Below, piece by piece: positions 1 to 34,154 of a stretch of DNA of 34,154 nucleotides (positions are counted from its first letter, which is position 1; every line of letters starts with the position of its first letter). The position numbers and the translations under genes are program-made. Source of the stretch: an uncultured Oscillospiraceae bacterium (GTDB taxonomy: Bacteria > Bacillota > Clostridia > Peptostreptococcales > Anaerovoracaceae). The DNA is taken from contig CAZWCK010000001.1 of assembly GCA_964632625.1 (NCBI GenBank), positions 1 through 34,154 on the forward strand. The letters run 5' to 3'. The notes below the pieces were generated by a model, which was not told where the DNA came from, made no database searches, and worked only from the letters and a program-made list of their open reading frames with translations.

Positions 1-318
1 TTTGCAACTGTTGGCTGGGAATTATCAGATGATGAAAAATTAATTTCTACTACTCCATTGTATGCTAACACTGAAGCAGTGTACAAGTGGATGAATGCTT
101 CTGGAACAGAAAAAAGCTTTTCAACAGTTTACAGGAATCCATATTTGAAATATAAAACAGCAGAGGGTAAAAATGTATTCTTATGGTATGAGAATGAGCA
201 GAGCATGTTTGAAAAAGCTGCTCTTGCTAGAATGTTTGGAATAAATGAAATTTCAATTTGGAGACTAGGACTAATATCTAATTACAGTGGATATAGTGTA
301 TTGGATAGTTTGAAATAG
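1..318 (+). CDS. Glycoside hydrolase family 18-like protein, C-terminal fragment (5' end outside the window)
   Basis: Frame 1 is open from base 1 to TAG 316-318. The C-terminal 'FLWYENEQSMFEKAALARMFGINEISIWRLGL' resembles the end of the GH18 barrel of Firmicute spore-associated chitinase-like hydrolases (YaaH/YdhD type). Confidence 0.55.
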   Translation, partial: FATVGWELSDDEKLISTTPLYANTEAVYKWMNASGTEKSFSTVYRNPYLKYKTAEGKNVFLWYENEQSMFEKAALARMFGINEISIWRLGLISNYSGYSVLDSLK

Positions 319-354
319 TTGAAACAGAAATTCAAATATAGAGGAGATGGTATT

Positions 355-777
355 GTGAATTATAAAGTTATTTATTTTACAAGAACTGGTACTAGTAGAA
401 GAGTGGCTGAAAAAATAGCAAATAAGCTTTCTTTAGAGGCTATGGAAATTACCGATAATATGAATTGGAAGGGTATTTTTGGATTTATCAAAGGTGGATA
501 TTATGCTTCAACAAACAGGGATGTTAAAATAAAAATTCCCAGAAATTTGGATGATGCTGAGGAACTTATTGTAGTTACGCCTTTATGGGCCGGAAGAGTA
601 GCCCCTGCTATTAGCACTTTTTTAGAAACTAAAGAATTAGATAAAATACATTTAGTTGTAACTTCTGGCGGTAGTGTTTTAAAAAATCGTTTAGGATACA
701 AATCAGTTATTGATATTGTCAAAAGTAAAAACAATGAAGAGGCTGTTATTAATGATTTTTTAAATAGCTTAGAATAA
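355..777 (+). CDS. Flavodoxin-like protein
   Basis: 'KVIYFTRTGTSRRVAEKIANKL' is a flavodoxin-type FMN-binding N-terminus. GTG 355 lies 8 nt after GAGGAG (341-346). The TTG at 319 used by the ORF track directly abuts the upstream stop and has no SD. Confidence 0.7.
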   Translation: MNYKVIYFTRTGTSRRVAEKIANKLSLEAMEITDNMNWKGIFGFIKGGYYASTNRDVKIKIPRNLDDAEELIVVTPLWAGRVAPAISTFLETKELDKIHLVVTSGGSVLKNRLGYKSVIDIVKSKNNEEAVINDFLNSLE

Positions 778-826
778 GCTGATGTTTTTTCTATAGCTTC
801 AATTTAAAGAACCAAACATAAGATAT

Positions 827-870
827 AAAAATCTCATAGCTGTTAGTGGTAACGGCATTGAGATTTTTTT
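827..870. terminator. Bidirectional rho-independent terminator between convergent genes
   Basis: AAAAATCTCA-TA-GCTGTTA-gtgg-TAACGGC-AT-TGAGATTTTTTT: a long hairpin flanked by an A-run and a T-run, lying between the flavodoxin (+) and DUF2892 (-) 3' ends. Confidence 0.75.
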
Positions 871-948
871 AGTTACTTTCATAAATTCATATATTTAATT
901 TGATTGCATTTCATCTGCCTTAAGATTAGAAAGTCCTAGTTAAGAAAA

Positions 949-1143
949 TTAATTATTTTTTTTAGAATTACAGGTTGAAATTCCTAAAACATCACTAACA
1001 GGGCAGTAACGAATCAAACCTGTTATTATAGGGATTAAACCAATCAAACCCCAACTTTTTCTGAAGTATAAACCTGCAATAACGACTCCTGTGCCAATTA
1101 CAATTCTTGCAATTTGATCGGTCCTACCAACATTACATTTCAT
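949..1143 (-). CDS. DUF2892 (YgaP-like) small membrane protein
   Basis: A 64-aa protein with 'GRTDQIARIVIG' followed by two hydrophobic helices and 'RYCPV', the typical DUF2892 layout. Confidence 0.7.
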   Translation of the reverse strand: MKCNVGRTDQIARIVIGTGVVIAGLYFRKSWGLIGLIPIITGLIRYCPVSDVLGISTCNSKKNN

Positions 1144-1288
1144 TTAAATCACGTATAATCCAATTATCCTCATTTGAGGTGGTTGGATTATTTCCTTTCT
1201 CCCAACTATGTTGGGGTAATTCAATTACTTTGGTATAATAGTAAAGCACTGTGGATTTGTTCCTATTTTTTTACAGCCTTGACTGTTT

Positions 1289-1305
1289 TGAGGTGACTCA
1301 CCTCA
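1289..1305. promoter_or_regulatory. Perfect 17-bp palindrome TGAGGTGAcTCACCTCA (candidate operator) upstream of the DUF2892 gene
   Basis: Read directly from the sequence: 8-bp arms around a single central base, about 150 nt upstream of the minus-strand start at 1143. Confidence 0.35.
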
Positions 1306-1678
1306 GCGATATTTTGTGCAGTGGATTTAAATTTAATGCAAATTATTTAGAAATTCTTTAATAGTAGATGCGTTAGGGAAATATGCTGAAATAGATTTAA
1401 AAAGTTTAATGTACGTATTACATATTATTAAAATACTTGGTAATATTAACATTGAGAAGCAATTAATAACTGAATTATCTTTAGAGTATAATAAAATTTA
1501 TCGGTATAGTTAATTTTCAGCAATTTTTGTTAGATGGAACTAATTCTTTTCAAGCGTAAATCTAATTTATTAGTTGAAAGTGTAGAACCAAATATTATTT
1601 TAAAAATAATTTTACAATAAAAGGCTTAAATTAAAATTTATAAAATAGTTCAATAAACAGGAAAGGAGCTTATAAATA

Positions 1679-2080
1679 ATGGAAGAAATTTTCGACTTTT
1701 TAGAAAATAATAAATATGGAAGTCTTGCAACTTCTAAAGAAGAACAACCTTATGTAAGACCATTTGAATATGGCTTTAAAACAGATGAAGGTGTGTTTTT
1801 TTATACGTCGGATGATAAAGAAGTTTATTCACAGCTTCAGTCAAATCCAAGAGTATGCTTTTGCTCTACAGATAAGGATTTAACATATGTGCAGTTAAAA
1901 GGAGATGTGAAATTTACGGATGAAGAAAAATATAAAGATTTAATGTTATCAAAAAGTAGGAATGCACGTAAAATATATGAAACAACAGATAATTCCAGAC
2001 TTAAAGTATTTTATATGCCTCATGGGAGTGTAACAATGCATAAATATGAAACTGGATATGTAAACGATGTGAAATTTTAA
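1679..2080 (+). CDS. Pyridoxamine 5'-phosphate oxidase family (FMN-binding split-barrel) protein
   Basis: 'FLENNKYGSLATSKEEQPYVRPFEY...FFYTS' matches the PNPOx-like N-terminus. AGGAG lies 8 nt upstream of the ATG. Confidence 0.7.
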   Translation: MEEIFDFLENNKYGSLATSKEEQPYVRPFEYGFKTDEGVFFYTSDDKEVYSQLQSNPRVCFCSTDKDLTYVQLKGDVKFTDEEKYKDLMLSKSRNARKIYETTDNSRLKVFYMPHGSVTMHKYETGYVNDVKF

Positions 2081-2114
2081 AGATTAATTACATGAATTTA
2101 TAATTAAAAGCAAC

Positions 2115-2150
2115 AAAAATGCATTACTCAAATAGGATAATGCATTTTTA
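2115..2150. terminator. Bidirectional rho-independent terminator
   Basis: AAAAATGCATTA-ctcaaatagga-TAATGCATTTTT lies between the convergent PNPOx-like (+) and DUF4397 (-) genes. Confidence 0.7.
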
Positions 2151-2223
2151 TGTTTATTGTAACTATAATTCATTAGTTAATATTTGCAACAATTTTTTAG
2201 GTATATAATTTTATGGTAATATT

Positions 2224-2871
2224 TTAATTCTTACCATCTAACACAAGCAGAGCTTGCAGTTCGGGCTTTTCGCCTACAAGACCTATAGCATATACGGTAT
2301 AGAACTCATCTGATTTTAGTTCTATATTTGGCACTGTAAGAACCACTGTAGGGGTTCCTGCCAATCTAACTTGCAGTGTGTAATTTGATGAAGGAACTGC
2401 GATGTATGAAGCCGCTTGTTTAAAGGAGACGTTACTAAATAGAATAGTACCATCTAGTAATGTAATGTCTACTGCTGGAGCATTAGGGGATAAGTGCGCA
2501 AAACGAATCATTGCGTTGTTGTCTTTTATAGGAATATTAGCATCAGGAATTGAAAGAAAACCTATATCACTTAGCGTTCCGCATGCAGCAACTGTCAATA
2601 TATCATCTTTATTGACGGTTAACATATTAGACAATACAGGAACATCTTTAGTTCCAGTTACGTAAAGAGAAATTTTATAAGTTCCTTCAATCAATGGTAT
2701 ATATGCTGAATATTGACTATAGGGAAGGTTTTCTACCATTAATTTATCATCTGCGTATACGTCCACATTTGGAGCATTTGGAACTGTATGCATAATTCTA
2801 ACATAACCTAAAAAACGTTTTTGAACTTTTTGTATTCCAGAGTTTTCCGTATAAATTGGATTATAATACAT
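2224..2871 (-). CDS. DUF4397 domain-containing protein (two internal repeats)
   Basis: Two repeated modules, 'VRIMHTVPNAPNVDVYADDKL' and 'IRFAHLSPNAPAVDITLLDGT', are characteristic of DUF4397. Confidence 0.7.
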   Translation of the reverse strand: MYYNPIYTENSGIQKVQKRFLGYVRIMHTVPNAPNVDVYADDKLMVENLPYSQYSAYIPLIEGTYKISLYVTGTKDVPVLSNMLTVNKDDILTVAACGTLSDIGFLSIPDANIPIKDNNAMIRFAHLSPNAPAVDITLLDGTILFSNVSFKQAASYIAVPSSNYTLQVRLAGTPTVVLTVPNIELKSDEFYTVYAIGLVGEKPELQALLVLDGKN

Positions 2872-3016
2872 ATTTTCACCTCTTAATTTTGATAAAAATA
2901 AATTTAATATAAATTTTATTCACAATTATAATATGCAGCAATATATATTTAGGTTAAAAGTATATAAATGTTATTTTAATGCATAATAAATGATAAAATA
3001 GAAAAGAGGTGTTAGT

Positions 3017-3664
3017 ATGAAAAAATTGCTTTATATAACCGCTAATCCTAAACCAGAGAAATTATCAGCTAGTAAAACTGTTGGAAGAAATTTGGTAGAT
3101 ACATTTTTAAATCAAACTACAGATTATATATTAGAAGAAGTAGATTTGTTTCAAGATCATATTCCACAGTTAAAGCATATATATTATGAAAGTCGTAGCA
3201 CACTCATTAGTGCAGATAAAATAAAAAAATTAAACCCATTAGATCAAAAAGAAGTGCAACGTATTGTAGAACTTTGTGATCAGTTTAGAAGTGCAGATGT
3301 TTATATTTTAGCAGCTCCAATGTGGAGCCTATCATTTCCAGCCCCTGTAAAAGAGTATTTGGATTGTATTATTCAAGCAAATATGACAATAGAGTTTGAG
3401 AATGAAAAGCCACATGGAATATTGGATGATAAACCTCGAGCATTTGTATATGTGCAATCATCTGGTGCAAAAATTCCGTGGATTATAAGGCCAGCATTAA
3501 ATAAAGGAATAAATTATGTGCATGATATCATGAAATTTATTGGAATCAGCAATTTTGAAGAACTATTAGTAGACGGTACAGGTTCTGATGTTGGACAAAC
3601 ACAAGAAGCTATTGAAATGGCAAAACTAAGAACAGATGAATTGGTAAAAAAAATAATGTTGTAA
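3017..3664 (+). CDS. azoR: FMN-dependent NADH-azoreductase-like / flavodoxin-fold NAD(P)H oxidoreductase
   Basis: 'MKKLLYITANPKPEKLSASK', 'ADVYILAAPMWSLSFPAPVKEYLD' and a length of about 210 aa fit the AzoR family. GAGGTG SD upstream. Confidence 0.7.
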   Translation: MKKLLYITANPKPEKLSASKTVGRNLVDTFLNQTTDYILEEVDLFQDHIPQLKHIYYESRSTLISADKIKKLNPLDQKEVQRIVELCDQFRSADVYILAAPMWSLSFPAPVKEYLDCIIQANMTIEFENEKPHGILDDKPRAFVYVQSSGAKIPWIIRPALNKGINYVHDIMKFIGISNFEELLVDGTGSDVGQTQEAIEMAKLRTDELVKKIML

Positions 3665-3718
3665 TATAAGCACTTAAGTGTTTTTTATATGGCAACTTAT
3701 TTATGGAAATCATTACCA

Positions 3719-3747
3719 TTGACAAATGGAAAGTAAATTGGTAAAAT
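3719..3747 (+). promoter_or_regulatory. Sigma-A-type promoter of the peroxiredoxin gene
   Basis: TTGACA (3719-3724), 17-nt spacer, TAAAAT (3742-3747). Confidence 0.6.
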
Positions 3748-3752
3748 TATGC

Positions 3753-3778
3753 AATTACAATATGTATATATTGTAATT
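3753..3778. promoter_or_regulatory. Perfect 11-bp inverted repeat (candidate repressor operator) at the predicted peroxiredoxin transcription start
   Basis: AATTACAATAT-gtat-ATATTGTAATT, immediately downstream of the -10 box. Confidence 0.5.
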
Positions 3779-3838
3779 AACCGATAGACATACCTTAGGG
3801 CTTGTGGATTGAGGAAATAAATACAAAGGAGAAATTTT

Positions 3839-4480
3839 ATGAAAATAGCGCTTAGAGACAAATTTCCTGAAATGAAAGTAGAGACGACAAAGGGAACTAT
3901 TAATTTGCCAAATGATTATAAGGGCAAATGGTTTATATTGTTTAGCCATCCAGCAGATTTTACTCCTGTATGTACTACAGAATTTGTTTCCTTTCAAAAG
4001 AAAAAGAAACAGTTTAATGAATTAGGAGTAGAATTAATTGGGTTGAGTGTGGATAACTTAGAATCTCACCACAAGTGGATTCAATGGATTAAAGAAAATA
4101 TATATGTTCAAATAGAGTTTCCTATAATAGATGATGAAAATAGAAAAATTTCTGAAACTCTTGGATTGATTCATCCTAATGAAGACGATACAGCAGCAGT
4201 AAGAGCAGTAATCATAGTTGACCATAATGGAAAAGTAAGAACTATGCTTGAATATCCCAAAGAAATAGGAAGAAATATTGATGAAATATTAAGAACAGTA
4301 AGGGCTTTAAAAATGGCATCTATTAAAAAAGTTTTTTCTCCCGCAAATTGGCCGTGTAATGAAATCATAGGAGATAAAGTTCTATTTCATAGAGGCGAAG
4401 ACGATGATCCATCATTAGATAAGAAACGTGGAATATATAGTTTATCAGATTGGTTTATATATAAAAATATGGAAGAATAA
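3839..4480 (+). CDS. Peroxiredoxin (Prx6/1-Cys-like, AhpC/TSA family)
   Basis: The '[18 protein letters not shown]' peroxidatic-Cys motif and a length of about 213 aa. AAGGAG SD upstream. Confidence 0.9.
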
Positions 4481-4603
4481 AAATATTCTTTGACTTTTTT
4501 ACATATTTATTTAAAAAAACAGTGCGGCATGGGCTATTTTATGATATGCTAAGTGAGTAAGTTCTATTTTATAAATAGATATAATATTTTTGGAGGTAAT
4601 TGA

Positions 4604-4816
4604 ATGAGTACAGGTACAGTAAAATGGTTTAAACAAGATAAGGGCTTCGGATTTATTGCAGATGATAATGGAGGAGATGACGTTTTTGTTCATTTCTCAG
4701 CTATTCTTTCTGATGGATATAAGTCACTAAGTGAAGGACAAAAGGTTAGTTTTGACACAGAGTGTGATCCAAGAAATGGTAAACTTAAAGCAAGTAATGT
4801 TTCGGTACTGAAATAA
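4604..4816 (+). CDS. Cold-shock protein (CspA family)
   Basis: RNP1 'KGFGFI' and RNP2 'VFVHF' within '[31 protein letters not shown]'. GGAGG SD upstream. Confidence 0.95.
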
Positions 4817-4882
4817 TTTTAAGCTTAAGTATACCATAAAGGCATTTTGCCAGGAAAAGTTTAAAAAGTGCTATTATAAGCT

Positions 4883-4920
4883 AAAAGCTGATTTCTATAT
4901 TGGATAGAAACCAGCTTTTT
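4883..4920 (+). terminator. Rho-independent terminator of csp
   Basis: AAAAGCTGaTTTCTA-tattgga-TAGAAAcCAGCTTTTT. Confidence 0.75.
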
Positions 4921-5085
4921 AAATAATTATCCTAAGTATTGTGATAATTGGCTACCGTTTAAATAAAGAAAATGCAAAGTTCTCAAGCTAATTTGGCATA
5001 TGCAATTATGTATTTTCCTAGGGGTTGATTTAATTTAAGTTTTTAGGTAAAATATATGTGATAAAGAATTTGGGAGGGACAAAAA

Positions 5086-5700
5086 TTGGCACAATTATAT
5101 TATAGATATAGCACCATGAATGCCGGAAAATCAATAGAATTGATAAAGGTTGCATACAACTATGAGGAAAGAGGAAAAAAAGTATTAACACTTATTCCCG
5201 GAGTGGATGACAGGTACGGCATAGGAATAGTTACTTCCCGTATAGGCATACAAAGAGAAGCTACCGTTGTCAATGAAGGCACGAATATTTTGGATTTATT
5301 CATTAAAGAGAATCAGAAGGAGAAAATTAGCTGTGTTCTTGTAGATGAGTGCCAGTTCTTAAAGAAGCATCATGTTCAGGAGTTGGCTGAAATAGTTGAC
5401 AGTTGTGATGTGCCGGTTTTGGCATATGGATTAAAAAACGACTTTATGAATGAACTTTTTGAAGGCTCGTATTATCTGCTTATTTATGCAGATAAGATAG
5501 AAGAGATAAAAACTATTTGTTGGTGCGGAAGAAAAGCTACAATGGTTGCCCGTGTAGTGAACGGGAAATTTGTCAAGACTGGTCAACAGATTGTTGTAGG
5601 AGGAAATGATATGTATATTTCCTTGTGCAGAAAGCATTATAATGATGGAAGACTAGGACCTGAATACATAGACCCATCAGCAAATAATAATCAAGACTAG
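5086..5700 (+). CDS. tdk: Thymidine kinase
   Basis: P-loop 'MNAGKS', 'VDECQF', and C-terminal zinc-ribbon cysteines 'CWCGRKAT...CRKHY'. TTG start 7 nt after GGGAGGG. Confidence 0.93.
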
Positions 5701-5744
5701 CCTTAAAGTCTGGATTTTAAATATTATAAAAAAGGGAAAGCAAC

Positions 5745-6641
5745 TTACAATTTGCAACCCTGAAAACTTCCTCTGGATTTCAATTCATTGTGTATGGAAT
5801 TGAGGATAGTTCTTTTCTTATAGCTCCATTCAGGGGCGATAAGTATTGAACGTTTAGCATCGGCTGTTAATCTGTGAATGGTTATATCCTGAGGGATTAT
5901 CTCAAGAGCATCAACGACTAGATTCACATAATCTGAAATACAGTCAAATGGAATAAAGTCTTTGTAAAGGTTCTCCATCTGAGAGCCTTTTATTACATTT
6001 AACATATGAAGTTTAAGACCAAAGGGAGATTTTCCACATACATATTTTAAAGAAGTTAGTATTTGGGATTTATCTTCTCCTGGCAAACCAAAAATTAAGT
6101 GCACTACAGTTTTTATATTCATATTGTTAAGTCTGTTTATCGCTTTTTCAAAAACGGAAAGAGGATAACAACGATTGATAAGTTTGGCAGTCTCATCATT
6201 TGCAGTTTGCAATCCCAGTTCAATCCACAAAAATGTTTTTTTGTTTAACTCAGCCAACAATTCATAGGTTTCTTCCGATATGCAATCAGGTCTTGTGGCT
6301 ATGGCAAGCCCTATTATGTCAGTACCATCTAAAGCAGAATAAAATTTTTCTCTGAGAATTTCAGTGGGAGCATAGGTGTTTGTATGGCTTTGAAAATAGG
6401 CAATGTACTTTCCTTCCGGCCATTTTTTTGATAGCAATTGAATTTGTGAGGGTATGTCTCCGGCAAAATCACCTGAGCCTTGAGAGGAACAATATATGCA
6501 ACCACCGGTACCTTTAGAGCCATCTCTGTTTGGGCAAGTGAAACCTCCCTCAAGAGATAACTTTATTATTCTTGTTCCAAATTCATTTTTCAAATATTTA
6601 CCTATTGAGTTGAAATATGTGTCCCCAAAAATGTTTTCCAT
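5745..6641 (-). CDS. TIGR01212-family radical SAM protein (YtqA-like)
   Basis: 'CPNRDGSKGTGGCIYCS' cluster motif. The ATG at 6641 (MENIFGD...) lies 8 nt after a GGGGG SD. The TTG at 6668 in the ORF track contains that SD and is probably not the start. Confidence 0.85.
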   Translation of the reverse strand: MENIFGDTYFNSIGKYLKNEFGTRIIKLSLEGGFTCPNRDGSKGTGGCIYCSSQGSGDFAGDIPSQIQLLSKKWPEGKYIAYFQSHTNTYAPTEILREKFYSALDGTDIIGLAIATRPDCISEETYELLAELNKKTFLWIELGLQTANDETAKLINRCYPLSVFEKAINRLNNMNIKTVVHLIFGLPGEDKSQILTSLKYVCGKSPFGLKLHMLNVIKGSQMENLYKDFIPFDCISDYVNLVVDALEIIPQDITIHRLTADAKRSILIAPEWSYKKRTILNSIHNELKSRGSFQGCKL

Positions 6642-6672
6642 ATAAAATACCCCCTTAATTCTTTTCAAACAT

Positions 6673-6701
6673 TTGCAAATTGATACTATTTATGATACAA
6701 T
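6673..6701 (+). promoter_or_regulatory. Candidate sigma-A promoter of queH with extended -10
   Basis: TTGCAA (6673-6678), 17-nt spacer, TGaTACAAT (-10 at 6696-6701). It is embedded in a 10-bp inverted repeat, ACATTTGCAA ... TTGCAAATGT (6669-6717). Confidence 0.45.
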
Positions 6702-6750
6702 AATTTATTGCAAATGTGAAATGTTATTTTGAAAGGAAGTGTAAAACGCT

Positions 6751-7413
6751 TTGAACAAAGACAAGGATAAGTTTGCTTCGGAAAGTTTAAACTTTATATC
6801 TGACAAAATTTATGAACCATTCTTCACTTTTGATGATTTCAGTAATACAGAAATAAGTAAACCAAGTGTATTACTGCATAGCTGTTGTGGACCATGTAGT
6901 ACAGCAGTAATAGAAAGACTTTTGCCAGAATACAATATCACAGTATTCTTTTACAACCCAAATATAACGGATATAGAGGAATACCAAAAGAGAAAAGAAT
7001 CTCAGATTAAATTTATAAAAAAATTTAATCTACAAAACTCAAGAGGAAATCAAGTTGAATTTCTAGAGGGCACATATGAACCACAGGTATTTTATGAAGG
7101 TATAAAAGGATTAGAAAATGAGCTGGAAGGTGGACAAAGATGTGATGTGTGTTTCAGGATAAGACTTAGTGAGACTGCAAAGAATGCAAAAAACCTTAAA
7201 TATGATTTCTTTGCAACTACTTTGACTGTAAGCCCTCACAAGGATTATAATATAATTACAATGATAGGCACTGAAATATCAATGAGAGAAGGAGTTTCCT
7301 ATTTGGACATAGACTTCAAGAAAAAGGCTGGTTTTCAGAGGAGTATTGAATTGTCAAAGAAGTATTTATTGTATAGGCAGAACTACTGTGGCTGCGAATT
7401 CTCAAAATATTAA
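6751..7413 (+). CDS. queH: Epoxyqueuosine reductase QueH (DUF208)
   Basis: Cys motifs 'HSCCGPCS', 'CDVCFRIRL' and C-terminal 'YCGCEFS'. TTG start. Confidence 0.85.
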   Translation: MNKDKDKFASESLNFISDKIYEPFFTFDDFSNTEISKPSVLLHSCCGPCSTAVIERLLPEYNITVFFYNPNITDIEEYQKRKESQIKFIKKFNLQNSRGNQVEFLEGTYEPQVFYEGIKGLENELEGGQRCDVCFRIRLSETAKNAKNLKYDFFATTLTVSPHKDYNIITMIGTEISMREGVSYLDIDFKKKAGFQRSIELSKKYLLYRQNYCGCEFSKY

Positions 7414-7474
7414 AAATAAGAGTGTTGCAATGGAGGACAAATTCATTTGAGCGCTAACTAATTTGGAGGTAATA

Positions 7475-8485
7475 ATGTCAAAACTAATAGTACCGGCGGG
7501 CTATAAACCGGTAATAGATTTCATGGAAAGTCAAAGAGCAATTAAGAAAATTAAGGATTTTTTTCAGCAGGAATTAGCGTATGGGTTAAACCTGAGGCGT
7601 GTGTCTGCACCACTATTTGTAATTCCCGAGAGCGGATTAAATGATAATTTGAGCGGTGTTGAAAGAACCGTAAGGTTTGAACTTAAGGATATGGATGAAA
7701 AGCCGGTTGAAATAGTTCAATCTCTGGCAAAATGGAAGAGAATGGCTCTTGGCAAATATGAAATAAAGCCGGGAAATGGTATTTATACAGATATGAATGC
7801 CATAAGAAGAGATGAAGAACTTGATAATCTTCATTCAATCTATGTTGACCAGTGGGACTGGGAAAAGGTAATAACGAAGGAACAACGTACAGATGAATAT
7901 TTGGAAGAGGTTGTAATTACAATTTACAATGCGGTAAAAAATCTTGGTGATTATGTAAATAGATTATATAGAGATATACAGACAGAGTTGCCAAATGAAA
8001 TATATTTTGTAACATCGCAGGAATTGGAAGACAGGTACCCTGAAATGACTCCTAAGGAAAGAGAAAATGCCATTGCAGAGGAAAAAAGAGCAGTTTTTAT
8101 AAAGAAAATTGGTGGCAAATTAAAGTCAGGAGAAAAACATGATGGCAGAGCACCGGACTATGATGATTGGGAACTCAATGGTGACATAATCCTTTGGGAT
8201 GAAATACTAGAAATGGCTTTTGAAATTTCCTCTATGGGAATACGCGTGGATGAAGAAGCAATGGAAAGACAATTGAAGTTGGCAGATGCGCAGGATAGAA
8301 AAGAGTTTGAATTTCATAAAGCTATATTGAATGGAGAATTGCCATATAGTGTCGGAGGTGGTATAGGACAGAGCCGATTGTGTATGTTTTTCCTTAGAAA
8401 GGCTCATATTGGAGAAGTACAGGTATCAGTATGGCCGCAAGATATGATTCAAGAGTGCAAGAAAAATAATATATTCTTGTTGTAA
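7475..8485 (+). CDS. asnA: Aspartate--ammonia ligase (asparagine synthetase A)
   Basis: 'RRVSAPLFV', 'VDQWDWEKV' and 'GGGIGQSRLCMFFL' are AsnA signatures. ATG 7475 follows GGAGG. Confidence 0.93.
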   Translation: MSKLIVPAGYKPVIDFMESQRAIKKIKDFFQQELAYGLNLRRVSAPLFVIPESGLNDNLSGVERTVRFELKDMDEKPVEIVQSLAKWKRMALGKYEIKPGNGIYTDMNAIRRDEELDNLHSIYVDQWDWEKVITKEQRTDEYLEEVVITIYNAVKNLGDYVNRLYRDIQTELPNEIYFVTSQELEDRYPEMTPKERENAIAEEKRAVFIKKIGGKLKSGEKHDGRAPDYDDWELNGDIILWDEILEMAFEISSMGIRVDEEAMERQLKLADAQDRKEFEFHKAILNGELPYSVGGGIGQSRLCMFFLRKAHIGEVQVSVWPQDMIQECKKNNIFLL

Positions 8486-8624
8486 GCTTAATAGGTAGTA
8501 ATAGCTAAAAGGCAAGACCAACAAGTGACACTATAAGGGTGAGAGTGGGGTAATTTGTAAATTGAAGTAGGTAAACGTAGTTATTGAGAAGAACAGTGAT
8601 TAGACGGATTTTCTTTATACCTCT

Positions 8625-10577
8625 GTGTGTGAATTTGAGGAAGTGGCTGTAGGGGATGCAGTATGGGTTCCGTTCACATTGGGTAATAAGAGAAGAAGAG
8701 CATATGTATTTCAAGTTATTGATGAACCGGAAACAAAGATAAATAGGCTGAAATTTGTTGAAGAAATTGAGAAAGAGATATCCTTAAATCCAGAAATCAT
8801 CAATACATGCTTGTGGATGAAAAAAAGGTACCTTTGCAAATATATTGATGTCGTAAAGTGCTTTACTCCTGCAGGAAATAAGCTTAAGAAGGGTGTTAGT
8901 AAGGCAAAATTCGATGATTCTTCTGGAGAAAATTTGGGCTCCATGCAGTTGACTCTTGAGCAAAGAGAAGCTGTCAATAAGATTTTTCCATACGTTGAAA
9001 GAAAAGAGCATAGAATATTTCTTATTCACGGAGTAACAGGGAGCGGGAAAACCGAAGTATATATGCAAGTCATAGGCAGGTGTTTGGAAAATAACGAGAC
9101 TGCAATTATGATGGTTCCCGAAATATCCCTTACCAAGCAGGTAATAGAAAGATTTATAGGTAGATTTGGGGCAGAAAATATTGCAGTGCTTCACAGCAAG
9201 CTTACAGAAAGAGAGAGATATGATGAATGGATTAGAATCAGGCGTGGTGAAGTTAAAATTGTAATAGGTGCTAGATCTGCGGTGTTTGCACCTTTGAGCA
9301 ATATTGGAGCAATAATCATGGATGAAGAACATGAGGCGACATATAAATCAGACAAAACACCCAAATATGATACCGTTGAAGTCGCTCTAAAAAGAGCAAA
9401 AACACACGGGAGCATATTGGTTTTGGGAAGTGCGACACCATCTGTAGTTTCAAACAGCAGAGCTGTTAGCGGTATTTATGATAAAGTCAAGCTTACAGAA
9501 AGATATAATCAGGTGCCTTTGCCTCAGGTTCAGATTGTAGACATGAGAAAGGAATTGAGAGATGGAAATAAATCTATCTTTAGTGATGCTCTTTATAGAG
9601 AATTAAATTTGTGCTTACAAGACAAAAAACAAGCTATTTTATTTCTTAACAGGAGAGGATATTCAACATTTATTTCCTGCAGAGAGTGTGGATTTGCAAT
9701 GAAATGTCCAAATTGTTCAATTTCGCTTACCTATCATAAAGAGGAAAATGCTGCAATTTGTCATTACTGTGGACATACAACCAAGATTCCGACAAGCTGC
9801 CCTGAATGCGGGAGCAAATATTTCAGGCACTTTGGAATAGGCACGGAAAAAATTGAAGAATCAATGGAAGAACTTTTCCCAGATGTGAAAACCCTGAGAT
9901 TGGATTTAGATACTATAAAGAAAAAAGGCAGTTTAGATAAAATATTGACTGATTTTTCAAAGAGAAAGGCCGATGTTTTAATAGGAACACAGATTGTAGC
10001 CAAAGGGCTTGACTTTCGTAATGTGGGATTGGTTGGGGTAATCATGGCAGATTCCACATTGAATCTTCCGGATTTCAGATCAGCAGAAAGAACCTTTCAA
10101 TTGACAACTCAGGCAGCAGGAAGAGCAGGCAGGGGTGATGAGAAGGGGAAAGTAATTGTTCAGACATATTCTCCCGAACATTATGCCATAGTTCAAGCAG
10201 CAAAACAGAACTATGAGGACTTTTATTTGAGGGAGATTCAATTGAGAAAACTATTGAACTACCCACCTTATTGTGATTTGTTTGAGATAATTTTTGCAGG
10301 ACAGGAAGAAAAAAAAGTAATAGATGCTGCAAAACATTGTGAAAAGCGGCTCAAAGAAGCTTTGGAAGAGGAAGATAATAAAAATATTTTCACACCGAAA
10401 CCGGCACCAATTTATAAATTGGGTGAGAATTTCAGATATCATATACTCATAAAATGTCCAAAGGGCAGGAGAAACAAATATGCCCTGGAAATCGATAAAA
10501 TTAGAAAAGAAGTATCGATGAACAAAAAAAACAAATATAATATGTACATAGATGTAAATCCATATAGTTTTATTTAG
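8625..10577 (+). CDS. priA: Primosomal protein N' (PriA helicase); the 5' end is uncertain, see finding on upstream in-frame TAG codons
   Basis: Walker A 'GVTGSGKTEVY', 'MDEEHE', and Cys-rich zinc region 'CRECGFAMKCPNCSISLTYHKEENAAICHYCGH...CPECGS'. The first in-frame start after TAG 8601-8603 is GTG 8625. Confidence 0.85.
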   Translation: MCEFEEVAVGDAVWVPFTLGNKRRRAYVFQVIDEPETKINRLKFVEEIEKEISLNPEIINTCLWMKKRYLCKYIDVVKCFTPAGNKLKKGVSKAKFDDSSGENLGSMQLTLEQREAVNKIFPYVERKEHRIFLIHGVTGSGKTEVYMQVIGRCLENNETAIMMVPEISLTKQVIERFIGRFGAENIAVLHSKLTERERYDEWIRIRRGEVKIVIGARSAVFAPLSNIGAIIMDEEHEATYKSDKTPKYDTVEVALKRAKTHGSILVLGSATPSVVSNSRAVSGIYDKVKLTERYNQVPLPQVQIVDMRKELRDGNKSIFSDALYRELNLCLQDKKQAILFLNRRGYSTFISCRECGFAMKCPNCSISLTYHKEENAAICHYCGHTTKIPTSCPECGSKYFRHFGIGTEKIEESMEELFPDVKTLRLDLDTIKKKGSLDKILTDFSKRKADVLIGTQIVAKGLDFRNVGLVGVIMADSTLNLPDFRSAERTFQLTTQAAGRAGRGDEKGKVIVQTYSPEHYAIVQAAKQNYEDFYLREIQLRKLLNYPPYCDLFEIIFAGQEEKKVIDAAKHCEKRLKEALEEEDNKNIFTPKPAPIYKLGENFRYHILIKCPKGRRNKYALEIDKIRKEVSMNKKNKYNMYIDVNPYSFI

Positions 10578-10591
10578 GAGGAAAATTTAAA

Positions 10592-11062
10592 ATGGCACTG
10601 AGAAATATAGTGGTAGAAGGCGATGAAATATTGAGAAAACGCAGCAGAGAGGTTGCAGAAGTTGATGATAGAACAAGGATGATTTTGGACGATATGCTTG
10701 AGACAATGCATAATGGAGAAGGCGTAGGAATAGCAGGACCACAGGTGGGCATATTAAGAAGGATGTTCATTGTAGAGGCAGAAGAAGGAAATCCAATTGT
10801 ATTTATAAATCCAAAAATATTAGAAAAATCAGGAAGCCAATCTGGAGAAGAAGGCTGTTTATCTGTCCCAGGATATTATGGTACAGTTGAAAGACCTGAA
10901 AAGTTAAAGGTCTCAGCTTTGGACAGAGGAGGAAATCCATTTGAGTTAGAGGCAGAAGGGTTTTTAGCAGTGGTAATATCTCACGAATATGATCATTTAG
11001 AGGGAATCTTATTTATAGATAAAGCTGTAGATATTCACGAAACAGTATGTGATGAGGAATAG
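10592..11062 (+). CDS. def: Peptide deformylase
   Basis: Motifs 'GVGIAGPQVG', 'EGCLSVPG' and 'HEYDHLEG'. Confidence 0.97.
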   Translation: MALRNIVVEGDEILRKRSREVAEVDDRTRMILDDMLETMHNGEGVGIAGPQVGILRRMFIVEAEEGNPIVFINPKILEKSGSQSGEEGCLSVPGYYGTVERPEKLKVSALDRGGNPFELEAEGFLAVVISHEYDHLEGILFIDKAVDIHETVCDEE

Positions 11063-11065
11063 AAT

Positions 11066-12031
11066 ATGAAAATAGTATATATGGGAACTCCTAATTTCGC
11101 TGTTTGTGCATTGCAAAAATTAGTTGAAGATGGACATGAAATAGGTTATGTTGTAACACAGATAGACAAAGCCAAGGATAGGGGCAAAAAAATACAGGAA
11201 ACTCCGGTTAAGCAAAAAGCTAAGGAGCTTGGTATTGAAGTGTTGCAACCGGAAAGCATAAGGAAAAATATTGAGTTTATTGACAAGATAAAGGCGTATG
11301 TTCCTGATTTGATTGTGGTTGCAGCCTATGGACAGATACTCCCAAAGGAAATCCTTGATATTCCGGTAAAGGGGTGCATTAACATACACGCTTCCTTACT
11401 GCCAAGACACAGGGGAGCGGCACCTATTCAAAGAGCTATTCTCGAGGGAGACGAAAATACAGGCGTTACTCTTATGTACATGGAGGAAGGCTTAGATACC
11501 GGAGACATGATTGCAAAGTCAGAGATCCCAATTGACAGAAAAACAGGCGGAAGCCTTGACGATGAGCTTGCCATATTAGGCGCAGAATTATTGGCAAGAG
11601 AATTGCAAAATATCCAAACAGGAAATATTACAAGAGAAAAGCAGGATGATACTAAATCAACTTATGCTCCAATGATATTCAAGAAAGACGGAGAAATAAA
11701 TTTTACAAAATCAGCACAGGAAATAGAACGGCTTATCAGGGCATTTGATCCATGGCCAGGAACATACACTTATTACAAGGGTGAGACCATGAAGATTTGG
11801 CAAGCAGATGTTATAGATGAAGCTGTAGATGCAGATGATTTTGAAAAAAGACAGGAAAAAAACAATTATGTACCGGGAACTATTGCAGAGGTTAGCAATG
11901 CCGGAATCAGGATTATTACAGGACAGGGACAACTTCTTGTCAAGGAAATTCAGATGCCTGGTAAAAAAAGGATAAAAATAAATGAATTTTTAAGAGGTAA
12001 CAACATTGAAAAGTTTACTGTTTTGGGGTAA
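11066..12031 (+). CDS. fmt: Methionyl-tRNA formyltransferase
   Basis: 'HASLLPRHRGAAPIQRAIL' and its position directly after def. Confidence 0.97.
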   Translation: MKIVYMGTPNFAVCALQKLVEDGHEIGYVVTQIDKAKDRGKKIQETPVKQKAKELGIEVLQPESIRKNIEFIDKIKAYVPDLIVVAAYGQILPKEILDIPVKGCINIHASLLPRHRGAAPIQRAILEGDENTGVTLMYMEEGLDTGDMIAKSEIPIDRKTGGSLDDELAILGAELLARELQNIQTGNITREKQDDTKSTYAPMIFKKDGEINFTKSAQEIERLIRAFDPWPGTYTYYKGETMKIWQADVIDEAVDADDFEKRQEKNNYVPGTIAEVSNAGIRIITGQGQLLVKEIQMPGKKRIKINEFLRGNNIEKFTVLG

Positions 12032-12063
12032 AATGTTATATTAGGGAAAGAGAGGACGGGGTT

Positions 12064-12768
12064 ATGTATTTTGGATTATTTGATCCAACGGTAGTATTAT
12101 TAATACCAGCAATAATATTTGCTTTCTATGCTCAGGCAAAAGTGAATTCTGCATATAACAAATATTCAGGGGTAAGAAACAAAAAAGGAATAAACGGAGC
12201 TCAGGCGGCGAGACAGATTCTTGATGCAAATAAATTGGGAAATGTTAGAATTGAAGTGACACAGGGAAAACTTTCAGATCATTATGATCCAAGAACAAAG
12301 ATTTTGAGGCTTTCACCAAAGGTTTACAACGAGCCCTCTATTGCTTCTGTTAGTATTGCCGCTCATGAGTGCGGTCATGCGGTGCAGCATGCCAATGCTT
12401 ATGCTCCTTTGATTGTGAGAAATAGTATTGTTCCAGTTGTGAACATTGTTTCCACTATTTCTTGGCCACTTTTGATTTTCGGACTTATAATTGGTCAGGC
12501 AGGAAATGCAACTCAAGGAAATTTTATTTTTAATTTAGGAATTATTGCCTTTTTGGGAGTTGTATTATTTCATTTGATAACTTTACCTGTAGAACTTAAT
12601 GCCAGCAGTAGAGCCATTAAGCAAATACAGGAGTTAAATATTATTTATGCGGAGGAAGCTTCGGCAGCGAAGAAGGTTCTATCTGCGGCGGCGATGACCT
12701 ATGTTGCAGCACTTGCAATGGCGGTTGCAAACTTATTGCGATTATTAGCGATTAGGGGGAGAAATTAA
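12064..12768 (+). CDS. Membrane zinc metallopeptidase (YugP/Zn_peptidase_2 family)
   Basis: 'HECGHAVQH' HExxH motif flanked by transmembrane segments. Confidence 0.8.
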   Translation: MYFGLFDPTVVLLIPAIIFAFYAQAKVNSAYNKYSGVRNKKGINGAQAARQILDANKLGNVRIEVTQGKLSDHYDPRTKILRLSPKVYNEPSIASVSIAAHECGHAVQHANAYAPLIVRNSIVPVVNIVSTISWPLLIFGLIIGQAGNATQGNFIFNLGIIAFLGVVLFHLITLPVELNASSRAIKQIQELNIIYAEEASAAKKVLSAAAMTYVAALAMAVANLLRLLAIRGRN

Positions 12769-14067
12769 ATGGATGTAAACAGAAAAACGGCGTATTTTAC
12801 TTTATTAGACGTGGAGACAAAAAGTTCATACTCAAACATTTCCTTAAACCACCATATTATTTGTAGCAAGCCCAATTCACCAGCATTTGTAAGAGAATTA
12901 GTATATGGTGTTTTAGAAAATAAATTATTGTTGGATTATATAATTGACTATTTTGTCCCAACCGGCTCATGCAAAATAAAGGCCAGTGACTTAACAGTTT
13001 TGAGAATGGGAATTTATCAGCTTATGAGCATGGACTCAGTTCCAGAATATGCAGCTGTAAATGAGAGCGTAATTCTTGCTAAGCGTTTTTGCCGTGGAAG
13101 GGAAGGGTTCATAAATGGAGTGCTTCGTTCTTTCACAAAGGATAGATATAAAATTCAGTTACCTGAGAGGTCAGAGGACGAAGTTAAATATTTGTCTATA
13201 AAATATTCATATGCACCATGGATTATTGAACTGTGGCTTGAACAATATGATGTGAATTTTGTAGAAGACTTGTTGAAAGCAGGGAATGAAACTCCGGATA
13301 CAGTAATTAGACTTAACTGGCTGAAAATCATGAAAGAAGACCTTGTTAAGCGCCTTGTAGAAAAAGGTTTTAAGGTTGAAAAAGGTCAATTGTGTGAGAA
13401 TGCATTGCATATCAAAGGCTCAGGGCTTCTATCAGGGAAGCTTTATAAGCAGGGAATGTTTTCTATTCAGGATGAAAGTTCTATGTTGGTTTCTGTTATG
13501 TTAGATCCAAAGAAGGGTGATACTGTAATGGATGTTTGTGCTGCACCAGGAGGAAAAACTCTTGCAATAGCAGAAAGAATGAATAATACAGGAAGAATAA
13601 TTGCATCTGACATATATAAGAGAAAGTTAAACATTATTGATAATGAGGCAAAAAGACTTGGCATTTCAATTGTTGAAACAAGAACTTGGGATGCTACAAA
13701 GGTGGATTCCACAATGTTGGAAAAGGCAGACAGGGTTTTGGTAGATGCTCCGTGCAGTGGACTTGGAGTTATTCGAAGAAAGCCTGAGATTAAATACAAA
13801 AAGAGAAGTAGGGATATGGATACTCTCCCAAGGAAACAGTATGAAATATTGTCAGCTTCATCAAAATATGTAAAACCAGGTGGTGTTTTGGTATATAGTA
13901 CTTGTACTATCAATACTTACGAAAATCAAAAAGTAATTGCAGAGTTCTTGAGAAAAAATTCGTTCTTCAAGAAAGAAGAGGAACTGCAATTAATGCCGCA
14001 TGTTAATGGTACAGATGGATTCTTTATTTGTAAAATGATAAAGGAAGATAGCTTTTTGAAGAAATAG
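12769..14067 (+). CDS. rsmB: 16S rRNA (cytosine967-C5)-methyltransferase RsmB
   Basis: NusB-like N-terminus, SAM motif 'DVCAAPGGKT', and catalytic 'VDAPCSGLGVIRRKPE' and 'YSTCT'. Confidence 0.93.
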   Translation: MDVNRKTAYFTLLDVETKSSYSNISLNHHIICSKPNSPAFVRELVYGVLENKLLLDYIIDYFVPTGSCKIKASDLTVLRMGIYQLMSMDSVPEYAAVNESVILAKRFCRGREGFINGVLRSFTKDRYKIQLPERSEDEVKYLSIKYSYAPWIIELWLEQYDVNFVEDLLKAGNETPDTVIRLNWLKIMKEDLVKRLVEKGFKVEKGQLCENALHIKGSGLLSGKLYKQGMFSIQDESSMLVSVMLDPKKGDTVMDVCAAPGGKTLAIAERMNNTGRIIASDIYKRKLNIIDNEAKRLGISIVETRTWDATKVDSTMLEKADRVLVDAPCSGLGVIRRKPEIKYKKRSRDMDTLPRKQYEILSASSKYVKPGGVLVYSTCTINTYENQKVIAEFLRKNSFFKKEEELQLMPHVNGTDGFFICKMIKEDSFLKK

Positions 14068-14080
14068 TGACGGTAATAGA

Positions 14081-14809
14081 ATGATAAAAGTCGGATTTAA
14101 AAGTGATAAGGGATTAAAGCGGAGCAATAACGAAGATGCTTGTTTCGTTATGCCTGAAGAAAGAGTTTTTATTGTTGCTGATGGCGTAGGTGGAAATAAT
14201 GCCGGAGAGGTGGCATCAAGAACAGCTGTTAGCAAAGTTGCTGAGTATGTAAAAAATCATGATATGACAAATGTTGTTGACGAAGAAGATGTAAGAAATT
14301 ATTTTTTAGATTGTTTGACAGAAGTAAATCAAATTATTTATGACATGGATAGCGACAGAGAAAACTTGCAAGGAAGAGCAACTACATTGGTAATAGCTTA
14401 TATCCAAGACAATATAGCTTATTTTGTTAATATAGGGGATAGCAGAGCTTATGTACTTAGAAATGAAAAATTAAGTCAAATAACTGAAGATCATACATAT
14501 GTAAACACGTTAATTAAGCAAGGAACAATTACAAAGGAAGAAGCGCGAATTCATCCAAGGAGAAATATGATAACAAGAGCTTTGGGTGGAGAATCTGAGA
14601 TTGAGCCGGATTTTTACAAGGTTGAAATCAAAGAAAATGATATTGTCCTTTTATGTTCAGATGGCTTATATGGAGAACTTGAGGATGAAAAGATATGTAA
14701 GATTTTAGTAAGTAATGAAAATATGTCGGACGCTTGTTGGAAGCTTATTACAAAAGCTAATCGTTCAGGCGGAAGAGATAATATTACAGTTATTTGTGTA
14801 AAGGTATAA
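14081..14809 (+). CDS. stp: PP2C-family Ser/Thr protein phosphatase (Stp/PrpC)
   Basis: 'ADGVGG', 'CSDGLYG' and 'GGRDNITVI'. It is paired with the downstream kinase. Confidence 0.93.
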   Translation: MIKVGFKSDKGLKRSNNEDACFVMPEERVFIVADGVGGNNAGEVASRTAVSKVAEYVKNHDMTNVVDEEDVRNYFLDCLTEVNQIIYDMDSDRENLQGRATTLVIAYIQDNIAYFVNIGDSRAYVLRNEKLSQITEDHTYVNTLIKQGTITKEEARIHPRRNMITRALGGESEIEPDFYKVEIKENDIVLLCSDGLYGELEDEKICKILVSNENMSDACWKLITKANRSGGRDNITVICVKV

Positions 14810-14825
14810 GGGAGGAAGCGTTTTA

Positions 14826-16763
14826 ATGAGTAGCAGAATACTTGCAGGAAGATACGAGCTTCTTGAAAGAATAGGCGACGGTGGTATGGCAGTTGTCTAT
14901 AAAGCAAGATGCAGACTTCTTAACAGATTTGTGGCAATCAAAATATTGAAGCCTGAATTTACAAAGGATGTTAAGTTTATAGAAAATTTCAGAAGAGAGT
15001 CACAAGCTGCAGCCAGTCTTTCTCATCCAAACATTGTGAATATATATGATGTAGGAAGAGAAGGGAATATTCATTATATTGTAATGGAACTTATTGAAGG
15101 ACAAGTTCTTAGCAATGTAATTAAAAATGAAGGGCCTCTTGAATGGAGAAGAGCTGTAGAAATTACAAAGCAGATAGCATCTGCTTTAAGTTTAGCTCAC
15201 AAAAATCATATTATACATAGAGATGTAAAACCTCACAATATATTAATGACTGAAGACGGTGTTGCTAAGATTACGGATTTTGGTATCGCAAAGGCAATAA
15301 ATTCATCAACCATAGGAGAGTCAACAGGTACCATAATGGGTTCCGTTCATTATTTTTCACCCGAGCAAGCAAGGGGTGTATATGTAGATGAAAAGTCTGA
15401 CATTTATTCTCTTGGAATAGTGCTGTATGAAATGCTTACAGGAAGGGTACCTTTTGATGGCGAAAATCCGGTTGCTGTGGCTTTGATGCATATAAATTCT
15501 GAGATGGAGTTGCCTTCAAATTTAGTAGAAGGAATACCACCTGGGCTCGAAAATGTTGTAATGAAAGCTACAAACAAATGTCAGGTAAGCAGATATGCTT
15601 CTGCAGATGAAATGTTGGAAGCCTTGAATAATTTGACATTCGTAACAAACATTGTTGGAGATTCGGTTTTTGTTGGAGCAAGAAATGTAAAACATGGAAA
15701 TGTCGTTAGTACAGCCAGCGTAAAAGATGCTGCGGGGAATAAAGAGGAACAAGTGAAGGAAAAACATGGGAAGACTTCAAAAAAGAAGTTTAAGATAAAT
15801 AAAATTAAAGTAATAGCGGCTATTCTGGCATTGCTGTGTGCAATACCAATCAGTCATTTTATTGTAAACACAATTAATAGTATTGGAGAATCAGAAGATA
15901 TAAAGGTACCGGATTTAAGGGGAATGACCTTTGCCCAAGGTGAACAGGTAGCTTTGGACAACAAATTGAAATTAGAAAAAGGTGACACTGTTTACAGCTC
16001 AGATTATGAGGAAGGGATGATAGTTTCTCAAACTCCAAATGAAAATGCTGCGGTAAAGAAAGGAAAAACTATTACAGTAAACATTAGCAAGGGTGCAAAA
16101 CAGGGAACCGTGCCAAACATAGTAAGCAAATCATATGATGATGCTGTATTCTTTTTAGAAAAATACGGTTACAAAAAAGGCAAGGTTGACTCTCAGCCTA
16201 GCGATATGCCAAAGGATACTGTTATTAGTCAGCAGCCTGAAGCGGGAGATGAAGCTAATCCAGGAACTGCAATTAATTTTGTTGTAAGTGAGGGAAAACC
16301 TGAAGGTGAAGTTAAAATGCCTCAGTTAATTGGAAAAGATATAGATGTGGCAAAAATTGAAATTGAAAAGGCTGGACTCAAGCTAGGAGACACTGTTTAT
16401 GAAAAGAGTGATGTCTATGATAAAAATCAAGTAATGTGGCAGCAATATGAAGCAGATACAGTTTTAGCGGCAGATACAACAGTTAATCTGAAGATAAGTA
16501 CTGCGGATGAATCTGCTGGGTCAAAGGCTATAGCTCTTGATATAGATTACAGCTATGCAAAGACACCAGTGTTCTATATTACAGTAATCATTTCAGATGA
16601 AGAGGGAACCAGAAAGGTTTTGGCAGGAGAGCAAAAATTGAAGGATGACGGTGGAGATGTACTTTCTCTTACGGGAACAGGCAAGGGTACGGTAACAGTT
16701 CTTTTTGATAATGAAGAGATAATGAAGAAAAATGTAGACTTTAGTACCGGAGCAATTAATTAA
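14826..16763 (+). CDS. prkC: Ser/Thr protein kinase with transmembrane segment and extracellular PASTA repeats (PrkC)
   Basis: 'HRDVKPHNIL', 'DFGIA' and 'SPEQA', then a TM helix, then three repeats of the 'VP.L.G....A...L....L' PASTA type. Confidence 0.93.
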   Translation: MSSRILAGRYELLERIGDGGMAVVYKARCRLLNRFVAIKILKPEFTKDVKFIENFRRESQAAASLSHPNIVNIYDVGREGNIHYIVMELIEGQVLSNVIKNEGPLEWRRAVEITKQIASALSLAHKNHIIHRDVKPHNILMTEDGVAKITDFGIAKAINSSTIGESTGTIMGSVHYFSPEQARGVYVDEKSDIYSLGIVLYEMLTGRVPFDGENPVAVALMHINSEMELPSNLVEGIPPGLENVVMKATNKCQVSRYASADEMLEALNNLTFVTNIVGDSVFVGARNVKHGNVVSTASVKDAAGNKEEQVKEKHGKTSKKKFKINKIKVIAAILALLCAIPISHFIVNTINSIGESEDIKVPDLRGMTFAQGEQVALDNKLKLEKGDTVYSSDYEEGMIVSQTPNENAAVKKGKTITVNISKGAKQGTVPNIVSKSYDDAVFFLEKYGYKKGKVDSQPSDMPKDTVISQQPEAGDEANPGTAINFVVSEGKPEGEVKMPQLIGKDIDVAKIEIEKAGLKLGDTVYEKSDVYDKNQVMWQQYEADTVLAADTTVNLKISTADESAGSKAIALDIDYSYAKTPVFYITVIISDEEGTRKVLAGEQKLKDDGGDVLSLTGTGKGTVTVLFDNEEIMKKNVDFSTGAIN

Positions 16764-17635
16764 TGGAAGGTTTGATAGTAAAAGGAATTGGCGGATTTTA
16801 TTATGTAAAGTCAGGTACTGTAGTCTATGAATGTAAAGCACGGGGAATATTTAAAAAAGAAGGTATTGTACCTACAGTAGGGGACAAGGTATCAATTGAA
16901 ATTTTGGCAGATGGAAAAGCAGTAATAAATGATATATATCCCAGAAAAAACATTTTTATCAGACCATCTATTGCAAATGTGGATTGTTTTGTTGTAGTTG
17001 TTGCGGCAACTCAGCCTAACCCTTCAAGGGCTATAGTAGATAAGTTTCTGGTAATGGCAGAAAAGAGTCACACCGATATTATTTTATGCATCAATAAAAT
17101 AGATTTGGCAGATGATGCAAGACTGAAGAGGATGAAGGAAACCTACGAACATTTATATAAGATGGTTTTTGTCAGTGGTGAGACAGGGCAGGGCATTCGT
17201 ACCTTGAAGGAGATGCTAGTGGGAAAGGTTGCGGCGCTTACAGGACCTTCTGGTGTTGGGAAATCGACATTGCTGAATGCAATAATGCCTAATGTTTTTG
17301 CTGAAACAGGAGAGATAAGCAGCAAGACTCAAAGAGGTAGGCACACCACAAGACATGTAGAAATTTTTGATATGGAATTTGGTGGAATGATATTTGATAC
17401 TCCAGGGTTTACTTCTTTTGAAATTCTGGAAGCAGGCGAAGAAGAATTGCAATTTCTTTATCCTGAGATGCTACCGTATATTGGTAAATGCAGGTATGAC
17501 AATTGCAGGCATCTTAGGGAACCGGATTGTGCAGTAAGAAAAGCTGTAGCTGAGGAAAAAATAAAGAAGAGCAGGTATACTTCATATATAGAGCAGCTAA
17601 ATGAGATAATTGAAAAAGAAAGAAACAAATATTAA
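16763..17635 (+). CDS. rsgA: Ribosome small-subunit-dependent GTPase A
   Basis: 'GPSGVGKSTLLN' and zinc knuckle 'CRYDNCRHLREPDCAV'. The ATG overlaps the prkC stop (TAATG). Confidence 0.95.
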   Translation: MEGLIVKGIGGFYYVKSGTVVYECKARGIFKKEGIVPTVGDKVSIEILADGKAVINDIYPRKNIFIRPSIANVDCFVVVVAATQPNPSRAIVDKFLVMAEKSHTDIILCINKIDLADDARLKRMKETYEHLYKMVFVSGETGQGIRTLKEMLVGKVAALTGPSGVGKSTLLNAIMPNVFAETGEISSKTQRGRHTTRHVEIFDMEFGGMIFDTPGFTSFEILEAGEEELQFLYPEMLPYIGKCRYDNCRHLREPDCAVRKAVAEEKIKKSRYTSYIEQLNEIIEKERNKY

Positions 17636-17704
17636 TGTATTATTAATAGATAGGGTATTCTAGTTATTATGGTACAGGGAACATGTAGGAGAAAGGATAT
17701 TAAA

Positions 17705-18355
17705 ATGGTTAGATTGGCTCCGTCGATTTTGTCGGCAGATTTTTCAAAATTGGGAGAACAGGTGGCTATTATTGAAGAGGCGGGGGCTCACCTTATACAT
17801 GTAGATGTTATGGATGGTCATTTTGTGCCAAATATAAGTTATGGTGCTACTGTAATGAAGAGCTTGTGCGGGAAAACCAAATTACCTTTTGATGTGCATC
17901 TTATGATAGAGAATCCAGATAGGTACATTGAAGATTTCATTACAGATAACACAGAGTTTATATCTGTTCATCAGGAGGCTTGCCCTCATCTTCACAGAAG
18001 TATTCAGAATATAAAGAGTTTGGGGGTAAAGGCTGGGGTTGCCTTGAATCCGGGGACTTCATTAAGTACTCTTGATTACATACTTGAAGATGTGGATCTG
18101 GTTCTTGTAATGTCTGTAAATCCGGGTTTTGGAGGACAAAAATTTATTCCGTCTGTTGTGGAAAAGGTTAGGATGCTCAGTGAAATAAGAAAAAACACGG
18201 GACTTAAATTTGAAATTGAGATGGATGGAGGATTGGATTTGAATAATTTCAAGACGGTCACTGATGAAGGTGTTGAAATTGTAGTGGCTGGGTCGGCTGT
18301 GTTTGGGGCAGAAGATATTAATGCAAGAGTAAAGGAATTTTTAAAAAATATGTAG
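17705..18355 (+). CDS. rpe: Ribulose-phosphate 3-epimerase
   Basis: 'PSILSADF', 'HVDVMDGHFVPN' and 'MSVNPGFGGQKF'. The ATG at 17705 gives the canonical N-terminus and follows AGGAGAAAGGA. Confidence 0.95.
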   Translation: MVRLAPSILSADFSKLGEQVAIIEEAGAHLIHVDVMDGHFVPNISYGATVMKSLCGKTKLPFDVHLMIENPDRYIEDFITDNTEFISVHQEACPHLHRSIQNIKSLGVKAGVALNPGTSLSTLDYILEDVDLVLVMSVNPGFGGQKFIPSVVEKVRMLSEIRKNTGLKFEIEMDGGLDLNNFKTVTDEGVEIVVAGSAVFGAEDINARVKEFLKNM

Positions 18356-18385
18356 CAAATTGGAGATAGCATAATGTATGTTTTG

Positions 18386-18413
18386 AAGAGAGCAGGAAAC
18401 TGCTCTCTTTTTG
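18386..18413 (+). terminator. Rho-independent terminator ending the priA...rpe block
   Basis: AAGAGAGCAG-gaaa-CTGCTCTCTT followed by TTTGG. Confidence 0.8.
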
Positions 18414-18492
18414 GCGCGCAAAGGGATATTTAAAATCTGAGAACAGATAAGAGAAACCACAACAAAAATATGGTAAAAAATGTAAAATAACG

Positions 18493-18520
18493 TTGACAAG
18501 AAAAATAACTGTGTTATAAT
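18493..18520 (+). promoter_or_regulatory. Near-consensus sigma-A promoter with extended -10, driving the Tad-like cluster
   Basis: TTGACA (18493-18498), 16-nt spacer, TGtTATAAT (-10 at 18515-18520). Confidence 0.7.
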
Positions 18521-18610
18521 TACAATAATACCAATAAATGTAATTAAAGCGAGTTGAATTGCGAAAGGAGGAAAAAATACCAAGTAAGTCGTAGTGAAAG
18601 GGGGAAATTG

Positions 18611-19258
18611 ATGAAGTACGGTAAGCCTATATTGGGAATTATCATGATAGCACTAGCTCTAATGCTTATGTTCTTTTGGGAGACTAGTGGAAGACAAATG
18701 GTGACGACAAGTGAAGTTTTGGTGGCAGCAATGGATATTAAAGATGGTGAAATTTTAGAGGAATCAAAGATTAAGGTGGCCAAAACATTAAATGAAAATT
18801 TAATGAAGGATTGCCTATTAAGGGAACAAATGCAAATTGTAATTGGGGAAAAGACCAACTGTGACATTTTTCAAAATCAGCAACTATCAAGAAAATATTT
18901 CCTGAAGAGCAAAAATAAAATAAAAAAAGATTATACGTTATTTACATTGTACTCACACTGGATGAAAAATTTGAGTAGCTCAGTGCGTAAAGGGGATTTA
19001 ATTGATATCTATACGGCAAGAGAAAATATATATTTAGGAAATTTTAGAGTAGCATTTGCGAAGGACAATGCAAATCATGAAGTGGTGGATGAGGGAAAGC
19101 CAAAATCAGCAGAATGCATACTTGATAGAACGGATAGTAATCTAACTCTTGACCACATCGAAATTGAAGCAACTTTGCAGGATTACATGCAAATTTCATC
19201 ATATGGTGCAATAGAAGAGGAAGGGCTTATTATTGTACAAAGAGAGGAAGAAGATTAG
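18611..19258 (+). CDS. cpaB: CpaB/RcpC-like Flp pilus assembly protein (N-terminal TM helix plus SAF domain)
   Basis: The TM segment 'ILGIIMIALALMLMFFW' is followed by the SAF-like 'VLVAAMDIKDGEILEESKIKV' and a later 'VRKGDLIDIY' module. ATG 18611 lies 7 nt after GGGGG. Confidence 0.65.
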   Translation: MKYGKPILGIIMIALALMLMFFWETSGRQMVTTSEVLVAAMDIKDGEILEESKIKVAKTLNENLMKDCLLREQMQIVIGEKTNCDIFQNQQLSRKYFLKSKNKIKKDYTLFTLYSHWMKNLSSSVRKGDLIDIYTARENIYLGNFRVAFAKDNANHEVVDEGKPKSAECILDRTDSNLTLDHIEIEATLQDYMQISSYGAIEEEGLIIVQREEED

Positions 19259-20034
19259 TGGAAAATTTATTTGTGTTTCATGGTACCGATCATAAATGTG
19301 GAACAACTATGGTAGCTCAGTCAGTTGCAGAGATTATTGCAGAGCAAAGAAAAAACATTAATGTATTGATGATTTCATTGAATGGAAGAAAAAGCAACGA
19401 ATATGTGAGCGAGAATATTGCACCTATTGACAATTACAAGTTACAAATTGATAGTGGCATAATCATAGATAAAAATATTATTGCAAAAAACAAACATAAG
19501 GATAATCTTTATATGGTTGGTGGAATAGAAAGAGAACTTGAGCAAAGGTATTACCTGCCAAATACTGCAGCTAAACTATTAGAGGGAATGACACCCCAGT
19601 TTGAAATTATAATTGCAGACACTGGAAGTGAAATAGACAATGGGTTGGCAATAGGTGGACTGTCCTTATCCAAGCTAAATATGATGGTAATGACCCAAAA
19701 CGAAAGTGCTGTTTGTAGGTATGAAAAGAACAGGGAGATATTCAATCAGCTAAAGATAAACTTCGATGCATATTTAATAAATAAATTCTGTGAAGATGAC
19801 CCATATTCCTTGAGTTACTTCTCCCAAAGACTTGACATCCCAGGGGAAAAATTTAAAAAAATTCATATGGCAAACTGTGGAAGGCAGGCAGAAATGGAAT
19901 ATAGGACCTTTGTCAATTACAATGAAGAGCAATATATTCAGGATGTAATAAAAATAAGCAATATTATATTGCAAAGCTGCAATATGGAAGAAATTAAATT
20001 TCAGAGGAAGAAAAAATGGAAAAATTTTATTTAG
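19258..20034 (+). CDS. TadZ/CpaE-like ParA/MinD-fold protein with a degenerate P-loop
   Basis: ParA/MinD-like layout: N-terminal beta-strand plus loop 'VFHGTDHKCGTTMVAQSVAE', then 'IIIADTGSE'. It occupies the TadZ position between cpaB and the ATPase. GTG start overlaps the upstream TAG. Confidence 0.55.
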   Translation: MENLFVFHGTDHKCGTTMVAQSVAEIIAEQRKNINVLMISLNGRKSNEYVSENIAPIDNYKLQIDSGIIIDKNIIAKNKHKDNLYMVGGIERELEQRYYLPNTAAKLLEGMTPQFEIIIADTGSEIDNGLAIGGLSLSKLNMMVMTQNESAVCRYEKNREIFNQLKINFDAYLINKFCEDDPYSLSYFSQRLDIPGEKFKKIHMANCGRQAEMEYRTFVNYNEEQYIQDVIKISNIILQSCNMEEIKFQRKKKWKNFI

Positions 20035-21371
20035 ATAAATATGTGAGAAATGAAAATACTGTTTTTTTATCAAGTAACTACAGCTTTTCAAGTGTATGTC
20101 AGCTCATAAAAAACGAATTTCAAAAAGAATGGAAGTCGCAGGAAGAGAATACGGAGAAACTAGTGGAGTTACAAAAAAAAGCAATAATAGGCTACAGCGT
20201 AGAAGTTAAATATTTCAAGAAAAAAATTGGAGAAATCCTAAGGTTATTCAATATTAATAGGATTGAATTTCCACAATGGTATGAAAATTTGGAGGAAGCC
20301 ATATATCACGAAAACTGGGGGCTTGCTGGAATTGCAGAATGGTTTTCACCACAACATGAGCAAAGCAGCTCAGCAAAAATAATAGGCGATCAAATTTACT
20401 TTCTGGAGAATGGGAGAATGAAGCTTAAACCACAAAAAATCAGTAAAAACAGGAGAGAGCAGCTAACAAGAGCATTTTTACTTATAACACCAGAGGAAAA
20501 AATAAACAAGGATTTTCATGAATTATACATGATAGATGGAACAAGAATAACAATTTTTTCAGGTCACATGGTAAAGGAAAATCAAGATGTAATAATATTT
20601 AGAAGATATGTAATTCCACAATATACATTTGAAGAGCAGGCAAGAAGGGGAACTATTCCTCAAAAGGCAATTCCCTTGTTTGAAAAAATGGTACAGCTTG
20701 GATATAACTGTGCCTTCACAGGAGCTCCCCGTTCCAGTAAAACCACGTTTTTAACCACATGGCAAAGCTATGAGGAAAGAGAATTAGAAGGAGTAATGGT
20801 GGAAACAGATCCTGAAATACCATTACATAAGCTTATGCCCAAAGCTCCTATTATGCAGATTTTAGCGGATAATGATGCACTGAAAAGTATTACAAAGAAC
20901 TTACTTCGCAGCGATGCAGACTATTTTATTATGGCAGAGGCGAGAGACGGGGTTGCACTTGATACAGCATTACGATTGGCAAGCAAAGGAATTCGGAGAA
21001 TGAAAATAACCTTCCACAGCAAGAACCCGCTGAATTTCCCATATGATGTAGCTGATGAAATAGTGCGTACTTATGGAGGCGATGTTTTTTATAATGCAAA
21101 AAGAGCAGCAGGCAGCTTTGATTATATTTTTCATTTCATTCAATTACGAAACAAGTCACAAAAAAGGTTAAGGAGTATTTACGAAATAAGCTATAGTAAT
21201 GAAAACTCCAAAATTGATATGAATTTAATATGCAACTATGACGTTAACAAGGAGGACTGGAGATTCTATGAGTATATAGGAAAGGAAAAAGAAGAACTTG
21301 GCAAGGTAGAAAACCTGCAGGCCTTTAAAGAATTTAAGGATGTTCTTTGTGACCTTGCAAATCCAGTGTAA
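20016..21371 (+). CDS. cpaF: CpaF/TadA-family type II/IV secretion (T2SSE) ATPase
   Basis: Walker A-like 'TGAPRSSKTTFL', Asp box 'VMVETDPEIPL', Walker B 'DYFIMAEARD' and His box 'KITFHSKNP', in the order seen in CpaF/VirB11-type ATPases. Overlaps the upstream gene by 19 nt. Confidence 0.8.
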   Translation: MEKFYLDKYVRNENTVFLSSNYSFSSVCQLIKNEFQKEWKSQEENTEKLVELQKKAIIGYSVEVKYFKKKIGEILRLFNINRIEFPQWYENLEEAIYHENWGLAGIAEWFSPQHEQSSSAKIIGDQIYFLENGRMKLKPQKISKNRREQLTRAFLLITPEEKINKDFHELYMIDGTRITIFSGHMVKENQDVIIFRRYVIPQYTFEEQARRGTIPQKAIPLFEKMVQLGYNCAFTGAPRSSKTTFLTTWQSYEERELEGVMVETDPEIPLHKLMPKAPIMQILADNDALKSITKNLLRSDADYFIMAEARDGVALDTALRLASKGIRRMKITFHSKNPLNFPYDVADEIVRTYGGDVFYNAKRAAGSFDYIFHFIQLRNKSQKRLRSIYEISYSNENSKIDMNLICNYDVNKEDWRFYEYIGKEKEELGKVENLQAFKEFKDVLCDLANPV

Positions 21372-21461
21372 AAATTTAAAAATCGTCTAAAAGTAGTAGA
21401 AGAAAGATAGATAGGGGGTGCATGGAGGTGTTTAGAAGAAATATATCATGCAGAGAATTTC

Positions 21462-22406
21462 ATGAATGAAGGAATAGTTAAAATTGTAATAGTTATAAGC
21501 TATATAATGCTACTTACAGGAATAGTATTGTTGTGGTTTTTTGAGTTTTGGAAGTTGTACATGAATATAAAAATGAGGAATAGGCTTAGAACTAGAAAAA
21601 ACCAGGGAAAAAGTAGGGGACGTTTGTACGAACACGTGAGTATGCTTTTAAAAGTTACTTTGGGTAAAAATGTGAAAATAGTAGGGTTCATTATTTTTAA
21701 TCTGATTATTTTTGTTTCCGTATTTATAGGAGGTCTACGAAATTATTCGCTTGGCTATGCAGTATTTTTGGGAGGATGTGCATCTACATTATCTGTGTTG
21801 ATTTTAGAAATAAGGTTAGGAAATATCAGAAGAAAGGGTAGCTATGAGGGAGAGTTTTTTGTTAGTAAAATGCTTACTAAATATAGGATAAGCGGAGAAA
21901 ACATTTATGAAGCTATTGAAATGGCATTGCAGGACAATGCAAATACAAAAATGTGCAGTAAAATTCTGTATGAGATTTTATTAGATGTTCGAAACACTTC
22001 AAATAAGGAGGATATGAAGAAAATTTTTAATAAATTTTATTTCGGCATAAATACAAATTGGAGTAAAATGATGGCATATAATTTTTATTTGTCAGCAACA
22101 AGGGGAATAGACATAACGGGAGCCATGGAAGATATTTTGTTTCAACTTAGGGAGGTCAGAATGTTAGGTGAAGAAAGAAAGAGAGCTAATGGAGAGGCTA
22201 CAAGAATTGTAGTATTTCTTATTCCGATATTGTATTTATCAACAATATTGATTTCAATTAATTTTGTGGGTATTTCAGTATCTGAATTTATAAAAAATCA
22301 ATTTCTGACAAAGGGTGGATTTCTATTATTTGTAATAAGTATATTTATGTTTTTATTAAATATTATTCTGACTCAAATCGTAAACAATAAAAAGTTTGAT
22401 TATTAG
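21462..22406 (+). CDS. tadB: TadB-like platform protein (T2SSF domain)
   Basis: N-terminal TM helix, a cytoplasmic helical domain and C-terminal TM helices. 'GEERKRANGEATRIVVFLIPILYL' resembles the T2SSF core. Position follows the ATPase. Confidence 0.6.
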   Translation: MNEGIVKIVIVISYIMLLTGIVLLWFFEFWKLYMNIKMRNRLRTRKNQGKSRGRLYEHVSMLLKVTLGKNVKIVGFIIFNLIIFVSVFIGGLRNYSLGYAVFLGGCASTLSVLILEIRLGNIRRKGSYEGEFFVSKMLTKYRISGENIYEAIEMALQDNANTKMCSKILYEILLDVRNTSNKEDMKKIFNKFYFGINTNWSKMMAYNFYLSATRGIDITGAMEDILFQLREVRMLGEERKRANGEATRIVVFLIPILYLSTILISINFVGISVSEFIKNQFLTKGGFLLFVISIFMFLLNIILTQIVNNKKFDY

Positions 22407-22417
22407 GGAGGTGGAGA

Positions 22418-23071
22418 ATGAACGATATATGGATCTATATTGCTATTGCGGCATATGTGATATGGATATATTATGCTGTGGTCTTGATTAGAAACAAGAA
22501 GTACCAAGGGAGGTTTACAAGAAAAAAACTTAAAGAAAGATTTAGTAAAATTTTGCCATTGGCAAGGTTAAAACTGCAAAGAACATTCCTTGTGAGGAGC
22601 AGGTTTGAGGATTTAGTGGATAAAGAGGTCTATGAAGCCTTCTCATTTCTCAGAAATATAATTATTGCTTCTGGAGACCGAATAAATGGAGACTATGTAT
22701 TGGAGCAGCTGTCACATGGTAAGGGAATATTACAGCCAGCATATGTAAGAATGCTTTCATTGTTTAGGGAAAACCAAAAAGAAGCAGGGGTAAAAGAATT
22801 TCTAATGGTTGCAGAAACCTCAATGAGTATTGAACTCGCAGGAATTCTCGCAAGGTGGGATCACATTGGAAACTCTCAATTGAAAGATGTATTAATATCA
22901 TATCAAAAGAGCATTAAGGAAATCTGGGTAACCAGACAAAAGCAAAAGGATGAAATCATAAGTGATTTAATATATTTACCTGTAGTTGTAAATGTATTTG
23001 TCATATTTATAAATTTTATATATGTAGGTTATTTTATAAGTCAGCAGGAAATGTTGAAAATGTTATTGTAA
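22418..23071 (+). CDS. tadC: TadC-like platform protein (T2SSF domain)
   Basis: Same architecture as the preceding gene: N-terminal TM, a helical cytoplasmic domain, and the C-terminal TM segment 'LIYLPVVVNVFVIFINFIYVGYF'. GGAGGTGGAG SD upstream. Confidence 0.6.
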   Translation: MNDIWIYIAIAAYVIWIYYAVVLIRNKKYQGRFTRKKLKERFSKILPLARLKLQRTFLVRSRFEDLVDKEVYEAFSFLRNIIIASGDRINGDYVLEQLSHGKGILQPAYVRMLSLFRENQKEAGVKEFLMVAETSMSIELAGILARWDHIGNSQLKDVLISYQKSIKEIWVTRQKQKDEIISDLIYLPVVVNVFVIFINFIYVGYFISQQEMLKMLL

Positions 23072-23096
23072 ATGGAGAAGGGAAAGGAATGTGATT

Positions 23097-23243
23097 ATGA
23101 AACAGTTGATTGTATTGATAGCTACAATTATTTTAGGGCTCGCAATTGCAAGTATAGTAATGGGTTTTGGGGGAACGGCAAAGGATATTGGCCAACAAAG
23201 TACAACTAAGATAGAAAGCGTATTTGAAAAGGAATGGATATAA
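23097..23243 (+). CDS. Flp-like mini-pilin candidate 1 (48 aa; not in the supplied ORF track)
   Basis: My translation is MKQLIVLIATIILGLAIASIVMGFGGTAKDIGQQSTTKIESVFEKEWI. A GGAAAGGAA SD precedes it. A hydrophobic helix followed by a short polar tail resembles mature Flp. Position follows tadC. Confidence 0.55.
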   Translation: MKQLIVLIATIILGLAIASIVMGFGGTAKDIGQQSTTKIESVFEKEWI

Positions 23244-23245
23244 GA

Positions 23246-23392
23246 ATGAAACAATTTATTGTAATGTGCAGTTCTATCGCTTTAGGATTGGTTATTTATA
23301 ACATAATTGTCGGAAATGATGATGGAAGTATATTTATGGTGCTGAAATCTTGCTGGTCAAATGAAGTGGCTGCACGTAGTCTGATGCCGTAG
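23246..23392 (+). CDS. Flp-like mini-pilin candidate 2 (48 aa; not in the supplied ORF track)
   Basis: My translation is MKQFIVMCSSIALGLVIYNIIVGNDDGSIFMVLKSCWSNEVAARSLMP. It starts 2 nt after the stop of candidate 1, with 'aaGGAAtGGAtataagaATG' upstream. Confidence 0.45.
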   Translation: MKQFIVMCSSIALGLVIYNIIVGNDDGSIFMVLKSCWSNEVAARSLMP

Positions 23393-23433
23393 GATAATCA
23401 TGGCAAGGGAATATAGTGAATTTGGAGGAGATA

Positions 23434-23838
23434 ATGAAACAGTTTATAGTATTAATTGCAATTTTGCCACTACTGTTGATATTTATGATGCAATTTTCTT
23501 ATGACCAAAAAAATGCAGGACTAATAGCAGAAATTCAGAGCATTGTGTATTTTGCAAAGGAAGAAGCCAAGCAGCAAGGCGGGTTTTCTAAAGAAATGAA
23601 AACAGAACTGAAAGATAACATTGCAGCTATAGCCAATGTCTCTTCAAGTGATGTATTAATTGAATGTGATGAGGAAATCAAGTATCGTTACAGTAATGGA
23701 CAATACCGACAGATATATTACAAAATTTCTGTGCCCATAAGGGAAGTCATGGCAGGGGGAGAATTGTTTGGTATTGATAAAGAAAAAAACAAGTATGTTT
23801 ATGTAATAGATAGTTATACAGCTAGTGAAAAATTATAG
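23434..23838 (+). CDS. TadE-like pseudopilin candidate
   Basis: ATG 23434 follows GGAGGAG. The N-terminus 'MKQFIVLIAILPLLLIFMMQF' resembles the TadE-like hydrophobic segment. The remainder is a soluble domain of about 110 aa. Confidence 0.5.
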   Translation: MKQFIVLIAILPLLLIFMMQFSYDQKNAGLIAEIQSIVYFAKEEAKQQGGFSKEMKTELKDNIAAIANVSSSDVLIECDEEIKYRYSNGQYRQIYYKISVPIREVMAGGELFGIDKEKNKYVYVIDSYTASEKL

Positions 23839-23908
23839 TGTGCAATGTCTACCTAATTAATATTAAGATTGCGCCAATAGTAATAAGAAACGGAGAGAGA
23901 CAAAAGAA

Positions 23909-24352
23909 ATGAAGGTGTTTATTGTATTTTTGGCATTGCTTGTTGTTTGTAGTATGGGACTAATATATCAGGGGGATATGAATTATTATATGCACGAACA
24001 GTTAACTGTAAAGGAAATGGCAGAGGAATGTGCTTGTGGCGCAGCGCTTTTGATAGATCAAAAGGCTTATGGAACCGGAAAACTAGTTTTTTTACAGGAT
24101 GAAGGAAATGACTATGCTAAAAATTTTGTGCAATTTAGGCAGGAGAATCGTAACAATGATTATAATAAGAGAGAACTTTCGCTGAATCTACAGTTTGAAG
24201 ATGATGAGGTGGGATATGGGAAAGAAAATACAGAAAAAAGACCTGCAGTAATTGCTACAGTCATAAGTGAGGGCGAGGATATTTTTAGGCTTCCTTTTCT
24301 GGAAGTTAAGACCGTGAAAAGAATTGCCCGATATGAATTGGATAAATCTTGA
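23909..24352 (+). CDS. TadF/TadG-like pseudopilin candidate
   Basis: N-terminal 'MKVFIVFLALLVVCSMGLIY' is followed by 'MAEECACGAALLID', reminiscent of the TadG-like N-terminal AADAAALAGA helix. It is the last gene of the cluster. Confidence 0.4.
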   Translation: MKVFIVFLALLVVCSMGLIYQGDMNYYMHEQLTVKEMAEECACGAALLIDQKAYGTGKLVFLQDEGNDYAKNFVQFRQENRNNDYNKRELSLNLQFEDDEVGYGKENTEKRPAVIATVISEGEDIFRLPFLEVKTVKRIARYELDKS

Positions 24353-24376
24353 CAATTACCTGCATTGTAATATAAT
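24349..24376 (+). promoter_or_regulatory. Near-consensus sigma-A promoter of thrS
   Basis: TTGACA (24349-24354, overlapping the upstream stop codon), 16-nt spacer, TATAAT (24371-24376). Confidence 0.6.
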
Positions 24377-24453
24377 AATAATGTTGGTATTGTGCAGAGT
24401 TTATGCAATTTGTGCTCTGTTTACGATAGATAAATAGTATAGGAGAAAAAATT

Positions 24454-26199
24454 ATGGCAAAGGAAAAAATTAATTTTGAAGATGAACAGGTAAGACATAA
24501 TTTCAGACATACAGCATCACATATTTTGGCTCAGGCGGTAAAAAATATTTGGCCGGAAGCAAAGCTTGCAATCGGCCCTGCAATTGATAATGGATTTTAT
24601 TATGACTTTGATTTGGAATATAAATTTACAGAGGCAGATTTCTTAAAAATTCAAAAGGAAATGAAGAAAATTGTTCAGTCAAACTTGAAGTTGGAAAGAT
24701 TTGAACTTCCGAGAGAAGAAGCTATTAAGTTTATGGAGGAAAAGGGAGAACCATATAAGGTTGAACTTATTAATGATTTGCCAGAGGATGCAATAATCTC
24801 GTTTTATAAGCAGGGTGACTTTGTTGACTTGTGCGCAGGTCCACATATGGAGTCAACAGGACAGATTAAAGCGTTCAAAATAATGAGTGTTGCGGGTGCG
24901 TATTGGAGAGGTGATTCAGATAGGAAAATGCTTCAAAGATTGTATGCGACTGCTTTTTTAACCCAGGAAGAGTTAGATGAATATGTAAATCGTCTTGAAG
25001 AGGCAAAGAAGAGAGACCACAGAAAAATCGGTAAAGAAATGGATTTATTTGCAATTTATGAAGAAGGACCTGGTTTTCCATTTTTTATGCCAAAAGGTAT
25101 GGTAATAAGAAATGAACTTGAGAATTACTGGAGAGTTGAGCATAGAAAGAGGGGCTATGAGGAAATAAAAACGCCACTTATATTAAATGAGCAGCTTTGG
25201 AGAACTTCTGGACATTGGGATCACTACAAGGACAATATGTACTTTACAAAGATAGATGATGAAGATTACGCTATTAAGCCAATGAATTGTCCGGGTTCAA
25301 TGCTTGCTTATAAGAGAAAAATGTATTCCTATAGAGATTTCCCTATGAGAGTAGGTGAATTGGGTCAGGTACACAGGCATGAGCTTTCAGGTGCATTACA
25401 CGGATTAATGAGGGTAAGAACTTTTACCCAGGATGATGCACACATATTTATGCTTCCAGAACAGGCAAAAGATGAAATCGTGGGTGTTGCAAAATTTATT
25501 GATGATATTTACACATTATTTGGCTTTAAGTATCACATTGAATTGTCTACAAGACCGGAAGATTCAATGGGAACTGACGAAGAATGGAATATGGCTGAAG
25601 AAGCTCTTAGAGACGCTATGGTTGAAGTTGGAGTTCCTTATGTGGTAAATGAAGGTGACGGTGCGTTCTATGGACCTAAGCTTGACTTCCATTTAGAGGA
25701 TTCAATTGGGAGAACTTGGCAGTGTGGAACAATTCAGCTTGATCTTCAAATGCCTCAGAGATTTGACCTTACTTATGTAGGTGCGGATGGTGAAAAACAC
25801 AGACCTCTTATGATTCATAGAGTAATCTTTGGATCAATTGAAAGATTTATTGGCATTTTGACAGAGCATTTTGCTGGTAAATTCCCACTTTGGCTTGCAC
25901 CTGTGCAAGTTAAACTTATGACTGTAACGGAAAAGTTTGTTCCATATGCAAAAGAAGTTGGAAAGAAACTTGAGGCAATGGGTCTTCGTGTTGAAGTAGA
26001 TGCCAGAAATGAAAAAATAGGATATAAACTTAGAGAAGCCAGAAATGAGAGAGTTTCCTATATTTGCGTAATAGGAGAGCGCGAGGCAGAGGCAGGGACT
26101 TTGACTGTGCGTTCAAATAAGGTTGGAGAGCTTGGGGAAATGTCAGTTGATGAGTTTGCTTCTAAGTTGTTGGATGAAATAACAAACAAAGACATTTAA
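24454..26199 (+). CDS. thrS: Threonine--tRNA ligase (short form lacking the N-terminal TGS domain)
   Basis: Editing-domain 'HTASHILAQAV' and 'DLCAGPH'; class II motifs 'HRHELSG', 'FTQDDAHIF', 'GAFYGPKLDF' and 'HRVIFGSIERF'. An in-frame TAG at 24427-24429 precludes a longer N-terminus. Confidence 0.95.
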   Translation: MAKEKINFEDEQVRHNFRHTASHILAQAVKNIWPEAKLAIGPAIDNGFYYDFDLEYKFTEADFLKIQKEMKKIVQSNLKLERFELPREEAIKFMEEKGEPYKVELINDLPEDAIISFYKQGDFVDLCAGPHMESTGQIKAFKIMSVAGAYWRGDSDRKMLQRLYATAFLTQEELDEYVNRLEEAKKRDHRKIGKEMDLFAIYEEGPGFPFFMPKGMVIRNELENYWRVEHRKRGYEEIKTPLILNEQLWRTSGHWDHYKDNMYFTKIDDEDYAIKPMNCPGSMLAYKRKMYSYRDFPMRVGELGQVHRHELSGALHGLMRVRTFTQDDAHIFMLPEQAKDEIVGVAKFIDDIYTLFGFKYHIELSTRPEDSMGTDEEWNMAEEALRDAMVEVGVPYVVNEGDGAFYGPKLDFHLEDSIGRTWQCGTIQLDLQMPQRFDLTYVGADGEKHRPLMIHRVIFGSIERFIGILTEHFAGKFPLWLAPVQVKLMTVTEKFVPYAKEVGKKLEAMGLRVEVDARNEKIGYKLREARNERVSYICVIGEREAEAGTLTVRSNKVGELGEMSVDEFASKLLDEITNKDI

Positions 26200-26248
26200 A
26201 AGAAGTGCTATCTTAGAAATGTTAATATGACCTTTGGAGGCTATAATT

Positions 26249-26524
26249 ATGTTGGGTAATAAAAATGAAAATAAAGAATGGCGTGATGGAGTATATCTTT
26301 GTACGGCAAAGAATAGTTTAGAAGCAGATATTTTAGAATCCAAGCTGAGAAGTGAAAATATTCCATGTGTAAAAAAATATAATGGGGCAAGCAATTTTCT
26401 TGAGATTGCAATGGGCTCAAACTCGGCATTCGCAATAGATATTTATGTACCCGAACAAACTCTTGAAGATGCAAAAAATATTATAGTTCCAGTACCATTT
26501 GAGGAATGTGATATTGAAGAATAA
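26249..26524 (+). CDS. DUF2007-like small protein (putative signal-transducing fold)
   Basis: ATG 26249 lies 8 nt after GGAGG. 'VYLCTAKNSLEADILESKLRSENIPC...IYVPEQTLEDAKNII' fits the DUF2007 pattern. Confidence 0.5.
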   Translation: MLGNKNENKEWRDGVYLCTAKNSLEADILESKLRSENIPCVKKYNGASNFLEIAMGSNSAFAIDIYVPEQTLEDAKNIIVPVPFEECDIEE

Positions 26525-26545
26525 GGAAAATATTTTATAAAACAA

Positions 26546-26588
26546 ACCGCTTTTAGGTATAATTGACGTACTAAAAGCGGTATTTTTG
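26546..26588. terminator. Rho-independent terminator between convergent genes
   Basis: ACCGCTTTTAG-gtataattgacgta-CTAAAAGCGGT followed by ATTTTTG. Confidence 0.8.
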
Positions 26589-26603
26589 TTTTAGCAAGAT
26601 TTA

Positions 26604-27974
26604 TTAAATTTTTGATGTAACATGATTTGCTGCAGCAAATGCACTGGAAAACGCAAATTGAAGATTATAACCTCCAGTATCACCGTCAATATCAAGGGCT
26701 TCACCTATTATATACAGATGAGGATATTTTTTGGTTTCCATTGTTCTCAAATCTATTTCAGAAAGAGCTATTCCACCCTTAGTGACCATTGCAGTAGTAA
26801 ATGAACCTAACCCGCTTACTGAAAATAAGTCGCAGGTTAGCAAATTTGTGATTGATGATATATTTTCTCCTGAAATTGAAGAACATTTTGCAGTAACTTC
26901 AAGACCTAAACGTTCAAGCAGAAGTTCCAGAAAACGCTTAGGCAATTTAGTATCTTTTTTCTGACAAAAATCATAGATTCCAACAATTAGAGTCTTGTGA
27001 TTTCTAATAAAAAATTTCTTTAATTGTGCGTTGAGTTTATTTTTATCGTCCTTAGGGAAGTAATTAATGGCTATTTCGTCTCCTGTGTTAATGTATCTGG
27101 AAGAATTCAAAATAACGGGACCTGAGAGGTTGCTATGAGTAAATAATATGTCGCCCAAAAAAGTCAACTGTGTTTTCTTGATTGCATTTGGGTTTTGTTT
27201 TACTGTGCTATCCATGGTTTGTGAAATTGCATCTGAAGTCTGAGAAGCAGAATCACAAGCTTGTAGAGATTCAGATTTCTGAAATAAAGTTAGGCGAATT
27301 TTCTTGAAGGAAATTCCTGACAATTCACTATATGGATAATTTTGCACAAAAATAGGAACTAGCGCAGGCTTGACAGATGACGTTTTTATTCCAAGCATGT
27401 TTAATATCTCAAACATGCTTCCATCCGATCCTGTAACCTTATATGAGCAGCCTCCGGTTGCTATTATTAAATTAGCACAAAAGTATGTGCTTGTAGTTGT
27501 TGTTACTTGAAAATTTGCAGTAATGGTGTTGGTTGGTTTGTCTTGGGGTTGAATTGTAAGAATTTTTTCATTGGATTTGATTGTAAACCCATTTGCATTA
27601 GCTTTTTCCAAAAGAGCTTGAAGAACATCGTCTGCTGCCATGGATTTTGGAAAAACTTTCGCATCAGTTCTCTCAAAAGTAGGGCAGCCGTTATGATCAA
27701 AAAAGTCTCTGACGGAAAGATTATTGTGCTTATATAATAGCGTTCGTATTTTGGAACCATTATCTCCGTAATGATTTATGAATTCCTTTATATTTCCACC
27801 ATGTGTCAAATTGCATTGTCCGCTTCCGGACATAAGGAGCTTTAGACCGGGTTTTCTTGACTGGTCTATGATTAATCCATTTGTTTTTTTGTCAAAATTT
27901 GCAGCACAATAAAGGCCGGAAGCACCGGCACCTATTATTATTACGTCATGTGTTCTATGAATGTTATTTGACAT
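26604..27974 (-). CDS. HI0933/YhiN (BaiN-like) family FAD-dependent oxidoreductase
   Basis: Rossmann 'DVIIIGAGASGLYCA', 'IIATGGCSY', and C-terminal 'IIGEALDIDGDTGGYNLQFAFSSAF'. Confidence 0.8.
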   Translation of the reverse strand: MSNNIHRTHDVIIIGAGASGLYCAANFDKKTNGLIIDQSRKPGLKLLMSGSGQCNLTHGGNIKEFINHYGDNGSKIRTLLYKHNNLSVRDFFDHNGCPTFERTDAKVFPKSMAADDVLQALLEKANANGFTIKSNEKILTIQPQDKPTNTITANFQVTTTTSTYFCANLIIATGGCSYKVTGSDGSMFEILNMLGIKTSSVKPALVPIFVQNYPYSELSGISFKKIRLTLFQKSESLQACDSASQTSDAISQTMDSTVKQNPNAIKKTQLTFLGDILFTHSNLSGPVILNSSRYINTGDEIAINYFPKDDKNKLNAQLKKFFIRNHKTLIVGIYDFCQKKDTKLPKRFLELLLERLGLEVTAKCSSISGENISSITNLLTCDLFSVSGLGSFTTAMVTKGGIALSEIDLRTMETKKYPHLYIIGEALDIDGDTGGYNLQFAFSSAFAAANHVTSKI

Positions 27975-28006
27975 AGCAAATCTCCTTTTATATGCACATT
28001 AAGTTA

Positions 28007-28047
28007 CTATTGACAGTGTACTGCGGTTGGAAGTACACTGTCAATAG
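28007..28047. repeat. Perfect 16-bp inverted repeat (9-nt spacer) in the divergent promoter region
   Basis: CTATTGACAGTGTACT-gcggttgga-AGTACACTGTCAATAG. Each arm presents TTGACA on its own strand. Confidence 0.6.
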
Positions 28048-28219
28048 CAATAACAATATATTAAACAAATCTATTTGGTATATGAAACAACAATAAAATT
28101 AATAAAAAATTTATAAAATTTTATTCGATAATATGGTATACTATGATGAGAGGAATATCGTTAGATTGATAATTTGACATATATAATTCAGCAAATGTTT
28201 TGTGAAAGGCAGGAAAACA

Positions 28220-29398
28220 ATGGCAGAAAACAATAATGAAAATAATGAGAAAAATGAGAACAATGAAAACCGTTGCGAAAATGAGACTGTGAAAGCAGCA
28301 GAAGCTACAGATCAACCTGTATCAGAATCTATAATTGGAGGAGAGAGCCAAGAGGGAGTAAGGTATTACAACTCAGAAAAAGCAAATCACAAGAAAAAGT
28401 TAGGGAAAAAGGGATTGATAATTTTTGGATGTGTGGTTTTGGGCGTTATAATTTTAGGAGTATCATGTAGTGCCATGATGAAAGGGATTACTTCAAGTAT
28501 TTCTGGTGGGAGTGCCGTTGGAGAGGTTGAAATCCCGGATAGTGATTATATAGCTACACTTTATGTAGAAGGTACAATCATGGAAAGTAGTGTCAATTCT
28601 TATGGTATAGCAGAAGGCTACCAGCATATTTGGACTATGGAGCAAATAGACAATCTTATTGAGGATAGCAATAACAAAGGTATGATTTTGTTTATAGATT
28701 CACCAGGAGGCTCAGTTTATGCCAGTGATGAATTGTATTTTAAAATTAAGGAGTATCAGGAAGAAACAGGAAATCCTGTATATTCAGCAATGGGTTCAAT
28801 GGCAGCATCAGGTGGATATTATATTTCTGCCCCATGTGACAAAATCATTGCTAACAGAAACTGTTGGACAGGTTCAATTGGTGTAACCATAGGAACATTG
28901 TATGATTTTTCCGAACTTCTTGATAAATTTGGTGTTAAGACAAATACAATAACATCAGGAGCTAATAAAGCTATGGGTAGTTCTGTAGAACCTATGACGG
29001 AAGAACAAAAGGCAATATTCCAGGCGCTTGTGGATGAATCTTATGAACAGTTTGTTGAAGTTGTTGCAGATGGTAGGAACATGGACATCGCTAAAGTTAA
29101 AAAAATTGCTGATGGAAGAATATATACAGCAAAACAAGCCAAAGAGAATGGACTTATTGATGAAATTGGAACAAAGGAAGAGGCAATTTCTGATATGAAG
29201 GAAAGCTATGATTTGCAAGATTGCGAAGTCGCAGATATTCTATATACTAGCAATTCTCTATGGAGTACATTATTTAGCACGGTAGACTTGCCTGATTTAT
29301 CAGCAAAAGGTGATGTTGCAGCAATAATGGAATTGATGGAGGATGCAAATGAATTCCCTGTTAGCTATATGTGTGAGCCACTTAATTCTAGAAAGTGA
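28220..29398 (+). CDS. sppA: Signal peptide peptidase SppA (36K type) with N/E-rich N-terminal tail and TM anchor
   Basis: 'FIDSPGGSV', nucleophile region 'GSMAASGGYYIS', and 'GSIGV'. The start (ATG 28220 versus GTG 28202) is uncertain. Confidence 0.88.
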   Translation: MAENNNENNEKNENNENRCENETVKAAEATDQPVSESIIGGESQEGVRYYNSEKANHKKKLGKKGLIIFGCVVLGVIILGVSCSAMMKGITSSISGGSAVGEVEIPDSDYIATLYVEGTIMESSVNSYGIAEGYQHIWTMEQIDNLIEDSNNKGMILFIDSPGGSVYASDELYFKIKEYQEETGNPVYSAMGSMAASGGYYISAPCDKIIANRNCWTGSIGVTIGTLYDFSELLDKFGVKTNTITSGANKAMGSSVEPMTEEQKAIFQALVDESYEQFVEVVADGRNMDIAKVKKIADGRIYTAKQAKENGLIDEIGTKEEAISDMKESYDLQDCEVADILYTSNSLWSTLFSTVDLPDLSAKGDVAAIMELMEDANEFPVSYMCEPLNSRK

Positions 29399-29496
29399 TT
29401 AGGCTGCATTTATTTTCATTATTTAGCAGTTACTTTTATAAATAAAATAGTTAAAAAAGGTTGATAATTAGGGTAAAAAATAGGTCAAAAAAAATA

Positions 29497-29545
29497 ACGC
29501 TGTTAAGTAAAAATGCTTGACAGCGCATTTTATTTATGATATCTT
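29497..29545 (+). promoter_or_regulatory. Hairpin (possible sppA terminator) overlapping a sigma-A promoter for ylxM-ffh
   Basis: ACGCTGTTAAG-taaaaatg-CTTGACAGCG(C) followed by ATTTTATTT. TTGACA (29517-29522), 17-nt spacer, TGaTATCTT (-10 at 29540-29545). Confidence 0.5.
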
Positions 29546-29654
29546 ATTTTAGTGTGGTGTATGTCAAGCAAAACTGCTAGACAGTCCCCAATATGGGAAA
29601 AATAAAATCTAACATTTTGGGGCATAGAGATACATTGAAAAGGGAGTTGCTTTG

Positions 29655-30011
29655 GTGTTTGATAAGATTGCAGAGATTAGTCTGTTATATGATTTTTATG
29701 GAAGATTACTTACTACAAGGCAGCAGGAAGCTATGCGGTTGTATCATGAAGAAAATCTGTCTTTAGCGGAAATAGCAGAAGAATTTTCTATCAGTAGGCA
29801 GGGAGTACATGATGCTATTAAGAATGCAGAGAAGGCTTTGAATGAGTATGAAGAAAAATTAGGTCTAGTCGAAAAGTTTTCAAAGACTTTAGCGGTTATA
29901 GACAGCATTGATGATAAAATAGACAAAATGATTTATGAAAATGAGAAAAATAAAAAACTAATTATAGAATTGAAGAATATAAAAAAAATAATTGATGACA
30001 TAGAAAACTAA
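29655..30011 (+). CDS. ylxM: YlxM/UPF0122 putative DNA-binding protein (sigma-70 region-4-like HTH)
   Basis: 'LLYDFYGRLLTTRQQEAMRLYHEENLSLAEIAEEFSISRQGVHDAIK' and its position directly upstream of ffh. GTG 29655 lies 8 nt after GGGAG; TTG 29652 is also possible. Confidence 0.88.
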   Translation: MFDKIAEISLLYDFYGRLLTTRQQEAMRLYHEENLSLAEIAEEFSISRQGVHDAIKNAEKALNEYEEKLGLVEKFSKTLAVIDSIDDKIDKMIYENEKNKKLIIELKNIKKIIDDIEN

Positions 30012-30025
30012 AGGAGTTGAAATCA

Positions 30026-31363
30026 GTGGCGTTTGAGGGTTTATCGGATAAATTACAAAGTGTCTTTAAAAAATTGAAGGGCAAAGGGGTTCTAACAGAG
30101 GCAGACATTAATGAGGCAATGCGTGAGGTTAAGCTGGCGTTGCTTGAAGCTGACGTAAATTTCAAGGTAGTGAAAGAATTTGTCGATGTGGTGAAACAGA
30201 AAGCTCTTGGAGCCGATGTGCTGGAGAGTCTGACACCGGCCCAACAGGTAATAAAGATAGTAAATGATGAGTTGGTGGCATTAATGGGTGGCACTAGCAG
30301 TAAGCTTACTTATTCACCAAGAGGTTTTACAGTATTGCTAATGGTAGGACTTCAAGGTACAGGAAAAACTACAACTTGTGGAAAGCTAGCAAGCTATTTG
30401 AAGAAAAATGGCAAGAATCCTATGCTTTGTGCTTGTGACATATATAGACCAGCAGCTATCGACCAATTAGAGGTAGTGGGAAAATCGGTGGGTGTTCCTG
30501 TGTTTACTATGAAAGATAGCAAAGATCCTGAAAAAATTGCAGAAGCGGCAATGAAGCAGGCAGAAATCAAGGGATATGATGTGCTTATAGTGGATACGGC
30601 AGGCAGACTTCAGATTGATGCAGAATTGATGGAAGAACTAGTGCGTATAAAAAGGACTATTAAGCCCCATGAAATATTATTGGTTGTTGATGCCATGACA
30701 GGTCAGGATGCTGTAAATGCTGCAGAAGGCTTTAATGAAACACTTGGCATTGATGGAATAATAATGACAAAATTAGACGGTGATTCTAGGGGAGGAGCAG
30801 CACTTTCTGCGAAGAAGGTAACTGGTAAACCAATTAAGTTCATAGGACTTGGTGAAAAATTAGATGCACTTGAACCTTTTCATCCTGAGAGAATGGCTAG
30901 CAGAATCCTGGGAATGGGAGATATGCTTTCATTAATAGAAAAGGCTCAGGAAAATTTTGATGATAGTAAAGCCGAGGAACTGGAAAAGAAGATAAGAAAA
31001 AATGAATTTACTTTAGAAGATTTTCTGGAACAAATGGGACAGGTAAAGAAAATGGGTGGCCTTGGCAAAATATTAGACATGATGCCGGGTGTAAATTCAC
31101 AGGCAATGAAAGATGTTAATTTAGATGAGAGTGAAAAAGAATTTGCGCAAATGGAGGCAATCATACTTTCAATGACCAAGGCAGAAAGAAAAAATCCAAA
31201 TATTTTGAATGCCAGTAGGAGAAAGAGAATTGCAGCAGGTTCAGGGCAGCCTGTAAGCAAGATAAACTCACTTGTAAAAAAATACGAGGATGCAAGAAAG
31301 ATGATGAAACAGTTCACAGGTGGCAAAATGAAGAGAAACAAATTGTTCAGAGGCTTTAATTAG
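30026..31363 (+). CDS. ffh: Signal recognition particle protein Ffh
   Basis: The canonical N-terminus 'MAFEGLSDKLQ' is obtained from GTG 30026, after AAGGAG. 'GLQGTGKTTTCGKLA', 'DTAGR' and 'TKLDGDSRGG', plus a Met-rich M domain. Confidence 0.95.
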   Translation: MAFEGLSDKLQSVFKKLKGKGVLTEADINEAMREVKLALLEADVNFKVVKEFVDVVKQKALGADVLESLTPAQQVIKIVNDELVALMGGTSSKLTYSPRGFTVLLMVGLQGTGKTTTCGKLASYLKKNGKNPMLCACDIYRPAAIDQLEVVGKSVGVPVFTMKDSKDPEKIAEAAMKQAEIKGYDVLIVDTAGRLQIDAELMEELVRIKRTIKPHEILLVVDAMTGQDAVNAAEGFNETLGIDGIIMTKLDGDSRGGAALSAKKVTGKPIKFIGLGEKLDALEPFHPERMASRILGMGDMLSLIEKAQENFDDSKAEELEKKIRKNEFTLEDFLEQMGQVKKMGGLGKILDMMPGVNSQAMKDVNLDESEKEFAQMEAIILSMTKAERKNPNILNASRRKRIAAGSGQPVSKINSLVKKYEDARKMMKQFTGGKMKRNKLFRGFN

Positions 31364-31479
31364 GACAAATAAATCATAAAATTCTAAAAATAAAAAGTCA
31401 AATTATAGAAGGTCATAAGCTTAGTAAAGATACTGAGTTTGGATATATATTTTAAACGTAAATTAGGAGGAAATATTAC

Positions 31480-31722
31480 ATGGTAAAGATTAGATTAAAG
31501 AGAATGGGTGCTCATAAGAAGCCTTTTTACAGAGTAGTTGTTGCTGATGCTCGTACATCAAGAGATGGAAAATTCATTGAGGAGATAGGATATTACAATC
31601 CGCTAACTGATCCTGCAGACATAAAAATTGACAGTGAAAAAGCACAAAAATGGTTATCAGATGGTGCTCAGCCTACATCAACAGTAAAGGCTCTTTTCAA
31701 AAAATCCGGCATCATTCAGTAA
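31480..31722 (+). CDS. rpsP: 30S ribosomal protein S16
   Basis: '[41 protein letters not shown]'. Confidence 0.97.
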
Positions 31723-31739
31723 GAAAGCGGGGAAAACTA

Positions 31740-31970
31740 ATGGTAGAATTGGTTGAAGCAATTGCAAAATCACTTGTTGACAAGCCCGAAGAGGTAAAGG
31801 TCAAAGAAGTAGAAGGCAGACAAGCAATTATTATCGAATTGACAGTTGCGCCTGAAGATATGGGTAAGGTAATCGGAAAACAGGGAAGAATTGCCAAAGC
31901 GCTTAGAACTGTAGTAAAAGCTGCTGCAACAAAGGCTAACAAGAAAGTTGTAGTTGAAATAGTTCAATAA
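31740..31970 (+). CDS. KH-domain RNA-binding protein (YlqC/UPF0109)
   Basis: 'MVELVEAIAKSLVDKPEEVKV...VIGKQGRIAKALRTVV' contains the GxxG KH motif. The longer ORF-track start at 31650 would overlap rpsP. Confidence 0.9.
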   Translation: MVELVEAIAKSLVDKPEEVKVKEVEGRQAIIIELTVAPEDMGKVIGKQGRIAKALRTVVKAAATKANKKVVVEIVQ

Positions 31971-31990
31971 TAATAGATATGCTAATTAAT

Positions 31991-32032
31991 AGGGTTAACT
32001 CGAAAGAAATGTTTTGAGATTAACCCTTTTTT
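31991..32032 (+). terminator. Rho-independent terminator or attenuator between the KH gene and rimM
   Basis: AGGGTTAAcTC-gaaagaaatgtttt-GAgATTAACCCT followed by TTTTTT. Confidence 0.65.
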
Positions 32033-32042
32033 ATTGTATAAT
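32014..32042 (+). promoter_or_regulatory. Candidate sigma-A promoter for rimM-trmD, overlapping the terminator 3' arm
   Basis: TTGAGA (32014-32019), 17-nt spacer, TATAAT (32037-32042). Confidence 0.45.
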
Positions 32043-32093
32043 AGCGTTGTTACTAATAATCGTAAGAGGTTAGTATTAAAAGCGGAGGGAAAA

Positions 32094-32591
32094 ATGGAAA
32101 AAATCAAAATAGGCAGGATTGTAAACGCTGTGGCTCTCAGAGGAGAGGTTAAGGTATATAATTATTCTGATTATAAGGAAAGGTATGAGGAATTATCTGA
32201 AATATATATTGAAGACAATTTGGCAGAGATAGAAAAGGTAAGATATCAAAATCATATGGTTATCTTGAAGATAAAGGGTGTTGATGACCGCAATGCAGCA
32301 GAGAAACTGAAGGAAAAGGATATATATATTACAGAAGACGATTTGAGAGAACTTCCTGAGGATACCTATTATATCAGAGATATTTTGGGGTCGCAGGTTT
32401 TTTTAGAAAATGGTGAAAAGTTAGGTTTACTGACTGATGTAATTCAAAACAGAGGTCAGGATTTGTATGAAATAGAAAAGGAAGACAAAAATAAGGTGTT
32501 GATTCCGGCAGTGTCAGAATTTGTTTTGGAAGTGAATACACAAGAAAAGTTTATAAAGGTTAGAGTAATAGAAGGACTGTTGGAACTATGA
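32094..32591 (+). CDS. rimM: 16S rRNA processing protein RimM
   Basis: 'IGRIVNAVALRGEVKV' N-terminus from ATG 32094, after GGAGGG, and a PRC-barrel-like C-terminus. The stop overlaps the trmD start (ATGA). Confidence 0.93.
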   Translation: MEKIKIGRIVNAVALRGEVKVYNYSDYKERYEELSEIYIEDNLAEIEKVRYQNHMVILKIKGVDDRNAAEKLKEKDIYITEDDLRELPEDTYYIRDILGSQVFLENGEKLGLLTDVIQNRGQDLYEIEKEDKNKVLIPAVSEFVLEVNTQEKFIKVRVIEGLLEL

Positions 32592-33325
32592 AGATAGATA
32601 TTTTGACACTTTTTCCGGAGATGTTTACTGCAATCACAACTAGTAGTATGCTAGGGAAAGCTCAGGAAAAAGGAATATTGGAGATACAGCTAACGGATAT
32701 CCGTGACTATAGTTTGGACAAGCACAAAAAGGCAGATGACTATCCTTTCGGTGGCGGAGCGGGAATGGTAATGATGGCTCAACCGGTTTTTGATGCACTT
32801 AATGCTGTGGGCACTGAAAATAAAAAATTGATTTATATGTCTCCAAGGGGAAAAATTTTGAATCAAGAGAAGATTGAAGAGTTGGCAAACACAGCGGAGC
32901 TAGTTATTTTGTGTGGGCATTATGAAGGGATTGATGAGAGAATAATTGAGAATTTTCAAATGGAAGAAATCTCAATTGGAGATTATATACTAACTGGTGG
33001 TGAGTTACCAGCAATGGTGCTTGTTGATGCGGTGGCAAGATTAGTACCAGAGGTTCTAGGAAATGAAAATTCAATCCGACAGGAATCAATTTACTCAGGA
33101 TTGCTTGAATGCCCCCAGTATACAAAGCCAAGGAACTATTTAGATTTGGAGGTTCCGGAGGTTTTAGTAAGCGGTAATCATAAGTTTATTGAACTTTGGA
33201 GATTTGAGAAATCATTAGAGCTGACAAAGGAGAAGCGGCCTGAGCTTTTTAATGAATTTTTAAAAAAAATAGATTCATTAACAAAAGAACAAAAGAAAAT
33301 ATTCCAAAAAATTATTGAAAAATAA
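32588..33325 (+). CDS. trmD: tRNA (guanine37-N1)-methyltransferase TrmD
   Basis: 'MKIDILTLFPEMF', 'YMSPRGK', 'ILCGHYEGIDERI' and 'SIGDYILTGGELPAMVLVDA'. Confidence 0.97.
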   Translation: MKIDILTLFPEMFTAITTSSMLGKAQEKGILEIQLTDIRDYSLDKHKKADDYPFGGGAGMVMMAQPVFDALNAVGTENKKLIYMSPRGKILNQEKIEELANTAELVILCGHYEGIDERIIENFQMEEISIGDYILTGGELPAMVLVDAVARLVPEVLGNENSIRQESIYSGLLECPQYTKPRNYLDLEVPEVLVSGNHKFIELWRFEKSLELTKEKRPELFNEFLKKIDSLTKEQKKIFQKIIEK

Positions 33326-33384
33326 ATCACTACAGAGTTTACAGAAAAAGCTCTTTGGTGTAAGATGTCTAAGAGGAATTTACT

Positions 33385-34154
33385 ATGACAAAAGGGAAAA
33401 GAATTTGTCTGTATTTATTTGTTTTGATTTTGGCAGCCTTGTACATTGTTATTTACACAATACCAAATGTTAGCGGGGCATTAAGAAAGACCGAAATACT
33501 GCAGTATGGAAATGTACAGGTTACAGATGAAGCAACTTGTTATGTTGTACGAAATGAAAAAGTATATTTAGCAACAAATTCAGGAAGTATTAACTACTAT
33601 ATCATGGATGGGGTTCAAGTAAGAAAAGGGACTCAGGTTGTTGAAGTTATAGGTGGCAGCGTAGCGACAGAAGAAACTAGATATGGAGATATTGTTACCA
33701 GACTTGGAGTAGGAGCTGTGAAGGAAGCAGGCTATAAAGCTCAGGGAAAGGGCGTTGTTAGTTATTTTGTTGATGGATATGAAGAATACTTTACCGTGGA
33801 TAAAATAAAGGAACTTAGTTATGATAAAGTTAAGAATCTTCCTATTGAAGTAGTGAATTTAGTAAGAAATGATACTTTGAATGGTGAGCCTTTGTTTAAG
33901 ATTTGTGATAATGGCAGTTGGTACATGGTATGTTTCATCAAATCAGGAAATATATCAAAATATGAAATTGGTTCAAGAGTGACAGTAAATCTTCCTTTAG
34001 GTGATGTGGCATGTATTGTGCAGGATATTATTGACAAAGGTGATATGTGGATGGTAGTGTTGAAGAGTAATTGCTATTATGAGGATTTTGGAAGATTAAG
34101 AAAACAAAAAGCTACTATAGTAACTTCTGATTATAGTGGTATAATAATAGATAA
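33385..34154 (+). CDS. Membrane-anchored protein, possibly HlyD/membrane-fusion-like (3' end outside the window; not in the ORF track)
   Basis: The frame is open from ATG 33385, after AAGAGGAA, to the window end. My translation is MTKGKRICLYLFVLILAALYIVIYTIP...GVVSYFVDGYEEYFT... It has an N-terminal TM anchor followed by a beta-rich domain. The family assignment is from memory only. Confidence 0.4.
   Translation, partial: MTKGKRICLYLFVLILAALYIVIYTIPNVSGALRKTEILQYGNVQVTDEATCYVVRNEKVYLATNSGSINYYIMDGVQVRKGTQVVEVIGGSVATEETRYGDIVTRLGVGAVKEAGYKAQGKGVVSYFVDGYEEYFTVDKIKELSYDKVKNLPIEVVNLVRNDTLNGEPLFKICDNGSWYMVCFIKSGNISKYEIGSRVTVNLPLGDVACIVQDIIDKGDMWMVVLKSNCYYEDFGRLRKQKATIVTSDYSGIIID

Follow-up and report, generated by a model that had tools for sequence, protein, structure and literature searches.

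The reading we favour, though not firmly, is that the nine genes described here form one operon for a Tad-like machine that arose from a conjugation-associated one and is now fixed in the chromosome; it would belong to the type IV filament (Tad/archaeal-type) superfamily, from which it diverges strongly. The genes, g1 to g9, lie in a 34,154-nucleotide stretch of DNA from an uncultured Oscillospiraceae bacterium of the Anaerovoracaceae, and this whole stretch is referred to below as the window. The initial annotation had described a Tad/Flp-like cluster at this place. The overall architecture, the gene order, g1, g2, g3 and the pilin-sized subunits of that description stood in our analysis, whereas its pair of T2SSF proteins found weak support at most and its accessory insert none.

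Layout and conservation of the locus

An ORF call on the window placed nine co-directional ORFs, all on the forward (+) strand, at 18554-24352, and four of the gene starts (g1, g6, g7 and g8) were refined by comparison with orthologues. Nucleotide 19258 is common to g1 and g2, g2 and g3 overlap by 19 nt, and the remaining gaps measure 2-90 nt. Two signals read from the same strand precede the cluster: the intrinsic terminator of rpe (18387..18412), with a 9-bp stem (AGAGAGCAG/CTGCTCTCT), a GAAA loop and a T-run, and a putative sigma-70-type promoter (18493..18520), TTGACA-16-(TG)TATAAT, which matches the consensus at 12/12 positions and carries an extended -10 TG. Because promoter-like sites overall were no commoner than in shuffled sequences (27 found, 29.2 expected), this site stands out only by being a perfect match. 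The co-directional genes, the terminator and the extended -10 promoter were thus all found as first described. In addition, scans of the window revealed no tRNA, no Rfam family, no convincing flanking direct repeats and no A24-like ORF (single-sequence phmmer and a motif scan). No secretin or integrase was seen in the window, Pfam having been applied to the cluster proteins and not to the other ORFs. These results agree with the earlier statements that the window holds no tRNA, integrase, flanking direct repeats, secretin or A24 peptidase. The statement that every component is divergent was likewise borne out, since none of the g1-g9 window proteins reached the cut-off of Pfam or NCBIfam.

The cluster is inherited at one locus across a family of gut and sediment anaerobes. 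Some 80 Anaerovoracaceae (Family XIII) genomes, counted at species level, have the genes in the order g1-g9; all seven larger genes are intact in 55 of 80 loci, and the 48-codon ORFs in about 60. thrS lies downstream in 32 of 40 loci and rpe upstream in 28 of the 48 with enough flank, the latter linkage being missing in the other 20. The median identity of the g3 ATPase is 58%, compared with 58% for PrkC and 59% for RsgA, and no mobility genes were found in the flanks of the cluster. Since dozens of species have the cluster beside thrS, and in most cases beside rpe as well, it is best described as a lineage-core trait. The initial annotation had called it the accessory insert of the window and had named a comparison of the rpe-thrS interval among relatives as the observation that could overturn this view; that comparison found the same cluster at the same locus in dozens of Anaerovoracaceae species. 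A recent insertion is therefore largely refuted by the shared locus and by flanks free of mobility genes, and the accessory idea survives in deep time only, because other branches of the family of modules reside on conjugative elements.

Assignment of the nine proteins

The predicted fold supports the assignment of g3 (20016..21371, 451 aa) as a hexameric-type secretion ATPase resembling CpaF/TadA. The best PDB match of its AF2 model (pLDDT 79.8) was TadA/CpaF 8rkd (Foldseek E=1.8e-23, TM 0.70/0.74, 447 columns), followed by FlaI and then archaeal GspE, and g3 is about 13% identical to CpaF. The protein carries a Walker A motif, GAPRSSKT (G236, K242), that deviates in having S/A in place of the G preceding the lysine, an acidic box (E308) and a His box (H334); K242, E308 and H334 are invariant. 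The window protein matched Pfam T2SSE at E=0.11 only and NCBIfam ComGA at E=0.024 only, while T2SSE was matched by 19 of 21 relatives (best 1.9e-5). A family profile found 628 matches among 1.84 billion representatives, which sets this family apart from mainstream CpaF.

Upstream of the ATPase, g1 (18611..19258, 215 aa) is CpaB/RcpC-like, with an N-terminal TM segment and a SAF domain; the orthologue consensus and an SD sequence place its start at ATG 18611 and not at TTG 18554. The window protein matched SAF at E=2e-3 and TIGR03177 CpaB at E=4e-3, and 45 of 48 orthologues matched SAF (best 3.1e-9); the RcpC domain PF16976 was matched by no family member. We propose that g1 is a wall-spanning alignment or conduit subunit. 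A profile of g2 (19258..20034, 258 aa) matched archaeal MinD in the PDB (1g3q, 2.8e-7), and AAA_31 was matched by 8 of 48 members. It has a MinD/ParA fold and is a positional analogue of TadZ/CpaE; it is without a receiver-like N-domain, and its P-loop is degenerate in the consensus, GxDHKVGTT, with the lysine of the canonical GK[ST] replaced.

The two proteins following the ATPase had been taken for T2SSF platform proteins, and this pairing found little or no support. g4 (21462..22406, 314 aa) is an all-helical protein that spans the membrane several times and stands where TadB would be expected. Its window protein had no Pfam match, T2SSF was matched by only 1 of 48 orthologues, no PDB match was found by sequence, and Foldseek searches of the PDB with its AF2 model (pLDDT 81.5) gave nothing below E=0.76; homology of g4 to T2SSF is not demonstrable. 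By contrast, g5 (22418..23071, 217 aa), a membrane protein in the TadC position, is probably a very divergent T2SSF domain, as suggested by sub-threshold matches in 16 of 48 orthologues (best 1.5e-3) that are near full length (profile positions 18-123 of 125) and score about 13 bits, where the cut-off is 25.2. An hhalign comparison of g4 with g5 gave a weak colinear match (E=0.0019, probability 14%). Overall, the window proteins failed against the T2SSE and T2SSF profiles, which, read strictly, is an outcome that the initial annotation had named as counting against its reading, and evidence from fold and family rescued the ATPase only.

The last four genes encode small proteins with a common N-terminus, M-K-(Q/V)-hydrophobic. 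g6 (23097..23243, 48 aa) is a leaderless, Flp-sized, pilin-like protein and a candidate major subunit, in which the sequence MKQLIVLIATIILGLAIASIV leads into a variable polar tail. All 60 of its orthologues start with M-K-Q, 0/60 have D/E within residues 1-22, and their median length is 48; the N-termini of g7, g8 and g9 follow this pattern too. g7 (23246..23392, 48 aa) is a second leaderless pilin-like protein, a candidate for a minor or priming role, whose C-terminus (VW...I..RT..P) is conserved. g8 (23434..23838, 134 aa) is pseudopilin-like and occupies the TadE/DUF4320 position; it begins with MKQFIVL, carries an LP..L...Q motif, and a 30-nt stretch coding for its N-terminus is 83% identical to that of g6. 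DUF4320 was matched by only 1 of 42 g8 family members (E=0.0086). g9 (23909..24352, 147 aa), pseudopilin-like and in the TadF/G position, begins with MKVFIVF, and PF13400 'Tad' (TadE/G-like) was matched by 5 of 49 orthologues (best 0.0052). The MKQ codon is the refined start of g6, g7 and g8. In-frame stops (a median of 8 codons upstream of g6, and directly 5' of the g7 ATG in several loci) together with SD sequences (about 8 nt upstream of g6) fix the subunit starts. No leader, Gly(-1) or Glu5/Tyr6 was present in about 60 orthologues of each subunit, and Flp PF04964 was not among the Pfam matches of window g6 or g7 at E<=1. Distant relatives likewise start with MK[DEKN]-hydrophobic. Judged by size, position and common N-terminus, g6-g9 are candidate pilins, but they fail the test that defines a class III signal peptide.

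No A24 peptidase was found within about 10 kb of the module in 88 loci. The sole A24 peptidase near the loci was part of a canonical Tad locus next to one of them, readily recognised by Pfam, and an A24 peptidase is encoded in at least one genome of the Anaerovoracaceae, that of Sinanaerobacter. Because g6-g9 are leaderless, the machine may be able to dispense with the enzyme that usually processes pilins, and with A24 peptidases absent near the loci, a prepilin peptidase is probably not needed. The subunits may instead be cleaved after MK or MKQ by another enzyme.

Relatives on conjugative elements and in other filament systems

Profile and sequence comparisons revealed that conjugative plasmids of Gram-positive bacteria carry a module related to the cluster. 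In Firmicute conjugative elements, the more distant members of the ATPase family are found within the transfer regions, adjoining relaxase, VirD4, VirB4 and TrbL, and a relative was present in 60 PLSDB plasmids, 30 of which were typed conjugative; across 89% of its length, the window ATPase is 29% identical to plasmid ATPases (E=4e-42). We examined pHT77 of B. thuringiensis HD73, a plasmid of the pHT73 type. Its 'VirB11 / cpa-tad' module agrees with the cluster in its protein families and in their order, with colinear homologues of g1 (7e-22), g2 (2.5e-34), g3 (2e-68), g4 (1.6e-15), g8 (6.6e-7) and g9 (1e-6) and two small hydrophobic proteins of 47/48 aa in the g6/g7 slot; the g8 and g9 profiles also matched same-position ORFs in MGE loci. 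In a midpoint-rooted NJ tree without support values, one Anaerovoracaceae clade was nested inside MGE-linked diversity. pHT73 is experimentally conjugative (PMC9673590), the ATPase of this otherwise uncharacterised module has been treated as 'VirB11' (PMC1196294, PMC9673590), and similar gene sets have been described on Listeria LGI1 and B. anthracis pXO1 (PMC2834635). Unlike the plasmid module, the window cluster is chromosomal and vertically inherited, and it and its family loci have no relaxase, VirD4, VirB4, TrbL, ArdA/ArdC or SLH/adhesin genes nearby. Moreover, window g2 is about 130 N-terminal residues shorter than the plasmid forms (MGE-borne homologues have 372-397 aa) and g5 about 75 residues shorter, a 430-460-aa gene upstream of g1 on the plasmid is missing, the small proteins start with MKQ... 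rather than MESAISK..., and g9 is not fused to the M23 peptidase that follows the g9-homologous N-terminus in pHT77 (E=1e-6).

Monoderm Tad loci typically encode a CpaB-like protein, a ParA-like protein, a CpaF-like ATPase, two membrane proteins, one or more small pilins and two pseudopilins. The window has the same gene order as Tad/Flp (type IVc) loci such as those of Bifidobacterium breve and Micrococcus luteus (PMC6668835, PMC4322843), and it shares with them Flp-sized subunits (about 48 aa), the lack of a secretin, and CpaF as the best structural neighbour of g3. However, their subunits bear a prepilin leader, Gly(-1) and Glu5-Tyr6, all missing from g6-g9, and the window differs further in having no TadV in the neighbourhood, every Pfam family below threshold, no detected RcpC domain in g1, and a g2 with a degenerate P-loop and no receiver-like domain. 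The Com (ComG) pilus of monoderms is also a minimal T4F machine that is chromosomal, inherited vertically and free of a secretin; it has a single ATPase, platform protein(s) and a number of small subunits with a common N-terminal motif. Yet its pilins are made with a class III leader that ComC removes, ComGA and ComGB belong to the standard T2SSE and T2SSF families, and it has no SAF or ParA-like partners. The thin type IVb pilus of the IncI1 plasmid R64 is encoded within a conjugative element, beside a separate T4SS, and stabilises mating pairs. By functional analogy, this is the role we propose for the ancestral MGE-borne module, although the R64 pilus belongs to Gram-negative bacteria, includes a secretin and is built from pilins whose leaders are cut off by a prepilin peptidase.

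Alternative explanations and a proposed mechanism

One alternative, which develops the accessory-insert view of the initial annotation, is a monoderm Tad/Flp island of the ordinary kind that makes adhesion pili and arrived recently, with TadV encoded elsewhere and pilins processed normally; it appears unlikely. The order CpaB-TadZ-TadA-TadB-TadC-Flp-Flp-TadE-TadF fits the established monoderm layout, the g3 fold is CpaF-like, and an A24 peptidase is encoded in the Sinanaerobacter genome; some known Tad systems have an unlinked tadV, and this may be so here. Such an island is nevertheless difficult to reconcile with a locus conserved in dozens of species, with flanks lacking mobility genes, with leaderless orthologues of every subunit, and with the absence of Flp PF04964 from the matches of g6/g7. 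Furthermore, canonical Tad proteins of the same bacterial family reach 1e-15 in Pfam and the cluster proteins do not, and the 628 proteins found by the ATPase profile stand apart from mainstream CpaF. It is conceivable, if doubtful, that the same machinery builds a short pseudopilus acting as a piston or conduit, either for DNA uptake (Com-like competence) or for the export of specific proteins through the thick wall. Core, chromosomal, housekeeping-like conservation beside essential genes is typical of competence and secretion machines, the ancestry lies in DNA-transfer elements, and the fusion of a g9-like MGE subunit to an M23 wall hydrolase suggests a wall-penetrating device; DNA uptake in Micrococcus luteus, which is mediated by Tad pili, offers a precedent (PMC4322843). 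Specific queries, however, found no linked ComEA, ComEC or substrate genes in the window or 80 loci, and the variable polar tail of g6 resembles that of a surface-exposed major subunit.

That the cluster has no function of its own, being either what is left, inert or decaying, of a conjugative element that had integrated or a part of a VirB11-type T4SS and not a filament machine, seems very improbable. Relatives embedded in tra regions and annotated 'VirB11' (PMC1196294, PMC9673590), the absence of relaxase, VirD4 and VirB4 from the chromosomal form, and the shortened g2 and g5 would fit such a reading. Against it stand the intact reading frames, both large and small, in most of the species-level loci, an ATPase conserved like PrkC and RsgA with its catalytic residues invariant, and the perfect promoter match; platform-like and pilin-like genes, moreover, typify T4F systems and not T4SS containing VirB11.

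Under the favoured reading of a fixed, conjugation-derived Tad-like machine, the CpaF-like ATPase g3 would act as a hexamer on a membrane platform of g4 and g5, and the MinD-fold protein g2 would recruit or position it. g6-g9 are N-in single-helix membrane proteins sharing the M-K-Q/V-hydrophobic N-terminus; translated in a mature-like form, they would make the A24 prepilin peptidase step unnecessary. ATP-driven movement would lift them from the bilayer and stack them as a helical filament or as a short pseudopilus, with g7, g8 and g9 probably priming the tip and g6 probably the bulk subunit, and a ring of the TM+SAF protein g1 would guide the fibre across the wall. The ancestral role was probably cell-cell contact in conjugation. 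In the Anaerovoracaceae, linkage to relaxase, coupling protein and VirB4 would all have been lost, and the machine presumably works for the host today, for example in adhesion, aggregation, DNA uptake or export.

A conserved locus between rpe and thrS

The sequence bore out the basic observation of the initial annotation: nine co-directional ORFs on the + strand, preceded by an rpe terminator and a promoter, are all present between rpe (17669-18355) and thrS (24454-26199). The terminator (18387-18412) was read straight from the sequence, and the promoter, TTGACA-16-(TG)TATAAT at 18493-18520, matches the consensus at 12 of 12 positions. The genes encode a SAF protein (g1, 18611-19258), a MinD-fold protein (g2, 19258-20034), an ATPase (g3, 20016-21371), two membrane proteins (g4, 21462-22406; g5, 22418-23071), two 48-aa proteins (g6, 23097-23243; g7, 23246-23392) and two pseudopilin-like proteins (g8, 23434-23838; g9, 23909-24352), four of the start codons having been refined by comparison with about 60-80 orthologues.

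To reveal how widely this cluster is distributed, a pattern scan was performed on one genome per GTDB species, which yielded 161 g3 relatives. Of these, the top 80 all came from Anaerovoracaceae ("Family XIII"), including Anaerovorax, Sinanaerobacter, Aminipila, Clostridium aminobutyricum, Bacilliculturomica and many MAGs. When the 80 loci were searched by tblastn with the window proteins, the order of g1 to g9 was the same throughout; all seven larger genes were found at 55 loci, and most of the others were short contigs. Where the flank reached 6.5 kb or more, thrS lay downstream at 32 of 40 loci, and where it reached 6 kb or more, rpe lay upstream at 28 of 48. The initial annotation had taken the cluster for an accessory insert, and this claim fails, because occurrence at the same thrS/rpe locus in dozens of species is what that annotation had itself named as the mark of a lineage-core trait. 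A recent horizontal insertion was also considered and dropped: GC content is unremarkable, with no anomaly over the cluster, and neither a tRNA nor any meaningful flanking repeat was found in the window.

Relative to the window, the median identity was 58% for g3 and 33-47% for the other cluster proteins, and among the neighbouring proteins it was 58% for PrkC, 59% for RsgA, 67% for Rpe and 77% for ThrS. The divergence of the cluster showed a modest, positive correlation with that of its flanks, which hints that they may have been inherited together.

Several further features of the locus were observed. At nine or more loci, a polytopic membrane acyltransferase (HGSNAT_cat/Acyl_transf_3; RIWELDF.RG...L..DH) that is absent from the window directly follows g9 and precedes thrS (L003:14319-15122, L012:4893-5705, L021:4911-5699, L026:14257-15210, L030:14311-15219, L031:5893-6702, L066:14278-15090, L067:14203-15054 and L080:6601-7428, all in related Anaerovoracaceae genomes), and its substrate could be the wall or a subunit. 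In the window, a second perfect TTGACA-16-TATAAT promoter, within 24349-24453, overlaps the g9 stop and leaves a leader of ~78 nt before thrS. No Rfam family was found in the window, including a T-box ahead of thrS; a thrS without a T-box is unusual among Firmicutes. Positions 1-5000 have a GC content of 0.29-0.30, compared with 0.34-0.39 through the priA-thrS block, and contain only short ORFs, some of them on the opposite strand.

Motor, envelope and membrane components

In direct scans, none of the nine window proteins reached a Pfam or NCBIfam cut-off, and only sub-threshold matches were obtained. Orthologues were therefore taken from the 80 related loci and scanned individually. A transmembrane segment and a SAF domain were found in 45 of 48 g1 orthologues (best 3.1e-9), and the window protein matched TIGR03177 with E=0.0041. 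The CpaB/RcpC protein of Tad systems combines an N-terminal transmembrane segment and a SAF domain with an RcpC beta-clip domain; the latter (PF16976) was absent from the matches of all 48 g1 members. The g2 profile matched the MinD/ParA fold in the PDB (archaeal MinD, 2.8e-7). Its P-loop is degenerate, with the consensus GxDHKVGTT lacking the canonical GK[ST] lysine, and a receiver-like N-domain is not present in the chromosomal g2. The gene lies immediately upstream of the g3 ATPase gene and overlaps it, and in fold and position g2 agrees with TadZ/CpaE, the ParA/MinD-type atypical ATPase encoded beside tadA.

The g3 window protein matched T2SSE (PF00437) with an E value of only 0.11, and 19 of 21 g3 relatives were likewise below the gathering score (best 1.9e-5). 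Against PDB sequences, the family profile retrieved FlaI (2.9e-4), archaeal GspE, VirB11 and CpaF (0.011). In the AF2 model (pLDDT 79.8), the best fold match was TadA/CpaF 8rkd (E=1.8e-23, TM 0.70/0.74, 447 columns), followed by FlaI and then archaeal GspE, and residues K242, E308 and H334 are invariant. The modelled motor thus has a CpaF-like fold, and by this predicted fold g3 belongs with the hexameric T2SSE/PilB/CpaF-family ATPases of the type IV filament (T4F) superfamily. Because the g3 profile found just 628 proteins at E≤1e-3 (105 at E≤1e-30) among 1.84 billion representatives, the family is, judged by sequence, small and sharply isolated and not mainstream CpaF.

The putative platform gave weaker signals. 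Sub-threshold T2SSF matches extending across the whole domain were found in 16 of 48 g5 orthologues (best 1.5e-3; ~13 bits against a cut-off of 25.2), and a T2SSF match was found in 1 of 48 g4 orthologues. Searches of the PDB gave no match with the g4 profile and nothing useful with that of g5. Word-indexed homologue searches with g4 returned 8 and then 12 matches, and the resulting alignment has 16 rows. The AF2 model of g4 is all-helical and confident (pLDDT 81.5), and Foldseek found no PDB match to it below E=0.76, so that structure did not rescue the platform assignment. Comparison of g4 with g5 by hhalign revealed a weak colinear match (E=0.0019, probability 14%). Thus, the Tad-like reading of the initial annotation stands in architecture, gene order and the fold of the motor, while its platform assignments are unproven, g5 being sub-threshold and g4 matching nothing. 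By the tests available, neither the platform nor the subunits are assignable to known families.

Leaderless subunits and the prepilin peptidase

A class III signal peptide consists of a short charged leader ending in Gly, followed by a hydrophobic helix with Glu5. No such peptide is present in g6 to g9. In about 60 orthologues of each, g6, g7 and g8 begin with M-K-Q-[ILFV]-I-V-[LM] and g9 with M-K-V-F-I-V-F, while Gly(-1) and Glu5/Tyr6 are absent, and D/E is missing from positions 1-22 in all 60 g6 orthologues. The starts are fixed by upstream stops and Shine-Dalgarno sequences: an in-frame stop precedes them by a median of 6-10 codons and is often immediately adjacent, a Shine-Dalgarno sequence lies ~8 nt upstream, and there is no alternative start at 38 of 61 (g6), 44 of 63 (g7), 56 of 65 (g8) and 53 of 63 (g9) loci. 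The N-terminus common to g6 and g8 is visible even in the DNA. One N-terminal motif shared by otherwise unrelated proteins is a hallmark of pilin and pseudopilin sets; unlike in the usual sets, the motif of g6 to g9 is, from the predicted proteins, the mature-like end itself.

The Flp family (PF04964) gave no match to g6 or g7 at E≤1, and the Flp processing motif G/XXXXEY was absent in all of their orthologues. A TadE/G-like domain (PF13400) was matched in 5 of 49 g9 orthologues (best 0.0052) and DUF4320 in 1 of 42 g8 orthologues (E=0.0086); no g8 orthologue scanned matched TadE.

The A24 family of prepilin peptidases (TadV) was sought by a hydrophobicity-filtered Pfam scan and then, across every stop-to-stop ORF of 80 aa or longer, by phmmer and the motif G-x-G-D-[VI]-K. 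No A24 peptidase of the divergent module was found in the window or within ~10 kb of the module at 88 loci. The sole A24 gene found (L068:19065-19613; DIRKRIIPN ... GGGDIKL) is part of a canonical Tad locus on scaffold 3 of Sinanaerobacter chloroacetimidivorans (L068:19065-21225), ~5 kb downstream of a second copy of the module. This second copy is flanked by ArdA, D12 methyltransferase, DUF3849 and Fic genes and looks ICE-like from its gene content. The CpaB of the canonical locus scored 2.3e-15 for RcpC PF16976, and its TadZ-like protein has a normal GSGKTT P-loop. Therefore, two kinds of system coexist in one genome, and this locus, which Pfam recognises readily and which carries TadV, illustrates that a canonical Tad system is easy to spot in these organisms.

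Relatives on conjugative elements and the possible origin of the module

The genomic contexts of distant members of the g3 family were sampled one by one. At both L082 and L083, genes for a relaxase and a VirD4-type coupling protein (plus TrbL and Toprim at L082) directly precede the module, and those for SLH and giant surface proteins come after it. VirB4-like, TrbL, TraC-like and T4SS_pilin genes precede it at L084, a VirB4-like gene follows it at L087, and a Ser/Thr kinase precedes it at L081, a chromosome or megaplasmid locus of Paenibacillus thalictri. In PLSDB, the window ATPase matched 60 plasmids, 30 of them typed conjugative, from Bacillus, Cytobacillus, Alicyclobacillus, Paenibacillus, Planococcus and other hosts (29% identity over ~89% of the length, E=4e-42, tblastn).

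On pHT77 of B. thuringiensis HD73 (L088, pHT73-type), genes for a MobQ relaxase, VirD4, TopB, ArdC and a 429-aa protein lie in the upstream part, followed by a SAF protein, a 378-aa protein, the ATPase, proteins of 323, 296, 47, 48, 176 and 128 aa, and an M23 peptidase; the window has nothing equivalent to the 176-aa protein. The plasmid carries a separate VirB4/TrbL/NlpC-P60 block in another place and has no annotated prepilin peptidase. Wherever the contig was long enough, the profiles of g1, g2, g3, g4, g8 and g9 matched ORFs at the same positions in L081-L088; for g5 there was no match in pHT77 or at the Paenibacillus locus, where a ~295-aa membrane protein occupies its slot. The window cluster is a colinear homologue of the pHT73-type 'VirB11/cpa-tad' module, and the small proteins of these relatives are leaderless too (MKDFL.., MKEFL.., MKKVIV.., MESAISKILL..). 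However, the pHT73-type module is linked to relaxase, coupling protein and VirB4 genes, whereas the window cluster is flanked by rpe and thrS, and no relaxase, T4CP, VirB4, TrbL or TraC gene was found by tblastn at the 80 Anaerovoracaceae loci. In a rough, midpoint-rooted NJ tree, all thrS/rpe-linked sequences formed one clade with the ICE-like copies at its base, and this clade was nested inside the MGE-linked diversity, suggesting transfer from mobile elements to the chromosome.

The MGE-borne versions have further features. On pHT77, an M23 peptidoglycan hydrolase carries a fused N-terminus like that of the g9 pseudopilin (L088:18677-19594, profile E=1e-6), suggesting that the machine has a subunit able to cut the wall. 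Distant MGE-borne modules are followed by SLH-domain proteins and giant PKD/Ig-like surface proteins of 1400 to >1700 aa (L082:15331-21497, L083:14557-21152, L081:15107-18268, L090:13076-14215), which resemble adhesins that would be cargo or partners of the machine. In the MGE-borne and Paenibacillus versions, a further gene, coding for 430-540 aa, directly precedes the SAF gene (L081:6513-8144, L083:6699-8090, L084:6357-7706, L088:10547-11836). In P. thalictri, its product contains a Ser/Thr protein kinase domain and shares homology with the MGE proteins in its C-terminal part (E=7e-19). The window has prkC, a PASTA kinase gene, two genes upstream of the cluster, possibly by coincidence.

Conjugation by pHT73 has been demonstrated experimentally, and a review that does not mention pilus, pilin or Tad credits the plasmid's tra locus with "three putative ATPases" (PMC9673590). 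The corresponding protein class of pAW63 was named VirB11 (PMC1196294), and the ATPase on pHT73-type conjugative plasmids has been filed under that name since 2005. On Listeria LGI1, Gilmour et al. had pointed out "cpa, tad" genes next to those of a T4SS, resembling a system proposed for pXO1 (PMC2834635). The MGE-borne association had therefore already been noticed in silico, without characterisation. In our literature search, neither the chromosomal Anaerovoracaceae system nor any leaderless pilins or subunits turned up.

Under the mechanism that we favour with moderate confidence, a single operon would code for a CpaF-type motor, g3, with g2 attached to it; g4 and g5 would form a membrane platform beneath the motor, the SAF ring of g1 would sit in the envelope, and the four leaderless single-helix subunits would be built into a fibre or pseudopilus with no processing by a prepilin peptidase. 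In place of the pair formed by the N-terminal amine and Glu5, Lys2-Gln3 (Asp or Glu in some relatives) might serve. A broader and more tentative proposal is that the module represents a distinct T4F branch with leaderless subunits and peptidase-free assembly, which arose on Gram-positive conjugative elements as a pilus, was captured once by an ancestor of the Anaerovoracaceae and was kept as a core surface machine.

The cluster might instead be a pseudopilus, DNA-uptake or export variant, which we consider unlikely. Still less probable is the ordinary accessory Tad island of the initial annotation, which shares the gene order and the motor fold and is at odds with the lineage-core locus, and we give very little credence to an inert remnant, the locus being conserved and well promoted. 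A SpoIIIA-like sporulation channel was dropped, since its composition and order presumably differ and it presumably lacks the pilin-like set.

To our knowledge, prepilin peptidase and the class III signal are treated as universal, defining features of T4F. If the subunits described here are assembled unprocessed, they would be a counter-example to the rule of class III leader and A24 peptidase for every type IV filament and would define the minimal N-terminal needs for membrane extraction. As far as we know, Gram-positive conjugative elements are generally thought to be without conjugative pili; the family link to pHT73-type transfer regions suggests a pilus-like device in some Gram-positive conjugation systems. 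Standard Pfam- or TXSScan-style detection would overlook most of the components. The Anaerovoracaceae are common gut, oral and digester anaerobes, and we know of almost no work on their cell biology. For this family, the locus would represent a surface machine that is conserved and well promoted, and a clear instance of domestication in which an MGE module became a core locus.

Follow-up and report, generated by a model that had tools for sequence, protein, structure and literature searches.

Reviews of type IV filaments describe a universal core of subunits with a class III signal peptide, an aspartic prepilin peptidase, an ATPase and a platform protein (PMC10191384). The class III signal peptide has a hydrophilic leader that always ends in Gly or Ala and is cut by the prepilin peptidase, and removal of this leader is held to be a precondition for extracting the pilin from the membrane; type 4 pilins have 20-25 mainly hydrophobic residues, forming the N-terminal half of the long alpha-1 helix, and frequently, if not universally, carry Glu or Asp at mature position 5 (PMC10191384). 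Gram-positive tad-like loci without any prepilin motif provide a precedent for departures from this scheme (PMC3244431), and Imam et al. (2011) described such "no-Flp" tad-like loci in C. kluyveri, C. cellulolyticum, C. bolteae and D. hafniense (PMC3244431). Our literature search found no paper on leaderless pilins or on prepilin peptidase-independent type IV filaments, and nothing relevant on pili in Anaerovoracaceae.

We analyzed a 34,154-nucleotide contig stretch (the window) from an uncultured Oscillospiraceae bacterium of the Anaerovoracaceae, together with 80 related genome loci fetched using the window's ATPase gene as query. The window holds a nine-gene operon on the plus strand, in which genes for a SAF/CpaB-like protein, a MinD/TadZ-like protein, a secretion-type ATPase and two membrane proteins are followed by four genes, here called A, B, C and D. 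This order is conserved in 56-62 loci, at a stable housekeeping site (rpe...thrS) rather than on a mobile island. Immediately upstream of the first gene lies a sigma-70-like sequence (18493..18520, plus strand; TTGACA, 16 nt spacer, TG-extended TATAAT) that is likely the operon promoter, judged from a consensus match at 12/12 positions and the extended -10 element. No terminator-like site was found on the plus strand between the cluster genes; one plus-strand match to the terminator consensus lies inside gene D (24030-24047).

The order of the operon agrees with the Tad component table (PMC10191384): a SAF/CpaB-like gene, a MinD-like gene, an ATPase gene, two platform-like genes, two Flp-sized genes and two TadE/F-sized genes. 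Unlike in the Tad/Flp pilus, the ATPase, platform and CpaB-like proteins, and indeed every component of the operon, score below curated family thresholds. The first gene (18611..19258, plus strand; alternative TTG start at 18554), kept in 56 loci, encodes a putative CpaB/RcpC-like membrane-anchored SAF-domain protein of 215 residues with sub-threshold matches to Pfam SAF (E 2e-3) and TIGR03177 pilus_cpaB (E 4e-3), and its family profile had no match among solved structures. The protein in the TadZ position (19258..20034, plus strand), kept in 59 loci, has a MinD/ParA fold by similarity and a deviant P-loop, G-x-D-H-K-x-G-T-T-M; its best matches are archaeal MinD structures (1g3q, E 4.5e-7; 1ion, E 7.7e-6), a first likeness to archaeal systems. 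The third gene (20016..21371, plus strand) encodes a very divergent ATPase of 451 residues with the Walker A sequence GAPRSSKTT. All 12/12 matches of its profile in the PDB are ATPases of type IV filaments or of type IV secretion, the closest being the archaeal FlaI (E 2.5e-4), followed by CpaF (E 0.014) and VirB11 (E 0.016), with PilU and archaeal GspE2 also matched; family models gave E 0.11 for Pfam T2SSE and E 0.011 for TIGR03819. It is therefore probably a member of the secretion ATPase superfamily. Homologues number more than 800; identity is about 57-64% for the best 120 listed, and the name CpaF/VirB11 family is given to such homologues by several sources.

The two membrane proteins are candidate platform subunits, each kept in 62 loci. 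TM1 (21462..22406, plus strand; 314 residues, polytopic, candidate TadB-like) had no Pfam match in its window copy, and T2SSF was matched in 3/32 of its orthologues (best E 0.15). For TM2 (22418..23071, plus strand; 217 residues, candidate TadC-like), T2SSF is the most-matched Pfam family (11/33 orthologues, best E 3e-3, below the cut-off). TM1 and TM2 aligned weakly with each other in hhalign (E 1e-3, probability 21%), and neither profile had a relevant match among PDB sequences. Two separate platform-like proteins differ from the single FlaJ of the archaellum, and the host here, unlike that of the archaeal filaments, is bacterial (Bacillota). Taken together, these comparisons point weakly to a Tad-like identity for the machine. 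The locus can also be likened, by description only, to the "no-Flp" loci of Imam et al., which are likewise Clostridial and have biosynthetic genes that are only remotely akin to other tad genes; tadV is reportedly retained there (PMC3244431), in contrast to the present operon and its relatives, near which we found none.

The first-pass annotation had described the last four genes as consecutive pilin-type ORFs with a common M-K-x-[LF]-I-V start, and their coordinates and N-termini are as it gave them, all on the plus strand: gene A (23097-23243) and gene B (23246-23392) each encode 48 residues and are parted, as it said, by 2 nt (TAA-GA-ATG); gene C (23434-23838) encodes 134 residues and gene D (23909-24352) 147. 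Read in the window, the N-termini of A, B, C and D are MKQLIVLIATIIL, MKQFIVMCSSIAL, MKQFIVLIAILPL and MKVFIVFLALLVV, with MKQLIV at the start of A and the form MK[VI]FIVF in D. The shared start leads into a hydrophobic helix of about 21 residues that begins at position 4, about 3 residues past Met as had been proposed, and ends near position 24; in each of the four families the first charged residue after position 3 comes, at the median, at 23-25. The description of the two 48-residue ORFs as unannotated does not hold in general, as public gene calls and RefSeq/PGAP list both, with the same starts, as "hypothetical protein."

The A-B-C-D series follows both membrane-protein genes in the same order in 62/62 loci with enough downstream DNA, gene D being absent solely at two contig ends. 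Cultured carriers include Clostridium aminobutyricum DSM 2634 (WP_206580837-840), Sinanaerobacter chloroacetimidivorans BAD-6, Bacilliculturomica massiliensis and Anaerovorax sp. IOR16, and the operon is also present in the complete genomes OY781100.1, OY782829.1, OY764195.2 and NZ_LR027603.1. M1 and K2 are invariant across all four families (244/244 proteins from the related loci); Q3 is conserved in 100% of A, 92% of B and 94% of C, and position 3 in family D is V or I; I5 and V6 are kept at about 90-100% in A-C and about 82% in D. Among more distant members of A, B and C, position 3 is D, N, E, H or T, and K2 is substituted in some distant C proteins (MNNFIA, MTEIIA, MEQYIA). Searched against 1.84 billion representatives, a profile of family C retrieved 299 clusters at 50% identity, which with few exceptions align from residue 1.

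Beyond the N-terminus the families have little in common. A and B, which are paralogues, are homologous over residues 1-26 only (hhalign probability 98%), and the alignment of C with D is confined to residues 1-19. M1, K2, Q3, I5, L13 and G14 are invariant in the 62 orthologues of A, in which pairwise identity is 60% over residues 1-24 versus 20% over the remainder, a split that resembles the pattern of a major pilin. The 60 orthologues of B are nearly all exactly 48 residues long, with G14 and G23 invariant, W37 and R44 at least 90% conserved, and a C-terminal motif W-x2-[EQ]-I-x2-R-T-x2-P; P12 and Q20 are invariant in C. Canonical type 4 pilins likewise comprise several paralogous subunits with only the N-terminal segment in common, and the invariant Gly14 of A and B, counted from Met1, falls where mature T4a pilins such as PilE have their helix-breaking Gly14. 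One sub-clade has Pro/Asp/Glu-rich C-terminal tails on the gene C product, consistent with an extracellular C-terminus.

These comparisons also bear on whether the starts are correctly placed, since starts set too far downstream could conceal longer ORFs with a canonical G/xxxxEY leader. In-frame alternative starts do exist in the window (GTG 23091, ATG 23234, GTG 23416). Against a misplacement, going back in frame, the preceding stop is met after about 5-9 codons at the median, often after 0-5 and at the shortest after 0, and this stretch is unconserved (entropy 1.6-1.8 bits); among the orthologues, GTG or TTG initiators occupy the MK column in 3/62 of A, 10/60 of B, 15/62 of C and 5/60 of D; and Shine-Dalgarno motifs precede the MK start, with cores of at least 5 nt at 42/62 A genes versus 4% of random positions, the enrichment being strongest in A among the four. 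Codon-position entropies of about 0.9, 0.4 and 1.65 for positions 1, 2 and 3 indicate coding sequence under purifying selection, and PGAP and other gene callers chose the same starts. The motif G-x4-E-[YF] occurs in 0/244 proteins even with 40 upstream codons added, and positions 4-12 are free of acidic residues in all 244. We conclude from the comparative data that the starts of A-D are true and that there is no hidden leader, mis-set starts having a negligible chance of being correct; the earlier claims that these proteins lack a leader, Gly at -1 and Glu/Tyr at +5/+6 are upheld.

Because M-K-[Q/D/V]-x-I-V runs straight into the helix, the protein as first translated already looks like a processed pilin, and a single N-terminus common to four otherwise unrelated families suggests a shared assembly signal, as in the pilins of one system. 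We suggest, at roughly even odds (a probability of about 0.5), that A-D are subunits of a divergent type IV filament of the Tad/archaeal type that are made already "mature."

By definition A-D are not type 4 pilins, since they lack a class III leader: M-K-x enters the helix directly, and upstream sequence is unconserved or absent. Their hydrophobic stretch agrees in length with that of class III signal peptides, 20-25 residues (PMC10191384), whereas Glu5 is absent from all 244 proteins and the Flp motif (G cleavage site, E at +5, Y at +6) is lacking. A-D thereby differ from Tad/Flp subunits in lacking a leader, G/A at -1 and E5/Y6, whereas PilA, CpaJ, CpaK and CpaL all carry a G/A-x4-F/E site (PMC12607857); from archaeal subunits in having no class III [KR]-G cleavage motif; and from canonical type 4 pilins in having no leader, no Gly/Ala at -1, no Phe1/N-methylation context and no Glu5.

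Sequence searches gave no significant similarity to known pilins. The profiles of A, B, C and D produced chance matches only among solved structures (E at least 0.33). We scanned every A orthologue against Pfam and NCBIfam, and every C and D orthologue against Pfam alone. In family A, 6/62 members weakly matched the Arch_flagellin profile in its hydrophobic N-terminal part (best E 1.8e-3), a likeness to archaeal filaments that is at noise level, as are matches to GspH (6/62), DUF4320 (4/62) and N_methyl. Flp_Fap was matched neither by A and B of the window nor by the 62 A members at E up to 10, and the TadE Pfam family gave no match for gene C. In family D the most-matched Pfam family was PF13400 (TadE/G-like), a faint Tad-like signal found in 4/61 members (best E 7.5e-3, far below the cut-off) and in none of 10 hand-picked members. 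We take all of these weak matches as leads, not as evidence.

AF2 models, with alignments built from protein-search matches, predict for C a helix at 2-48, a helix at 53-67 and three strands (pLDDT 93.5), and for D a helix at 2-47, a helix at 63-80 and three strands (pLDDT 93.4). This predicted architecture of a long helix, a second helix and three strands is compatible with a lollipop, and a hydrophobic helix of about 21 residues within an alpha-1 helix of about 47 residues, set on a sheet, is a likeness to PilE/PilA of T4aP, to ComGC and to T2SS pseudopilins. Foldseek found no match for either model in the PDB at E up to 1e-3; the top matches (LptE, meganucleases, COMMD) are not meaningful. 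Of the label "pilin-type" in the first-pass annotation, therefore, the gene context and the predicted shape speak in its favor, and no significant sequence or fold match to any pilin backs it.

The main rival reading is one in which A-D are non-polymerizing bitopic membrane parts of an anchoring, alignment or stator complex, comparable to FlaF/FlaG, PilN/PilO or GspL/M, and the real class III subunit and its peptidase are encoded elsewhere in the genome. We consider this unlikely, though it has several points in its favor: Met-Lys followed by a single transmembrane helix is an ordinary signal-anchor signature, A-D have no similarity to known pilins and show housekeeping-like conservation, and pilin genes often lie apart from the genes of the machine (PMC3244431). 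In addition, the best structural relative of the ATPase is FlaI, from a system that also contains FlaF and FlaG. These two are archaellin-like membrane proteins that are not known to be processed, and their soluble domains are beta-sandwiches, unlike the alpha+beta folds with a three-stranded sheet predicted for C and D. The fold searches returned no significant match, with no PilN/O-, GspM- or FlaF/G-like chain among the best 50 matches listed. Such a role also leaves unexplained why four unrelated families should keep an M-K-Q-x-I-V start across genera, why A and B have 48 residues, and why the tail of A is hypervariable, and no other candidate pilin gene occurs in the operon in any of the 62 loci.

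The prepilin peptidase was also sought directly. No Peptidase_A24 was found among the window ORFs that were scanned or pre-annotated, the check being by motif regex only for the upstream ORFs at 8625-10577, 10592-11062, 11066-12031, 12769-14067 and 14081-14809 and for those at the 3' end (32034-32591 and 32588-33325). The signature G-x-[GA]-D-[VIFALM]-K, a crude test, was absent from hydrophobic ORFs in 1.34 Mb of related loci, and no A24 signature lies near about 85 clusters with machine genes or beside seven stand-alone A-D modules. The reported absence of a prepilin peptidase gene from the cluster is supported for the window ORFs covered and, by this test, for the related clusters. By the same search no A24 gene is linked to the operon in any locus, unlike in the Tad/Flp pilus; in Gram-positive Tad loci, too, the TadV peptidase can be unlinked.

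An enzyme outside the operon might instead mature A-D non-canonically as filament subunits, by removing Met-Lys to expose Gln or by another N-terminal modification, an option that we regard as improbable. The invariance of K2 and the near-invariance of Q3 in A-C of the genome loci suggest specific N-terminal recognition and not merely a topogenic charge, and an exposed Gln could cyclize; in archaeal EppA-type pilins, Gln at +1 becomes pyroglutamate. Yet position 3 varies in the D family and in distant A-C, K2 is replaced in distant C members, no peptidase gene is linked to any cluster, and known prepilin peptidases need Gly or Ala at -1 (PMC10191384).

Cleavage by signal peptidase I has even less to recommend it. 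If the N-termini were Sec signal peptides, A-D would be small secreted products, which might be cargo of the ATPase machine, and in family A, positions 16-19 indeed often read A-I-A and then G, resembling an AxA site. This site is unconserved, the residue at -3 in A being Phe in 9/62, so that we reject a conserved signal peptidase I site; B would have Tyr or Phe at -1, and C and D have no such site. Moreover, the hydrophobic stretch, at about 21 residues, has the length of a transmembrane helix and in the confident C and D models lies within one continuous helix of 47 residues. We consider a Sec-secreted product highly improbable. A lipoprotein signal was also rejected, as there is no lipobox; Cys8 of some B members has Leu before it.

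If A-D are leaderless filament subunits, they would together make up the subunit module of a type IV filament machine that has diverged strongly on the Tad/archaeal branch, with a machine operon that would be vertically inherited and slowly evolving in Anaerovoracaceae. The four proteins would insert with the N-terminus inside and the C-terminus outside, Lys2 presumably being the sole cytoplasmic positive charge, and the platform (TM1/TM2) and the ATPase may recognize them by their common N-terminal motif. Platform and ATPase would then pull A-D out of the membrane to build a pilus or a short pseudopilus, without a prepilin-peptidase step. With its variable C-terminal half and the best Shine-Dalgarno sequence, the product of gene A could be the major subunit, and B, with its conserved tail, together with the lollipop-like C and D may constitute a low-abundance priming or tip complex.

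Several observations stand against a filament. A-D have no significant similarity to known pilins and the machine parts are weakly assignable; adhesive pili do not typically show housekeeping-like conservation or occupy a fixed chromosomal site; and Lys2 without an acidic position 5 would leave an unbalanced positive charge in the filament core, which to our knowledge no type IV filament has. In one sub-clade (for example GCA_017619385.1), moreover, the A-D modules have neither ATPase nor platform genes in up to 9.6 kb of upstream sequence, so that physical linkage to the machine does not hold throughout.

We put forward the wider idea more tentatively: there may be type IV filament machines whose subunits are synthesized directly "mature," with no leader, peptidase step or Glu5, and in which M-K-Q-x-I-V serves as the assembly signal. 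A-D would then be the first type IV filament subunits without a cleavable leader, and theirs the first filament independent of prepilin peptidase; if subunits are naturally leaderless across a whole bacterial family, the rule of leader removal would not be absolute. Such a system would be a natural experiment on the purpose of the leader, on what Glu5 and the N-terminal amine contribute, and on how the platform recognizes subunits, and the same model may explain the Gram-positive tad-like loci with "no prepilin" (PMC3244431). The present work also provides a nine-gene operon, annotated as "hypothetical," with a name and with a model open to test. This operon belongs to the stable core genome of the Anaerovoracaceae, anaerobes of gut, rumen, termite and sediment.

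The four small plus-strand genes at the 3' end of the operon, A (23097-23243, 48 aa, N-terminus MKQLIVLIATIIL), B (23246-23392, 48 aa, MKQFIVMCSSIAL), C (23434-23838, 134 aa, MKQFIVLIAILPL) and D (23909-24352, 147 aa, MKVFIVFLALLVV), lie consecutively in a window of ~33% GC, A and B separated by 2 nt, just as the first-pass annotation had placed them. It had also described A and B as unannotated, which was mistaken: RefSeq/PGAP and public gene callers annotate all four with identical starts as "hypothetical protein". In the entry of locus L081, from the same organism as the window, B is not called in 3/6 contigs. The observation is real and robustly conserved, and existing annotation gives no explanation for it.

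Because A, B and C each have alternative in-frame starts a few codons 5', the start sites needed testing. We found relatives through the operon's ATPase gene, which has >800 homologues, and retrieved 80 genome loci; the best 120 homologues (57-64% identity) are from Anaerovoracaceae ("Family XIII"), among them Anaerovorax, Sinanaerobacter, Aminipila, Anoxybacterium, Clostridium aminobutyricum and Bacilliculturomica. The A-B-C-D series is kept in 62/62 loci having sufficient downstream DNA, D being absent at two contig ends only. Numbering from the initiator Met, M1 and K2 are invariant among the orthologues of all four families, Q3 is conserved in A (100%), B (92%) and C (94%), and I5 and V6 reach about 90-100% in families A to C and about 82% in family D, bearing out the shared M-K-x-[LF]-I-V start reported earlier; L13-G14 is invariant in A and almost invariant in B, family C has an invariant P12 and Q20, and F7 is at 93% in D. 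GTG or TTG serves as initiator in the same MK column in 3 orthologues of A, 10 of B, 15 of C and 5 of D. A median of 5-9 in-frame codons, and as few as 0, lead back to the preceding stop; the 30 nt 5' of the starts are unconstrained (1.6-1.8 bits), and entropy at codon positions 1/2/3 is about 0.9/0.4/1.65. SD cores of at least 5 nt stand before 42/62 genes in family A, 22/60 in B, 32/62 in C and 15/60 in D (random positions, 4%). The Flp G/xxxxEY motif is lacking as previously stated, with G-x4-E-[YF] in 0/244 proteins, 40 upstream codons included. The same 244 proteins have no acidic residue at positions 4-12, and their first charge beyond position 3 comes at a median position of 23-25. Given the non-ATG starts in one column, the unconserved upstream sequence and the missing motif, we reject mis-set starts and a hidden upstream leader, the outcome that the first-pass annotation had set against its own proposal. 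A family C profile run against 1.84 billion representative proteins gave 299 clusters, essentially all aligned from residue 1, with N-terminal variants MKQFIV, MKDFIV, MKNLIT, MKELIA, MNNFIA and MTEIIA.

By alignment, A-D have their N-terminal segment in common and nothing else, as do pilins of one system: A and B are paralogous across residues 1-26 only (hhalign probability 98%), and the alignment of C with D is confined to residues 1-19. Identity within family A is 60% over residues 1-24 and 20% in the tail; in family B the tail is conserved (W-x2-[EQ]-I-x2-R-T-x2-P) and the length is constant at 48 aa. Confident AlphaFold models built on alignments of homologues predict a pilin-like "lollipop" layout for C (pLDDT 93.5; helix 2-48, helix 53-67, three strands) and D (pLDDT 93.4; helix 2-47, helix 63-80, three strands). 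Foldseek found no significant match for these models in the PDB, and sequence profiles of A-D matched no pilin among solved structures. Faint family-scan matches serve as leads only: the Arch_flagellin N-terminal region (6/62, best E 1.8e-3) and GspH (6/62) for A, PF13400 TadE/G-like (4/61, best E 7.5e-3) for D, and DUF4320 (4/62) for C. The earlier "pilin" label for A-D is plausible, favoured by context and by the predicted architecture of C and D, with no solved pilin or PDB fold to match. G14, invariant in A and almost so in B, is followed by a Gly-rich position at 19-23; mature type IVa pilins, e.g. PilE, have their helix-breaking Gly14/Pro22 in this register, and A and B look as if aligned from residue 1 with a processed pilin.

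The nine-gene operon follows a perfect TG-extended sigma-70-like promoter (consensus match, 18493-18520), and no terminator-like site lies between the genes downstream, the sole plus-strand consensus match being inside D. Its first gene encodes a SAF-domain CpaB-like protein (SAF E 2e-3, TIGR03177 E 4e-3). A MinD/ParA-fold protein holds the TadZ position (19258-20034; family profile against archaeal MinD 1g3q, E 4.5e-7), its deviant P-loop, G-x-D-H-K-x-G-T-T-M with no Lys ahead of Thr-Thr, conserved across orthologues. A secretion-type ATPase of 451 aa (20016-21371) comes next, then two membrane proteins, TM1 and TM2, and A-D; each gene is conserved in 56-62 loci. The best Pfam match of the ATPase is T2SSE (E 0.11), and every PDB entry matched by its family profile is a secretion ATPase (FlaI 2.5e-4, PilU 5e-3, archaeal GspE2 8.5e-3, CpaF 0.014, VirB11 0.016 and PilT); its Walker A, G-A-[PV]-R-[ST]-[SA]-K-T-T, has a conserved Ala/Ser in place of the second Gly. 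T2SSF is the most-matched family for TM2 (11/33 orthologues, best E 3e-3) and matches TM1 in 3/32, and the two share faint similarity. In gene content and gene order the operon thus matches a Tad locus as tabulated in PMC10191384, all assignments being below curated thresholds. These comparisons weakly suggest a distant relative within the Tad/archaeal part of the type IV filament superfamily, and they do not demonstrate a Tad system. In roughly half the loci the operon is found between rpe and thrS, and the ATPase has diverged at the same rate (about 59% identity) as neighbouring RsgA (60%) and PrkC (59%), which indicates that the operon has long been inherited vertically. In L081:4582-5938, from a metagenome assembly of the window's organism, the ATPase is called as overlapping pieces of 343 and 123 aa, owing to a frameshift or a misassembly. 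Another perfect sigma-70-like promoter (TTGACA, 16 nt, TATAAT; 24349-24376) overlaps the last bases of D and stands 78 nt 5' of thrS, so thrS is apparently transcribed separately from the operon.

A type 4 pilin is defined by a leader that ends in Gly or Ala and is cut by prepilin peptidase (PMC10191384); A-D have no such leader and by this definition are not type 4 pilins. A G/A-x4-F/E site is present in the major pilin, the two minor pilins and CpaL/TadG of canonical Tad systems (PMC12607857), in contrast to A-D. The closest published precedent, likened by description, is a small number of tad-like loci in Clostridia whose tad genes are distantly related and which lack any prepilin-motif protein; they keep tadV, and their small genes were not analysed there (Imam et al., 2011; PMC3244431). 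We found no paper on leaderless pilins or on this operon. Consistent with the earlier report of no prepilin peptidase gene in the cluster, Peptidase_A24 was not found in those ORFs of the window that were scanned or came pre-annotated (seven housekeeping-context ORFs being covered by regex only), and a crude scan of hydrophobic ORFs for the peptidase active-site signature found none in 1.34 Mb of window and loci. Upstream, a single peptidase-like gene was seen: about 6 kb 5' of the operon, amid ORFs covered by the regex, 12064-12768 encodes a putative neutral zinc metallopeptidase (Zn_peptidase_2, E 4.5e-87), and nothing ties it to A-D.

We favour, with a probability of about 0.5, that A-D are subunits of the operon's machine made without a leader. 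Lys2 would set an N-in orientation, and the common M-K-Q-x-I-V helix start would be an assembly signal read by platform and ATPase as unprocessed subunits are extracted from the membrane and polymerise, A as major subunit and B, C and D as a complex that primes assembly or forms the tip. We consider cleavage by signal peptidase I highly improbable, since no site for it is conserved and the helix runs on unbroken. Non-canonical processing of the N-termini is weakened by variation at position 3, and at K2 in distant members, and we consider it improbable. That the operon makes a type IV filament able to dispense with prepilin peptidase is a tentative proposal. Two points weigh against the filament model: Lys2, with no acidic partner, would fit a filament core badly, and one sub-clade has the A-D module without ATPase or platform genes up to 9.6 kb upstream. 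The main rival reading, which we regard as rather unlikely, is that A-D are bitopic, non-polymerising machine parts, with canonical prepilins encoded elsewhere.

The stand-alone A-B-C-D operon occurs in a more distant sub-clade (loci L087, L088, L090, L091, L093, L095 and L096; e.g. L096:9671-10878). In L093, L095 and L096 the CpaB-like, MinD-like, ATPase and TM1/TM2 genes are all absent within about 4-9.6 kb upstream; in L087, L088, L090 and L091 the contig stops within about 0.4-2.2 kb. These modules are often still near thrS, that of L096 neighbouring a serine dehydratase and a PGAM-like gene, and their N-termini read MKDFIV, MKDMII and MKHLII, which shows that not every member has Q3. A termite-gut sub-clade (GC 0.5-0.59; L104-L106, L113, L114, L117-L122, L127 and L128; e.g. 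L114:5985-16375) has the CpaB-like, ATPase, TM1, TM2, A, B and C genes, with the TadZ-like gene and D both undetected in its loci. Its C has a C-terminal tail rich in Pro/Asp/Glu, which would fit an extracellular C-terminus. Directly 3' in three of these loci is a giant secreted repeat protein (1110 to >2329 aa), perhaps a surface or adhesin partner.
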